A stretch of DNA of 63,854 bases, filler included, from Folioceros fuciformis (Eukaryota): assembly GCA_049999805.1 (NCBI GenBank). It is 6 parts of 6 records of this genome, joined end to end, with 100 filler letters (N's around TTAATTAATTAA, not from the genome) between each part and the next. Parts side by side here need not be neighbours in the genome. Positions count along the whole stretch, not along the records: positions 45,243 to 57,605 come from JBNGIO010002909.1; 5 more parts are not named here. One strand, given 5' to 3'. Below the pieces are notes generated by a model that ran no database searches, had not been told where the DNA came from, and worked only from the letters and a program-made list of their open reading frames with translations. Below, piece after piece: positions 1 through 63,854 of this stretch. How positions within the stretch are numbered: the stretch's first letter is position 1; every line of letters begins with the position of its first letter. Position numbers and translations under genes: made by a program.

Positions 1-410
1 ACAGTCCTTAGCCAGCGGGATGAGAAGGGGAGGGACTACCCAATCTACTATGCTGGACGTCAACTTACGGAGGCTAAACGCAAGTACACCACAATCGAGA
101 GGGAGGCACTTGGCATGGTCTACTCTTGTCGTAAATTCCGCCACTACCTCCTCTCCTATGAGTTTGTCTTCCATGTTGATCATTTTGCTCTCAAGCACAT
201 GGTCAACAAGGCAGACCTATCGGGCCGCATAGCTCACTAGATCTTGCTCTTGCAGGAGTTCACATTCACTGTGGAAACAAGGAAAGGGCGTAGGCATGTG
301 AATGCTGATTTTCTATCCAGGCTGAAAACGGGGAATGTGGTTCAGGACCAAGAAGATGATTTTCCGGATGAGGCATTTTCAGCAGACCTAGTGGAGTCCT
401 AGTGGCAAGC
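1..410 (+). mobile_element. Ty3/gypsy RNase H fragment (degenerate)
   Basis: Translates to RDYPIYYAGRQLTEA..YTTIERE..LGMVYSCRKFRHYLLSYEFVFHVDH..LLLQEF..NADFLSR with a frameshift and stops. Same family as the RNase H at ~32720-32900 (-). Confidence 0.9.
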
Positions 411-461
411 CATTCAGTGATGCATTGGAAGGTGGGCAGCCTACAGGGATCCAAGCAGAGA

Positions 462-565
462 GATTTGGAGGAAGAGCAAGGGCGATGAGAAGCAAGAGCG
501 ATTTGGAGGGAGAGCGAGGGCAATGAGAAGTAAGAGCAATTTGGAGGGAGAGAAGGGCGATAAGC
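462..565. repeat. 38-bp tandem repeat, ~2.7 copies
   Basis: (G/A)ATTTGGAGG..AGAG..AGGGC.AT..... units start at 462, 500 and 538. Confidence 0.8.
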
Positions 566-1249
566 AACACGGCACCTATACGGGTGGGTCACACCCTGGT
601 CACATGGGGATGGAATGGCGAGTGGCGTATAAGTTCACGAAGTATTACGTATTATCGAAATCTATTAGGATACCCCCTAGTGGATTCGATGTAGCCCAAA
701 TGCTTACGTATTTGATCTAATACGTAAGTATCGTACGATGGCATGTCTCGACCAAATACGAGACAAACCAATAAGAATGACACCCCTAATAACTTGATGT
801 TCAGCAACAATTTGTCTTATAAAATGATGATGCACATCTATGTGCTTTGTTCAAGCATGATACTTGGCATTCTTAGTTAAAGCTATCATGGACATGTTAT
901 CATAATGTAATAAAGTAGTTGAGTCCTAAGTTTGATCCATCTCAACTAGCAAAGTTCTACCAGCTATTGTCTCCTTACCAGCTAAAGTTCACACTACATA
1001 CTTACTTTCCATAGAACTCAAAGACATACTTTGTTCCTTTTACATGTCCAAGAAACAGTTTCATTACACAAAGTGAAGCAATAGCTAGATAAACTTTTCC
1101 TTGGCTGCTCCAATTAGCATAAGACCAACCCTTAAGTGAAAGTTGCCCTATTCTCGAATGCTTATATTGAAGACTTACACTCATATTATCAAATAAATAT
1201 CGATAAATACGTTTTTCTGCAACGTAATGAACCAAGCTTGAATTAAAGA

Positions 1250-1660
1250 GAAATTGTGACGCTTTGGATACCGCATGACTGATATCTGAGCAAGTCCAAC
1301 CACCAAGGAATAATAAGCATCTGACTCCTCTCTAAAAGGAGTTTGTAATGGCTTCTACATTCAATATATGTAGTAGGGCAATCCAAGATAGATAAGACTT
1401 GACATGCCGCAAGTTTAGTGGCTGAAGCACTAAAACGAGTAAGGAGTTGCATAACATATTTAGTTTGAAAGATGCTTAGTGTACCTTCATCCTTATTTCT
1501 AGCAATTTGAACTCCCACGCAATAGGTAAGAGTTCCAATGTTCTTCATTTTGTACTTAGAACTAAGAATATTCTTAACATCCTTCAATACTATGGGTAGC
1601 AATAATGATGTCATCCACACAAAGAGCAATGATAGCAAGTTTACCATCCTTACAAAGAAA
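1250..1660 (-). mobile_element. Ty1/copia RT fragment, highly degenerate
   Basis: KNILSSKYKMKNIGTLTYCVGVQIARNKDEGTLSIFQTKYV matches the copia RT F-x-M-K-D-L-G..LG(I/V)(Q/E)I..SQ-x-x-Y region. Confidence 0.8.
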
Positions 1661-1679
1661 ATAAACATTAACAAAATTA

Positions 1680-3110
1680 TTTATGGTGATGATTTGCAAA
1701 ATGGAACTATATGAATGGAGTTTTTGAAGCTAGCCAACATTGCAAGTGCACATATATAAGATGAATCTTCAATGCTTTGGTTGAGCAATTGCAATTCTTT
1801 ATTCTTGCTATTAAGAAAGTAAGTAAATTTTTGAGCCATGAAACATCAGTTATGATTAGTAAGGGCAACTGCTAAGGAGATCACAATTTTTTGAAGTTTT
1901 TACGTAATGTGAATCCGTATTTTGCTTAAGCTCATTGTATTGCTCACTGCACGTTACTTGCAGTTGCAAAAGGAGCATTCAAGGTTTTCAACTTAGAGAT
2001 AGCATACGAAATTGTAAGGAAATCGTATGCTACTCTTTATCATTCAAGTAAGAAGACTACGGCTTTGCATGAATTATAAGTGCATTTAGAAATGCTAGTA
2101 TTAATTCATGATGGCCATTGGTTATCTAAAGAGCAAGCCATGAGTAGAATAATTTGTTTATTGTTAATTTTAGTTAAATTTGCTCTAGAGGATAAGAAGA
2201 ATTGAAATTGGCTTAAAGCCAATAAGGGTTCAAGTAGTTTTTGTTCTTTGCAACAAGGAAAGATTGTCTTCCAAGTTTTACTAACTGCAGTTTTTGTTCT
2301 TTGCAAGGGAAGATTGTCTTCCAAGTTTTACTAACTGCTCCGGCCTTATTTGCATGTTATATTTTATTATATGTTTTAAAGGTTCTAAATTTTTTAAAGA
2401 CTAACTTTCAATCTAGAGCCATGGCCCAGTTAATATAGCTCCTTTTGCTCCTTTCATAGATTCTGTTGTTGAACAAGTGAAAAGTATGTATAAAGTTAAT
2501 AGGGTGAGTATGGGGAGTAGAAACTTTTTCTTTTTTATTGAAAGTTAAAAAAACAAAAAAAAAAAGAAAAAGTCACGAAACGTATGAGGGTTTTGCAAAA
2601 TCTGGTACTTAAAATATGAATTAAGTTATTGTATTCCTAGTGCTAACAAATATGCTTTAATTTTTGTTGATGAATTGAATAATAAGTTGTTTGATCTCTG
2701 TGTGTAGCATGTTCGTTGTCTATTTAGTCCTAAATTTTATTCTAAAGATGCAAAGGAGAGCATACTATTAGTCAATAGTTTGTTAAAGGTATTTCTAAAT
2801 TGGTCTAGAACCAACTCTTTAGTTGCAAATACTAATGTAGTTGACCTTGTTATAGTTGATGAGGTGTCAAGTTGAGTTGCTAACATTTGTGTCCATCTTG
2901 AAGTCTTTTTATGCTAGATTGAGTAGGTTAACAACTTCTAAAGATATTCAACAACTCATGAGAAGATAGTACTGACCTGCTCTATATCATGTTCTTGGGA
3001 ATTATGTCTAATTCTGTCTTGACTATATGTGTGTGGGAATTTTGTAAACAAAACATTTTTGATTTTTTAAACAAAAATGCATGAGAACTAATCTTAATAT
3101 TATCCCTCCT
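1680..3110 (+). mobile_element. hAT-superfamily transposase remnant
   Basis: AT-rich. HCIAHCTLLAV (CxxH motif, 1933-1965), SVMISK resembling DGASVMxG (~1846), HWLSKEQA resembling the RW-S motif (~2116), and a degraded CERxFS-like dimerisation segment near 3020-3060. Many stops; TIRs not identified. Confidence 0.65.
2236..2338. repeat. ~53-bp tandem duplication
   Basis: AGTTTTTGTTCTTTGCAA..GATTGTCTTCCAAGTTTTACTAACTGC at 2236 and 2289. Confidence 0.9.
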
Positions 3111-4419
3111 AATGCACCTATGAGTATATCGATCAATGGTCCTTTGGTTAAGGAGATAGATTAGAATGGTACTTTTAAAGTGTTCTTTCAGCAAAGGGCT
3201 TTTCATTGCTGTACAATGAGTGATGGCTAATGCCATATACACAAGGACAATATTGGCAATAGAGGCGGCATCAACAACTAGTGTGGTAAGGTAGATCTCT
3301 CTTCGTGGACCATGATATTTTAGGCGCTATTGATAATCATTAGGCTTCGGGGTTAATATCTAGTGTGCCAATCATGATTTATCTATCTAGATGGTTTTCC
3401 AATCTTTTTTTTCTAAAAGGAATAACATCTTTTGAAGCTTGGAAAGACCAGTAGGGACGGTAGAACATATCATACATTTATATTTTTATCCTTATAATAT
3501 TATTTATGAGTTATTAATTTAATATTTGTTATATTGTAAGCCACCAAGAGTCGAAAAAAAGGCACGGTCACTGCTCGGCTCGGGCCCGAGAGTAATAAAG
3601 CTAGGCCGTCCTGGGACTGAAAAGTAATGTAGTCGGTCAAAATGACACCCTCTTGTAGCCTACGGAACAGGCACAAGTAAACGGTCCAGCGCAACTCCGG
3701 CCGAGACTGGGCCAACGTGGTTCAGGTTCATGCGAACCCAGCTTTAGGGTCCTTTGCGAAGTGCTCATGAGAGGGCAAATGATGTATGATGAATATGAAA
3801 CACCAGAAACTCTTGAATTTAACCCCTTGGAATCGCCTCTGATTTGATTCGGACGCATGCTGGATGAGAGGTCTACGAGGCCGAAGGAGCGTACCTCCCC
3901 AAGTTTGCGTAACGATCCTCAGGCTTTCCGTCACGGCGTATGTGTTTGGGTTGTCCGCGGTCAAAGCCACGATAGCACTGAGAAGCATTCGGGGGATTTT
4001 GAGTTGCTCTCAAGGAGTTCATTTCTGCTGGAGGTTGGAAATGTCACTCTGGGTGACGACAGTGTAATCGTGTACCTGGTCGTCATTTTGCACCAGCAAG
4101 AGTTCACAGAGATTCGTTTCATGCTTTTAAAATGGAGGTACACGCACTGCTTGCTTGCCAGATTCTGCCTCCGACGGTAGGCTCTCCCGATTTGTCGCGG
4201 GGTACCTTCCGGCTCAGGAAAGGAAGGGGAGCTTTTGGACTCTTTCTAGGTAATGCAAGCCGTGATCTTTGGCTGCGCATTCCTCATCCACCGAAGAAGT
4301 GGATTTTGATTCGCACCCAAATTGTCCCTGAACAGGAGAAAGGAGGGAACCCTGAGATTAGCCATGTGCAGAAGTTTTTCAGGATACGATGGATTCAATT
4401 TTGTGCGCGAGGCTGAGGC

Positions 4420-6950
4420 CATGCCGCCGGCGATGGAAGAAGTTGGCCACGAGTCAAACCCAGTAGAATTTGGAGAACAAGACAGCGTCCGAAGCAAGGT
4501 TGAGAGAGCGATAATGCAAACCTTGCCCCAGCTTGTTATGTCCTTCAGTGCAACCAGAGAGTCCCATCCGCAAGAGCTTGCCCTCACGTAAACTCGCATC
4601 TGATTGGAGGACAATAGGAATCAGACGAAGACATTCTGCTGCCGGAAATTGCGTAGGTTGCAGGCATCGGGAGAGCCACAGTAGCAGAAGCAGATCATGC
4701 TGTCGAAAGTATGGAGGCTGGGTGCAATTTGAGGAGTTCAGTTCACGACTGTGAGTTGAGCAGCTAGACTGTGGTTTGGTTGGAACTCTCGCAGGCCAGG
4801 TCTAGGAGACGTGTGAGGGTTAACAGGGGATGGAAATGTGGAAGTTAAAGTTGTCTCCATCCTTGTCTGGGATTGAGTCATGCCAGGGCCCCAGGGAAGG
4901 GGCAACTCCTGAAGCAAACGCAAATTCCGAGAATATTGTCAAGTCTGGTCCGCAATCGGAAGGTTTCCAGGAAGCAGTGGACAGACAGAAGCCTGGTAAA
5001 CGAGAATCAGAAAACAGATCTGCAGCTCACAGGGACCTTAATGGCACATAGATGACATAGCTGAGCTCACTGTCGTCGTTTCAGATCAAGATGGACAGGA
5101 TGCAACGCCTACGTCTGGACGACGGAAACACAAACGTGTAGTGCTTTTTGTGAATGGGTTGGATAAAGATGGTACCAAGGACGATCTTAAGCAGGTCTTT
5201 GGGCAGGTGGATATCAAGTTGCCTATTGGTGGGAGAACTTTTGCGATAGGGGTGCTGTTTTCGTATTTCTTATCATCTAGGTGGTCTTCGCTGTAGCATT
5301 CATTAAGTTCCATTCATCCTCAAGAACTTGTGAAGACTGAGTTTGTCTTCTTCCACAGGACCTTGTTGCCTTGGGTCTTATGGAAGATGGGAAATTTCAG
5401 GTTGATTCCATGTTGTCGCATTGATCTGCATATATTTACTGATGGGCGGGCTCTGTGACAGTCTGTGGCCAACCACGTGGCGTGCTTCTGAGTGAGGAGA
5501 ACGGCACACTTTTCCTAGGAAATATCAACAAAAGTTGGAGGAAGAAAATGGTACAGAAAACCTGCACAGTGAAGTTTGCTGTTTACATCTCTTGTTTCAG
5601 CATGTCGGATACTCACCAGGTGACTTGCATCACAGCTTCTTGAGACGCCTGCTAAGTACACGGTCGAGGTAGTGGAGGGGCTAACTCTAATGGACGACCC
5701 TCAAGCTGACAGCCTAAATTGTGGGTTTGGTTTTATCAAATTTGCAAACGATAAGGATGCTTTGCTTTAATTTAGGCATCCCTAGTTGCCTGATGATGTG
5801 TATAGCACGAACCACTCAGCGAATATCGCCTGAGCGTAGCTCGTGTTTGAGCCGGATGATAATGTTATTTTGAAGTTACAGTAGCTCATGGAGAGTTGTT
5901 GGGACACTAGCTCCTGGAGTCACTTTAATCACACAGGATTTGTGTGTAAGAAAATGACCCATAATATTGTGTTTTCTTGCCCAGATTGAATTCGTGTTTG
6001 TGGCCGCCATCCGACTTGGCTGGGATGAAGATCATGTGAAACACTTTGGGAAGGCTGCAGCCATAGAACGTGGTACACTAGCCGCAACTTTCCCTCAGCG
6101 AAGATGAAGGGCTGTGGATTCGTTAACTATGTTGCCCGTGAAGCAGCCTTAGCATGCATTCCTACTCTAAACAACTGTGAGGTTGTTGAAGGGGATATCG
6201 AGGTATGGTGGGGAGGACTTGGCATTTTTCGAAGTCACCAATGCAGTTTTGTGTTGTGTTTGCCAATATCTGAGGCTGGAGTACCCAGATGGGTATGAAG
6301 ATCATGTTTCCTAAGTCACAGGTGAAGAGCAAGCCAGTGGAAGGGGGCATCCGTGGGGGATATCCTCTTGGGCGAGGGCGTGAAGGTTCATAAACTACTA
6401 CAACAACTACTTTTGTTCGGTGTGATCATTCATTATATAGATCTGGCTCGTGTGAATGCTTCTAAAGGATGGATTTGCAGAGCTGGAAGACATGAATCTG
6501 CAAGCCGTGCAGGCCGCAGTGGCAGTTGGGGTGCAGTAGGGAACCACTCGGTGGTAAGAGAAGTGTTGAGGATGACTGAAGTATATATCAGCCCCTAAAA
6601 ATGCTTAGGAAGGAGGCTGTGCAAGCCAAAAAGATGGCTGCTGCCGACACAGCTGAGGCTTCACATTTTCTGCTTCCACCTGGTGATAGGAGTGTCATTC
6701 ATGACACACATTAAGCTGTCAGCATGGGTCGGATGGTCAGAACGGATTTACTGTATGAAGGATTCCGAAAGTCCACAGCGGTTTGAAGGTTTGATGTTTG
6801 CTTTAGCATCAGATTTTGAAGCTTATCATTGTCAGCAGTTGAAGGGTCGTGTTCATCAGTTGTTGGTGGATTTAGAAGGGCTGAGAAGCCGAATAACAAG
6901 ACACTATCGAGTCCTTTGCATGAGTATGATTCTCGAAATCACTGTGCCTC
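4420..6950 (+). pseudogene. Intron-containing pseudogene of a 3-RRM hnRNP Q/R-like RNA-binding protein
   Basis: RRM pieces: RKHKRVVLFVNGLDKDGTKDDLKQVFGQV (~5122-5210), ENGTLFLGNINKSW (~5497-5540), EGLTLMDDPQADSLNCGFGFIKF (~5674-5743), VFVAAI..WDEDHVK and KGCGFVNYVAREAALACI (~5990-6200). Separated by intron-like stretches, with stops and frameshifts. Outer boundaries approximate. Confidence 0.75.
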
Positions 6951-9481
6951 TATGACACTAAACCTGGCAACACTGCTGGCTCTTTTGACGTTGAAACCAC
7001 CGTTGGGAAAGGCAGCTTAGGCGTGCCATTAACCAGGGGGTTTGTCAAGGGTAGAAACAAAGGTAAAGCTGAACAAATGGCGGCTGCCAGCGCTTGTGAA
7101 ACGTGTTGGAACGTGTTCCTGAATCAGAACTGACTAGACCAAGCCAGGCCAGACGAAGGTACAATGCAAAACATTCTGGTTCTCTGTTTTTCTTGGCTTC
7201 CTTCTTGTAGATCGCCGGAGGTCCAACTGGTCCACATGAGTTTAGAGCTGTTCCACAAGAACCAGCGTTGGGTGGTGGCTACGCTTCACCGAGAGGTTTC
7301 CAAGGGCCGTTCCACTGAGAAGCACCAAGGATGTCACCTTAGCTGCTGTCTGGTCTCTGCCCTAAACTTTCGTGCATTGCTCCAAAAGACTTAGAAAATA
7401 ACAGGTTTGGTTTGTGGATCAGGCCTTGATATTTTCGAGATTATTTACCCAGGTGAGTTCTAATGAGTTTGTCTGCTCTCCCTTATGTCTATGTCATGGT
7501 ACAGATTGAATTTTGCAGGGATCGTTCTGTTGAGCTTGTGCTGATCCAAACATCCCCCGAACCAAGCAGGAGAGGTGCTATTATCTAGGGGCTTATGGTT
7601 ACAGTACTGAGCAAGTAGTTTGAAGGATGTCAAAAGACATTTTAGGGTAACTTGGTGAGGAAGTTGAACGGGCAATGATTTGCTTGTTTGGATAGATTAT
7701 CCAGACGAAGTCTCGTCTTGTGGCTGTACTTTGGGTTGGCTAATCTGGAGGAAAGAAAAATGAAGGATTCTTGGCCTGTTCAACTCGGGTTTTCGAGGGG
7801 CACATTTCACTCACCTGTCGAAGGTTACTGGTGGGGAGGATCCAACAGTCTGTAGTGATTATGTTTAATTATTGTCTGGTCATGTTTAATTATTGCTCGA
7901 GTTCAACTAATTTCCAGTCTGCCGCAGCATCATAAGCTGCTTCATGGTCTGCCTTCGATGCGTATTTTAAACTTGGCGTAGCGTTCTTAACATGGGATTC
8001 GGGGAATTATCTCGTGGACATCCGGCAGAGACTTTCTTCCAAGCCTATGGCTTGGTAAAGCTGTGTTCTTGCAACGTACGATTGTGGGGGTTCTTCGGGA
8101 TGCTGCCCACTTTCACTTACCTCAAACTGTAGTCTCGTGAATACTTATCGACACGGGAGGGACAACGTGGGCTTGGCAAGTGTGTTGGTTCTTTGTCGGT
8201 TCAACACTATGGGTACAAAAATTTTGGTGCGTAGAAAATGGTGCACATACACCTTAATTTTGGCATGCGTCAGGGGCTGTATTTGAAGGGGAACGCTTGA
8301 CAAGCATTTCCCTTCATGTGAGGTTGCTCACAATGTGAGGTTCTTGCGTGGGTGAACGTAGGTGTGAAACGCGACTCGGCTCGGCTTGTCACTCCCGTCT
8401 GTTTTAGACTGACAGTTTGTGGTACACTGTAGATCCATGGAGACCACGTTTAGCTCCGAGCGCACAAACCACCAACCACCTGCGAATCTGTGGATGCCAG
8501 TGAGGAAGTTATTCAGTGAGTGCCTTCATGGTACATCCTCCGCATGGAAGATGCTGTTTTGCCATCTGCAACTTACCGTGCTCGGTAGTCTGGAACACCT
8601 TCTCACCGCGTGTAAAGGTACACACCCCCTGCGTGTTCCATCGTAGGAGGAAGAAGACTCGATGAGGCACATGAGAAGGGGAAGAAGGCGACTCGGCCCA
8701 CACGGTAGAAGTGTTGTCGTTTTCTATGGCGGATTCCACTGCTCTGTGTCCTGCTGGCGCTGTACATGCAGACTTAGTGGGCGTTTACATTATTTGAAAG
8801 ACCCTCACGCCCCAATGGTGACGCCGATCCTCATGTCTCAGGCGGTGGTCACAGCACGACCGGATTGGACTACGTTCGCAATTACGCGATGAATGCTGTA
8901 GACAACGAAAAACGGGGGCGGCGATTGATGACTTCGGGTGGATATCGGTGAATGGCGTGGACGCCAGTGGCCCACAGCTCCTGTCAATGTGGACGCTGTC
9001 GACAGCACTCACTCGCAATACGAGTACAGGATTCGAGCACCAAGGCGGCCAATGGGGAAGGGTGCAAAATCGACCCTAGCCAATGACGGGGCGCGCGGGT
9101 GCCGAGTCCTTCTCGCCGTCTAATTGGCTGCTTAGACGAAATGTCGAGAATGTTTCGCCGTCTAGCACGTGGTCATCAGCTGACTTCATAACGGGGCTAC
9201 GAGACCTCGTGGGTACGCGGCGAAACCACAACTTCGGCGAAACCTCAACCGCTGCCGCTCCGGGCTACAAGATCGTAGCGCCCACAAATTTTGTTTCCCG
9301 CCCGCTCCTTTTCGGTCCTATCTCGTGGCCTCGCGTCCCTGGAATTGGGTGCTGCATTGCCGGGCGGCGGTGCCAGGCTAGCCGGAGTCCGGTGCAGAGG
9401 AAGGTAGACGTTTCCTTGCCCCTTCTTCTGCTCGTAGATTTGCCCTAGTGCCGGCCGGGAGCTCGCGATCGGAGCTTGGCT

Positions 9482-10846
9482 ATGGCCTCCAGTCTTTTGG
9501 CCAAGAGCGGCCTGGCGGTGACAGCCAGGCCTAGCGCGGGAGCTGGGGCTTCGCGCCTTGGTCGGTGCCAAGCCAATGGCGGCTTGAGCAGCAGGAGGCC
9601 GGCAGGACTGTGGATGGGAAAGCAGGCGCTGGCTCTGGTTGCGGGAGGGGACGGTGCTGCCATTGCACTACCGGGCCTTGGGATGCGCGGGGGTCAGCAG
9701 CGCGGGAGGAGGAAGGGCGTGGTTGCCATGGTAGCGGTTCCCGTCCGGCCTAGCTATACGCCCGACAGCTCCACGGACGGGGAGCTGGAGTTTGATGCGG
9801 CGGCGCCTCCCCCCTTCACTTTGGCGGACATACGGGCCGCTATCCCGAAGCATTGCTGGGAGAAGAATACCTGGAGGTCGATGAGTTACGTGGCGAGGGA
9901 CGTGGCGGTGGTGCTGGGGCTGGCTGCGGGTGCGGCCTATCTCAATAGCTGGTATGTGTGGCCGCTGTACTGGTTTGTGCAGGGCACTATGTTCTGGGCC
10001 TTGTTTGTGCTGGGGCACGACTGTGGGCACGGGAGCTTCTCCAGTAACAAGATGGTAAACAGCGTCATTGGGCACTTGACGCACTCGTCCATTCTGGTGC
10101 CATTTCACGGGTGGAGGATAAGTCACCGCACGCACCACCAAAACCACGGCCATGTGGAGAATGATGAGTCCTGGCACCCCATGTCGGAAAGCACGTACAG
10201 GGGTCTGGACCTCCTGACCCGGGTTGGCAGGCTCTCCCTGCCCTGGGCCATGCTCGCTTACCCCTTCTACCTCTTCGCTCGGAGCCCGGGCAAGACAGGT
10301 TCTCACTTCGACCCGTCCAGTGATCTGTTCGTCCCCACGGAGCGCAACCAGGTGCTCACCTCCACTGCCTGCTGGGCTGCCATGGCTTCTCTCCTGGTGG
10401 GCCTCACCGTGGGGCTGGGACCCATCTGGATGCTCAAGCTTTACTTTGTGCCCTACTGGGCCTTTGTGGTGTGGTTGGATGTGGTCACCTACCTACACCA
10501 CCACGGCTACGAGGACAAGGTTCCTTGGTACAGAGGCGAGGAGTGGAACTACATGCGTGGGGGGCTCTCCACCATCGATCGGGACTACGGTTGGATCAAC
10601 AACATTCATCACGACATCGGCACTCACGTCGTTCATCACCTCTTCCCCCAGATTCCACACTACCACCTGGTGGAGGCGACGCAGGCTGTGAAGCCTGTGC
10701 TGGGAAAGTATTACAGGGAGCCCAAGAAATCTTGGTGGTTTCCTTTTCATCTGCTCAACCCGCTGGTTAAGAGCATGAAGGAAGACCATTATGTTCCCGA
10801 CTCTGGAAATGTGGTATTCTACCAAAGTGACTCCAAGTCACACTAG
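9482..10846 (+). CDS. FAD7: Plastid omega-3 fatty acid desaturase (FAD7/FAD8-like), single coding exon
   Basis: ATG at 9482. Ala/Ser/Arg/Gly-rich transit peptide, [19 protein letters not shown], His boxes HDCGH, HRTHH and HVVHH, C-terminal [16 protein letters not shown]. Confidence 0.95.
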
Positions 10847-11682
10847 CAGAAGCAGTGGGAATCTGTGCGGGGTTGTTGGCTTTGCCTGCGCTTTGCACTG
10901 TAGCAGGTGCTTGTCTGCCGGAACTAACCTGTTGCTAACTTCGATACTGAATGGTACTAGGTAGGTTGGACTTTTGGGGAACAAAAAAATTTTCCTCGTC
11001 CAACAACAACATTCTTTGCTAGATCGATCCATTCTTTTTCTGTAAAACCACAGACGATTGTCTGGCCTCGATGCTGTGAACATTCAGTTTTGTTCCTCCT
11101 ACCGCATTGACGGTCCTATTAGTGATGACCGTGTCCCTTCCTCACTGTGGAAGGTCATAAGGAATTGAGGAGAATATGTTGCCTGCCGTCGTCGGAGATA
11201 TTTTTGACGAATATGAAAAGTTCAGAGAGTTCGCATTCCAGTCCTTTATGTAGAAAGAGTTGGTCTGGAGTCTTATCTGCCAATGAACTAATGCCGAGAC
11301 AGCTAGCTTCCAACGTGACTCTCATCCAGAGTTTGAAATACCTTTTACAACATAACAGGTGGCTTAGCACAGTCCACATATGTACAGTACGAGAAAACAG
11401 GATATCCTTCCCCACTGCATTATCTATCTTACAACTCACAGTTTTGCTTTGAAACATGCGATTAGGGCATGTATTGTATCTGGAGCGTTTTGGTTCGATT
11501 GTCCACGGTTGGCGGTCTTTTCTCGGGGGTTACAGTGTAGCCTATATTTCTGTGAGTTTGAAGAACTGGATATGGAATGCTTCAGCGATAATACCTGCAG
11601 CAGCTGGACTGTACTTGTGCCGGTGCCCATCACGTCATGACTGTAGGTGGGAGCTGCTATTGAGCCACCTCGAGCAGCTGGC

Positions 11683-14528
11683 ATGGCGGACGTGCAATGC
11701 ATTTGTCCTGCCATTCAGCGTTATTTCCCCATGGCCTCTTTAGCGCCTGCAAAGTCGCGTCTGCTCCTGCGTGGCTCGCTTCCCAGGGGGAACTGGGATT
11801 CGTTGCGTGCCAATTCGAGTAAGAGGAGGATTGGGTGGCCAGCTGACAAGGGCGGGTGGCGGGGTACTGTCGTGGCAGTCCTAAAAGAGCCACCTACTGA
11901 CTCTGTGGTGGAGGAGAATTCGACTCCAGGGGATTACGGTTTCTCACAGCCCATCACAGACGCAGTCGAGGACTCTACTGCCGATGACGACTCTGTCTCG
12001 ATGCCTCCCGATCTCAACTACCAAATTAGTGCTGAAGAGGAGTTGGCAGAGGCAAGAGCTGCGCAAAGGGCAATCAATGCCTTTGTCTACAGTTCCTCTG
12101 AGCTTTCTGAAGAGTATGGCAGGCAACCATTCAAGGTCTTCTAGCTCGCTATAAGTTGTTTCTCCTCCCTGGATCCGGATTCCCTTCAGGCCAGAGCAGC
12201 CACAATGGTATCTGGTGTTCCGGTCCAGACATGAACTCTGCCTAACACCTATAATGTTGTTGCTGCACTGCAGGTTGCCCAGCGGGCTTTGGCTATTCTG
12301 TCCTCCCTTGGCTCCTTCGCTATAATGCTTTTCATCGACCAGCGAATAGGGCAAGCAGAGAAGAATATGAGGCGGCGTGCCATCCAGCTGAGGATGAGGT
12401 TCACTGAGCTAGGGCCAACGTTCGTGAAGCTAGGGCAGGCTCTTTCCACCAGGCCTGATCTATGTCCGGTAGAATTCTTGGAAGAGCTTGCAGAACTGCA
12501 GGTATTCTCGCGCCATGTTATACTGCACCTCCCTTGCTGTACGAGGCTGGCTTGTATCGATGTACCTGTTGCTCACATTTCCCCTCCTTTCAGGATGCTC
12601 TGCCCACATTTCCTACCAGAGACGCGTTTGCTTGCATAGAGAGGGAGCTGGATATGCCACTTGAGTCCATGTTCTCGGCCATAACTGCAGAACCAATTGC
12701 AGCCGCAAGTCTGGGGCAGGTATACAAGGCACGTTTGAAGTCTACAGGGGTGGAGGTGGCTGTCAAGGTCCAACGCCCGGGCATTGAAGCTGCCGTAGGA
12801 TTGGACTTCTATCTGATAAGGGGACTGTGCCAACTCATTGATGAACACGTTGATATCATTACAACCAACGTGGTCGGTCTCCTGGACGAGTTTGCCTCCA
12901 GGGTTTACCAGGAGCTGAACTATGTGCAGGTCTGTGTCGCCAACGTTCCTCCCCCCTCCATTCCAACACCTTTAATATTCGTGCTTAAATTATCCTTTCT
13001 CGCATGTCTCATTTAAGGACTTGTTTGTTCTGTGTGGACAGGAGGCGCGCAATGCCAGACGATTCAAACAGCTTTATGGGGACAGGTCCGATGTAATAGT
13101 CCCTGGAGTGTTTTGGGATTACACTAGTCACAAAGTCCTGACAATGGAGTGGGTGGACGGAGTGAAGCTGAGTGAGCAAGATGTAATAGCAGAGCGTGGT
13201 CTCAATATTTTGCAGCTTGTGGACGTGGGCATCCAGTGTAGCCTGAGACAACTTTTAGAGCACGGTTATTTCCATGCAGATCCGCATCCAGGGAACCTCC
13301 TCGCCACGCCGGACGGGAAGCTTGCCTTCTTGGACTTTGGAATGATGAGCGAAACTCCAGAACGAGCTCGGTATGCCATCATTGGCCACGTTGTGCATTT
13401 GGTAAACCGGGATTATGATGCAATGGCACGGGACTACTACGCCCTGGACTTCCTCTCGCCGGAGGTGGATGTCTCTCCCATTGTACCAGCACTAAGGAAC
13501 TTCTTCGACGATGTCTTGGCTGCGACAGTCAGTGACCTCAACTTCAAGACTATTGTGGATGGGCTGGGAGGAGTGCTTTACCAATATCCCTTCAATGGTA
13601 AACGTAGTACAAGATATGTGATTGCTGCCGTGCCCTTCTCAGGTGTTGCAGTGTTCTAAGGCCATCCCTGTGTTTTCCTTTTGCAGTGCCCGCCTACTAT
13701 GCTCTGATATTGCGATCGCTGACTGTACTTGAGGGATTGGCCTTGTATACGGATCCCAACTTCAAGGTTCTTGCTGCGTCATACCCTTACTTTGCCAAGC
13801 GCCTTCTAACAGATCCTAACCCTTACCTTCGCGATGCTCTCGTGGAGCTCCTATTCAAGGATGGAACTTTCCGGTAAGGAAAAGTTAAGCAGGTTTTTGT
13901 CTCTTGGGTGCTGTTTGTCGGAATGCTAACCCATGGACTTCTTGATGCAGGTGGAACAGACTAGAAAACTTGTTGGCACAAGGCAGTAAAGACTCAGACT
14001 ACAACGCAAAGGATGCGTTGCAACCTGTACTGCAACTCCTCCTTGGTCCAGGGGCAGAAGACCTCAGGCGCCTAGTTGAGAACGAAGCTGTGCGCGTCAT
14101 GGAAGCGTTGATTGTTGGTACTGCCATCGAGAGTTACAGGGCTGTACCAGAAACGTGGCGCGCTTTCATACCCGGAGGAATGACCAGCGGTTTCATTCGC
14201 ATGAAGGAAAATGAGCAGGCTGCAGTACTTGCTCTGCGGGAGCAGGTCCTCAGAGTCTGGGGTCTTCTGCGAACTTCAAATGGTTTTGAGATACGAATGC
14301 TTCAACCCATCGTTGAGGTGTGCGGAGTGAGCTTGTCTTCCTGGCCTCAAGCACCTAAAGGGGGAAATTATCAGAGGGTCTCCTAATCCGTTTGGTTTCG
14401 TGTTACAGGTTCTCTCCCAACCGGAAGCACAGGCTATGAGCGGGCGTGTTGCTGGAGGTGTCACTCGTCGTCTTGCTGCTCGTACTTTGCAGCAATTCCT
14501 CTCATCCCCTGCAGCTTCTCCAGTGTGA
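11683..14528 (+). CDS. ABC1K3: ABC1/UbiB atypical kinase, ABC1K3-like (plastoglobule); exons 11683-12135, 12274-12501, 12594-12929, 13042-13597, 13687-13873, 13951-14317, 14409-14528
   Basis: Six GT-AG introns keep frame. Motifs [50 protein letters not shown], and a C-terminus ([28 protein letters not shown]) resembling Arabidopsis ABC1K3 as I recall it. Confidence 0.92.
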
Positions 14529-14796
14529 CAAACACAGCTGTCTACAACATTTTGTACACCATAGTGTAACATAAATTAATGCAATTGTGATCTGGCTGGT
14601 CGTTGCAAATTAGTGTCTAAATGCTCTTAGTGTACAAGTTCAAAATTGCCGGGCCACTGGTTGTACATCACTGGAATTGCCGACCGCAAGACTAAGGCTT
14701 ACGTCATCCAGGTGCTAGCAGTCTTCACCTCCGTACAGTCCGAAACCCGTCACGTTCCCCAGGAAAGCCTGGATGCTTTGCGCGGCTGCCACTTCA

Positions 14797-17700
14797 TTAC
14801 CAGTAATCACCGCAGGTGCATACCCCGTCCTTAACGTGGTGAAAGCGGCTAGGATCTCTTGCGACAATTTCCCTTCCAGTGATTCTGGAAATGATCTTGG
14901 TCGCTTGGTGACAGTCTCGACATACTCGGATGTTCTTCACGATGTGGATGGGGGTCCCAGGGGCGGTGCTGATGAGAGCAAAAGCCATCGCCAGCCTCTC
15001 ACTGTGGAAGCATGCAGAATCTTGCGTCTGCTCCTCTTCCGCGTCGTCGAGGTCACTGCCTGCATCGGGCACATACCCTGCCATTTGCATCTGTCCAGAG
15101 AGTCTCTCCAGCTCTGCATATATCGCCTCTGTACGTGGATGTGATTTGTCTCCAGCAACAAATTGGTGTGTTCGGTTCTGGAGCTCAATCCAAGTGCACC
15201 CTGGCATCTTTCTTACACCCCTCTCTGTCATTAAGTTTCTAACCTTTGATTCCTCCTCCTTCTGGCCAAGTGCTGCATAGGTATTTGCCAGAAGCACGTA
15301 GGCTGACGCCTTTTGTGGCTCCAGTTCAATGACATGCTTCGCGGCACGCTGTGCAAGCTTGATATTGTTATGGATTCTGCTAGCTGCCAACAAAGACATC
15401 CAAACAGCCATAGTAGGTTGCACAGGCATCTGGTTGACAATTTGTTCAGCTTCATCCAAACGCCCTGCACGACCAAAAAGGTCCACTAGACATGCGTAGT
15501 GCTCATTTGTAGGAAGTATCCCGTATTCTCGCGACATGGACTCAAAGTGCTTGCACCCTTCATCTATTAAGCCCTTGTGGTTGCATGCAGATAGGACAGA
15601 TAGAAAGGTTATGTGGTTGAGCTTCACATTTTGCAGTTTCATCTGTTCAAATAGGTTAAGGGCATCCTGGCCTAGTCCGTTGTGACCATATCCAGCTATC
15701 ATAGTATTCCATGATACCACATCCCGCTCAGGCATCTGTTCAAAAACATGTCGCGCAACTTCTGGCTTCCCACATTTTGCATACATGTCAACAAGGGCAT
15801 TGCCGACAAAGAGATTTGTAGGGAATTCACTTTCTCTTATGAGGTCGTGAATTTGCTTTCCCTGTTTCAGTGCTACTCTGCTAGCACAAGCATTCAATGC
15901 AGAAACAACCGAGATCATGCTGGGCTTCACACCATCCTTCTGCATTCGCTCAAATAGTTGCAGACATTCCTGTGGACATCCATGCTGAGCATAGCCCACA
16001 AGGAGTGTGGACCAGGAAACCACGTCTTTCTTGGCCAACTTCTCGAAGGTATAACGTGCAGCAAACAAATCCCCACATTTCATGTACATGTCCAAGAGGC
16101 AGTTGCCCACTGAAATATCAGACTCATAACCACGTGCGCTAATTTGGTCGTGGATCTGCTTGCCTTCTTCAAGTGCCGCCATGCTGGCACATCCGTTCAA
16201 AACACTGACAAACGTTAAAGAATCAGGCTTCACTCCTGCCTGCTGCATGTTATCAAAAGTTTGCAGAGCCTTCTTGCCTTGTCCAAGCTGTGCATACCCC
16301 TTGATCATCGAATTCCAAGATACTATATCCCTTGTGGGCATACTGTCAAAGACCGAGTACGCGTCCTCCATGCTTCCACACCCTGCATACATGTCAATCA
16401 GAGCATTCGCTAAAACAATGTTTGTTCCATATCCACGCTCCGTGAGAAGAGCATGAAGTCGTCTACCTTCATCACAGTCGCCCAGGGTCACACATGCACC
16501 CAAAACCGCCAGAAATGTAACACTATCTGGCTGGACGCTTTCATTCAACATGTCTTTATACAGCATCAGGGCATCCCTGCAAAGCCCTTGCTGAACATAA
16601 CCCTTGATTACAACATTCCACAAAACCACATCTTGCTTTGGCAATTTATCAAAAATTTGACGCGCAGTTTCCATCCTCCCACACTTCCCATACATATCTG
16701 CAAGAGCTGTCCCCACTAGCACATCCGAGTCCAACCCATTCTGAATGATCTGCATATGGATGCGCTTACCATCTTCTAGCGTTGCTGCATTGCCGCACGC
16801 AGTAGAAACCAGCACAAAGGATGCTTGGTCCGGCTCTATCCCTTCTTCCTGCTGCATATTGTGAAACAATCTCAGAACCATGTCATTGTGTCCACAGCTC
16901 AGATAGACCTTGAGCATCCCATTCCAAGATGCAACATCCTCTCTAGGTAACATGCTAAACACATCCTGAGCTTCCTTCACTTTCCCAAACCTAGCATACA
17001 TATCCATCAGAGCATTCCCCACAAACACATCCGATGCAAATCCTTTTACATCAAGTAATCTATGCACTTTTCGGCCCTCGTCCAAAGCAGGTATGCTGGC
17101 ACAAGCCTTCAAAACGTACACAAACGTTAGCGCATCTGGCTGCAGGGGGGACAGCTGCATCTGGTGGAAGAGTCTAAGAGCTTCCTTACCCTGCCCATGT
17201 TCCACACATCCTCGTAGCATTGCATTCCATGTGAAAACTCCTCGCACAGGCATGGTACAAAATGCCTTGAAGGCCTCCTCCAGCATCCCACACTGGGTGT
17301 ACATGTCGACAAGGGCAGTCCCCACAAAAACATCAGAATCCACCCCATTTCTCCGTGTTTGAGTGTGGATTTCTGTTCCTTCTTTGAGAGCTGCTCTGCT
17401 GGCGCATCCATTCAGGACACAAGCAAAGGTGACTGCGTTTGGTCTCACATTAGCTTGCTGCATCTGCTGGTAGAGCTTGAGACTCTCTTCTCCAAGCCCA
17501 CTCCGGGCGTAGCTAGAAATTATCGCATTCCAAGATACCACATCTCTCCTCTGCATGTTGTTGAAGACTTGACGCGCATCTTCTATGCTGCCACACTTTG
17601 CATACATATCGATCAAGGCATTTTCCACATAAATGTCCACTTCAGACCCACTGTTACGGATGAAAGCATGGACCCTTCTTCCCTCTTCCAAATCCACCAG

Positions 17701-18051
17701 TCTTGCACAGGCATTCAATATCGTAACAAAGATAAATTTGTCAGGCTTAACACCTGCAATATCCATCTTTTTGAAAAGCTTGAGAGTCTCAATAGATTGC
17801 CCATGGCTCGCGTATCCCTTCATAAGCGCTGTCCATGCAAATACTTTTTGTTTAGGCAAGTTGTCAAATATCTTGCGAGCCTCCACCATTCTCCCACAAC
17901 TTGCATACATTCTGATAACATGGCCCGCCAAGAAAGGGCTGGACTCCAACCCATTTCTAAGTATATAAGAATGTACGTGCTTGCCATCTGCTAAACTTTT
18001 CTTTAGTGCACACTCCTGTAAGAGTTGAGCAATAAGTTCACTGTGTAGACG
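14797..18051 (-). CDS. PLS-class PPR protein with E1-E2-DYW deaminase domain (organellar C-to-U editing factor); 5' end lost in gap
   Basis: Uninterrupted ORF of about 8 PLS triplets, PG box PGCTWIE, HSERLA, CRDCH, terminal DYW. The frame stays open upstream of 17949 (..LLQECALKKSLADGKHVHSYILRNG) into the N gap. Confidence 0.96.
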   Translation of the reverse strand, partial: RLHSELIAQLLQECALKKSLADGKHVHSYILRNGLESSPFLAGHVIRMYASCGRMVEARKIFDNLPKQKVFAWTALMKGYASHGQSIETLKLFKKMDIAGVKPDKFIFVTILNACARLVDLEEGRRVHAFIRNSGSEVDIYVENALIDMYAKCGSIEDARQVFNNMQRRDVVSWNAIISSYARSGLGEESLKLYQQMQQANVRPNAVTFACVLNGCASRAALKEGTEIHTQTRRNGVDSDVFVGTALVDMYTQCGMLEEAFKAFCTMPVRGVFTWNAMLRGCVEHGQGKEALRLFHQMQLSPLQPDALTFVYVLKACASIPALDEGRKVHRLLDVKGFASDVFVGNALMDMYARFGKVKEAQDVFSMLPREDVASWNGMLKVYLSCGHNDMVLRLFHNMQQEEGIEPDQASFVLVSTACGNAATLEDGKRIHMQIIQNGLDSDVLVGTALADMYGKCGRMETARQIFDKLPKQDVVLWNVVIKGYVQQGLCRDALMLYKDMLNESVQPDSVTFLAVLGACVTLGDCDEGRRLHALLTERGYGTNIVLANALIDMYAGCGSMEDAYSVFDSMPTRDIVSWNSMIKGYAQLGQGKKALQTFDNMQQAGVKPDSLTFVSVLNGCASMAALEEGKQIHDQISARGYESDISVGNCLLDMYMKCGDLFAARYTFEKLAKKDVVSWSTLLVGYAQHGCPQECLQLFERMQKDGVKPSMISVVSALNACASRVALKQGKQIHDLIRESEFPTNLFVGNALVDMYAKCGKPEVARHVFEQMPERDVVSWNTMIAGYGHNGLGQDALNLFEQMKLQNVKLNHITFLSVLSACNHKGLIDEGCKHFESMSREYGILPTNEHYACLVDLFGRAGRLDEAEQIVNQMPVQPTMAVWMSLLAASRIHNNIKLAQRAAKHVIELEPQKASAYVLLANTYAALGQKEEESKVRNLMTERGVRKMPGCTWIELQNRTHQFVAGDKSHPRTEAIYAELERLSGQMQMAGYVPDAGSDLDDAEEEQTQDSACFHSERLAMAFALISTAPGTPIHIVKNIRVCRDCHQATKIISRITGREIVARDPSRFHHVKDGVCTCGDYW

Positions 18052-18151
18052 NNNNNNNNNNNNNNNNNNNNNNNNNNNNNNNNNNNNNNNNNNNNTTAAT
18101 TAATTAANNNNNNNNNNNNNNNNNNNNNNNNNNNNNNNNNNNNNNNNNNNN
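18052..18151. other. Artificial contig spacer (also 25075-25174, 35110-35209, 45143-45242, 57606-57705)
   Basis: Identical N44-TTAATTAATTAA-N44 blocks; the core gives stops in all six frames. Confidence 0.98.
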
Positions 18152-18699
18152 GGCTAGGCTCCTTAGCAGCCTGCTAGACCACCAGCTAGCCACCGGCCTG
18201 TCATAGACTGCCCCGGCGACCTGCCACAGGCGACCGTACCGCCTTGCCCCCATCTGGCCTACCTCCTCCGTTGCGGGGATGCCTGTCTCTTTCATATCTA
18301 CCCCTGGCCAACTCCGCAAGCCAAAGCCCGGTTGCTATCGGCCCCTGATCTGACCAGATCCAGGCCACCGCCCCGATCCCGCCGGTCTACTAATTCGGCC
18401 ACCAATGCTCTCGTGATCCCTATCCACCCAATGCACCTAGGTAGCATCCCGACACCTCCATCCCGTCCCCAGCTTCCACCAGCAGTCTCCTAGAGAGAGC
18501 CAAGCCCCGCTCGCCTTCCATGACGTCCTGGGGTTTACTATTCCTCCATCACCTTACTCCGGGGACCAGAGCCCACGTCCTATCTACCACACAACCTACC
18601 TACCCTATCGACTCACCATCAATCTCTTCTAACCTAATCTCCCAACCTTTCCTCTACAACACTCACTCACAAATCCAAAAAAAAGAAAACCTATCATTT

Positions 18700-20044
18700 C
18701 CCAGGCGTCTGTTCAGCATGTGGAATCCACACTGATTCACAGCCAATATATGACCTTCCGAGATCCTTGACTCTAATCGTTCAGCGCCTTAATCTGCTCC
18801 GCTATTGCATTCCGTTCAAGTACTACAGGGGGTTTTTCATGCTCCCCCTCAATGTAGTCCCAATAACCCTTTCCCATAAGAAAGTTTGTAAAACGAAACT
18901 TCCAAGCATGGAAGTTGTTTTTGTCCAGCTTCTCTTGCACGATCTGGTTAATACTGTCACTGGCCATTCTTGCCACCTCTCAAGGTTGACACTCAATCCT
19001 TCTTGAGTACTCACACCTGATAAATGTCTGCAAGAAAGAGATTGCTTCTGATTGGAGTTTTACTCACAAGACCTTAAGTCTCTTCTTCCTAAGAGCAATC
19101 TGGTGCGGAATCACGTTGCCTTGCGTGAACCAAATTTTCTCATGCTACGTGTCCTTACAAACTCTTGACGATCTGCCCACAAGCTCCCGTGAGATTTCCT
19201 GTCAATTCCTTCCCTGCTGCCAAGTTAGGGTTAGCACACTTTCTTGCAGCTGCTGAGGCTACTGCAGCTGTTGCCTCCACCTGTCAGCCCTTCCACAGAG
19301 CTCCGAGGATCGACAACTCGTCCTGTAAGCTGACAAGGCCTTGTCGCCCTTCTCCTCACTTCCTGCACACACTGATATGAGAGTTAGCTGCCGGGACGCT
19401 TGTTACCAAGCTCCCTTCAACAGCCCGTCCTGTAAGCTGACAAGGCCTTGTTGCCCTTCTCCTCACTTCGTGCACACACTGATATGAGAGTTAGCTGCCA
19501 GGACGCTTGCTGCCGAGCTCCCTTCAACAGCCCGTCCTGTAAGCTAACAAGGCCTTGTCGCCCTTCTCCTCACTTCGTGCCCACACTGATATGAGAGTTA
19601 GCTGCCGGGACGCTTGCTGCCGAGCCCCCTTCAAGCTGCTCCCACTCCTCGTAGCTGCTCCAGCTCCTGGTGTGCACTCTTGCTACCTCTTGCAACACCT
19701 CCTACGCCGATCTTGCACCGCCCTCAAGTGTAGCCGCCTGGCTCTCCGGCTGTGGGCTACGCTTGGCAATCTGGCTCTCAAGCTCTGATACCATGTCAAT
19801 AGGATCGACTCCAGTCTATGTGCAAGTGTAGGAGAGGAGAGGAGAGAAGAGAGGGTGGTATTGGTGGTCACAACCAAAAACAATACACATCACCACTATC
19901 TTACTATGGAGGTCCGAGGTCTTCATTTAAGTAGTACATTTAGGCCTACACAACTTCCAAGTTCAATATGGGATAATCTACACTATCCTAAGTTCATTAA
20001 TAACTAGAACTAGTTTAGTATGAACCCAACCGGGATGACTAACA
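18700..20044 (-). mobile_element. Ty1/copia 5' fragment: LTR ~19794-20044, tRNA-Met PBS, leader, gag N-terminus
   Basis: PBS TGGTATCAGAGC at 19782-19793 (-) abuts the LTR CA end. gag reads KLDKNNFHAWKFRFTNFLMGKGYWDYIEG. Confidence 0.88.
19320..19634. repeat. 107-bp tandem repeat x3 in copia leader
   Basis: GTCCTGTAAGCT.ACAAGGCCTTGT.GCCCTTCTCCTCAC units at 19320, 19427 and 19534. Confidence 0.95.
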
Positions 20045-20049
20045 CCACA

Positions 20050-23000
20050 TGAGTTTAGCTTATATAGAGCTCGATAACTCAACAGAAGGATGCTCCTCTC
20101 CACTAAGTTCCTAGGAAAGGAGCTGGGACCAGACCAAGGTGGCGCAGCAAGGTTTCTGCCCTCCAGGGCTGGAGAATCCTACAGGGATTAGTGGCCAAGG
20201 AAGCCGGTCGTCAGAAAAACTTGCCAGGCAGAAAGACAAACAATAATCAGTCAACCTTACAGTTACGAGGAAAGTTCACGATACTTGCTCGTACCTGGTT
20301 ACGTTAAGAGATAAGGGGGAGCTGCTCCCTATCATTATTCCATTGCAGCAGTTGCACTCAGGGCAAGACAGGATTTTTGTCGCCTTGTCATCCGAAGGGG
20401 TTCAGGCGAGTAAGGAAGGCAAGGAGGTGGAGTTTTTCAGTGGTATTTACTAGTTGGGTGACGAATATTTTGCTGATATCCACCTCAAACAGACATGCGC
20501 ACCCACTGTGCCGCTTACTCCTGAATGGAGGTGGACCCTAGACGTGCCGTGGCCGACCGACAGGTCCTGGACTCCATACATGGCCGTGGGGGAGTGTAAG
20601 AGGCTCTTAAGTGCTGAGGGCAGAAGGTGTGCACCTGCAGTCCGTAAATCTGAACGACTTCAAAGAATGTCCCTAGAGCTTAGAGCTAATAATCAACTTT
20701 TTCGGTCTCGACTCATGTCTGGGGTTAGGATGCCTTAACCGGCTGCGGTCCGGAAGCTCCCAAGCAAATCCTGATTAATGGGTCTCGACACCTTAAAAAA
20801 TTATGAGAGGGGGACACAACTGCGAATCATTTCATGGAATGTGAGGGGTTTAGGGGGATGGTCAAAGACAGCTTCCAAGTGTAGGAGGCTAAAGCACCTG
20901 TTAGAAGAGGAGGTCACTTGGGATGTTGTTTGCTTGCAAGAGCACAAGCTCTCTATGGAGCATATCCAAAAAGTGAAGAAGCTCTTCCTTCCGGGTAGAA
21001 TTGAATGGGTGGCAGCTAAAGCAGAGGAAGCAAGCGGAGGGGAGTACCCAGCTCAACGAACATCCGCAACCTAGGGGGGGGGGGGGGGGTGTCCATAACT
21101 ATTCACCCAGAACACACTCACAATATCTTGGAGTCGGGTCAAGATGAGGGTGGTAGGTTTGTGTGGCTGGTGCTACAAACACCTCAAGGCCCACTCGGCA
21201 TCTGTAATATTTATGCCCCAATGTTGCCTCTGACAAGAGTAGTCTCCGGGGTAGGGTTGGGGAACAGCTGGATATGCAGATACCATGGATGTTGGCTGGG
21301 GATTTCAACTTTGTTGAAAGACGGGAAGATATCCGAGGAGAGAGCCCAGTTGATATTCGATCGGTGCCCATGTCTTGGTAGGAACTGAGAGACAATGTCT
21401 AGGCTGTTCAGGATCCGTGGCTGGCCCTCCCAGCGCACCATCAGCTGCAATCCTTGAAGTTCAGTTGGACTAACTAACAGCAGCAGAATTTGGGATCGTG
21501 CAGATTGGACAGATTTTATGTTCCGTCTGGTTGGTTACCCCTTGTGCAGTCATACAGTATCCTTGCTAATACGATCCTGTCGGATCATCACCCTATTGGC
21601 TTGCACTTGAGGTTTGCCCCTGCCTCGGAGAGGCAGAGGAGGTATATGCAAAACTTTCGGATGAACACGTCCTTACTTAAGGAAAAAGGTGTGTTCGTGG
21701 AGGTCAAAAACATCTGGCAGGGAATAGAACAGGGCGAAGAGCCTGCTGTGTGTAGATTGATATGTGCTAACAATGTCGCGACTAGGTATTTGAGGAAACG
21801 GGGGGTCCAAAGGGCGAAGGAACTGCGCCAGCAAGAATGTTTTTGGAGAGAGGAACTAAGCTGGCTACAAAGGAGTTGTGAGGAGCGGGACTTCACAATC
21901 GAAGAAGAAGCCCAAAATACAGAGGTGTTATGCGCCTTGGCCAATTTGGAAGAAGACAGAGCCAGAGGGTGGTTTAAACGGGCGAAGGTTAAATGGGTAA
22001 AGGAAGGGGATGGTCTATCTAAATTCTTTTTCGATAAGGTGGCTGAAATCGGCACAGGTCGCGCATTCTTGCTCTCCCGGATGTGCAAGGAGTGATGCAG
22101 GAGTCACTTGAAGGTTTGAAAAAACTCATCATCCTTTTCTATGTTGGAATTTTTCCCAGCGTTGGGAAAGTGGCAGAGTGGGAGCGGCTCTGGGCGTCAT
22201 CCTATGGGTCACTTCCGGCTAAAGTGTTTGAAGTCCAGCGTCGGGAGCTGGATAAGCTGATTACTGCAGATGAAGTGCTCCAAGCACTAAAGGGGATGCC
22301 AAGGAATAAGTTCCCGGGTCAGGACGGTATCCTGCCTGAGTTTCTGCTATGGGAGTGGGAGTTTATGTAGCCTTTATTCATGGAGGCGGTGGACATGATC
22401 TAGAAGGAAGGCAGTATGGGGAGTTGGTTTAACATGGGGGTCATCGCCTTGCTCCCTAAGCAGAACGCTAGTTTATCGATCTCCAATTGGCGTCCAATCA
22501 CCTTGCTTACAACTACGTACAAGGTGATAGCTAAGGTTCTAGCTAACCGCATTAAGCCTTTTCTGGATGATTGTATTGAGAAAGAACAGCGGGGGTTCAT
22601 CTAGAACAGATGCATCTTGGACAACCTTCTACTCTTGCGGGAAGCTAAGTATAATACGCAGGTTTAGAAGAAAGCTGCTGTTTTCATTTCCCTGGATTTT
22701 TACAAGGCTTATGATTCCATTGAGTGGCACCTTTTGGGGAGGTGCTTGCATAGCTTTGGGTTCGGGAATAACTTTTGTAGGTGGATCGCCATTTTGTGTG
22801 AAGATGCAGGGACCAAGGTTGCGGTCAATGGAACCTTTACGGAGCGTTTTGGCATTCATCGGTTGGTACGTCAGGGTTGCCCCCTTGCTCCATTCTTATT
22901 TATTATTGTTACTGACTTCTTCCTATGAGCAGTTAAGCAAGACCAAGCAGTTGAGGGTATTCGCAACCCAGATGGATGGCAGTTAAGGGCTATGCTTTTG

Positions 23001-23513
23001 TAGACGATACGCTTCTTTTTTCCTCGGCAGAGGAGGCCTCTTTGAATGCTCTGCTCCAACAGGTCAAGGTCTTTGGGGAATTGTTGGGGTGCAAGGTTAA
23101 TTGGAGTAAGACTCATATGATGTGTGTGCACATGGAAGGGGAGTTGCCTCCATGCATTCGACATATTCGGAGAGTGACGTAGGGGTGCTCTCACAAATAT
23201 CTGGGACTTCCCTTCCATGAGGGAGAAGAGAACGGTGAGATAGGTAAGTATGTGTGCCTCAAATTCATTCATAAAGCGGCAAGCTTGCAGCTGTTGGAGC
23301 TTAACCTTGCAGGAAGGTTGGTGGTGATTAATCATATCCTATTAGCCTCGCTATGGTATTATTTGTTCTTGTGGGCCCCTTCCAAGACAGAGGTTAAACG
23401 GTTGCAATAGGTGTTGACCTCTTTCTTGTGGAAGCGTGCAGGGATAGCTCGGCTAGGGTGCTCTAAGGTGGCTTGGAAACACATTATTCAGGCACGTAGT
23501 TTGGGGGGGCTTG
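20050..23513 (+). mobile_element. L1-clade LINE, degenerate ORF2 (APE endonuclease + RT)
   Basis: ISWNVRGL, CLQEHK, GDFN, RLDRF, SDHHP, PGQDGI, WRPITLL, LDFYKAYD, RQGCPLAP, FVDD, KYLG, KVAW..GGLG. Many stops; interrupted by a copia LTR. Confidence 0.92.
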
Positions 23514-24440
23514 GGTAACGCGGCGTACACAAAATACAAGGTTGCATAAAAGAAAAATAGCGCACATAGTTCTTGTAGGTTTGTGCGTGCGCGCGCGGGT
23601 GACACACGACGGTTATTCGTGTAACTACCTTCTAACCCTAACTACTTATTTTAGGTTAGCTGTTTGACATTATTTTACGCTTTATAAGGAGGGCCGAATA
23701 TCTCAACACCCCCACTTGAGGTCCTATCTTATACTATTAATACTTCTAATGCCGCTCTTACGCTCAGCCGTTAGACTCTGCGACACGATTCAGGCAAAAG
23801 CTACTCTCTCCTTCACTACTTCGCAGCACCTAAGCTTGCACCAACGGCGGCTGCTACTAGTCGGTACATGGAATGGCTGCACACTGGTCTGCCGCACTGC
23901 AAATTGGGCTCCACCCTCCTTCATTTGCAAGAAGACAGGGCTTTACCTTCTGCGAGTGGGAATTGATGACAAAACTTCACCTGGCACCAGTCGGAACTTC
24001 TACATAGCTGACAATTTGTCCATGGATTGCGTATAGGCAGACTGTTTGCTGTTACTTCTCACAGGCTGCTATGCCCAACCTATTTGCATGTTCGTTGTAC
24101 AGCTCTCTAGGCAGGCTTTATTCAGTGGATCCGTAGAGTTCTCAGTTATAGGAATATTCTGGACTATCATCTGACCATTGCTCACCACTTCTCTTATGAA
24201 ATGGTGGTGTATTTCCATATGCTTCACCTTAGAGTGGAAAATAGGGTTTCTTGATAGCGCAATGGCGCCCTGATTATCACATTGAAGAATGGTGGCGCTC
24301 GATTGCTTCATCCCAACATCAGATAGGTTCCACCTAATCCAGATTGCCTCGTTTGCAGCTACTGTAAGTGCTTTGTATTCATCATATAAAGCTTCTGTGG
24401 TGGCAGTTGATACGGTTGCTTGTTTCTTGCTTGTCCATGC
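23514..24440 (-). mobile_element. Ty1/copia 3' fragment: RNase H, ~360-bp 3' region, PPT, LTR ~23514-23708
   Basis: WTSKKQATVS..CDNQGAIALSRNPIFHSKVKHMEIHHHFIRE. PPT AAGTGGGGG precedes TGTTGAGA on the minus strand. Confidence 0.88.
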
Positions 24441-25074
24441 TGTGGAGGCAAAACCCCGGGCACTGATTGGAGACGGGTTCCACCTTTAGTGGCCACACTT
24501 ATCCCACTGTCGTTAAGACATTGGGTTCCGTTCCCACAAAGGAGCGATGGGGTTCCTTGCTGCTGTGGAAGGAGGGTCGGACTCAATCGACTCGATGATG
24601 GATTCGAGGGCTCCCCTCCAGCTCCGATCAGGCGTAGGACAGGCCTCGCTGTCCAGCGGTCAGCTGCACCTCTCTTGGTGCCCACAAACTCACTCCAGTC
24701 ACTACAACGACCCTAACCTCTTAGATCTACGACTTCCCTCACTCATTCACTTGCTCTGTCACTCCAGCACCAACACCAGCAACTAACAACGACACCACTA
24801 CCTTCTACACTTCCCTACTGACTCCTCCTACCCGGCAAGAGTCACTAGACTAACCCCAAAGAAAAGAAAGAAGGGAACACACTCCTCTCTCGAATATCTC
24901 CTCCCCACAACCTTACGAGACGCCATGAAACATGGCCAGCCTACAGCACTTGTCCAAACAGGGAACAAGAGTGGACAGGTCGAGAGAAAGACACATCCTT
25001 TACAATCAAGAGCTAGGGGCAAGCCCCTTCACCCTGGTCATTACACCTTGTGATCCTACCAGACACTGTACAAC
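24441..25074 (+). repeat. Terminal repeat family A, copy 1 (LTR-like, starts TGTGGAGGCAAAACCCC)
   Basis: Highly similar to the copies at 25578-26205 (-), 34752-35109 and 63226-63854. Sharp TG boundary inside copia RNase H; runs into a gap. Confidence 0.9.
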
Positions 25075-25174
25075 NNNNNNNNNNNNNNNNNNNNNNNNNN
25101 NNNNNNNNNNNNNNNNNNTTAATTAATTAANNNNNNNNNNNNNNNNNNNNNNNNNNNNNNNNNNNNNNNNNNNN

Positions 25175-25577
25175 ATTAGTTTAATTAGGCTAATGTGATT
25201 AGTTTAATTCGGCTAATGTAATTAGTTTAATTAGGCTAATGTGATTAGTCTAAGATTAGTGTCTAATTAAGTATCATTAGTTTAGATTAGCTTAAGCTAA
25301 TTTTTAGGAAGCTTCCTGTGAGCTTCTTGTGAAGCTTCTTGTGATCTTCTTGTGAAGCTTTCTTGGGAGCTTTTCTACAGGGTATAAATACCCTCTTGAT
25401 CTCCCTTTTCAAGAGAGATGAGAGAGATGTGAGAGATGAGAGAGAGCTGTGAGAGCTGTGAGAGCTGTGAGAGCTGTGAGAGCTGTGAGAGACATTGTGA
25501 GACCTCTCTTTCTCCTCTCTTCCTCTTCTCTCCTCTCCTCTTTTCCTTCATCATGTGGCTCCCTTTCCAATCCTTCA
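25175..25577 (+). repeat. Copia LTR family B (3' or solo LTR) inserted in repeat A
   Basis: Matches the reverse complement of the LTR at 47838-48129, contains TATAAATA, ends TCCTTCA with no PBS after it. Confidence 0.85.
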
Positions 25578-26205
25578 AGGATCACAAGGTGTAATGACCA
25601 GGGTGAAGGGGTTTGCCCCTAGCTCTTGATTGTAAAGGATGTGTCTTTCTCTTGACCTGTCCACTCTTGTTCCCTGTTTGGACAAGTGCTGTAGGCCGGC
25701 CATGTTTCATGGCGTCTGGTAAGGTTGTGGGGAGGAGATATCCGAGGGGGTGTGGGGGAAGAGTGTGTTCACTTCTTTCTCTTCTTTGGGGTTAGTCTAG
25801 TGACTCTTGCCAGGTAGGAGGAGTCAATAGGGAAGTGTAGAAGATAGTGGTGTCATGGTTAGTTGCTGGTGTTGGTGCTGGAGTGAGAGAGCGAGTGAAG
25901 TGAGTGAAGGAAGTCGCAGATCTGAGAGGTTAGGGTCGTTGTAGTGAGTGGAGTGAGTTTGTGGGCACCAAGAGAGGTGCAGCTGACTGCTGGACAACGA
26001 GGCTTGTCCTACGCCTGATCGGAGCTGGAGGGGAGCCCTCGAATCCATCATCGAGTCAATTGAGTCCGACCCTCCATCCACAGCAGCAAGGAACCCCATC
26101 GCTCCTTCGTGGGAACGAAACCCAATGTCTCAACGACAGTGGGATAAGTGTGGCCACTAAAGGTGGAACCCGTCAGCAATCAGTGCCCGGGGTTTTGCCT
26201 CCACA
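25578..26205 (-). repeat. Terminal repeat family A, copy 2
   Basis: Reverse complement of copy 1; ends GGTTTTGCCTCCACA at 26205. Confidence 0.9.
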
Positions 26206-29200
26206 ACAGACCTGCAGAGAGCGCCCAGGCTTGGCAGTGTGCAGCCTGCACTGGTGGTTGGTGTAATCGCCAAGGCTGTGTGCCAAATTGTGCAACCTTC
26301 TGCAGTCAGAGACTTCAAAGACCTGGACATAACCAGAATATTGCATCGTTTCGAAACTCCTTGCCTGTAGGCTGCACTAGATGTCCATATAGAAAGGCCA
26401 ATCCATCTAGGCACCTGCATCCTCGTTTGTTAGCCGTCCTGCAATCACTTAGTTGGCAAGGAAAACTCCACACTAGACTTCAGCATAAATCTGAAAGCAT
26501 CTCAGCGGATAGAGGGAGAGACCCTGAACCTTAAACCCTAAACCCTGGATAAGAACATGTTGCACCATGTGCAAGGTCTTGACACAGCTGCGGTCGACTT
26601 TCGGCCAGATGTTCCAAACTAAGAATTCAGCTTCGATGGTTAACTCAACCCGAGCTTTTTGGCATCTCAAAATGAAGGAACATGAACCGATTGTGGCTCA
26701 CCTGAACAAGTTCCGATCCCTCAGAGCACGTCTTGCGGCGTGTAGCACCAAGTTGGATGAGACACAGGCTGCAACAGCCTTGCTCATGTCTCTACCTCCC
26801 AGCTATCGAACCTTCGTGTCCTCGCAAAATAACAACATGCGAGCGGCTGGAGGTGGCAACCTCACCGAGGTTATTGGTGCTCTGTTGGAAGAAGAGGCCA
26901 CACGCACTGGGAGTAGGCATGAAGGCATGGAGCCAAGGCCTCCTTGGCTCAAGCAAGACTATTGTTGGGGTACTGGGCAGAGGCCGTTGCAGCTGCCGTA
27001 TACGTGAAGAACAGACTACCTACAGCCTCTGTACCTGGGAGCACACCGTTTGAAAGATGGACAGGGCACAAACCCAGAATCCTACATCTGCGTGTGTTTG
27101 GAAGCCCAGCTTATGCTTTCATACCAAAGGAGAGAAGGCGGAAGCTGCAGCCAAATGCAGAAAAGTGCATCTTCGTGGGTTATTCGGAGGGTATTAAAGG
27201 GTATAAGTTGTTTAACCCTGAAAATCACAAGATGATCCATGCCCGGAGTGTGATCTTTGACGAAGCTGCAATACTAATTCGTGCTCATACCCCATTACCT
27301 GAGAAGCAGTCAACAGCACACAAGGAGAGCACAGAAGCAGACACAGAGTCAGATGCTGGTACAGAGTCAGATGTTGATAACTCTGACCAATCGCATTCAG
27401 ATGGACACCTCACCAGTTCAGGTGATGAAGCAGCACATGAAGCCTCAGAACCTGAACCGGATTCAGACACACAATCCTTGTCGTCAACAAATCAATCAGA
27501 TAATGAGCATGCACCGGAAGAGGTCAGCCACTTTGCATCAGACTCTGAGTCAGAACCTAAAGGCATACAACATGCTGTAGAGGAACCCTCCGGTGAAGAG
27601 GAGTCAGAAACTGTAGTACGGCGGTCATCCAGATCTCGACCCTCTCAAGATAACTGGACGGTCCGCCCATATTCACCACCTAGCAATTCTTTGCGAGCCT
27701 CCAAACGATCAGTTCGCACCTCAGCTCGCAACAGCTAACAGGACCCCGATCTACCTATATAGTTTGGAACAATTCCTGCTGAGGTAGAATCTTCACCTGA
27801 AGAGGGAGTCTGTATTGCTGAGGCTGGACAGTCGCATAGTACCACAGCACAAGCTCTCATTGCAGAAGCACTGTCGGTCGCTAAACTTGCTGGAGAGCCT
27901 GGTACAATGACAGAAGCGTTGTTAGGGCCTCATGGAGCAGACTGGCAGGCGGCAATCAAATCAGAGTACGACAGTTTGATCCAAAATGGAACGTGGAGGT
28001 TGGAGCCTGTACCAGCAGGGAGGAAACCTGTAACGTGCAAATGGGTATTCAAGACTAAGCTAAACCCAGATGGAACTATGGCACGGTATAAGGCTAGACT
28101 GGTGGCATGAGGCTTCTCTCAACGACCTGGCATTGACTATCAGGATACATTCTCTCTTGTGGTCAGGTTTACCTCTATTCGAGTACTCATGTCTTTCGTC
28201 GCTCAAAATGATCTCATAGTGCATCATATGGATGTCAAAACAGCTTTCCTGCATGGAGAGTTAGAAGAGGACGTTTAAATGCAGCAACCTAAAGGGTACG
28301 TCGATAAAAAGCATCCAAACCATGCTTGTAAGTTGATCAAAAAAATCTATGGTCTAAAACAGGCTCCTAGAGCATGGTTTCAAAAATTCAGTACCTTTCT
28401 TAAGTCTTTAGGCTTTGAAGAGAGTGATGCAGACACAAATGTGTACCTCTGCACAGACGGAGACAATTATGTCATCATAGCACTGTATGTAGATGATGCC
28501 TTGCTTATCACAAACAGTCCTGGAGACATGCTAGTTAAGGTAAAGGGTGTGCTTCGCAAACACTTCGAAATGATTGACCTAGGAGTCATTCGTTTCTTTC
28601 TGGGAGTGCAAATCTTGCTGGTACCTGCAAAAGGGGCAGTACTCCTGCATCAGGCACATTTTGTTGACCTGATGCTTAAAACTTTCAAAATGGAGGATGC
28701 AAAACCTGTGAGTACCCCACTAGCTGCTAGCGCACGACTGTCAAAGCTGGACAGTCCAGAGATTGATGCAGAGAAGGCTGAAATGCAAGCAATCCCATAC
28801 CGAAAGTTCGTGGGATTTGCATTGTACCTGTCAACTAGAACACGGTTCGACCTCAGCCATGCATGTGGCTCTCTCACAGTTTGTGGAAAACCCTGGCACA
28901 GCTCACTGGACAGCAGGGAAACGTGTTATGCGTTATCTCGAGGGAACAAGGAATCTAGGACTGTGCTACAGGAAAGACACAACAATAAAGAGACTTTCCT
29001 ACAGGGATACACAGATGCAGGCTGGGGTGGGGACCCAGACACAAGGAAATCAGTATCAGCGTACTGCTTCATGCTTGCAGGTTCAGCAGTCTCTTGGTAG
29101 TCAAAGAAACAAACGTTTGTGAGTACCTCTACAACCGAGGCAGAGTACGGGGCAGCAACAGAAAGTTGCAAGGAAGCCATTGCAAATCGCAGGCTGCTTC

Positions 29201-30270
29201 CAGACATAGCACAGGAGCAGGCTGAACCCACACCAGTCTTCTGTGACAATCAATCTGCGCTCCTGTTGGCAAGTAACCCCGTCTATCATGCACGTACTAA
29301 ACATATAGACCTACATCTACACTATGTTAGGCAAGCAATCACTCGTAAAGAGGTAGCACTCACGTACGTACCTACAAATGCTAACTATGCCGACCTCCTA
29401 ACAAAACCTCTGAGTAGAGAGCCGCATGAGTCCCATGTACAAAGTTTAGGCATGATAGATATTACGTCATACCTGACGCATGCCTTAAAATAGAACAAAA
29501 ATTGGCATTCAGGTTTACCAAGAAGGATGAACCTACAAATGCCTGGAATACAGCACGTCAGTCGGAGTCAAACTTTGAATCTGACCAACTAGCATAGGTC
29601 TTAAGCAAAGAGGGAGATTCCGGTCTCCACTGATAGCATTCACAACAAAAAAAAAAAACTTCTGACAATGGGTGGCTGGACTAGACTTATAGTGGTGATG
29701 AACAGCAATCTCTGGTTCCTCAACTCTGGAGCTCGTTCTAGACGTCAGGTCCAAGATCCTGTCATTAAGATGCTGGGTTTGCAGAACCTCCGCCGCCAAC
29801 ACTGTTTAGGCGATCCACATTTGAGGAAAAGGAGGTTTGGACTGCAGCATCTACAGTCTGAATGCAAGCCAAGTGCCTAAAATCTAGGAGAGTCCGGAGT
29901 ACAAAGCTCAACATCGAACACAAAATCAAGAGCATTATCACGATTGCAGCGGGCAGTGAACGAAAGTCGGCTAGGTCAATCAAGCGTCTAAGAGGGAGTG
30001 TCGCGGGCATTTAGGGTTAGCCCTTTAATCCTATTTAATAGCCGCATGCTAACCTAGCTAATCGTCACCACCTAACCGTTACCGGTCGTGTCGGTTAGGG
30101 TAGTGGTCGTGTCCCGTCGCCTGGACAGGCCTGCCGGCCTTGAACACACCGCTCACGTGAGCTCTAAAAAAACAATCCATCTTTCTGCTCTCACGTGCTC
30201 TAGTCTTCCTACCTCCTACGCGCCATACTGCGTTAGAGAGTGAACCGGAGATGGATTGTACTCCATCACA
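26206..30270 (+). mobile_element. Ty1/copia, internally deleted (partial gag joined to mid-integrase, RT, RNase H, ~500-bp 3' region, 3' LTR 29999-~30270)
   Basis: gag LKMKEHE..LLMSLPPSY; IN YWAEAVAAAVYVKNRLP; RT KWVFKTK..YKARLVA, LYVDD; RH CDNQSA..TKHID. PPT AAGAGGGAG followed by TG at 29999. Confidence 0.92.
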
Positions 30271-31555
30271 AGAGCAAAAGACTGCTCACAAGCATTGGAC
30301 TGAGAGAGCATGTAAAGTGTTACACTGACTCTCCTTAAGTATTTCAGATGCTATGGTCATATAGATCACGGGATGTGAGTCCCCAAAGGATGCATGGGAC
30401 ATACTCATGAGGAAGTATAGGAATGTTACACATGCTAGGAAAATCCAGTTGAAGCAGCAGTTCAACAACTTGTCACGAGGTAGCAGATCCATACTGTGTA
30501 TACAACAGACGTGAAGACCATAGTTGATTAGCTTGCTACAATCGGTGCAAGTGTCACGGAAGATGACATGGTTGCAGTTACTTTGAACGGACTTGGCAAG
30601 GATTACAAGTCCTTTGACACATCAATCTCTTTAAGAGCTGAGTTCCCAAGTTGGGATGAATTGGTTGCTTTGTTGCTGCATGAGGAAGTTAAGCTTGGTC
30701 TGAACACAGGTTCAGGTATGTCTCAAGGGAGAGACACTGTTTTGTTTTCTAACCAGCATGGGAGAGGCCACAGAGGTTGTGGTTCATTTCGAGGATGGGG
30801 TGATGCTCAGAACACGCAGAATCAGCAAGACAATTGGTGTGGAGGAAATGTGCAAGGCCAAAGAGGATCTGGAAGTTTTAGAGGCGCAGGTAGAGCCACA
30901 AGAGGAAGAGATGGTTCTTTTCAATCTCATGACCATTCCAATAAAGACAAGGAGTGTTACTACTGTGGAAAGGTTGGTCATATTGCTAAGGATTGCTATA
31001 AGCAGCGAGCAGACATGAGAGGAAAAGGAAGGCAGCATGGGAACTATGCCTCCTCTAGTAATACTAGAAATGACCAGGATAGGTTGTTTGCCATGCAACA
31101 TCTCTCTGAACAGGATGGGCAGAATGATGAGAGATGGTACATTGATTCAGGAGCATCAAACCACATGACTCAGCATGGCGAGTGGTTTAACAAGATGAAT
31201 GCAGGTCGCTATGGTCATGTGTGTACAGGAGATGACACACAACATGACATAAAGCACAGAGGAATTGTTCCTCTTAGGATGCCGAATGGTCAGCAGAAGA
31301 GTCTGAAAGATGTGTTGCATGTTCCAACCATTACGAAGAACCTGTTGTCTATTGGACAGATGGCTGAACAAAATCTGCAGGTTCGATTCAATAAAGATGG
31401 ATGCTTTATTGAAGAATATGACAGAGGGCGCAAACTAATTGCTAAAGGTAGTAGGAATGGATGGATGTTCACTCTGGATGCATCCATTCTAGAGCTAAAT
31501 GCAGCAATGTTTACAAATGATGCAGGTGCCATACGTGATGTTGAAATATGGCATA
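30271..31555 (+). mobile_element. Ty1/copia gag, zinc knuckle and protease fragment
   Basis: CYYCGKVGHIAKDC, WYIDSGASNHMT, LHVPTITKNLLSIGQ; truncated at EIWHR. Confidence 0.92.
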
Positions 31556-34500
31556 GGAGTTCCTTCACACAAAAAATCGCAGCCTACTCATTCTGTCACT
31601 CAAAATGGGAGTGTCGAAAGTTTTTTTCCTCTACATACTCCCCTTCTCACTTGTTGGTGTCCTCGCCAACCTACACATATTACTTTTTCACCCGCCAACC
31701 ATTCACCCTGGTTGGCAACAACTGTCCGTCCATCTGTTATAGCTGAATGGAGCCATTGTCGAAAACTTAAGTCACCGTATAGGGTCCTATCCACCTCAGA
31801 TGCAACTTCCCTGGGAAGCGCATATACCTGTTGTCATACAACAGGGCCAGATCTCCAGGTACCACCCACTCCTACCGTTTCATCCTGCGATCATGCCACT
31901 CTTTCCTCCTGGCTGGTATTTCCTGCATCGTTCCCATAGCCCGTTCCCTATCCTCAGTATGCTTCACGAACCCGATCAGGCATTCCAGTTGACTTTCCTC
32001 CACTGTCATTCGTTCCCTGTTTTGGATACGCGGGGTTAGGACATCAAACTCCACAGGCATGACCGGGTGATGCTCATAAGTGAGATAATAGGGAGTTTTC
32101 TGAGTGGTAATTCTTTCTGCAGTCCTGTATGCCCATAATGCCGAGTGGAGTTTAAGATCCCAGTCGTAAGAGTACTCCACCGTCAACTTATTCAGTATCC
32201 GACACAAGAGACCATTCACTTTTTCTGTCAATCCATTCGCCTTCGGGTTGTAGGGGGTAGTCCGCCGATGCTGTACGTTAAAATGTTCCGCTAGGTGAGT
32301 GATAACCTCATTGACGAAGTGTGTTCCTCTGTCACTCACCAGTTCTAATGGGCAACCACAACTGGCAATCACTTGCTCAAACAAAAACTTCGCCACCACA
32401 TGAGCAGTATCAACTTGGAGTGGTTGCGCTTCCACCATCCGTGTGCAGTATAGTCTGTTGCGACCAGAATGTACTGGTTCTCCCGAACTGGAGTCTTCAG
32501 TTGGATAGGACCCACGAAATCAACTCCCCACTTTTCGAACGGCGCCAAGGCCAAGGTCGGTACCAACGGCCATTGTGTCGTCGGGGTGGGCTTCCCTACC
32601 CGCTGGCATGTGTCACATTTTTTGACATACTCGGCTGTGTCCTTGTGCATTGCTGGCCACCAGTATCCCGCCTCCAAGATTTTCCTGCAGGAGATGTGTG
32701 CAGAGAATGTTCACCAAATGTTTTAGCGCGAAGTGATCCACATGGAACACGAATTCATAGGACAGCAAATAGTGCCGAAACTTCCTGACGGATTACACCA
32801 TCCCCAGGGCCTCTCGCTCCGTAGTGGTGTACGTCCGCTCCACCTCAGTAAGTTGACGTCCTGCATAATAAATCGGGTAATCCCTCTTCTTTCCATCTCG
32901 CTAGCTGAGTACGACCCCAATGGCAAAGGCAGAGACATCAACATATATATGGAACTTCTTACTCCAGTCAAGCCCCTTAAGTGTCAGCGCGGACACAAGT
33001 GTTGTCCTGAGGTCCTGAAATGCCTCCTCTCTAGGCGATGTCCACACCCACTCCTCATCCTTCCTTAGCAAGCTAGTTAATGGTGCCGCCCTTTCAGCGA
33101 AATTTTTAATAAACCTCCTGTAGTAGCCGACCATCCCAAGAAATCCTCTTAGCTCCTTCAGCGTAGTCGGCGGTTGGAGTGCTTCAATGATCTTTACCTT
33201 GTCGGGGTCGACTTCAATTCCTCTCGCAGAGATTCTATGCCCTAGCAAGATGCCTTCCGACATTCCGAAGTAACACTTCTTCGGGTGGAGGCATAACTTG
33301 GCCTCTCTACACCTCTCCAAGCACCTCCTCAGACATTTCAAATGTTCCTCCGCTATCCTGAACACGCAGAAATCATCCAGGAACACCTCCATAAAGTCTC
33401 GGAGGAAGTCCTTAAAGATTTTAACGATTGCCCTCATAAAGGATCGTGGTGCTCCAGTCAAACCAAACGCGCTACGCTTGTAGGCGTATGTTCCCCAATC
33501 GGTGGTGAATGTGGTCAGGGGCCAGTCGCTCTCTTGGAGATGTAGCTGGTTATAACCTGAGTACCCATCTAGGAAGGAATACATCATCCGGCTTGCAACT
33601 AAGTCCAAAATGTTGTCAATGAATGGTAGCGGAAAATGGTCCTTATGCGTTACCTTATTCAGTCTTCGCCAGTCTTGGCATACCCTGATTTTCCTTGGCT
33701 GCTTCTTTGGTACCACAACAATCAATGCTACCCATTCAGAGGTAACAATGGGATGAATGATGTCCGCCTTCAGGTACAGCTCCAGCTGTTCTTTCACCTT
33801 TAATGAATACTTCGGATTCAGCTTATACTAGAGTATTCTCACAGGCACTGCTCCTAGTTCCAGCTCAATCTTGTGTTCTCCCCACTCCCTGGGAATGCCC
33901 TTCATGTCCGTTACGTTGAAAGCGAACACATCGATAAATTCGGCCAGCATATCCTTCATCCCTTCTTCCAACACCGCGTCCAGCTTAGTGGAGAACTTAA
34001 GAATTTTTCCTGGCAGGACTTCCACATCCTTAATCTCATCCGCCTGCACCCATTCACGTTCTACCGGTGCTAAGGTGATGCCAAACCCTTCTTCAAGCCT
34101 TCGAGGTTCTGCCTCCCTCATTCCCCATTCGTGGAATAGTTCCTCAGAGGTGATCCTTGTGACGTCCTCTCGACCCTTAGGCGTCGTCGCACCCAATTCC
34201 TCCTCCTCGGCCTTTGCTTGTTCGACTGCCTTGGGGCTACCTCGCGTTCCTCTTGGAGTACTGCAATGGTCGGAGTGGCTTCCTCCAATTCCATCCCCAT
34301 GTCCTCTATGGCCTCTGTGACCCCGAAACAACTGACCAGGGGCAACTGTCGCTGATAATCCTTTTCCTCCTCCGACCAAGAGATATGTGCAAACGGGAAT
34401 CTCTCATCCTCATCTGCCTGCCCTTCCGTATCCTCAGCTGAAGTATACCCATCTGTTTCAGATGGGGTTTCACCAGCATACATATCTTTACTCCATGATA

Positions 34501-34751
34501 GGCAAATTCTTCCCTCCTTGGTCTTCGGGTCCCAGTCCAACAGTTTAAAACCTACCTCCTTCCGCCCCCATCTAAAAGTACACCGAGCACCATACATCCA
34601 AGTCCTTCCAATCAACACCTCATAACCCGGAGCCTTCTGCTTCATTACCACATAATCCATAAGGTATGGGATGGTGCCGATGTGGGTCAGAACTCCGAGA
34701 ATTTCTCCAACTGGCGCCATCTTCGACATATCTGCCAGCCGCAAAACCTTG
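31556..34751 (-). mobile_element. Ty3/gypsy pol (protease C-term, RT, RNase H, integrase), degenerate
   Basis: RT FLDGYSGYNQ, FLDDF, FLGMVGYYRRFI; IN CDTCQR, WGVDFVGP, SDRGTHF, NGLTE. Order RT-RH-IN. Confidence 0.93.
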
Positions 34752-35109
34752 TGTGGAGGCAAAACCCCAGGCACTAATTGCCGACGGGTTCCACCATTAG
34801 TGGCCACACTTATCCCACTATCGTTCAGACATTGGGTTCCGTTCCCACGAAGGAGCGATGGGGTTCCTTGCTGATCTGGATGGAGTGTCGGACTCAATCG
34901 ACTCGATGATGGATTCGAGGGCTCCCTTCCAGCTCCGATCAGGCGTAGGACAGGCCTCGCTGTCCAGCGGTCAGCTGCACCTCTCTTGGTGCCCACAAAC
35001 TCACTCTAGTCACTATAACAACCCTAACCTCTCAGATCTGTGACTTCCCTCACTCACTTCACTCGCTCTCTCACTCCAGCACCAACACCAGCAACTAACA
35101 ACGACACCA
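34752..35109 (+). repeat. Terminal repeat family A, copy 3 (partial, runs into gap)
   Basis: TGTGGAGGCAAAACCCC inserted in the gypsy protease. The uninterrupted homologous site is visible at ~58905-58915. Confidence 0.9.
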
Positions 35110-35209
35110 NNNNNNNNNNNNNNNNNNNNNNNNNNNNNNNNNNNNNNNNNNNNTTAATTAATTAANNNNNNNNNNNNNNNNNNNNNNNNNNNNNNNNNNN
35201 NNNNNNNNN

Positions 35210-38200
35210 GTCTTGCCTGCACACACACAGGAGTAAAGCAAGGTAGCAATTCTCTTGTGCGTATCAATCTCTCCCCCACTGTCTATGACGAGGCTAACCC
35301 TCTGAGTGGGCATGTGCGTGCTTGTGCTGTGCAGGTGTGCGAGAGTAAAGAACTTGGTTGAGTGTCGAGCCCCAGACCCTTGTAGTGAGCGGTGTGTCTG
35401 TCCTTTGGGAGTGACTTAGTGAGTAGGTCTGCCACGTTTTGCTCTGTGGGTACGTAGACTAGGTCGATTTCTCCAGAGGCTACTATCTGCCTGATATAGT
35501 GCTGTTTGACAGCTATGTGCCTGGTCCGAGAGTGGTGCACTGGATTTCTGGACAGGGCTATGGCTGAGTGGTTGTCGCATTAGACAGTTGTGGCTCTGGG
35601 TTGAGGAAAACCCACAGACGCCATGAACAGGCAGTTGTAGACTATTTCTTGAGCGGCTGCAGTTGCGGCCGTATATTCTGCCTCGGTGCTAGAGAGTGCG
35701 ACCATAGTCTGCTTCTTCGACATCCAATTGACTGCTCCTCCAGAGAGGATTGTACAATTGGCAGTGATTGACTGTCTAGAGTCTTCATCACTTGCCCAAT
35801 TAGAGTCAGAGTAGCAGATGAGTAGTGGAAACTTTCCTTGTGACTCGTATTTGAGTCCAAGATGCTGCGTTCTTTTTAAATAGCATAGGACTCTCTTAAT
35901 CCCTGTCCAGTGTGCAATGCCAGGGTCAGCAAGAAATCTTGAGAAGACTTGTGCAGCCGGAGCTACATCAGGTCTTGTCCACCCGCTGATCCAGATAAGG
36001 CATCCTGTTAGCATACTGTAGGGTTTCTTTCCCATTTCCAACTTCTCAGCTTCTGTCTTTGGGCTCTGGTCTATGGAGAACTTCTCTCCCACAGCCATGG
36101 GAGTGATTGCTGGCTTACAGTCTGTCATAATAAATCTTTCTAACATTTGCCTTACGTAGTGTGCTTGGTGACAGAATATGCTGCTCTTGTCTGGACTGAT
36201 GACTATCTGTATGCCTAGGAAGAAAGTGAGCTGTCCTAAATCTGTCATGGAAAATTCAGCAGTGAGAATGGACTTCACTTTCTTCATGATGTCAAGGGAA
36301 TTGGCAAATATCTGGGCATCATCGACGTACAGTGCTAAGATAGCAAACATCTACCCTTGCCTCAGGATGTAGACGTTTGTGTCAGCATCACTCTGACTGA
36401 ATCCAGACTTGACCAAGTAAGCATGAATCTTCTGGTACCATATCCTTGGCGCTTGTTTTAAGCCGTATAGGCTCTTCCTTAACTGGCATACCTTATGTGG
36501 TTCAATCTTACTGACATATCCCTCAGGCTGGGTGATATACATTTCCTCGTTTATTTCACCATGCAGGAAAGCGGTCTTGACGTCCATTTGGTGAATATCC
36601 AACTTGCATTCAGCAGCCAAGGCAAAGAGCATCCTTACAGAGGAGGCTCGTACAACAGGTGAGAACGTCTCATGAAAGTCCAATCCCTCGACCTGCTTGT
36701 ATCCATGAACGACGTATCTTGCCTTATATCTGGCCACTGACCCATCAGGATTCAACTTTTTCTTAAACACCCATTTGCCTGTGAGTGGTTTGCGTCCTGG
36801 AGGCAGGTCTACCAGCTCCCAAGTCTGATTATCAATAAGAGACTGGTATTCAGAGTCTATGCCAACCTTCCAGAGCTTGCCTTCTGGGGAGGTCAGTGCT
36901 TCCTTCAGGGTAGTAGGTTCTCCGAGGTCCTGAGCTGCTATCAGGGCGCGTGCAACGTAGTTATGAGGTATGCGAAAGTCATAAGTTGCGGGAGCATCTG
37001 AGCTGGCTACAAGGTTTGCGTGCTGTCTTCGATACTCTTCATCCAATTCGTAGCTCATTGGTTTGTATGTCCACTGACTTGGATCTGTGGTATGACTCCT
37101 AGCAGATCTCCTCAGTTCTTGTGGTGCTTGAACTACTTCCTCAGCGACCTCTGAAGAGAGTTGCTCCACATTCTCCTCAACTTCAGGTGGAGGAGAAGGT
37201 GGGGGACTTTCGTAAATCACATTCTCATGATCCTCATGCTGAGGCTCGTCAACCTGGTCACTTGTCTCCGAGGTTGAGTCATCTGCAGTGAGGTCAGGTT
37301 CATCTTTTGGAAAGGCATCGGCAGGCTGTTCAGCGGTGGTTGGTACTTGTTGAGAGGTAACCAAATGTTCATCATGTGTTGAGGATGCATCTTGTTCATC
37401 AGTTGTGAGGCGTTCCAGGCCAGGTACATCTCTGCCCTTTTCTGAGGCTTGTAGAAGGAATTGCTCATCAAAGATAACATTTTTGGCATGCAGGAAACGA
37501 CGGTGCAGGGGGTCATAAAGCTTGTAGCCTTTAATGCCCTCTGTATAGCCGATGAACAGGTGTTTGGTTGCCTTAAAGTCCATCTTGCGTCTGACTTCAT
37601 CAGGTGTATGAGCATAGGCTGGACAGCCCCAGATCCGCAAGTGGTCCACCCGAGGGTTGACGCCAGTCCACCGCTCAAAAGGTGTAGCATTGGCAAAAGC
37701 ACGAGTGGGTAGCCTGTTTTGAATGTAGACAGCTGTGGCAACAGCTTCTGCCCAGAAGCACCGGGGAAGTTGGGCAAGATGCAGCATAGACTTAGCAGCA
37801 GCCTGTGTGACCTTGTTTTTGTTCTCACGCAAAGGATTTTGCTCATGCTCATAGGGAACGGTGAGTTGCCGAAGAATACCCTCCCGTGAGCAAAACTCCG
37901 TGAATTCTCCTGAGGTAAACTCGCCTCCATTGTCACTTCTCAAGCATTTCAATTTGTGACCTGTAAAGCGTTGAGCATACGAGAGGTACAGAAGAAAGCA
38001 AGAGAAGGCTTCACTTTTGTGCTTGAGAAAGTAAGTGACTGTAAACCAACTCTAGTCATCAATGAGATGCATAAAATAGAGAGCACCACTAAGGGACCGT
38101 GTGGACATGGGACCACAGAGGTCAGTGTGCACAGTTTGGAGTAGGTGAGTGGCCCTCGTCGCATCTTGATTGGGATGAGGAGCCTTATGGTGCTTCCCTT

Positions 38201-41100
38201 GTATGCAGGCTTCACAGAAAATGGAGTTCTCAGACTTGAAGTGAAGGGGAGTCCGATACAAGGATGAAGCACGTAGGGTCCGGAGACGTTGGATGTGTAC
38301 ATGTCCTAGGCGGCAGTGCCACAGTTGCATCTCATTGGGAGAACTGGTGGCTGTAGCGTGAGCAGCTGGTGGCCTTAGCTACTGTATAGGATTACTCTTC
38401 AAGTTGAGCTGGTATAGGTCATTCTTGAGAGTACATGTAACCAATAACTGGTGTGGTGCAGCAGCCTCCCGCAGAGCAAGACCATCACGTGTCATCTCCA
38501 AGGTAAGAAGTGGAGGAGACACGCGTCTTAATGAGACTAGATTTTTAGCCATCTGTGGGACAAAGATGACATCTAACAGAGTGATGGTCTTGCCTTGTGC
38601 AGGGTGAAGGACGACTGTGCCAGTTTCCTCAATGCATAGCCCACTGTCATCACCTAAAAGTACAAAGTGTCCCTTAGGAGAAGACGTGAAAGTGGTAAAG
38701 GCTGTGCGAGTGTTACAGACATGCGTGGTGGCACTTGAGTCTAGATACCAGGCATGCCTGTCTTGAGAAGAGGAGACCATACACACTGTGAGGATGGCCC
38801 CTGTATTTTTCTTGGAGGATACGTGAGCAGATGGAGGGGCTTCTCGCTTAGGTTCACCATTCTGCTTCTTGCGGCATTCAGATTCTAAATGCCCTGGTAT
38901 TCTGCACCATGTGCAAAGGCCTCTCTTAGCAGTACTGGGCTTGGAGGCTGACCATGCAGGGCGAGGAGAGCCTGGTTTGTAAGGTGGGCGGTTGCCACCT
39001 TGAGCACGCTGTCCTCGTCCTCGGGAAACGAACATGGCTCGCGCAGGGTTACTGGAGGAGGAGCCTCGACCACGAGTGTGAGTAACCTCCTCGTTGAGTA
39101 GAGCACCAATGATATCTGAGAGTGTGATTGGTGATGGTGTGCCAGCAGCCACTGCTGCTTGAGCTGTCTGTATGTGTTGATTTTGAGTGCTCACGAAGCT
39201 GTTGTATTTTTCTGGTAGTGACATAAGGAGGGCCACTGCAGCTTGGAGTTCATCAACAGCAGTGCCAGCCGTTATCAATTTGGTACGTAACATCCTAAAG
39301 CGGCTGACATGATTCTCAACAGTATCACCATCTCGCATTCTCAGATTGTAAAAGGCATGTGTGGCATGAACCAGTGTTGTGACACTTTTCTTCTGGTGTA
39401 CTTGGCAGAGTGAGTCCTAGATTGCCTTCGAACTGTCTACCTCCCGGGCATGAGACATCATGCTTAAATCCAAAGCAGAGTGGATCACGTTTTGGGCGCG
39501 AAGATCCTTGAGTTTCCAGGCATGCTGGTCTGCTCGGCTTGCAGCAGTTGCACCTGTAGTAGGTGTTGCTGGAATTGGAGTTGCTCCAGTAACGAACTCC
39601 CAAAGTTCGAGCTCTTGAAGAATAGTACGTACTCGAATCATCCAGATATCGAAATGTTGGCCACTAAATCTATCTTTGTCTTTAAAGTCATACTTAAAAT
39701 TGTTGACTATGACGTTTGCAGGAGGATTAGTGGTACCCATGACAGTATACTGACTGAATTGCGTTTGACTTAGATCAAACAGTTGATCATGATAGAGTGA
39801 AGAAGAATGACTAGAGGCAGGTGAATTATGTGAGGACCTTGGTGTGGAGACCGAACTATCAGAAGAGGGAGACTGAGAGAAAATAACACCAGACGCTAGC
39901 GTGCCAGGAGTGCTGACTGAACTTGGTGCAAGATCTGGAAGGGTGTACTTGTCTGAGTAGTCAAAAGGATTTTCTGGAAGGACAGGTGCCTGTTCGAACC
40001 CAGAGATTGGTGACTCTTCAGATATCCCCTCAAATCCAGAAGTTGGTAGCGTTTCAGGTACTTCTTCAGATCCTACCCTCTCTGGGGACAGGTCCAGATC
40101 TTGAGCTTGAAGGTGAAGCTTCAGAGCTCGATCTTGGGTGTGAAGTTCCGGGTCTAGCAGGAATCCAGCGCGGTGGCCTCCTTGCAGGGCTTGGATCCCA
40201 AGGTTCCGACATATTCAACCACCATCTTCCTTGATTTCTCCTCAAGTGTCATGTGTGTCAAGAATGCGGCCACTTCTGAGATGACGTCGTCCTTGGATCT
40301 TCCTACAGGTAAAATGCAAGGAAGCTCTGAGGAGAAGTTTGGCACGGTTTGATGGAGGTTGATAAATACTGTTCTTTCTGGCTCAGTTTCCAATGACTGT
40401 GAGCTCCGCTGCTTGATCACTCCTTCCAGGTGCGCAACCTTTGTGAACAACGCATTCAGATCATGAGACAGATGTTTGGATCTGCAATTGATGTTGTCGA
40501 CTTTGTAGCGGAGGCGCTCCTCCTGAACCTCACGCATCCGCCGAAAATCGCACAGTGTTGTGTGTGTGTGACGGCGCTCCTCAGCAAGCAAATTGTGGAC
40601 AGTCTTCAACGCCGGCTCTGTCTAACCAGGCGTGGTTCTAGGTGCGCTCGCAGATGGGCGCAGGTGTGCACTTCTTCCACAAGTATTCCAAGAACTCACA
40701 GCTTGGTAGGTGCAGGGTGACGGACGTCCGCTACACTGGCTCTTTGTGGATTGAAGGTGCGCCTTGAGCGGCCATTGCGAGGCATTGCTTAGAATAGCAG
40801 TCCAGTCATTCACCTATCTTGTGCAGGCCTATGGACTGACTCCTGTGTGCAGGGATACCCGGTTATCATCACCTGTTTCCTAGTGTACATGAGAACGCTA
40901 AGAAAGACGTGTAGAAGATCTGGTGTTCCTACACAAGCTTGTTTCCTACAGTGGATTGAGTCTTACACACACAGTGAACTAGTTGCAGACCATGCTAGAA
41001 GTGTACTTGGCTGATCATACTGTGCAGGACAGAGACCGAGGTGACGATCTAGCAATTTGCAGACGCAGGTTCAACAGGGTGGCTCAATGTTCCTTGGTGC
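35210..41100 (-). mobile_element. Near full-length Ty1/copia (gag from 39740, PR, IN, RT, RH, PPT, start of 3' LTR at 35266) with a long 5' region
   Basis: CTWCRIPGHLESEC, WYLDSSATTH, LWHCRLGH..CEAC, HTDLCGP, RSDNGGEF, LYVDD, RH. PPT AGTGGGGGAGAGAT then TG. Few stops and frameshifts; 5' LTR not found. Confidence 0.95.
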
Positions 41101-41109
41101 CAGGTACGC

Positions 41110-44100
41110 AAATGCTACACATAGTAGTGATTGACGACCTTCGCTAAGAAGTCTGTGTTTGGATTTCCAAGCCTTTGCCCGTCACAAGGGAGGTTTGGCG
41201 GCTCATATGTGTCACCCAGATACTGTGCACCTTCCGTTCCCATGTTTCAACCACTACTCCTATCAGCTGGAAGCAGGGGGGGGGGAGCACGCACTTGTCA
41301 GGTCTACACTTGCTGCTTCCAAGCTGGATCCTAGCCCGGATGCTGGAGGCCTGCCTAAGCCACCTTTAAACGTAAGGAATTTCATTTGGACGATGGGTCC
41401 TCATTTGGATGAAGGACAATGACGTCAATTGAAGGCGTTGATCCTGCAGTATGCTGATTGCTTCGCATTTAGCACGCAGGAGTTGAAGAGGTGTAATGTA
41501 ATGACGTTCAAGATCAAGCTGAATACCCCAAAACCGGTTTTCAGACGGAGATATCGGCTGAGCCAGTCTGAGTGGGACATTGTGGAGATGAGTTGTACAA
41601 GGCAGGGCTTATCCGCCCTTCAAACTCGGATTTCGCAGCTGCCACGGTGCTCCCACCCAAGAAGGACAGTCAAGGGCTCTGGACGAAGAAGCGTATGTGC
41701 AGAGACTACCGGCCCTTGAACGCTATGACCACCACTGACAGGTATCCCATGCCTACTTGTGAAGAGATGTTTGATCGGATTGGACAGTCAGTCTTCTTTT
41801 CCACATTGGATCTACGGCAAGGATTCAATCAGGTACCAGTGGCGGAAGAGGACGTACATAAGACTGCCTTCCATGGAGCGGATCAATTGTGGGAGTGGTT
41901 GGTTAGGCCATTCGGGTTTAAAAATGTGCCAGTTACATTTCAGAGGGTGATGGACAAGGTACTGGCTGGGGCACCACATCTGCTTTGTTACATAGATGAT
42001 GTGTTGGTTCACAGCACTGATTTTGAGACTCACCTGCTACACCTGGAGGACTTGTTTAGGAGGTTGCGAAAGGCTTCGTTAACTTGTCATCCCGCCAAGT
42101 GTGAGTTTGCCATGGATACAGTGGCTTACTTGTGACACAGGATCTTACCAAATGGCATCATGCCACATGCTGCGAAGGTTCAGGCCATACAACAGATTCT
42201 TGTCCCTACTGGTGTGTCAGCGCTCAGGGCGTTTTTGGGGCTATGCAACTACTATCGAACCTACATCCAGGCTTTCAGCAGTATTGCAAAGCCACTGAAT
42301 GATCTCTTACGCAAGGACGTGGAATGGCACTGGGCAGAAGCATAATAGGAAGCCTTTAGCCTGCTGAAGGACAAGTTGATGGACATGCCTATCATGGCCA
42401 GGCCAAACTTCAGTTGGCCATTCTAGCTACACATTGATTGGAGCAACTTAGGACTGGGGGCGGTGCTGGCTCAACAGGATGAGGAGGGCCACGAGAGAGT
42501 CATCGCCTATGCCTCAAGGAGCAATAATCGGGCAGAAGCGAACTACTCGAGTTATGAGGGTGAGCTGTTGGTTGTAGTGTGGGCTGTGTGCCACTTTAGA
42601 CCCTACTTGTATAGTAGGACGTTCACACTTGTTACAGATCATCAGCCACTTCACTGGCTAATGACTAACACTAAGTTGAACGGTAAGTTAGCCCGGTGGT
42701 CAATGACCTTATAGGATTACATCTTTGAAGTGGTGCATCGACCAGGGATGCGACATCAGAATGCTGATGTTTTGTCTATTGACGAGACTGAAGCGCGACA
42801 AGATGAGGAGGACGAGCCTCCGGGCAGGGCAGTGCTGGTGTGCATGCTGAGCGTGTTGCCATGCCGTTTGGTTGATAGCACCCAATCTCGAAGAGATATT
42901 TGGGAAGATGAGTCGACCCTGCAGTATGTGAAAACTGGCCAGCTGAAGTTCGAGTTAGATGCCTCACAAGGGGAAAGGATTCAGCAGGGGGCTGCACGCT
43001 ATGAATGGAGAGATGGCCACCTGTTGTGGAAATTGGTGAATGGAGCAGAAAGGCTAGTGCCACCACCACAGGATAGAGTTGGAATCATTCAACGAGTCCA
43101 TGAGGACCTGGGGCATTACGGGGTAAAGAGAACTTACAGTTTGCTGTTGCCTCACTTCCATTGGAATGGAATGTATACTCAAGTACGTGACGAAGTGGGC
43201 AAGTGTGCTCAGCGTGATTGTGTGAAGACTTTGTTCAGCAACCCACACTCACAATTGCATCCACTGCCCATTATGGGTTTGTTCTTCCGGTGGTCATGTG
43301 ACTTGGCAGGAGAGTTTCCCCGAACACCCAGGGGAAATGTGTACATCATTGTGATGGTGGAGCATTTCTCCAAGTGGCTGGAACTGGCAGCTCTCCTAGA
43401 CAAGACATCCCGTAGTACGTCACAGGCGTTCCTACACAACGTACTCAGCAGGTTTGGAAGCAATGCAGAATGTTTGACTGACCAAGGAGCGGAATTTAGA
43501 GGAGAATTCTAGGATTTGTTGGATGCTGCCTTAATAGATCATAGGCGCACCAGCCGGGACCACCAACAAGCGGACGGACTCGCGTAGAGAATGGTCCAGA
43601 CCATCAAGCAAGCTCTGCGAAAACTGTGCCTCACTAAGCCCAAGACGGAGTGGGACATGCAGCTGTCCTACATCGCCATGGGATATCGGATGAGCCGTCA
43701 TGTAGCTTTGGCGAGCTTTTCGCCTTACTTTTTGCTATTTGGATAGGAGCCAGTACCTCCCGTAGCCATTGAGAAGCAGATGTAGGAAGTCCTGGACCTG
43801 GACAGTCCAGCGACGTGGGCAAGGGCCATAGGAGAACGCGCAGCACTATTCAGAAGGGTCATGCCAATGGCCATGGCTAACTTGCGGATCGCGCAACACC
43901 GTGACACTCTCAGATATGCTTACACACGAAGTGGCAGCTTCCGACCTAAGGTGCGTAAATTCCAGTTTGGCGACTATGTGTATCTACAATGCCAAACGCA
44001 GGATACACTAGAGCCAAGCACAAGTAGGCACGTTTTACGAGTGAAGGAAGTCCAGAGCAATGGCGTGTTGGTCTTGGAGGGGGCAGACGGGCGCACAATT

Positions 44101-44440
44101 ACAGATCACATGAAGAATTGCGCCCCCTGTCACTTGCCCAACTTGGATCCAACGATCATAACTGCAAACTGGGTTCCCCTGGTGGACTACCCCTTTCAAA
44201 TTTGTCAAAGGATCGATGATCCAAAACTAATGTTGCTGTGTGATCATTGTAATGGTGGGTTTCATTTGTTTCGCTTATAGCCGCCACTGACTGAAGTGCC
44301 CGACAATGTGTGGTTCTACCCTCGATGCAGTGGACAAGCAGAGCGGGGACACTCTTCTACCTAAAGGGTAAGTTGCTTCAGGTAAGCTCATTGAACACAA
44401 CTCATGCAGCTGTGGTCTCCCTGGCACCCAGCTAGGGGGG
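41110..44440 (+). mobile_element. Ty3/gypsy pol (RT, RH, IN) with C-terminal PHD finger, degenerate
   Basis: DYRPLN, LDLRQGFNQ, YIDD, FLGLCNYYR, IAYASR, TDHQPL, HEDLGH, TDQGAEF, followed by a PHD-like segment at 44194-44328. Confidence 0.92.
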
Positions 44441-44480
44441 GGAATTAGGATAAATCCATTTTTCTTCATTGTCACTGCTT

Positions 44481-45142
44481 TTGTGAGGACGCTATGAGAA
44501 CACTACCAGCCAGTGGGCAACATCTGAGGATGCTAGGAAGCTGAGCTGAATGCTCAGTCTTGGTATGTAGGCAGATAGGAGGTGTGTGAGCTGCTGATCA
44601 GTGCACCTGTTATAGGAATAGGATGCACACTAACAATTTCACGACAGTTGTCAGGACGTGCTAAGCTGTGCTGGCTGTTAGCTTAATAGTTCGTTAAGCT
44701 AGGTTGGCTGTTAGTTTAGAAGTTCATTAAGTTGTGAGAGTAGGGTTAGCTGACAGGCATGCTTAAGCCAATACATACTGTACTAGCAAGCAACTGCAAG
44801 GTGGCCTTCACGCTTGAGTAGCGAGGTAGAGGAGTGGTCGAACCAACCTGAACACGTGAAGACACATTGGAGCGTGGACGAGCCACTGAAGAGAAGTGCA
44901 ACACTGGTGTGAAGCACGTGGATGGAGGGGAGAACATCATGAAGGCGAGTGGCGACGAAGCAGGTAAGTGCATAGCAGTAGAGGAGAAACCTTAGTTGTG
45001 AGAAGTCTTTTCCTAATGAGTAGGCTGGCAAGCTAGCGCCGTAGAGGTTCTCCTGACGGGGCTGATGGGAACTTGTATGCAAGTATTTGGTGTCATGACC
45101 CTTTGTGCTCTTAGGAGCTGAACAATTAATGTCAGCACGAAC
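44481..45142. repeat. Probable LTR sequence of an unidentified family
   Basis: Non-coding, starts TGTGAGG, has LTR-like GTTAG-rich repeats, abuts a gap. No second copy in the window. Confidence 0.35.
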
Positions 45143-45242
45143 NNNNNNNNNNNNNNNNNNNNNNNNNNNNNNNNNNNNNNNNNNNNTTAATTAATTAANN
45201 NNNNNNNNNNNNNNNNNNNNNNNNNNNNNNNNNNNNNNNNNN

Positions 45243-46480
45243 GTTGCTGCACAAATGAAGATGCAAGTACACCAAATGGACGTGCAAACTGCCTTTCTAA
45301 ATGGTATCCTAGAAGAAGAGGTGTACATGGAGCAGCGCGAGGGCTACATCAGTAAAACACATCCAAATCATTTCTGCAAGCTACAGAAAACTCTGTACTT
45401 TCTGAAGCAGTCACCAAGAGCCTGGTACAATCGCATCCATCAGTATTTGATCAAGTCAGATTTCGTGCAATCTCCAGCAGATGGAAATGTCTATACCTTG
45501 AGAGAAGCGGATGCGGTTGCTTACCTTGCCTTGTACGTTGATGATACGCTGATTTTTGCAAGTGCACCAAAGATAATGCAGAGAGTGAAGGACATTTTGT
45601 CCTCGGAATTCAAAATGACAGATCTGGGCATGGTCAAATTCTTTTTGGGAGTGCAGGCAGTCGTCAACCTTGTTGACTCCAGCATTTTCATCCACCAAGA
45701 GCATTACGTGTATAGACTCCTGGACAAGTTTGGAATGAAGGATTGCAAGCCTGTTAGCACACCTCTCGCAGTGGGAGATTTTTCTTCAGTGGACCAAGCA
45801 CCTGCAACTGACAAAGAGAGGCAGGAGATGTCAGGCATACCTTATGGAGAGCTAGCAGGATGCCTAGTCTGGCTGAGTGGATGGACAAGACCGGAGCTCG
45901 CCCTCTCTTCTCACAACATCTCTAAGCATATTGCAAATCCTGGACAACAACACTGGACGAGGGCGAAGAGGGCTTTGCGATACCTGAAGTTGCATCCCAA
46001 GCTCGGTCTCCTCTACAAGCATCAGCCAGGCAAGATCCCACCTTCCTTAAGCTGCTTTACTGATGCGGACTGGGCAGGCGACAAGGATACCCGCAAATCT
46101 GTCACAGCGTACTGCTTGATCTTTAGTGGGAGCACAATCTCTTGGGCATGTAAAAGACAGCAGATTGTGGCACTGTCTTCTACCGAGGCAGAGTACATAG
46201 CAGCAACCTCGGCCACACAAGAAGTAATACATGCAAGAGCTCTGTTGGACTCCATCGGCATGAAACAACTTGAGCCAACAATCATCTTCTGTGACAATCA
46301 GTCCGCCATCGCCTTGTCTTGGAATCCAGTTATGGACGCACGCACAAGGCACATAGACGTTAGATTTCATTTTATTAGGCAAGCAATAGCAGAAAGACAG
46401 ATCTATCTAGAGTATATTCCTACAGATGAGAACACAGCTAACATATTTACAAAGCCATTCTCACGAGATAAACACGACAG
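45243..46480 (+). mobile_element. Ty1/copia RT-RNase H fragment
   Basis: HQMDVQTAFLNG, LYVDD, FTDADWAGD, SSTEAEY, CDNQSAI, TRHIDVRFHFIR. Confidence 0.95.
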
Positions 46481-48129
46481 TAGCATCATAAGAGCTAAAC
46501 CATTCCCTATGCGGAGTAACATGGAAAGATGCTCCAACTTCAATTATCCAATTAGAGAATAAGTGACTCTCCACGGCTATCAGTTGTGCAGAATCGAAGG
46601 AAGAAGAAATAAGAACATCTCCATCGTCAACAGAATTCACCTCGTCAGGCTTGATACTCGAGCTTGCCTTATTGTTGCTCTGCTTCTTCTCCTTTCCTTT
46701 ATCCTTCTTGAACTTCTCGCAGTCCCTTTTGATGTGACCCTTCTGTGACAATGGTAACACTCAACATTGTTACGACTACGAGATTTGCTACGAGAAAGAC
46801 TTCGCTCCCTGTACTTCCCCTTTGAAGTGGACCTTCCTCTCACCATAAGGGCATTGTAATCTTTCGAAGGTTCCATATTCTTCCTGTTCACCTCCTCTGT
46901 TATTAGACTACCTTCTACATTTACAACGGTAAGACCACTGGCAGGAGCGGAATTACTCAGAGCTGTACGAAACATGTCCCAGCTCTCTGGTAATGTGACC
47001 AACAAAAACATAGCTCTCACGGAATGTGGGAACGAGATACCTTGACATGAGAGCTGGCTGAAAATGGTATTGAACTCATTCAGATAATCAGACATCCTCG
47101 TCCCTTCCTTCATCTTCAAGTCTACTAGCTGTTTCAACCAGTACAACTGAGAAGCCGCACTTTGCTTCTCATACAAGTCACACAACTTCTGCCATAGCTC
47201 GAAACTTGTGGTCTTGTCTTTCACGTTGAAGTAGACCGACTTCGACAATGTTAGCATGATGGTAGACCTAGCAAGTTCATCTAGATCCTGCCACTCATCC
47301 TGAGTCATGCTAACAGGTTTCACTCCTAGCAACTTTATCAGCTTGATCTACTTCTTCTGTACTAGAACATTATACACTTGTTCTTTCCAGAACGGGAAGT
47401 TAGTACCATCTAACTTCTTGAGATTGAACATGACGTTTTCTGAGGATGTCATGATTCAAAAATCGATGCAAATCAAGCAAAATGCTAGTTAGAAACTGTC
47501 GGAATGTAGATTTTGCTACCCTCAATCTCGTTCCGATCGACTCTCCACAAGCTAACCCGACGGGCCTGAATCCTCTGACTAAGATTCGATTCCGCCTCGT
47601 GGCCGGGATCCCAACTAGCTTGTGCCTTCGCCCTCAGCGTCGATGCTCCAGCGCCTGTCAGCCAGGTCCTCACCCGTCGGCGCTGCTAGCACCCGCCGAC
47701 CGGGTCCGTGCTGCTAGCGCTCCGCCTAGATGCCCTTACGGCCTTGTGCCTCTGTCTGCATCACTTGCAACCAACACCATCTTTGCATCACCTGCAGCCA
47801 ACACCATCTTTGCTCCACACCAAGCTCTAATACCACTTGAAGGACCGCTAGAGGAGCCACATGGTGAAGGAGGAGAGGAGGAGGCAAAGAGAAGAGGAGA
47901 AAAGAGAGGTCACACTCTCACACAAAGTCTCAATAGCAAGGGAGCTCAAGGGGGTATTTATACCCTCTAGAAAAGCTCCCTATGAAGCTTCACAAGAAGC
48001 GCACAGGAAGCTCAGCAAGAAGCTTCCTACAAATTAGCTTAAGCTAATCTAAACTAATGGTACTTAACTAGACACTAATCTTAGACTAAACACATTAGTC
48101 TAAGCAGATTGGGCTTTATTAACCCTACA
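46481..48129 (-). mobile_element. Ty1/copia 5' fragment: LTR family B 47838-48129, PBS 47824-47835, gag, start of protease
   Basis: TGTAGGG...TCCTTCA LTR; PBS TGGTATTAGAGC; gag LVDLKMKEG..LPESWD, CYHC..KGHIKRDC, WIIEVGASFHVTP. Confidence 0.9.
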
Positions 48130-51100
48130 TATAGTACAAATATTAGCTCATCTTGGCTAATCTTCATCGTTTTGTCTCATGATCTAAATCGTAAACAAGC
48201 AGTGAGAACCACTAACATGTTTTGTAACTTAAGATGTTTGGCTCAAGTTTGACTTTAAGTATAGATAATACTCAGCGCACTCTATCATGGCATGTCATCA
48301 AGAGCAAGAGTAGTCTTAAGAATAATGAATGAAAAACTAATTTGTGCATCAGAATTTAAGCATGTTGTACAAAAATCCTCAACATTTATATTCCAATCCG
48401 AGTTAATAATGATATTATTGCCTTGAAATCTTAGATAAAAAAAAAATTAAGTTACAGTAAATAGATTTATGTTTATGTAAAAATCCTAAACTTTCAACAT
48501 GATTATTCTTTGAGGATGTTTCGGTATGGAAAAACCTCCGAGTGCTAAAAACCACATTTTCCCCAAATGCTACTTTGACACATTTTTCAAAGGGCATATT
48601 GCAATGGACTTGCTACTTTGAGTTGGAATCACTTTAGCTATTGCAGATGTATTGCACTTCATCTATCTCATATTTAAGGCCAATGGTGTGGGGGTTGTGA
48701 TATTCAGATGTTGTTGAGATATGAGGGAGTACTCGGGCACACATGCCCATGGAATATTGGTGTTTTAGTTCAAGTTATGTTGCATCTAAGCCTGTGCAGC
48801 CTTATGTGCTACCTTAGCAACTCGTAATGCTCAAAGCCCATTGTCTACATGCTCCAAGTCCGAGCAATCTACAGCCCAATAGGACTTGGACTTCACCCAC
48901 CTTAGTGAGAGAGCTACAATGGTTGCACCCACGATAAGAAAGGGGGGTGTTTGTATTGCTTTTTTGTAGCAATGCTTGTACTATCCTCTACAGTGCTACA
49001 AACAAAAGCTTGTAACACCTGCTGATTATTCTGTACGTTTAAATGCTGTCCATACTAAATCTGGTTTCAGGTATGAATAATTGTCCTCAATAATCATCTT
49101 TCGTTTCTCCTTTTTCCAATCTTCTGTCTTAATGGAAATTAGTGTACTTGTAGACGTGGACGTGGACGCTCTCTGCTCGAAGGGTTGAGCTGGGCACACT
49201 GGGCACATTGGGCACTATGTGCTTTAGTCGCCAAGTTCACTCGATGGAGCAAGTTGCCGGAAGCCGGAGACCCATAGCGGCATATTCGGCTCAGCAGGCT
49301 TAAAATAAATTTGGGAGTTTGTTAAACTCCAAGCTCGTTGCTTCACGTAGTGGCAGCGGCGGGCACGTCGTGGTGTCACTTGTCCACGCCTCTACCAGGC
49401 TGACGGTGATGTCTGCCTAGGCGACAGAGCATGGAGAAGTTTCACAGGCACCAACAGAGAAATGTGCCAAATAGCTGGAGTGCAAAGCTGCAAAAAGTGG
49501 CACGCATTCTGCTCTCAGTCTGCTCTTCCCAAGTGGAACTGTGCCCTTCCAGTTTGCAAGCTGCTTTGACCTAGATCTTGACGTCCTGAGCGCACGCAGC
49601 GTGAGAATTCTGATTTCCCAAACTTTGCATCATCTGCAAGCCACTGTAATGCTCGAGAAGGAGCAGAAACAAAAGCGTGCCATGCATTTGCTGGTTGCTG
49701 GCGTGGGGATTGACCTCCGTCACGCTCACTGCCTTACCAATCACGTTGATTTACTGTTAGCCTCAGTGATCCCGCATTGGTCTTTCGGACTTGCTTCCCG
49801 AACTTCTGTCGACACAACAACAGTAAGCGCGGATTTTCAAGGGCTACGAATTCGTTCCTGGCTTCATCCAACTGTCTGCGATGCAGCTTGCTCACAACCC
49901 GAGAGAGAGCCGATCGAGAGGGCTGCCATGTTGATGTATTTCCTTGGAAACCATCTACCTAGTCATTCTTAGGTCACGGTGTGACAAGAACAAGGGAACA
50001 GGACAAGGAATAGACGTATGGATCGATCGAAAGCAACTCAGATTCCGTACGTGGATGATGCCGAAAGTAGGTGAAGGCGAAGATTCTGAACTATCTTAAG
50101 CGCTCTCCTGTGAGGTTTCTTCTTTGATTTGCTAGGATGTCGTTACATACGGGAAATTTTGCATTGTGGTGTCTGCGCAAGGATCGAAACTGGAATGTTG
50201 ACGTCTGTGAATCGAATCGTAAGTTGTGTTATACAGTGAGAAGACTCGGAGCAGTGTCTTCACGGAGGCTGACGTGCCGCTGAATTGATGCGGAAGGCGC
50301 GTCTCTCGAAAAGAATCATGTTGGACTCTAGCTGCATTGAGTATCCCGTCCTGTCTCGAAGCATTTGCCCTGCAGTGTGTGCCATCTGGCAGTTGCAACT
50401 ATGTCAACTGGCGCGGCTATGTTCGGAACCGACTTAGAGAAGGTGTCGCACATCTACGGCCGTAGCACAACAGCTATTATGGAGGCAAACTGTTTTCTCG
50501 ATAAAACATGTGAGAGAATCTGCAGTCGACATTTTGTCCTGATGAGGTAGTCTGGGCTCTGTGGATGGAGATTCCGCAGAGGCACGTTCAGGTGTTCTTA
50601 GCTGTGCACCCTGCCTGTGGATTCCTCCAGCTTGTGGTGCTGAAAGCTGATGCCTCTCAGCCAACGAGGTCTTGGACTTAGGATCTCAGTAACCACTGTT
50701 GTTCTCTGTTTCCAGGACGGCAATTTCCCGTTTGCACAAGCTGTCCGCGTTCTCGGAGGTGGATTGAGAATCGTGTACCGAGCAGTGTGAACATATTCGG
50801 ATGGCTGTAAAATCATGGAGCTGCAACCGGGCTATATGAGGGGGTTGTTCATGTGAGGTGTCAGGAAGATGATGTCCTGGAGGTTGTTCACAATGGCGTG
50901 AGTCGGCCTGTCGCTTTTTGCATTTTCAAAACAAGACTTCTAAGAATGCTTCTTTGGTTTGGGTTGTGTCACGTAAGCGGTGGCAAATCGATTTATCAAG
51001 GATTGAGTAAGACGAGAGAGACCAGCCACATGCTCCCTGCTAGAAATGTGCGCTCTCCTTCCTCACATCCTCTGCTTACCTCCCCTTCCTACCTTTGAGA

Positions 51101-51652
51101 AGATTCTCGTTCTCACATCGGGCAAACGGGTCAATGTTTCCCACCTGTGTCGCATGATGTACAGGGAATATCACAGATTGGAGCAGGTGATTGCAGGAGG
51201 CAATGGGCTAGCTCACACAGACCCTAAACCCTACACTCCACGGAACGAGTTCTCATTATGAATTGCTCTTATGCCAGTGGTCACTTCGGCATACAGTTAT
51301 CATTCCCGCACAGCCATCACGGCGTAAACATGTGTGTGTGGGAGAAGTCTGTGGCCCAGTATTATCTGGACTTCTACATTAAGGCAACATGAAACACTGT
51401 AGTTGGAACGACGACCTTAAATTTGGAAGAGCTCTTACTGCTTTCGTCCTGGGAAAAACCAGATAAAAGAAGAGTAGTCTGAATCACGGCCATCGTCGGC
51501 TTCGACCTGGAATCGTTCTCATCTTATCTCCCATTCCGTGCCAAAAGTAAGAACTTCGACACGTACACTTATAAGATACACCGTCCGAGGCAACAAAAAA
51601 TTCGAGTACTTCCAACACACGTCGAACGCTGTGCAGACTCACGTCATGCGGC

Positions 51653-54428
51653 TTAAAACTCACGAAATGTAAGATTCAAACGACCGGGCCGTAAGTTCGC
51701 TTTCTCGACAAGGGCAGCAGGTGCTGTCTTGGGGTGCACCCTGGTGATACTGTGAAACATCATTCTTGCAGGGCCCCCAAAGATGAACACATCGCCTGAC
51801 TCTAGTATCACCTTCTCAGCGTTCTCCAAGTCCCTGTCTATCCCGAAGCAAAACTCAGCTGAGTCTCCAATCGAGAAGGAAACTACAGGAGAGCCCCTCT
51901 TCAAGGTTTCCGGGCTTTCTGCCTTATCCTGGAAAATACAACACTTGTTCAGCTGTGAAGATAGTGAAAGCAACGTGGAAGCAGAACTTGGATTAGTAAG
52001 ATTGATTCACCTGATGCATTCCCAAATTGCCGGTCTGCTCATAGAAGTTCACGACACAAATATTTGGAACCATCCTTGGAAATGTGGTATCTTGGTCTTT
52101 GGCCCTCTTTTTCCCTCCGACCTCTTGATTCTTCGCCTTGGCCGCAGAAAGGGCTTTGTCGACCAACTTAAGAAAAATTGCCGGAATCGGAGGGGCCTCT
52201 GCATTGTCATGATAAGAGCGTCTGACTTCATACGCATTTGTATTGGGTTCCCAGTGCTTCCCAAGGCACATCATTCTCAAATGCAAGCTTTTGCCGTCAG
52301 CGTAGGACGGCGTGTAAAAGCCTCCAGGACCAAGCCCAAGTTTGCGGCATTCATTCACAATCTCGACCTGCCACAAATAGAACATGATTACACATGCACA
52401 AAGGCGCAGGAGCTACAGCGCTTGCAATGACAGCCATCCACGGAACACCCAGCCTCACCTGCTCGCCAATCGTTAGCCAACTTCTTAAGAAGGCAACGCC
52501 GGGAGACAAGTGGTGGACAGATTCCACCTGCGGAATGCTTCTGCTCAGGCTTTCCTGCCTCTCGGCCCTCTTCACATCCAGCAGTGAGGCAGCCAATTTT
52601 CGAGGCAACCCTCTTCCATCAGAAGCCTCGAAAAGAGGTGGACATATGTCAAACGTTGGTCCAGAAGCCGAGTTATCCACAGAAGATTTACTCCTGTGAT
52701 GGTGACGCCGGCCGTCAGCATCCTTAGCAACGCTGGTCTTATTCGGGTTTTTGTTTTCGATGGCCCCTGAGACTGAAGCAGTCGCTTCCCCATTTCTGGT
52801 CTCCAGTCTCTCCATACTGCATCGCTCCATGTTGCAAGCTTCATCCTCATCACCTCGTCTTTCACACCTTTCTGATACCTTTGGAGGTCTAAGTGGATAA
52901 TCAACTGCATTCCGGTTCTGGTTCCACCAGTTTCCTTCAACGACCTTTACGGTGGCATCTTTCTCATGCAAACTGAAAACTGAGTTGAGAAAGGGATCCT
53001 CATGCTGAACCCGGCCGGTGTTGGGAACAGAAACAGAGGTGTTTGGCCTCCGCCCTTGCTGTGACTTCGTACCAACAAAAGTAGGCTGCTCCTTTAGAGA
53101 GGGATTGGGTCTGATCCGGATTGAATTCCTTCCTTCCGCCCCTCCTGCTTCACCTGTGAGTATAGAAACACTTCTCTCTCCACTCTGCTTTCCATCTTCA
53201 GAAGCAGCCAAAACCACCTGTAGCAACAAAAGTTAGGATCACTACACAAAAACTATTACTCAAAGCTTTAGAGGAGCATGCAGATGCACACAAACCTTGC
53301 GACCAAGTAGATCTACAGTCACGACAACTCTCTTTCGGCGTTCTTCTTCTAGAGCATCCTTTTCCTCCTCCTTCTTCCGGAGCTCATCCTTCTCCTGAAG
53401 AAACAAAGAACAGCCAACGTGGTCAGAAGAGACACACAACTGCCGCTTCGGTGACATCCAACCCAAAGAAGTGATCAACTTAACATCCAAAAGAGAGACA
53501 AACCTTTGCAGATATCCACGCATCCCCTTGCATCTGATAGTAGTCCATCTGATCATCAATGACAGCTGTGCGGGGGGCAGAGTTCCTCCCATACTCAACA
53601 AGCCTATTTTTGAACTTAATGGCAGCAGCTTCCGAGTCTGTGGAAGCGACAGATATAACACCCTCCAAACCAGCATACTCACTGCCTTCCCGCAGTACCA
53701 GAGCCCCACAATAGTTGCAGGGTCCTTCACCCTCCTGCTCACACACAATTTTTCCACAAGACAGACAATTATTTACAAGCCCATGCCTGCTAGCTTGGCA
53801 ATTGCAAGGCTGACCACCACGGAAAACTACTGAGCCGTCTGCTGCCTCTGAGAGCGAGACTGACTTGCCTCCTTTCTTTGCTTTCGAGGTCACTGCTTTG
53901 GTCTTCGCCACCCCTGTTTTGATGAATGAGGCCACTCCGGACACTACGGAAGGTCCCCGATCCTTACCGGACACCTGTCCTTCTGAACCTACACTCCTCT
54001 GTCTGCTCCCATTCTTACTGCCTCTCTTGCTGCTGACAGCATAAAAGTCGTCTACACCCCTCTTCGTCGGCACTGCCTCCTCAAAGCTTTCCGCCTTGTC
54101 ACTATCTCCTCCTCTTCGCCGTAAGTACTCCTCTACAACGTCCTGGCTCCGCTTGTCCCCGACTATAGTCTGCCACACACAGAAACACAGCACCTCACCG
54201 TTACACTCCAGAGACCAACAAAACAAGCAGCCCAACTCCACATCACATCCTCAAGGACCCCCAAAAACTCACCCTGATATACTCCGATGCATCAACAGGA
54301 GAAGCCAGCTCGCAATAGGACACCAACGATGCCACCACTTCCGGCTCCAGCTGCAGGCCCGAAGACGAGTTCGAGCAAAGATCTAGAAGAGCCTGCTGAA
54401 GCCATCTCGCTGTCTCTGACAGCTCCAT
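51653..54428 (-). CDS. ASC-1/TRIP4-like C2HC5 zinc-finger protein fused to AlkB-family (ALKBH1-type) 2OG-Fe(II) dioxygenase, ~770 aa; exons 54428-54273, 54169-53504, 53394-53296, 53217-52459, 52367-52011, 51928-51653
   Basis: Five phase-0 GT-AG introns. Zn finger CNCQASRH..NCLSCGKIVC..PCNYC and TAVIDDQMDYY; AlkB MMCLG, PNICVVNFY, HQD, MFH, RLNLTFR. Both domains are certain; that they form one protein rests on stop-free exon 4. Confidence 0.85.
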
Positions 54429-55118
54429 CACCTCCGCTAGACCCAAATCTCAAGCTCTAAACCCTGCTCCAGATCCTAACCTCGATCAACCGAGATCCGA
54501 AACCTGGATCCTCCAACGACACCGCCTCAAACGACTCCGCGAAACCCGCAGTCCCTCCTCCTGGCCCCTCCCACGCACGCATGCCCTTCCTCCGCAGAAT
54601 CTTCACCTTTCCCACCCCTGGCTCTATTCCCGAACCCCAACAAATGGACAGTCTGACGAACCCTAGCTGGTCCAGCCCCACCATCGATCAACCTCCAGTT
54701 CCAACCACTCCACCAGATATGTATATGTACTGTACCTGGGCGTAAAGTTTACTCTTCCTTCCACTGTCCTCACACAAGCGTGTCCTCTGGCAAACAGACA
54801 GCGCCTTCTCTTTCGCGTTCAGCCGGGCCAGGCTCCACCACCGTAGCAAACAGAGAGCGACGGTGGGCCCATCTTCAGCACATTCCGGCATCACGGTGGG
54901 CTGTGCGCCGCCCACCTGCATGCCAACAAGATACATACTCTACAGAGTGTATGTAATGCCTTACTGTAAATGCTGACCCCCCATACCCTAGATGCTTATC
55001 ACCGACTTCCGATTCCTACATGTGTCCGGGCTGCAAACCAACCCCGGTGATATTCACGAGGAGTCTGGAAAGCACCCCAAGCTTTGCGCCCCTGCTTTTG
55101 GCACGTGAACCGGCCTTC

Positions 55119-55188
55119 CAATCAGTGCTTTTGGTGTCATAGGCCTCAATCAGTGCTTTGGGTTTCATTGGCCTCAATCAGTGCTTTT
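55119..55188. promoter_or_regulatory. 28-bp period repeat (CAATCAGTGCTTT x3) beside a G-box in the divergent intergenic region
   Basis: Units at 55119, 55147 and 55175; CACGTG at 55102. A regulatory role is inferred from position only. Confidence 0.5.
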
Positions 55189-55765
55189 CCTATCACTCGT
55201 TACCGTCATAGTCGCTAGCCAGCAAACTCGTGTCGCCGAGAACCCGAGAAAGAGAACAGCTCGCCGACCATACCCGCCTCTAAATTTGGCTGCTGATTTG
55301 CTAGAAGTGTACCCGCTGACACGCATCCGAGACCTGTATCCCCTCTATCCGCTATATCCGTTGGTGGGGTGTCGACCACGCCAAGAAAGGCCGCCGTGTC
55401 ACCGAGCCACACGCCAGACTCCCCTATAACATCCACGTCTATGAACTTTTGACACGCCAGTCGCGTGCTGGACGAGTTTTCGGAAGGAAAGCTCCGGTGA
55501 GCGAGGCTACCCTTTCCCTTGAGCGGCTGTTGCTTGTGAAATGTGCATGCGGGTTGTGCTCTTCGGCTACCTCGTGTCTGTGGGTGCGTGTGCTGGTGGG
55601 TGGTTCTGGGACTGCGGGAGTACACGTCTGCAAGAATAATTTGGGCTGAAAGTGGGATGGTTTTGCTTCAGGGACGTTGTGGTGAGTTGGTGAGGAGCAA
55701 GCACACATCGCTGAAGGACAGGAAGGCGGGGCAACGACGAAGGTCTGCAGCGGCAACAGTCCAAG

Positions 55766-57295
55766 ATGGCCGTGGCTATGGTGCGCCTCCGGTGGGCGGT
55801 AGCATGTGTGTTGCTTGTGTCCAGCCTGTGGCACGAGAGTGCGGAGGGAGCCGTGAAGGTGGGCTTGCACAAAAAGCGGCTGGATGAGAAGGGCGTCAAA
55901 ACTGCGATCAGGAGCGCGAGGGAGAGGGTGGAGGGTTTGCGGCAGAGGCTGGAAGGGGCGGAGAACGGGTTGGTAGGCTCGTCCCCGGACTACGTGGCCC
56001 TGAACAACTACCTGGATGCGCAGTACTATGGCGAGATCGGGCTGGGGACTCCGGCGCAGAAGTTCACCGTCATCTTCGACACGGGGAGCTCCAACCTGTG
56101 GGTGCCATCGGCTAAGTGCTATCTGTCCCTGGCCTGCTACTTCCACTCCAGATATTCTTCCAGCAAGTCTAGCACCTACAAGGCTAACGGCCAGTCCTTC
56201 GCAATTCAGTACGGGACCGGTTCCATGTCCGGCTTCCTGAGCCAGGACGACCTGACGCTTGGAGACATTGTGGTGAAGGGGCAGGTGTTCGCCGAGGCCA
56301 CCAAGGAGCCCGGGATCACCTTCCTGGCGGCCAAGTTTGACGGAATTCTGGGGCTGGGGTTTCCTGAAATCTCTGTGGACGGGGTGGTGCCTGTGTGGAA
56401 CAACATCGTGGACCAGAACCTGGTGCCAGAACCTCTCTTCTCTTTCTGGCTCAACAGGGACGTCAATGGCAAGGCCGGAGGCGAGCTGGTGTTGGGTGGA
56501 GTGAACGATGCCCACTTCGTAGGAGAGCACATATACACCCCAGTTACTAAGCGAGGGTACTGGCAAATCGGTATGGGGGATTTTCTAATCGCAGGCAAGA
56601 GCACCGGCTTCTGTGCAGGCGGGTGTCAGGCGATAGTGGATTCGGGAACCTCTCTCCTGGCCGGGCCGACGGGGATCGTCGCAGAGATTAACCACGCTAT
56701 CGGGGCTACAGGAGTGGTGAGCCAGGCTTGCAAGACGGTGGTGTCACAGTATAGTGATGTGATCATCGACCTGCTCATCTCCCAAGTGGCGTCCGGGAAA
56801 ATCTGTAAGCAGATCGGGGTGTGCTACGCCGTCTCCGACCCTGTGATCAAGACCGTGGTGGAGGAGGATGAGCTTCACAAGAATCTTGGGGGAGTGGGCA
56901 GTGATGTGGCATGCACTGTGTGCGAGATGGCTGTTATCTGGGCCCAAAATCAGCTGAGGGAGAACCAGACCAAGGCCCAAATCGAGAAGTACCTGAACGA
57001 GCTCTGTGACACCCTCCCCAGTCCTGCTGGCGAGTCGGTGGTGAGCTGCGATGTTGTGCATACTCTGCCCAAGCTCTCCTTCACCATTGCTGGAAAGAGT
57101 TTTGAGCTGGCCCCTGAGGACTACATTCTCCAGATCGGCACTGACAAGGACGCACAGTGCATCAGTGGCTTTATCGGGCTCGATGTGCCTCCACCCACTG
57201 GACCCTTGTGGATTCTGGGAGATGTGTTCATGGGTGTTTACCACACCATCTTCGACTACGGCAACGAGCGTGTTGGGTTTGCCCTGGCTGCCTAA
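55766..57295 (+). CDS. Typical plant aspartic proteinase (phytepsin, A1) with saposin-like plant-specific insert, single coding exon
   Basis: Signal peptide, NYLDAQYYGEIG, catalytic FDTGSSNLW and VDSGTS, PSI with cysteines and NQT, WILGDVFMG. Confidence 0.97.
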   Translation: MAVAMVRLRWAVACVLLVSSLWHESAEGAVKVGLHKKRLDEKGVKTAIRSARERVEGLRQRLEGAENGLVGSSPDYVALNNYLDAQYYGEIGLGTPAQKFTVIFDTGSSNLWVPSAKCYLSLACYFHSRYSSSKSSTYKANGQSFAIQYGTGSMSGFLSQDDLTLGDIVVKGQVFAEATKEPGITFLAAKFDGILGLGFPEISVDGVVPVWNNIVDQNLVPEPLFSFWLNRDVNGKAGGELVLGGVNDAHFVGEHIYTPVTKRGYWQIGMGDFLIAGKSTGFCAGGCQAIVDSGTSLLAGPTGIVAEINHAIGATGVVSQACKTVVSQYSDVIIDLLISQVASGKICKQIGVCYAVSDPVIKTVVEEDELHKNLGGVGSDVACTVCEMAVIWAQNQLRENQTKAQIEKYLNELCDTLPSPAGESVVSCDVVHTLPKLSFTIAGKSFELAPEDYILQIGTDKDAQCISGFIGLDVPPPTGPLWILGDVFMGVYHTIFDYGNERVGFALAA

Positions 57296-57705
57296 ATACG
57301 TAGCCCTGCTCCTGCTCCTGCTCCAACATTGACATATTCACCGTTTCTTCTCGACAGATCAACAAGGTCGTATGTACATAGCTGCTGTATGCTTCTGTTG
57401 CTGGGTGGCAGCTAGAACATGTACATAACCCCCGGGCTCTAAATGGTGCTGCACCTTATGTTTGTTGTGGACTTGCATTTATCTGCTTGTTCGGAGATGT
57501 GTGTCCACTCAGATACATGGAGATGTATCCTGCTGCTGTCCATACACGGCTGTAAATGTCTAGACGCGTCTCTGTATTACTGCTCACGAATTCTGTACGT
57601 TCCATNNNNNNNNNNNNNNNNNNNNNNNNNNNNNNNNNNNNNNNNNNNNTTAATTAATTAANNNNNNNNNNNNNNNNNNNNNNNNNNNNNNNNNNNNNNN
57701 NNNNN

Positions 57706-59586
57706 GCCGTCAGGAACCCCGAACAGTTGACAACTATCCAGTGTTATAATTGTCGAGGGATAGGTCACTTCGCAAGCAGCTGTCCTTCGGCGACACGCCA
57801 AGGAAATGGGGACTATGAGAGGTTGTGTACTGACTGCAAACAAATGGGGCATGTGGCTGGGAGCGTTCTATGTGCTACCCCGAAGAAACACGTGAGGATT
57901 GCTTCCACACCAGCAGATGTGATCCAGCCTTCGGGACCAAGTGCTCCACCCGCTACGCAAGTGACAGACGCATTAATGGCTGTATGGGAGGATGCAGAGG
58001 GACACATGCTAAGGGAATTGGAAGGCTTGGGCAGTCTGAACGAAAAATATTATGAAGAGACCCCTACCATGGCCGTTCGAACTCAGGGCCGAGCAAAGGC
58101 AGCAAAGAGCAGCGATCAATGTGCGCAAGGGAAGCGAGGAGGAAGGGATAGGCCTGTTTCCCCAGTGCAGAGGACACCTCTGAAGATCAGGCCACCCAAG
58201 TGAGCGGTAAAGAGCAGACGTTGCCAACTGTAAATATACCGGAGGAACTTCCGAGAAGTCCGGTAGAAAAGGAAACGAGAGGCAGCTGGTCTGAGGAGTC
58301 GGCGATGCGCGCTGGGGAGGCACGACAATCCATGGGTGAGCCGGACCAAGGGGCAAGGCCAGTAGAGGAGGCCCGGCGTTTGGACAGAATGAGGGAGTTG
58401 GGGTTCCCCCCGGATGTTCACCAGGAGGTGGCTGAAATGGTTCAAGAAGAATTAGAACAAACCCCGGAAGCCATGGTGGCAACGAGTGAGGGCCAATCCA
58501 AGCTCACGGCTGCAGGAAAGCAGGACGGGCCGAAGAACGCAAATTGTCAACCCATAGCAGAGGATGAGAAGGGGAGACCGCGAGTGCTGGATCTAGCAGA
58601 AGCCATCATGGATCAGAAATTCATGGTAACCTTTGGCCAATTGCTTAGGGATACGCCACGATACCGACAGCAGCTGCGACAGGCACTAAAGTTGGCACAA
58701 CCCAAGAGGAAGCCAAGTCTACCAAGGGTGAGGCCGAGGTTCCATGCTGTAAATTTGGTGACAATGGCGGATCAAGGGCCAGCGGAGTTGCAAATCGAAA
58801 TCGCGGGGTGTGTGATTAAAAAGGTACCTCTCGACATAGGATCTGGAGTGAACATCATGACTAAAGACACAGCTCGGAAGCTGGGATTAGAAATTGAGCA
58901 CACGGCCAAGGTTTTACGGCTGGCAGATATGTTAAAGATGGCGCCAGTTGGAGAAATTCTCGGAGTTCTGACCCACATCAGCACCATCCCATACCTTATG
59001 GATTATGTGGTAATTAAGCAGAAGGCTCCGGGTTATGAGGTGTTGATTGGAAGGACTTGGATGTATGGTGCTCGGTGTACTTTTAGATGGGGGCGGAAGG
59101 AAGTAGGTTTTAAACCGTTGGGCTGGGACCCGAAGACCAAGGAAGGAAGAATTTGCCTATCATGGAGTAAAGATATGTATGCTGGTGAAACTCCATCTGA
59201 AATGGATGGGTATACTTCAGCTGAGGATACGGAAGGGCAGGCAGATGAGGATGAGAAATTCCCGTTTGCACATATCTCCTGGTCGGAGGAGGAAAAGGAT
59301 TATCAGCGACAACTGCCCCTGGTCAGTTGTTACAGGGTCACGAAGGCCGTAGAGGACATGGAGATGGAATTGGAGGAAGCCACTCCGACCACTACAGTAG
59401 TCCGAGGGGAACGCGAGGTAGCCCTAGGGGCCACCGAGGGAGTCGAACCAGCAAAGGCCGAGGAGGAGGAATTGGGTGCGACGGCGCCTAAGGGTCGGGA
59501 GGACATCACAAGGATCACCTCTGAGGAGTTATTCCGCGAATGGGGAATGAGGGAGGCAGAACCTCGAAGGCCTGAAGAAGGGTTTG
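57706..59586 (+). mobile_element. Ty3/gypsy gag (two zinc knuckles) and protease; same family as 31556-34751
   Basis: CYNCRGIGHFASSC, CTDCKQMGH, LDIGSGVN, LIGRTW. 58905-59586 is near-identical to the reverse complement of ~34083-34751. Confidence 0.9.
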
Positions 59587-61493
59587 TATGAAAAATATAC
59601 GTTAAGTATATTAATGTTAACCTAGGCGTATTAGGTTTAAACTATATAAACAACTCTATGTTCATTGACGTTTATCCAATTCATTATTTTGTTATTCCTT
59701 ATTGCTTGCTGGCTATTGCACACACGATGTCAAGCTACCTTGACACGCTTCTAGCATTCCTTATTTTTCTTATGGTATCAGAGCAGAGAGTGCTGCTGAT
59801 GATGCTGTAGGTTGCAATGCCGAGAAACAGATCAAATTGTGGTTATGGTGGCAGAGGAGGATTTTCTAAGACCTTCTCTACACCAGCTTTCCTCAATCTT
59901 TATTTTGGCATTCCAACCAGCATTACGTGGACCGATGCAGACACCAAGGCTGAGCGTGATCTCAAAATTCTGGAGAATTATTGGCGCAACACGGGCCGTC
60001 ATAATCAGCATAATAGATCTCCTACAATTGGCACTGTTGTTCCGTGCTGCAACTATGGGCATTTATTTAAGAAAGATCCTTGCTCAGCAAAGCCATTTTT
60101 GAAACGACCAATTTTTGCACCGCATCCACGCACTGAGCCAGCCAGTACATCTGCAAGTGATGCATTGAATTCTGAATCAGCGGTACAAATTCTAGAAGGT
60201 ACCCTGAATGTAGTTGTCCAGCGACAAGAGACATTCTCTAAGCGTTTGGATTCTGCAGATTTTAAAATTTAGAAATTTATCTCTAAATTTTCATTTGAAA
60301 TTAGTCAATTTTCTAGACAATTTGAGATTTTCAACATTGCCCTTCACTCCTCTAACGAGGAGCGATCAAATTGAACTGACATTTGCTACCCTTTTCTAGT
60401 GTAGGCACTTTGCATTCAGATGTCTGTTGATTTTCGTGGTTTTCAGGCCCCTTGCTTCTGCTGATTCATTTTCATTGGCGGTTACTAACCGCTTCACCTG
60501 AATCCAAAAGTGCCCTAGAAAAGAAGGCAGTAGTTTAAGATAGACTTTTTCAGCTAAAACCCTAAAAAAAAGTCTTTTCAGATCTAATTGTCCCTACTTG
60601 TTTTGTAGTGAATTCCCTAATGTATGTCTACGAGAGACCATCTTTTAAATTTTCCTTTGTCACCTTATCTTTGTCATCAACGAGAATCTGTGCATCCTTC
60701 TAGTCCACCACCTAATCCGGCCCCTATTCCCCCGACACCTCCACCTCTTCCTCCTGTATAGCCACAATTTGTAGTCAGCATGTCTTCCTCTACTCCATCC
60801 TTCACAATAGACCTCAGAGGCCTTGATAGGTTCAATGGAACTAAATTCGAAGTATGGAGAGATTGAATGCAAACTATATTACGTGCAAGAGGCGTGTGGA
60901 CGGTTGTTGACGACACATATGTGGAGCCTGTGCTTCCTGCTGCTGGAACCACTACCACAATTGGAGGCACTCAAGTTACACAGGCTGATGTAGACAAATG
61001 GAACACAATGAACGAAATTGCTGTTGCCATCTTGATTACAAGCCTTGACGAAGTGCTGATTCCTGACGTGGAATACCTTACCAAGGCACATCAAATTTGG
61101 AGTCAGCTCAATAATACTTATGTTGTTCGGACTATGATGACTAAGTGCACAATGAAACATGAATTCTATACCTTGAAAATGCGAGAGGGTGACAGTGTGG
61201 CTGCCCACACCAGCAAGTTTCGACAACTTCGATCCCGTCTTGCCCAGTTGAACTCGACTACTTCAGAGGAGGATGCTTTGGCTCATCTTTTGCTCTTGCT
61301 CCCCCCATCATATCAGACTTTTGTATCTCTACAAAATGGTCCCTTGGCCATTGCTGGCCAGAATGTTGTTGCTGGTCACCCTGGTAATTATTCCTTGGAG
61401 GCTGTGATTGCTGCCCTTTATCAAGAGGAGCAGAGCCGACTTCGTATCAGTTCGAGCGGCTCCAGCAAGCTACGCATTGATCGAGTTCTCTAT
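59587..61493 (+). mobile_element. Ty1/copia 5' fragment: LTR ~59587-59772, PBS 59773-59784, upstream ORF, gag from 60780
   Basis: Perfect TGGTATCAGAGC. gag DRFNGTKFEVW..LKMREGDSV..LPPSY, truncated by the next element. Confidence 0.9.
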
Positions 61494-63225
61494 TGACACG
61501 ATTAGGATCGACTGAATTCTATTGTGCTTGTGAACACGATATGTGTCACAAACGCGCGAAGCGGGTACAACCGTAATACCCGTTTAGGCATTAGGCATAT
61601 TAAGTCTTTAACTAACCTAAATACTGGACCCTAAATATATAATTATTTATATTGTTTCACTCCCACTCAAGAGTTAGGTTAGGTCTAGCTATATAGCTTG
61701 ATAATTATTCATATATAAACTAAACAGACACCCTAAGAAACTTCAACTAGTCATAGAAACGCCTAAAGAAACTTGTCGCCAGAGGAAACGCTATCCAAAA
61801 ACGCTATCCAAAAACGCTCATCTCCTTCGTGGCCAGGCCACAACCGTGAATGGCTAATCCGCGCGAGCCTGCCTGCCGGGCATGGCCGCGACCTAGCTGG
61901 TGTTGATCGCTGCACGAAGGTGCCGCCACCCGTCGATGGTGATGCTCGTGCGCGCCTGCGCCTGCGCTGTTGCTTGGTGATGCGCTCTCAGTCCCCTCCT
62001 TCATCTTCACGCCGCCGCCGGTTGCTGGCTGCTAAAGTGATCACGCTGCCTGCTCCACCTACTGAATCCTGAGACCAGAACGTGTTCCCTGATGCTGATC
62101 GGAGCCCCATTCCGTGCACATGTTGCAGGTGCTTTGCCTTGGTCAATGCTTTTGTGAGGACGTCCGCCGTCATCAGGTTTGTTGGACAGTACACCACCTG
62201 CACCAGTCCGTTTGCCACCTGCTCCCTGATAAAATGATGCTGCACCTCCAGGTGTTTGGTTCTAGCATGGAAGCGCGGGTTCTTTGAGAGTGCTACGGCA
62301 CTTTGGTTGTCGCAACTCAAGCGCATTGGCAGCTACTGTGGAGAATCGAGCTCAGCCAAAGCTCCGACTGCTTAGACTACCTCCTTGCAAGCCTCTGTCA
62401 AGGATTTGTACTCTGCCTCAGTTGAGGACAGAGCCACTGTTGGCTAGCGCTTGCTGCTCCGGGAGATGGCACCTCCGGCCAGAAGAAACACAAAACTTGA
62501 GATGCTGCGGTGACTGTCCAGGTCCCCGGCCAAATCAGCATCGCTGAAGGCCGTGAGAGTAAGTGCCCCAGCGGAACCTCCTTTGTAGAGCAGTCCCCAG
62601 TCCTCGGTTGCCTTGATGTATCTAAATAGCCGCCTCATTGCTTGCTAGTGAGCCATTGCTAGATTCGCGAGAAACTGTGAGAGCATGCCCACGGCAAATG
62701 CAAGATCTGGACGGCTTCCCAACATCAGGTACATGACGCTCCCACTGAGTGAAGCATATGGGAACTCTGCCATCAGGCGCGCCTCTTCAGCTGTCAACTC
62801 CGGCTCTCCAACTTGTGCTCTATATTTCACATTCTGTTCGAGTGGTGTAGAGATAGGTTTGCAGCTCTGCATTTGAAACCTTGCCAGGATTTGACGAATA
62901 TACTTTGCCTGATGCAGAAAGATCCTTCGTCTTCGTTTGTCACGACTGATCTGCATGCCTAGACAGAATGCCAGAGGGCCTGCATCTGTCATTCTGAACT
63001 CTGAACTCAATTGACGTTTCAGCTCCTCTATCATTGCTATAGTGTTTGACATTATTATTATGTCATCAACATAACTAGCTAGAGCTAAAAATTCCTTCTT
63101 CTTGCCCTTCTTCGTGTAAACGTTAGAGTCAGCATGCGTAGGGGTGTAGCCATGTGATAGGAGGAAGTGGTGAATCCTAGACAACCATGCTCGAGGACTT
63201 TGTTTCAATCCGTATAGGGTCTTCC
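61494..63225 (-). mobile_element. Ty1/copia 3' fragment (RT, RNase H, probable LTR 61494-61659)
   Basis: LYGLKQSPRAW, YVDD, FSDAD, CDNQSAV..TKHLEV. PPT-like GAGTGGGAG then TGAAAC...GTGTCA on the minus strand. Confidence 0.88.
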
Positions 63226-63854
63226 TGTGGAGGCAAAACCCCGGGCACTGATTGCCGACGGATTCCACCTTTAGTGGCCACACTTATCCCACTGTCGTTG
63301 AGACATTGGGTTTCGTTCCCACGAAGGAACGATGGGGTTCCTTGCTGCTGTGGAGGGAGGGTCGGACTTGATCAACTCGATGATGGATTCGAGGGCTCCC
63401 CTCCAGCTCCGATCAGACGTAGGACAGGCCTCGCTGTTCGGCGGTCAGCTGCACCTCTCTCGGTGCCCACAAACTCACTCCAGTCACTACAACGACTCTA
63501 ACCTCTTAGATCTGCGACTTCCTTCACTCACTCTCTCGCTCCAGCACCAACACCAACAACTACCAGCAACCAGCAACGACACCACTACCTTGTACACTTC
63601 CCTACGGACTCCTCCTACCCGGCAAGAGTCACTAGACTAACCCCAAACAAAAGGAAGAGGGGAACACACTCCCCTCTTGGGTATCTCCTCCCCACAACCT
63701 TACCAGACGCCATGAGACATGGCCGGCCTACAGCACTTGACCAAGCAAGGAACAAGACTGGACAGGTTGAGAGAAAGACACACTCTTTACAATCAAGAGC
63801 TAGGGGCAAGCCCCTACACCCTGGTCATTACACCTTGTGATCCTACCAGACACT
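63226..63854 (+). repeat. Terminal repeat family A, copy 4
   Basis: TGTGGAGGCAAAACCCC inserted in copia RT just before KTLYGLKQ; runs off the window. Confidence 0.9.

Follow-up and report, generated by a model that had tools for sequence, protein, structure and literature searches.

Does a minus-strand locus of Folioceros fuciformis that reads as an ASC-1/TRIP4 (Rqt4-like) zinc finger protein, a ribosome-rescue factor that docks on a helicase, joined in frame to an AlkB dioxygenase, a nucleic-acid demethylase, encode one protein, and what would such a pairing be for? The window analyzed here is the whole 63,854-nucleotide stretch of DNA, in which six parts from six records of the genome are joined end to end with filler, and the features of the locus are collected in Table 1. 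In agreement with the first-pass annotation, the locus consists of six exons and five phase-0 introns, all with GT..AG borders, and every exon length is divisible by three. The spliced coding sequence of 2313 nt encodes 770 amino acids followed by a single terminal stop. The order of parts is a zf-C2HC5 zinc finger, the TRIP4 third domain, the TRIP4 "lasso" peptide, an unconserved linker of approximately 110 residues, and an intact AlkB dioxygenase, with the junction inside the stop-free exon 4, where it had been placed before.

Table 1. Features of the TRIP4-AlkB fusion locus, with positions counted along the window.
Feature	Position	Strand	Content or basis
Transcribed region	51300..54616	(-)	One spliced contig, run X1
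5' UTR, minimum extent	54429..54616	(-)	X1 piece 54273-54616; ATG at 54428
Exon 1 CDS, 52 aa	54273..54428	(-)	Start of ASC-1 N-terminal helical (PWI-like) domain
Exon 2 CDS, 222 aa	53504..54169	(-)	Disordered K/S-rich stretch, zf-C2HC5, start of TRIP4 third domain
zf-C2HC5 zinc finger, exon 2 residues 120-160	53690..53812	(-)	Pfam; all 8 ligands
Exitron in exon 2, 134-nt GC-AG intron (AG/GCAAGT ... GAGCAG/G)	53735..53868	(-)	Contig joints
Exon 3 CDS, 33 aa	53296..53394	(-)	TRIP4 third domain (Pfam)
Exon 4 CDS, 253 aa, 759 nt, no stop	52459..53217	(-)	Junction exon
Lasso-like peptide, protein residues 341-382 (RIRPNPSL..PTFV..GRVQHEDP)	52993..53118	(-)	Family-profile alignment with human TRIP4
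Unconserved linker, protein residues 383-493	52660..52992	(-)	Identity and occupancy versus relatives
FDIC motif and N-terminal extension of AlkB domain, residues 494-560	52459..52659	(-)	Motif count
Exon 5 CDS, 119 aa	52011..52367	(-)	First half of AlkB core, ends ..MHQ (His of HxD)
Exon 6 CDS, 91 aa and stop	51653..51928	(-)	Second half of AlkB core: HxD Asp, second His, RxxxxxR
3' UTR, minimum extent	51300..51652	(-)	X1 piece 51300-51927

A transcript spanning both domains was found in a run of the window's own organism (X1). This 2812-nt contig aligns in seven pieces and is identical to the window. It extends from the 5' UTR (its 5' end is at 54616) to the 3' UTR (its other end lies 92 nt past 51300) and skips all five introns at exactly the predicted borders. 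Exon 4 is bridged without interruption by contigs of four runs from four studies, X1 together with X2 (1833 nt), X3 (1951 nt), and X7 (1665 nt), the last three coming from related organisms that are roughly 90% identical. The relatives' linker indels are net multiples of three and keep the frame. The contigs were taken as RNA-derived from their absence of introns, the kinds of run being themselves guesses. The window protein (residues 1-769) matches a profile of 18 fused relatives (positions 1-714) with an E-value of 9.6e-261, an end-to-end match that puts the fusion far beyond chance. The locus is one expressed gene with a full-length open reading frame joining ASC-1/TRIP4 to AlkB, and we regard the reality of gene and fusion as virtually certain.

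In the N-terminal half, exon 2 matches zf-C2HC5 (PF06221; E 1.5e-12, 47.8 bits, cutoff 25.8) and exon 3 matches TRIP4_3rd (PF23134; E 5.1e-07, 30.4 bits, cutoff 27.7). The protein has all eight zinc ligands (C,C,H,C,C,C,C,C), in columns that are invariant or nearly so in 18 fused relatives, and the zinc finger is the most conserved segment of the protein (residues 181-200, 0.88 identity to 17 relatives). Within the N-half, conservation among the 18 fused proteins is highest at the zinc finger and the lasso. The family profile matches human TRIP4 (PDB 8alz_A; E 1.1e-53 over TRIP4 residues 29-427) and yeast Rqt4 (PDB 7zpq; E 1.7e-16), which are collinear with the window protein through the N-terminal helical domain, C2HC5 finger, third domain, and lasso. 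The AF2 model of P0005, the Ceratodon orthologue, is helical over residues 1-73 (pLDDT 89-97). The profile segment RIKPNP..PVFV..GRVQ aligns with human TRIP4 up to residue 427, so that the TRIP4-type tail noticed earlier corresponds to the lasso.

Because the TRIP4 match ends at residue 427, it reaches only three residues into the ASCH domain (425-578). Metazoan TRIP4 has a C-terminal ASCH domain, whereas in the window protein the lasso is followed by the linker and AlkB. Pfam gave no ASCH match at E<=1 in any window exon, and the 120 plant proteins among the matches listed (best 120 of 269) likewise lacked one. To our knowledge yeast Rqt4 is also without an ASCH domain, so ASCH may not define the wider TRIP4/ASC-1/Rqt4 family. 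The human lasso (residues 375-424) occupies a groove in the C-terminal cassette of the ASCC3 helicase, adjoining the presumed DNA exit, and the TRIP4 zinc finger alone is enough for stable ASCC3 binding, according to PMC10076317. The Rqt4 zinc finger sits on Slh1 RecA1 of the C-terminal cassette (PMC9938168).

The linker, whose length had been estimated correctly, shows an identity to 17 fused relatives of 0.04-0.15 and a column occupancy of 0.12-0.88, and its sequence and length are lineage-specific among fused orthologues. In the corresponding part of P0005 the pLDDT falls below 50, and the model as a whole is beads-on-a-string with no fixed inter-domain geometry (pTM 0.49). Exon 4 has no Pfam family; used alone as a query among longer proteins it gave no match from 3301 candidates, none of which was scored, so this carries little weight. 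Relatives were retrieved when exon 2, or the AlkB half of a relative, served as the query.

Exons 5 and 6 match Pfam 2OG-FeII_Oxy_2 (PF13532) at 7.2e-13 and 2.9e-22, jointly covering profile positions 17-194 of 194. The catalytic set comprises HxD (MHQ/DKAES, split by intron 5), a second His (MMFHSI), and RxxxxxR (RLNLTFR), and the corresponding H656, D658, H716, R740, and R746 (P0005 numbering) are invariant in 18 fused relatives. From these residues the AlkB half is predicted to be catalytically intact; like the zinc ligands, they are as first described. The family profile matches rice ALKBH1 (PDB 5xeg) with an E-value of 4.8e-111, compared with ~5e-22 for E. coli AlkB and ~1e-13 for ALKBH1; exon 6 alone matches 5xeg at 3.3e-30. 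The 23 PDB matches at E<=0.01 include no ALKBH2 or ALKBH3 chain. The FD[IL]C motif occurs in 20/20 fused proteins, 80/102 standalone AlkB proteins, and 2/111 standalone ASC-1 proteins, and the window protein has PTFDIC. Profile matches, tree, and motif place the AlkB half in the rice OsALKBH1 clade and not with ALKBH3, which upholds the plant ALKBH1-type N-terminus recognized in the first-pass annotation. Rice OsALKBH1 (LOC_Os03g60190, PDB 5xeg/5xoi) and Arabidopsis ALKBH1B/C/D are of the same AlkB subfamily and share FD[IL]C with the window protein. Angiosperm ALKBH1-type proteins are, in contrast, standalone, 411-600 aa long, with unrelated low-complexity N-termini.

The architecture had been thought undescribed, a view that did not hold for databases, where it is not rare either. 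Annotated fused orthologues come from mosses and liverworts, from a lycophyte and a fern, and from conifers and zygnematophyte algae, in all at least a dozen named streptophytes plus one haptophyte. They include Ceratodon M758_10G151100, Sphagnum BDL97_15G031200, Marchantia AXG93_857s1170, Riccia R1flu_002776 and R1sor_005205, Calypogeia, Diphasiastrum O6H91_14G029000, Ceratopteris KP509_18G051500, Cryptomeria SUGI_0242230, Closterium CLOM_g18939, and Ginkgo GbALKBH1B. The fused Pfam architecture was found in 9/120 proteins among the matches listed (best 120 of 269) and in 18/120 proteins listed in another search. Database orthologues have the same architecture and part order as the window protein, with 46-50% identity over the full length, and apart from the linker differ from it in species only. 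The ESM Atlas holds one streptophyte cluster (score 0.85), which we treat as a lead only; it shows no protist cluster because clusters under 50 members are outside its search. A Ginkgo paper mentions in passing a "zf-C2HC5 domain in GbALKBH1B" (PMC13296198). Beyond this mention we found no description in the literature searched; the supplements and figures of PMC4738411, PMC13296198, and a Marchantia preprint may show the architecture. A search for plant AlkB fusions linked to ASCC3 found nothing relevant, judged by title or abstract. It seems that nobody has studied the purpose of the TRIP4-AlkB link.

Phylogenetic trees do not resolve the place of the window protein at the base of land plants. 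They indicate a duplication in seed plants, with angiosperms retaining split genes only, and the angiosperm AlkB proteins nest within the fused clade. Protein listings and motif counts agree with the expectation that the two halves are separate genes in angiosperms, and the lasso motif is found in 0/102 standalone angiosperm AlkB proteins, which thus keep no ASC-1 remnant. The conifer fused N-halves lie on very long branches (1.65 and 1.24), suggesting that the tether is less constrained as soon as a standalone ASC-1 is available. No standalone ASC-1 from non-seed plants is among the named rows of the matches listed (best 120 of 269), so there the fused gene may be the sole TRIP4 orthologue and would in any case be needed by the RQT/ASC-1 complex. 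Sequence comparison shows the window gene to be orthologous to a fused gene whose range extends from zygnematophyte algae to gymnosperms. The architecture is widespread and already catalogued, and it appears to be old and to have been split later into two genes by flowering plants. We consider an ancient fused orthogroup with a later split very probable.

Two proteins of wider origin, A0A7S4BLK2 of the haptophyte Chrysotila carterae (UniRef) and EukProt GEMP01014740.1.p1, also carry zf-C2HC5, TRIP4_3rd, and an AlkB of the same subfamily (best PDB match 5xeg, 1.6e-46 and 1.2e-32, respectively) in one chain. They keep a TRIP4-type ASCH between lasso and AlkB, where streptophytes have the unconserved linker. 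The idea that AlkB replaced ASCH was dropped, since the protist proteins carry both domains; a ZnF-ASCH-AlkB ancestor that later lost its ASCH is the better fit.

Taken as a whole, the best explanation is an expressed ancient fusion that encodes a helicase-tethered demethylase and has an exitron isoform, to which we give a probability of roughly 0.55. Reasoning from their homologues in human TRIP4 and yeast Rqt4, we propose that the zinc finger and lasso dock the protein on the C-terminal cassette of an ASCC3/Slh1-type helicase. The AlkB domain would then swing on its tether near the strand exit and could oxidatively strip methyl groups from the single-stranded nucleic acid that the helicase exposes. 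Candidate substrates are m1A/m3C in damaged mRNA where ribosomes collide, or 6mA in unpaired DNA and R-loops, as with rice ALKBH1. The tethering mechanism, proposed by homology, is plausible but falls a little short of even odds.

The analogy with human ASCC3-ALKBH3 drawn in the first-pass annotation survives in part. That complex likewise couples an AlkB dioxygenase to the ASC-1 complex helicase supplying its single-stranded substrate, but it is non-covalent and uses another AlkB clade, whereas the window protein has TRIP4 and AlkB parts in one chain. In the human study, TRIP4 and ALKBH3 bind ASCC3 mutually exclusively and TRIP4 knockout leaves MMS sensitivity unchanged (PMC10076317), from which it follows that the known ASCC-AlkB repair route works without TRIP4 and that the fusion cannot be read simply as the human complex made covalent. 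Of the original interpretation, then, the fusion, lasso, ALKBH1 type, and angiosperm split stand, while its rarity and its status as an ALKBH3-complex copy do not. Several points were counted against the tethered helicase explanation: the AlkB half is not ALKBH3-like, the human route works without TRIP4, angiosperms have separated the two halves and their AlkB proteins retain no trace of ASC-1, conifer N-halves evolve fast, and the linker is unconserved with no fixed AF2 geometry.

As a rival reading, AlkB might instead work independently of the helicase, as a chromatin-level 6mA/ssDNA demethylase for which the ASC-1 half is only a nuclear or transcription-coactivator address or an evolutionary passenger. 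AtALKBH1A/1D, members of this clade, are reportedly described as DNA 6mA demethylases by Li et al. in 2024. Rice ALKBH1 is reported as an ssDNA 6mA demethylase acting at R-loops (PMC10469495 and PMC8118384). The angiosperm enzymes function without an ASC-1 part, and the fast conifer N-halves and the linker without conservation would also suit an independent enzyme. However, the elements that contact the helicase, zinc finger and lasso, are the best conserved of the N-half, non-seed plants may have no TRIP4 orthologue besides the fused gene, judging from the matches listed (best 120 of 269), and the pairing has been kept from a haptophyte to gymnosperms. We therefore rate an independent AlkB as a minority reading, rather unlikely.

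The contigs contain a further splicing event. An exitron of 134 nt, new here, lies within exon 2; its joint (53733->53868) is present in all four runs, X1, X2, X3, and X7. When it is spliced out, the zinc finger core is lost and the reading frame changes, so that a stop follows codon 154 with four exon junctions still downstream; a 511-aa open reading frame starts at an internal ATG (MDYYQMQ). The exitron region has three differences in 191 nt between relatives versus 8.4-9.1% elsewhere. It is thus a conserved exitron that deletes the zinc finger and truncates the open reading frame, and we found no literature linking an exitron to activating signal cointegrator. Its second, truncating isoform probably tunes the amount of helicase-docking protein.

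The X1 contig, the sole full-length one of the window's organism, joins across the exitron and encodes only 154 aa from the first ATG, which was also counted against the tethered helicase. Could the full-length fusion be a minor product, the locus mainly yielding an exitron-spliced mRNA that is degraded by NMD or makes a 154-aa fragment? Such an mRNA might possibly also give the 511-aa protein, a zinc-finger-less TRIP4_3rd-linker-AlkB product from the internal ATG. The skipped form in X1, the same joint in X2, X3, and X7 next to a retained-form contig, the codon-154 stop ahead of four junctions, and a 524-aa relative (P0241) with TRIP4_3rd and AlkB but no zinc finger would all fit this. P0241, however, sits on a 1767-nt contig and may be merely 5'-truncated, retained-form contigs exist in three relatives, and contig depths cannot rank isoforms. 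In X1 a single record aligned, with no contig over the 134-nt exitron, which says nothing on absence of the retained form. The strongest conservation in the protein is at the zinc finger, which would not be expected if it were rarely translated. A minor full-length product is accordingly quite improbable. Two neighboring genes merged by chance reading, mis-assembly, or read-through are a negligible explanation, for which no support was found beyond the caveat that a contig spanning two genes does not by itself prove a single transcript, and which is refuted for practical purposes by the stop-free junction exon, the bridging contigs of four organisms and four studies with their in-frame indels, and more than 20 independently predicted or assembled proteins of other species that are collinear over both halves.

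A deeper history of the helicase-tethered demethylase can be proposed, though we hold it tentatively and think it unlikely as a whole. The OsALKBH1-type AlkB may have arisen in an early eukaryote as a C-terminal module of TRIP4, in the order ZnF-lasso-ASCH-AlkB that a haptophyte still shows, so that the ASC-1/RQT helicase complex would have carried its own built-in demethylase through most of streptophyte history, cleaning single-stranded RNA or DNA leaving ASCC3. Angiosperm ALKBH1 would be its freed remnant and the exitron a docking switch, possibly autoregulatory through NMD, that sets the share of enzyme docked to the helicase.

The presence of TRIP4 and AlkB in one protein provides independent evolutionary evidence that dealkylation and the ASCC3 helicase belong together, in a pairing kept from zygnematophyte algae to gymnosperms and, with ASCH, in a haptophyte. 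It also recasts plant ALKBH1-type "6mA demethylases" as descendants of an ASC-1 subunit, from which it is predicted that they may partner ASCC3 in trans in crops and Arabidopsis. Marchantia and Physcomitrium may have no TRIP4 orthologue besides the fused gene, and the angiosperm split provides a built-in comparison.

The minus-strand reading of 51400-54700, spliced by script, reproduced exactly the six-exon, phase-0 GT-AG gene model proposed in the first-pass annotation. Each exon length is divisible by three, introns 1 to 5 (103, 109, 78, 91, and 82 nt) all have GT..AG borders, and the spliced coding sequence of 2313 nt encodes a fusion protein of 770 aa. When exons were searched singly against Pfam, exon 4, which contains the junction, matched zero families. 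The zinc and catalytic sites are intact as that annotation had read them: all eight zinc ligands are present, as are the AlkB HxD motif, interrupted by intron 5 (..MHQ/DKAES..), the second His, and RxxxxxR. The linker, residues 383-493, has an identity of 0.04-0.15 to 17 relatives.

Coordinates of the fusion gene and other features in the window (slashes mark splice borders)
Feature	Position	Strand	Basis or content
Fusion gene exon 1	54428-54273	minus	scripted model
Fusion gene exon 2	54169-53504	minus	zf-C2HC5, 1.5e-12 (Pfam, single exon)
134-nt GC-AG intron in exon 2	53868..53735	minus	borders AG/GCAAGT and GAGCAG/G
Fusion gene exon 3	53394-53296	minus	TRIP4_3rd, 5.1e-07, exceeds curated cutoff (Pfam, single exon)
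Fusion gene exon 4	53217-52459	minus	scripted model
Fusion gene exon 5	52367-52011	minus	2OG-FeII_Oxy_2, 7.2e-13 (Pfam, single exon)
Fusion gene exon 6	51928-51653	minus	2OG-FeII_Oxy_2, 2.9e-22 (Pfam, single exon)
PPR protein with E, E+, DYW deaminase domains	14797-18051	minus	intron-free ORF, ~1084 aa
Phytepsin-type aspartic protease, saposin-like insert	55715-57295	plus	single ORF
Fatty-acid desaturase + DUF3474	9449-10846	plus	ORF, 465 aa
Retroelement fragments	30532-31746, 32901-33827, 36351-39416, 45243-46562	both	
Stop-free frame	58152-59591	plus	479 aa, zero Pfam matches
Stop-free frame	55439-56584	minus	381 aa, zero Pfam matches

The neighbours of the fusion gene are ordinary plant genes (PPR-DYW protein, phytepsin, desaturase) and retroelement pieces. 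The PPR-DYW protein is of the organellar RNA-editing factor type, and the phytepsin-type gene is divergent to the fusion gene, ~1.1 kb from its 5' end. The retroelement fragments are copia-type (gag, Pol_BBD, RVT_2) and gypsy-type (RVT_1, RNase H). The 381-aa frame lies antisense to the protease gene, which it overlaps, and probably does not represent a gene.

Contigs from four sequencing runs, none registered as RNA, were aligned to the window. In the run of the window's own organism (X1), a single 2812-nt contig with zero differences from the window begins at 54616, runs 92 nt beyond 51300, omits all five introns precisely at the modelled borders, and crosses exon 4 unbroken. This contig is read as the product of spliced RNA, a processed copy being the less likely source. 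Contigs of three other organisms from separate studies (X2, X3, and X7; 1833, 1951, and 1665 nt; ~90% identity to the window) show the same introns removed and run across exon 4. Their linker indels preserve the frame: +2 and +1 with five bases between, plus -15, in X2, and 87 nt in place of 99 nt in X3 and X7. Since the X1 contig spans both halves and the relatives' indels hold the frame, neither a lack of spanning transcripts nor a disrupting linker stop or indel was found, and the prediction of one transcript across both domains held.

The X1 contig additionally lacks 134 nt inside the zinc-finger exon, exon 2. The identical joint is found in the X2, X3, and X7 contigs, and these three runs each have a further contig, of 191 nt, in which the piece is retained. 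With borders set by a one-base shift, permitted by a 3-base ambiguity at the joint, the skipped piece is a well-formed GC-AG intron. Its splicing deletes the zinc-finger core and changes the frame, so that a stop follows codon 154, with four exon junctions still downstream; the long ORF that comes next, of 511 aa and starting MDYYQMQ, would give a TRIP4_3rd-linker-AlkB product without the finger. The piece is read as an exitron, probably subject to regulated unproductive splicing, in contigs whose depths give no isoform ratios. An older Marchantia polymorpha model (AXG93_857s1170) lacks a block of the finger, and its gap (..CEQ/EGEG, columns about 245-285 of A1, our alignment of 18 fused relatives) ends at the acceptor point of the window's exitron, which hints that the internal acceptor may be used in liverworts too.

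The exitron region is the best-conserved nucleotide stretch between the relatives. Over its 191 nt, X2, X3, and X7 each depart from the window at just 3 positions, against 171/2027, 179/1958, and 134/1498 in the other coding pieces (Fisher p 1.9e-4, 5.5e-5, and 1e-4); against flanking exon 2 only, p is 0.0071, 0.0013, and 0.063. Added RNA-level constraint is only suggested, because the low divergence is partly protein constraint on the finger.

When the A1 profile was searched against PDB sequences, the N-terminal half matched residues 29-427 of human TRIP4 (8alz_A, 1.1e-53), and it also matched yeast Rqt4 (7zpq, 1.7e-16). The alignment places RIKPNP..PVFV opposite TRIP4 VNPNMYQSPPQWV and ..GRVQ opposite ..LRIQ(427). 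According to the accessible text of PMC10076317, TRIP4 residues 375-424 form a lasso peptide, of which 411-424 fit into a groove on the C-terminal cassette of ASCC3, and residues 425-578 form the ASCH domain; stable ASCC3 binding needs only the zinc finger, and TRIP4 and ALKBH3 bind human ASCC3 mutually exclusively. The Rqt4 finger is located on RecA1 of the Slh1 C-terminal cassette (PMC9938168). As ASCH starts at 425 and the alignment ends at 427, the TRIP4 match stops only 3 residues into ASCH.

The C-terminal half matched PDB 5xeg/5xoi at 4.8e-111, followed by E. coli AlkB (~5e-22) and ALKBH1 (~1e-13); the 23 PDB matches of the profile include no ALKBH2 or ALKBH3 chain. ALKBH3, the partner of human ASCC3, belongs to another AlkB clade than the fusion protein. 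5xeg is rice ALKBH1 (PMC8118384), an enzyme reported to demethylate 6mA in ssDNA and to play a part at R-loops (PMC10469495). AF2 modelling of the fused Ceratodon orthologue P0005, rather than of the window protein, was confident for the N-domain, moderately so for the finger and helices, below pLDDT 50 for lasso and linker, and above 90 for the AlkB core (pTM 0.49).

A search of longer proteins with exon 2 scored 269 matches, and 9 of the best 120 combine PF06221, PF23134, and PF13532; those of the others that bear a name are one Ginkgo model and angiosperm ASC-1 proteins 390-440 aa long, and ASCH occurs in 0/120 of these plant proteins. The AlkB half of P0005 retrieved 18 fused proteins among the best 120 of 293. 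Named fused species include mosses and liverworts (Ceratodon, Sphagnum, Marchantia, two Riccia, and Calypogeia among those listed), Diphasiastrum, Ceratopteris, Cryptomeria, Closterium, and record jgi/Mesen1, which we take to be Mesotaenium. Several of the fused proteins lie on Logan contigs that scarcely exceed the coding sequence (e.g., 716 aa on 3094 nt), which marks these contigs as transcripts free of introns. The window protein is collinear with fused relatives over its full length, at 46-50% identity (E 9.6e-261 against their profile), and belongs to this old fused orthogroup.

The lasso-end motif is present in 20/20 fused proteins, 91/111 standalone ASC-1, and 0/102 standalone AlkB proteins, and FD[IL]C in 20/20, 2/111, and 80/102, respectively. 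This clean partition bears out both the separation of the two genes in angiosperms and the ALKBH1-type plant N-terminus, and therefore places the angiosperm break within the linker. Two unusual architectures were also seen. Riccia fluitans R1flu_002774 (P0230, 775 aa), two gene numbers from the ASC-1-AlkB gene R1flu_002776, joins Ufd2P_core to an AlkB domain of the same subfamily and is a recent Riccia-specific duplicate in the AlkB tree. Closterium sp. Naga37s-1 P0235 and P0237 (1499 and 1434 aa), with ASC-1-AlkB parts plus a Tub domain, are probably merged neighbouring gene models.

Trees came from IQ-TREE in its quick mode, with SH-aLRT as the sole support measure, on hand-picked subsets (17/102 standalone AlkB and 19/111 standalone ASC-1 proteins, excluding truncated P0002). 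Rooted on two zygnematophytes, the AlkB-half tree recovers mosses (98), liverworts (98), ferns (96), and seed plants (99), with conifer fused proteins sister to all angiosperm standalone proteins (100). In the ASC-1-half tree, Ginkgo and angiosperm standalone proteins form a single clade (97). Its sister group is the conifer fused N-halves (84), whose very long branches call for a long-branch warning. Ginkgo has two loci, the standalone Gb_33235 and Gb_02218, which is 54% identical to a conifer-type fused protein, only 40% to Gb_33235, and ends in FDIC..LLKNWLS. The simplest reading of these sequences would be a duplication on the seed-plant stem, after which one copy lost AlkB and the other retained the fusion in gymnosperms and lost its ASC-1 half in angiosperms. 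At the base of land plants, the trees do not resolve where the window protein belongs.

A profile search over 1.84 billion representatives gave 5670 matches (600 at E<=1e-30), and roughly twelve of the top 150 contain both halves. Cluster look-up and Pfam placed zf-C2HC5, TRIP4_3rd, ASCH, and 2OG-FeII_Oxy_2 in one chain in the haptophyte Chrysotila carterae (859 aa; P0383, P0330, and P0382) and in EukProt GEMP0101474x records (P0336, P0371, and P0372). Their ASCH matches that of human TRIP4 at 1e-34 to 1e-38, and their AlkB halves are much closer to rice 5xeg (1.6e-46 and 1.2e-32) than to E. coli AlkB (2.5e-13 and 2.1e-6). Their 90% clusters also contain shorter forms with the AlkB domain partly or wholly absent, which may be isoforms or partial transcripts. 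Replacement of ASCH by AlkB was dropped, as these chains hold both domains. Because they combine ASCH with an AlkB of the same subfamily and fall outside streptophytes in the AlkB-core tree (96; the GEMP row is a very long branch), an ancestor of ZnF-lasso-ASCH-AlkB type that later lost ASCH is favoured, although independent fusions or transfer could also have produced the protist chains.

The first-pass annotation knew of no description of this architecture. It has been catalogued and once noticed: PMC13296198 credits the 665-aa GbALKBH1B of Ginkgo with an additional zf-C2HC5 domain, uncommented. The accessible text of a Marchantia preprint (10.64898/2026.09.29.755302) names MpALKBH1D, for which it notes a pair of transcript models and an isolated node in STRING, but mentions neither TRIP4, ASC-1, cointegrator, nor zinc finger. 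That of PMC4738411 discusses TRIP4 and several AlkB fusions, the ASC-1-AlkB pairing not among them. No interpretation of the architecture was found in the main text of the openly readable articles searched.

The finger and lasso could dock the fusion protein on an ASCC3/Slh1-type helicase, and the tethered AlkB would then demethylate the single strand that the helicase exposes. The substrate might be RNA where ribosomes have stalled, or DNA and R-loops. Against this simple tether stand the mutual exclusivity of human TRIP4 and ALKBH3, the different clade of the AlkB half, the clean angiosperm split, the fast evolution of conifer N-halves, and the truncating isoform. The fusion gene is real and biologically interesting, one further member of a known, unstudied architecture.
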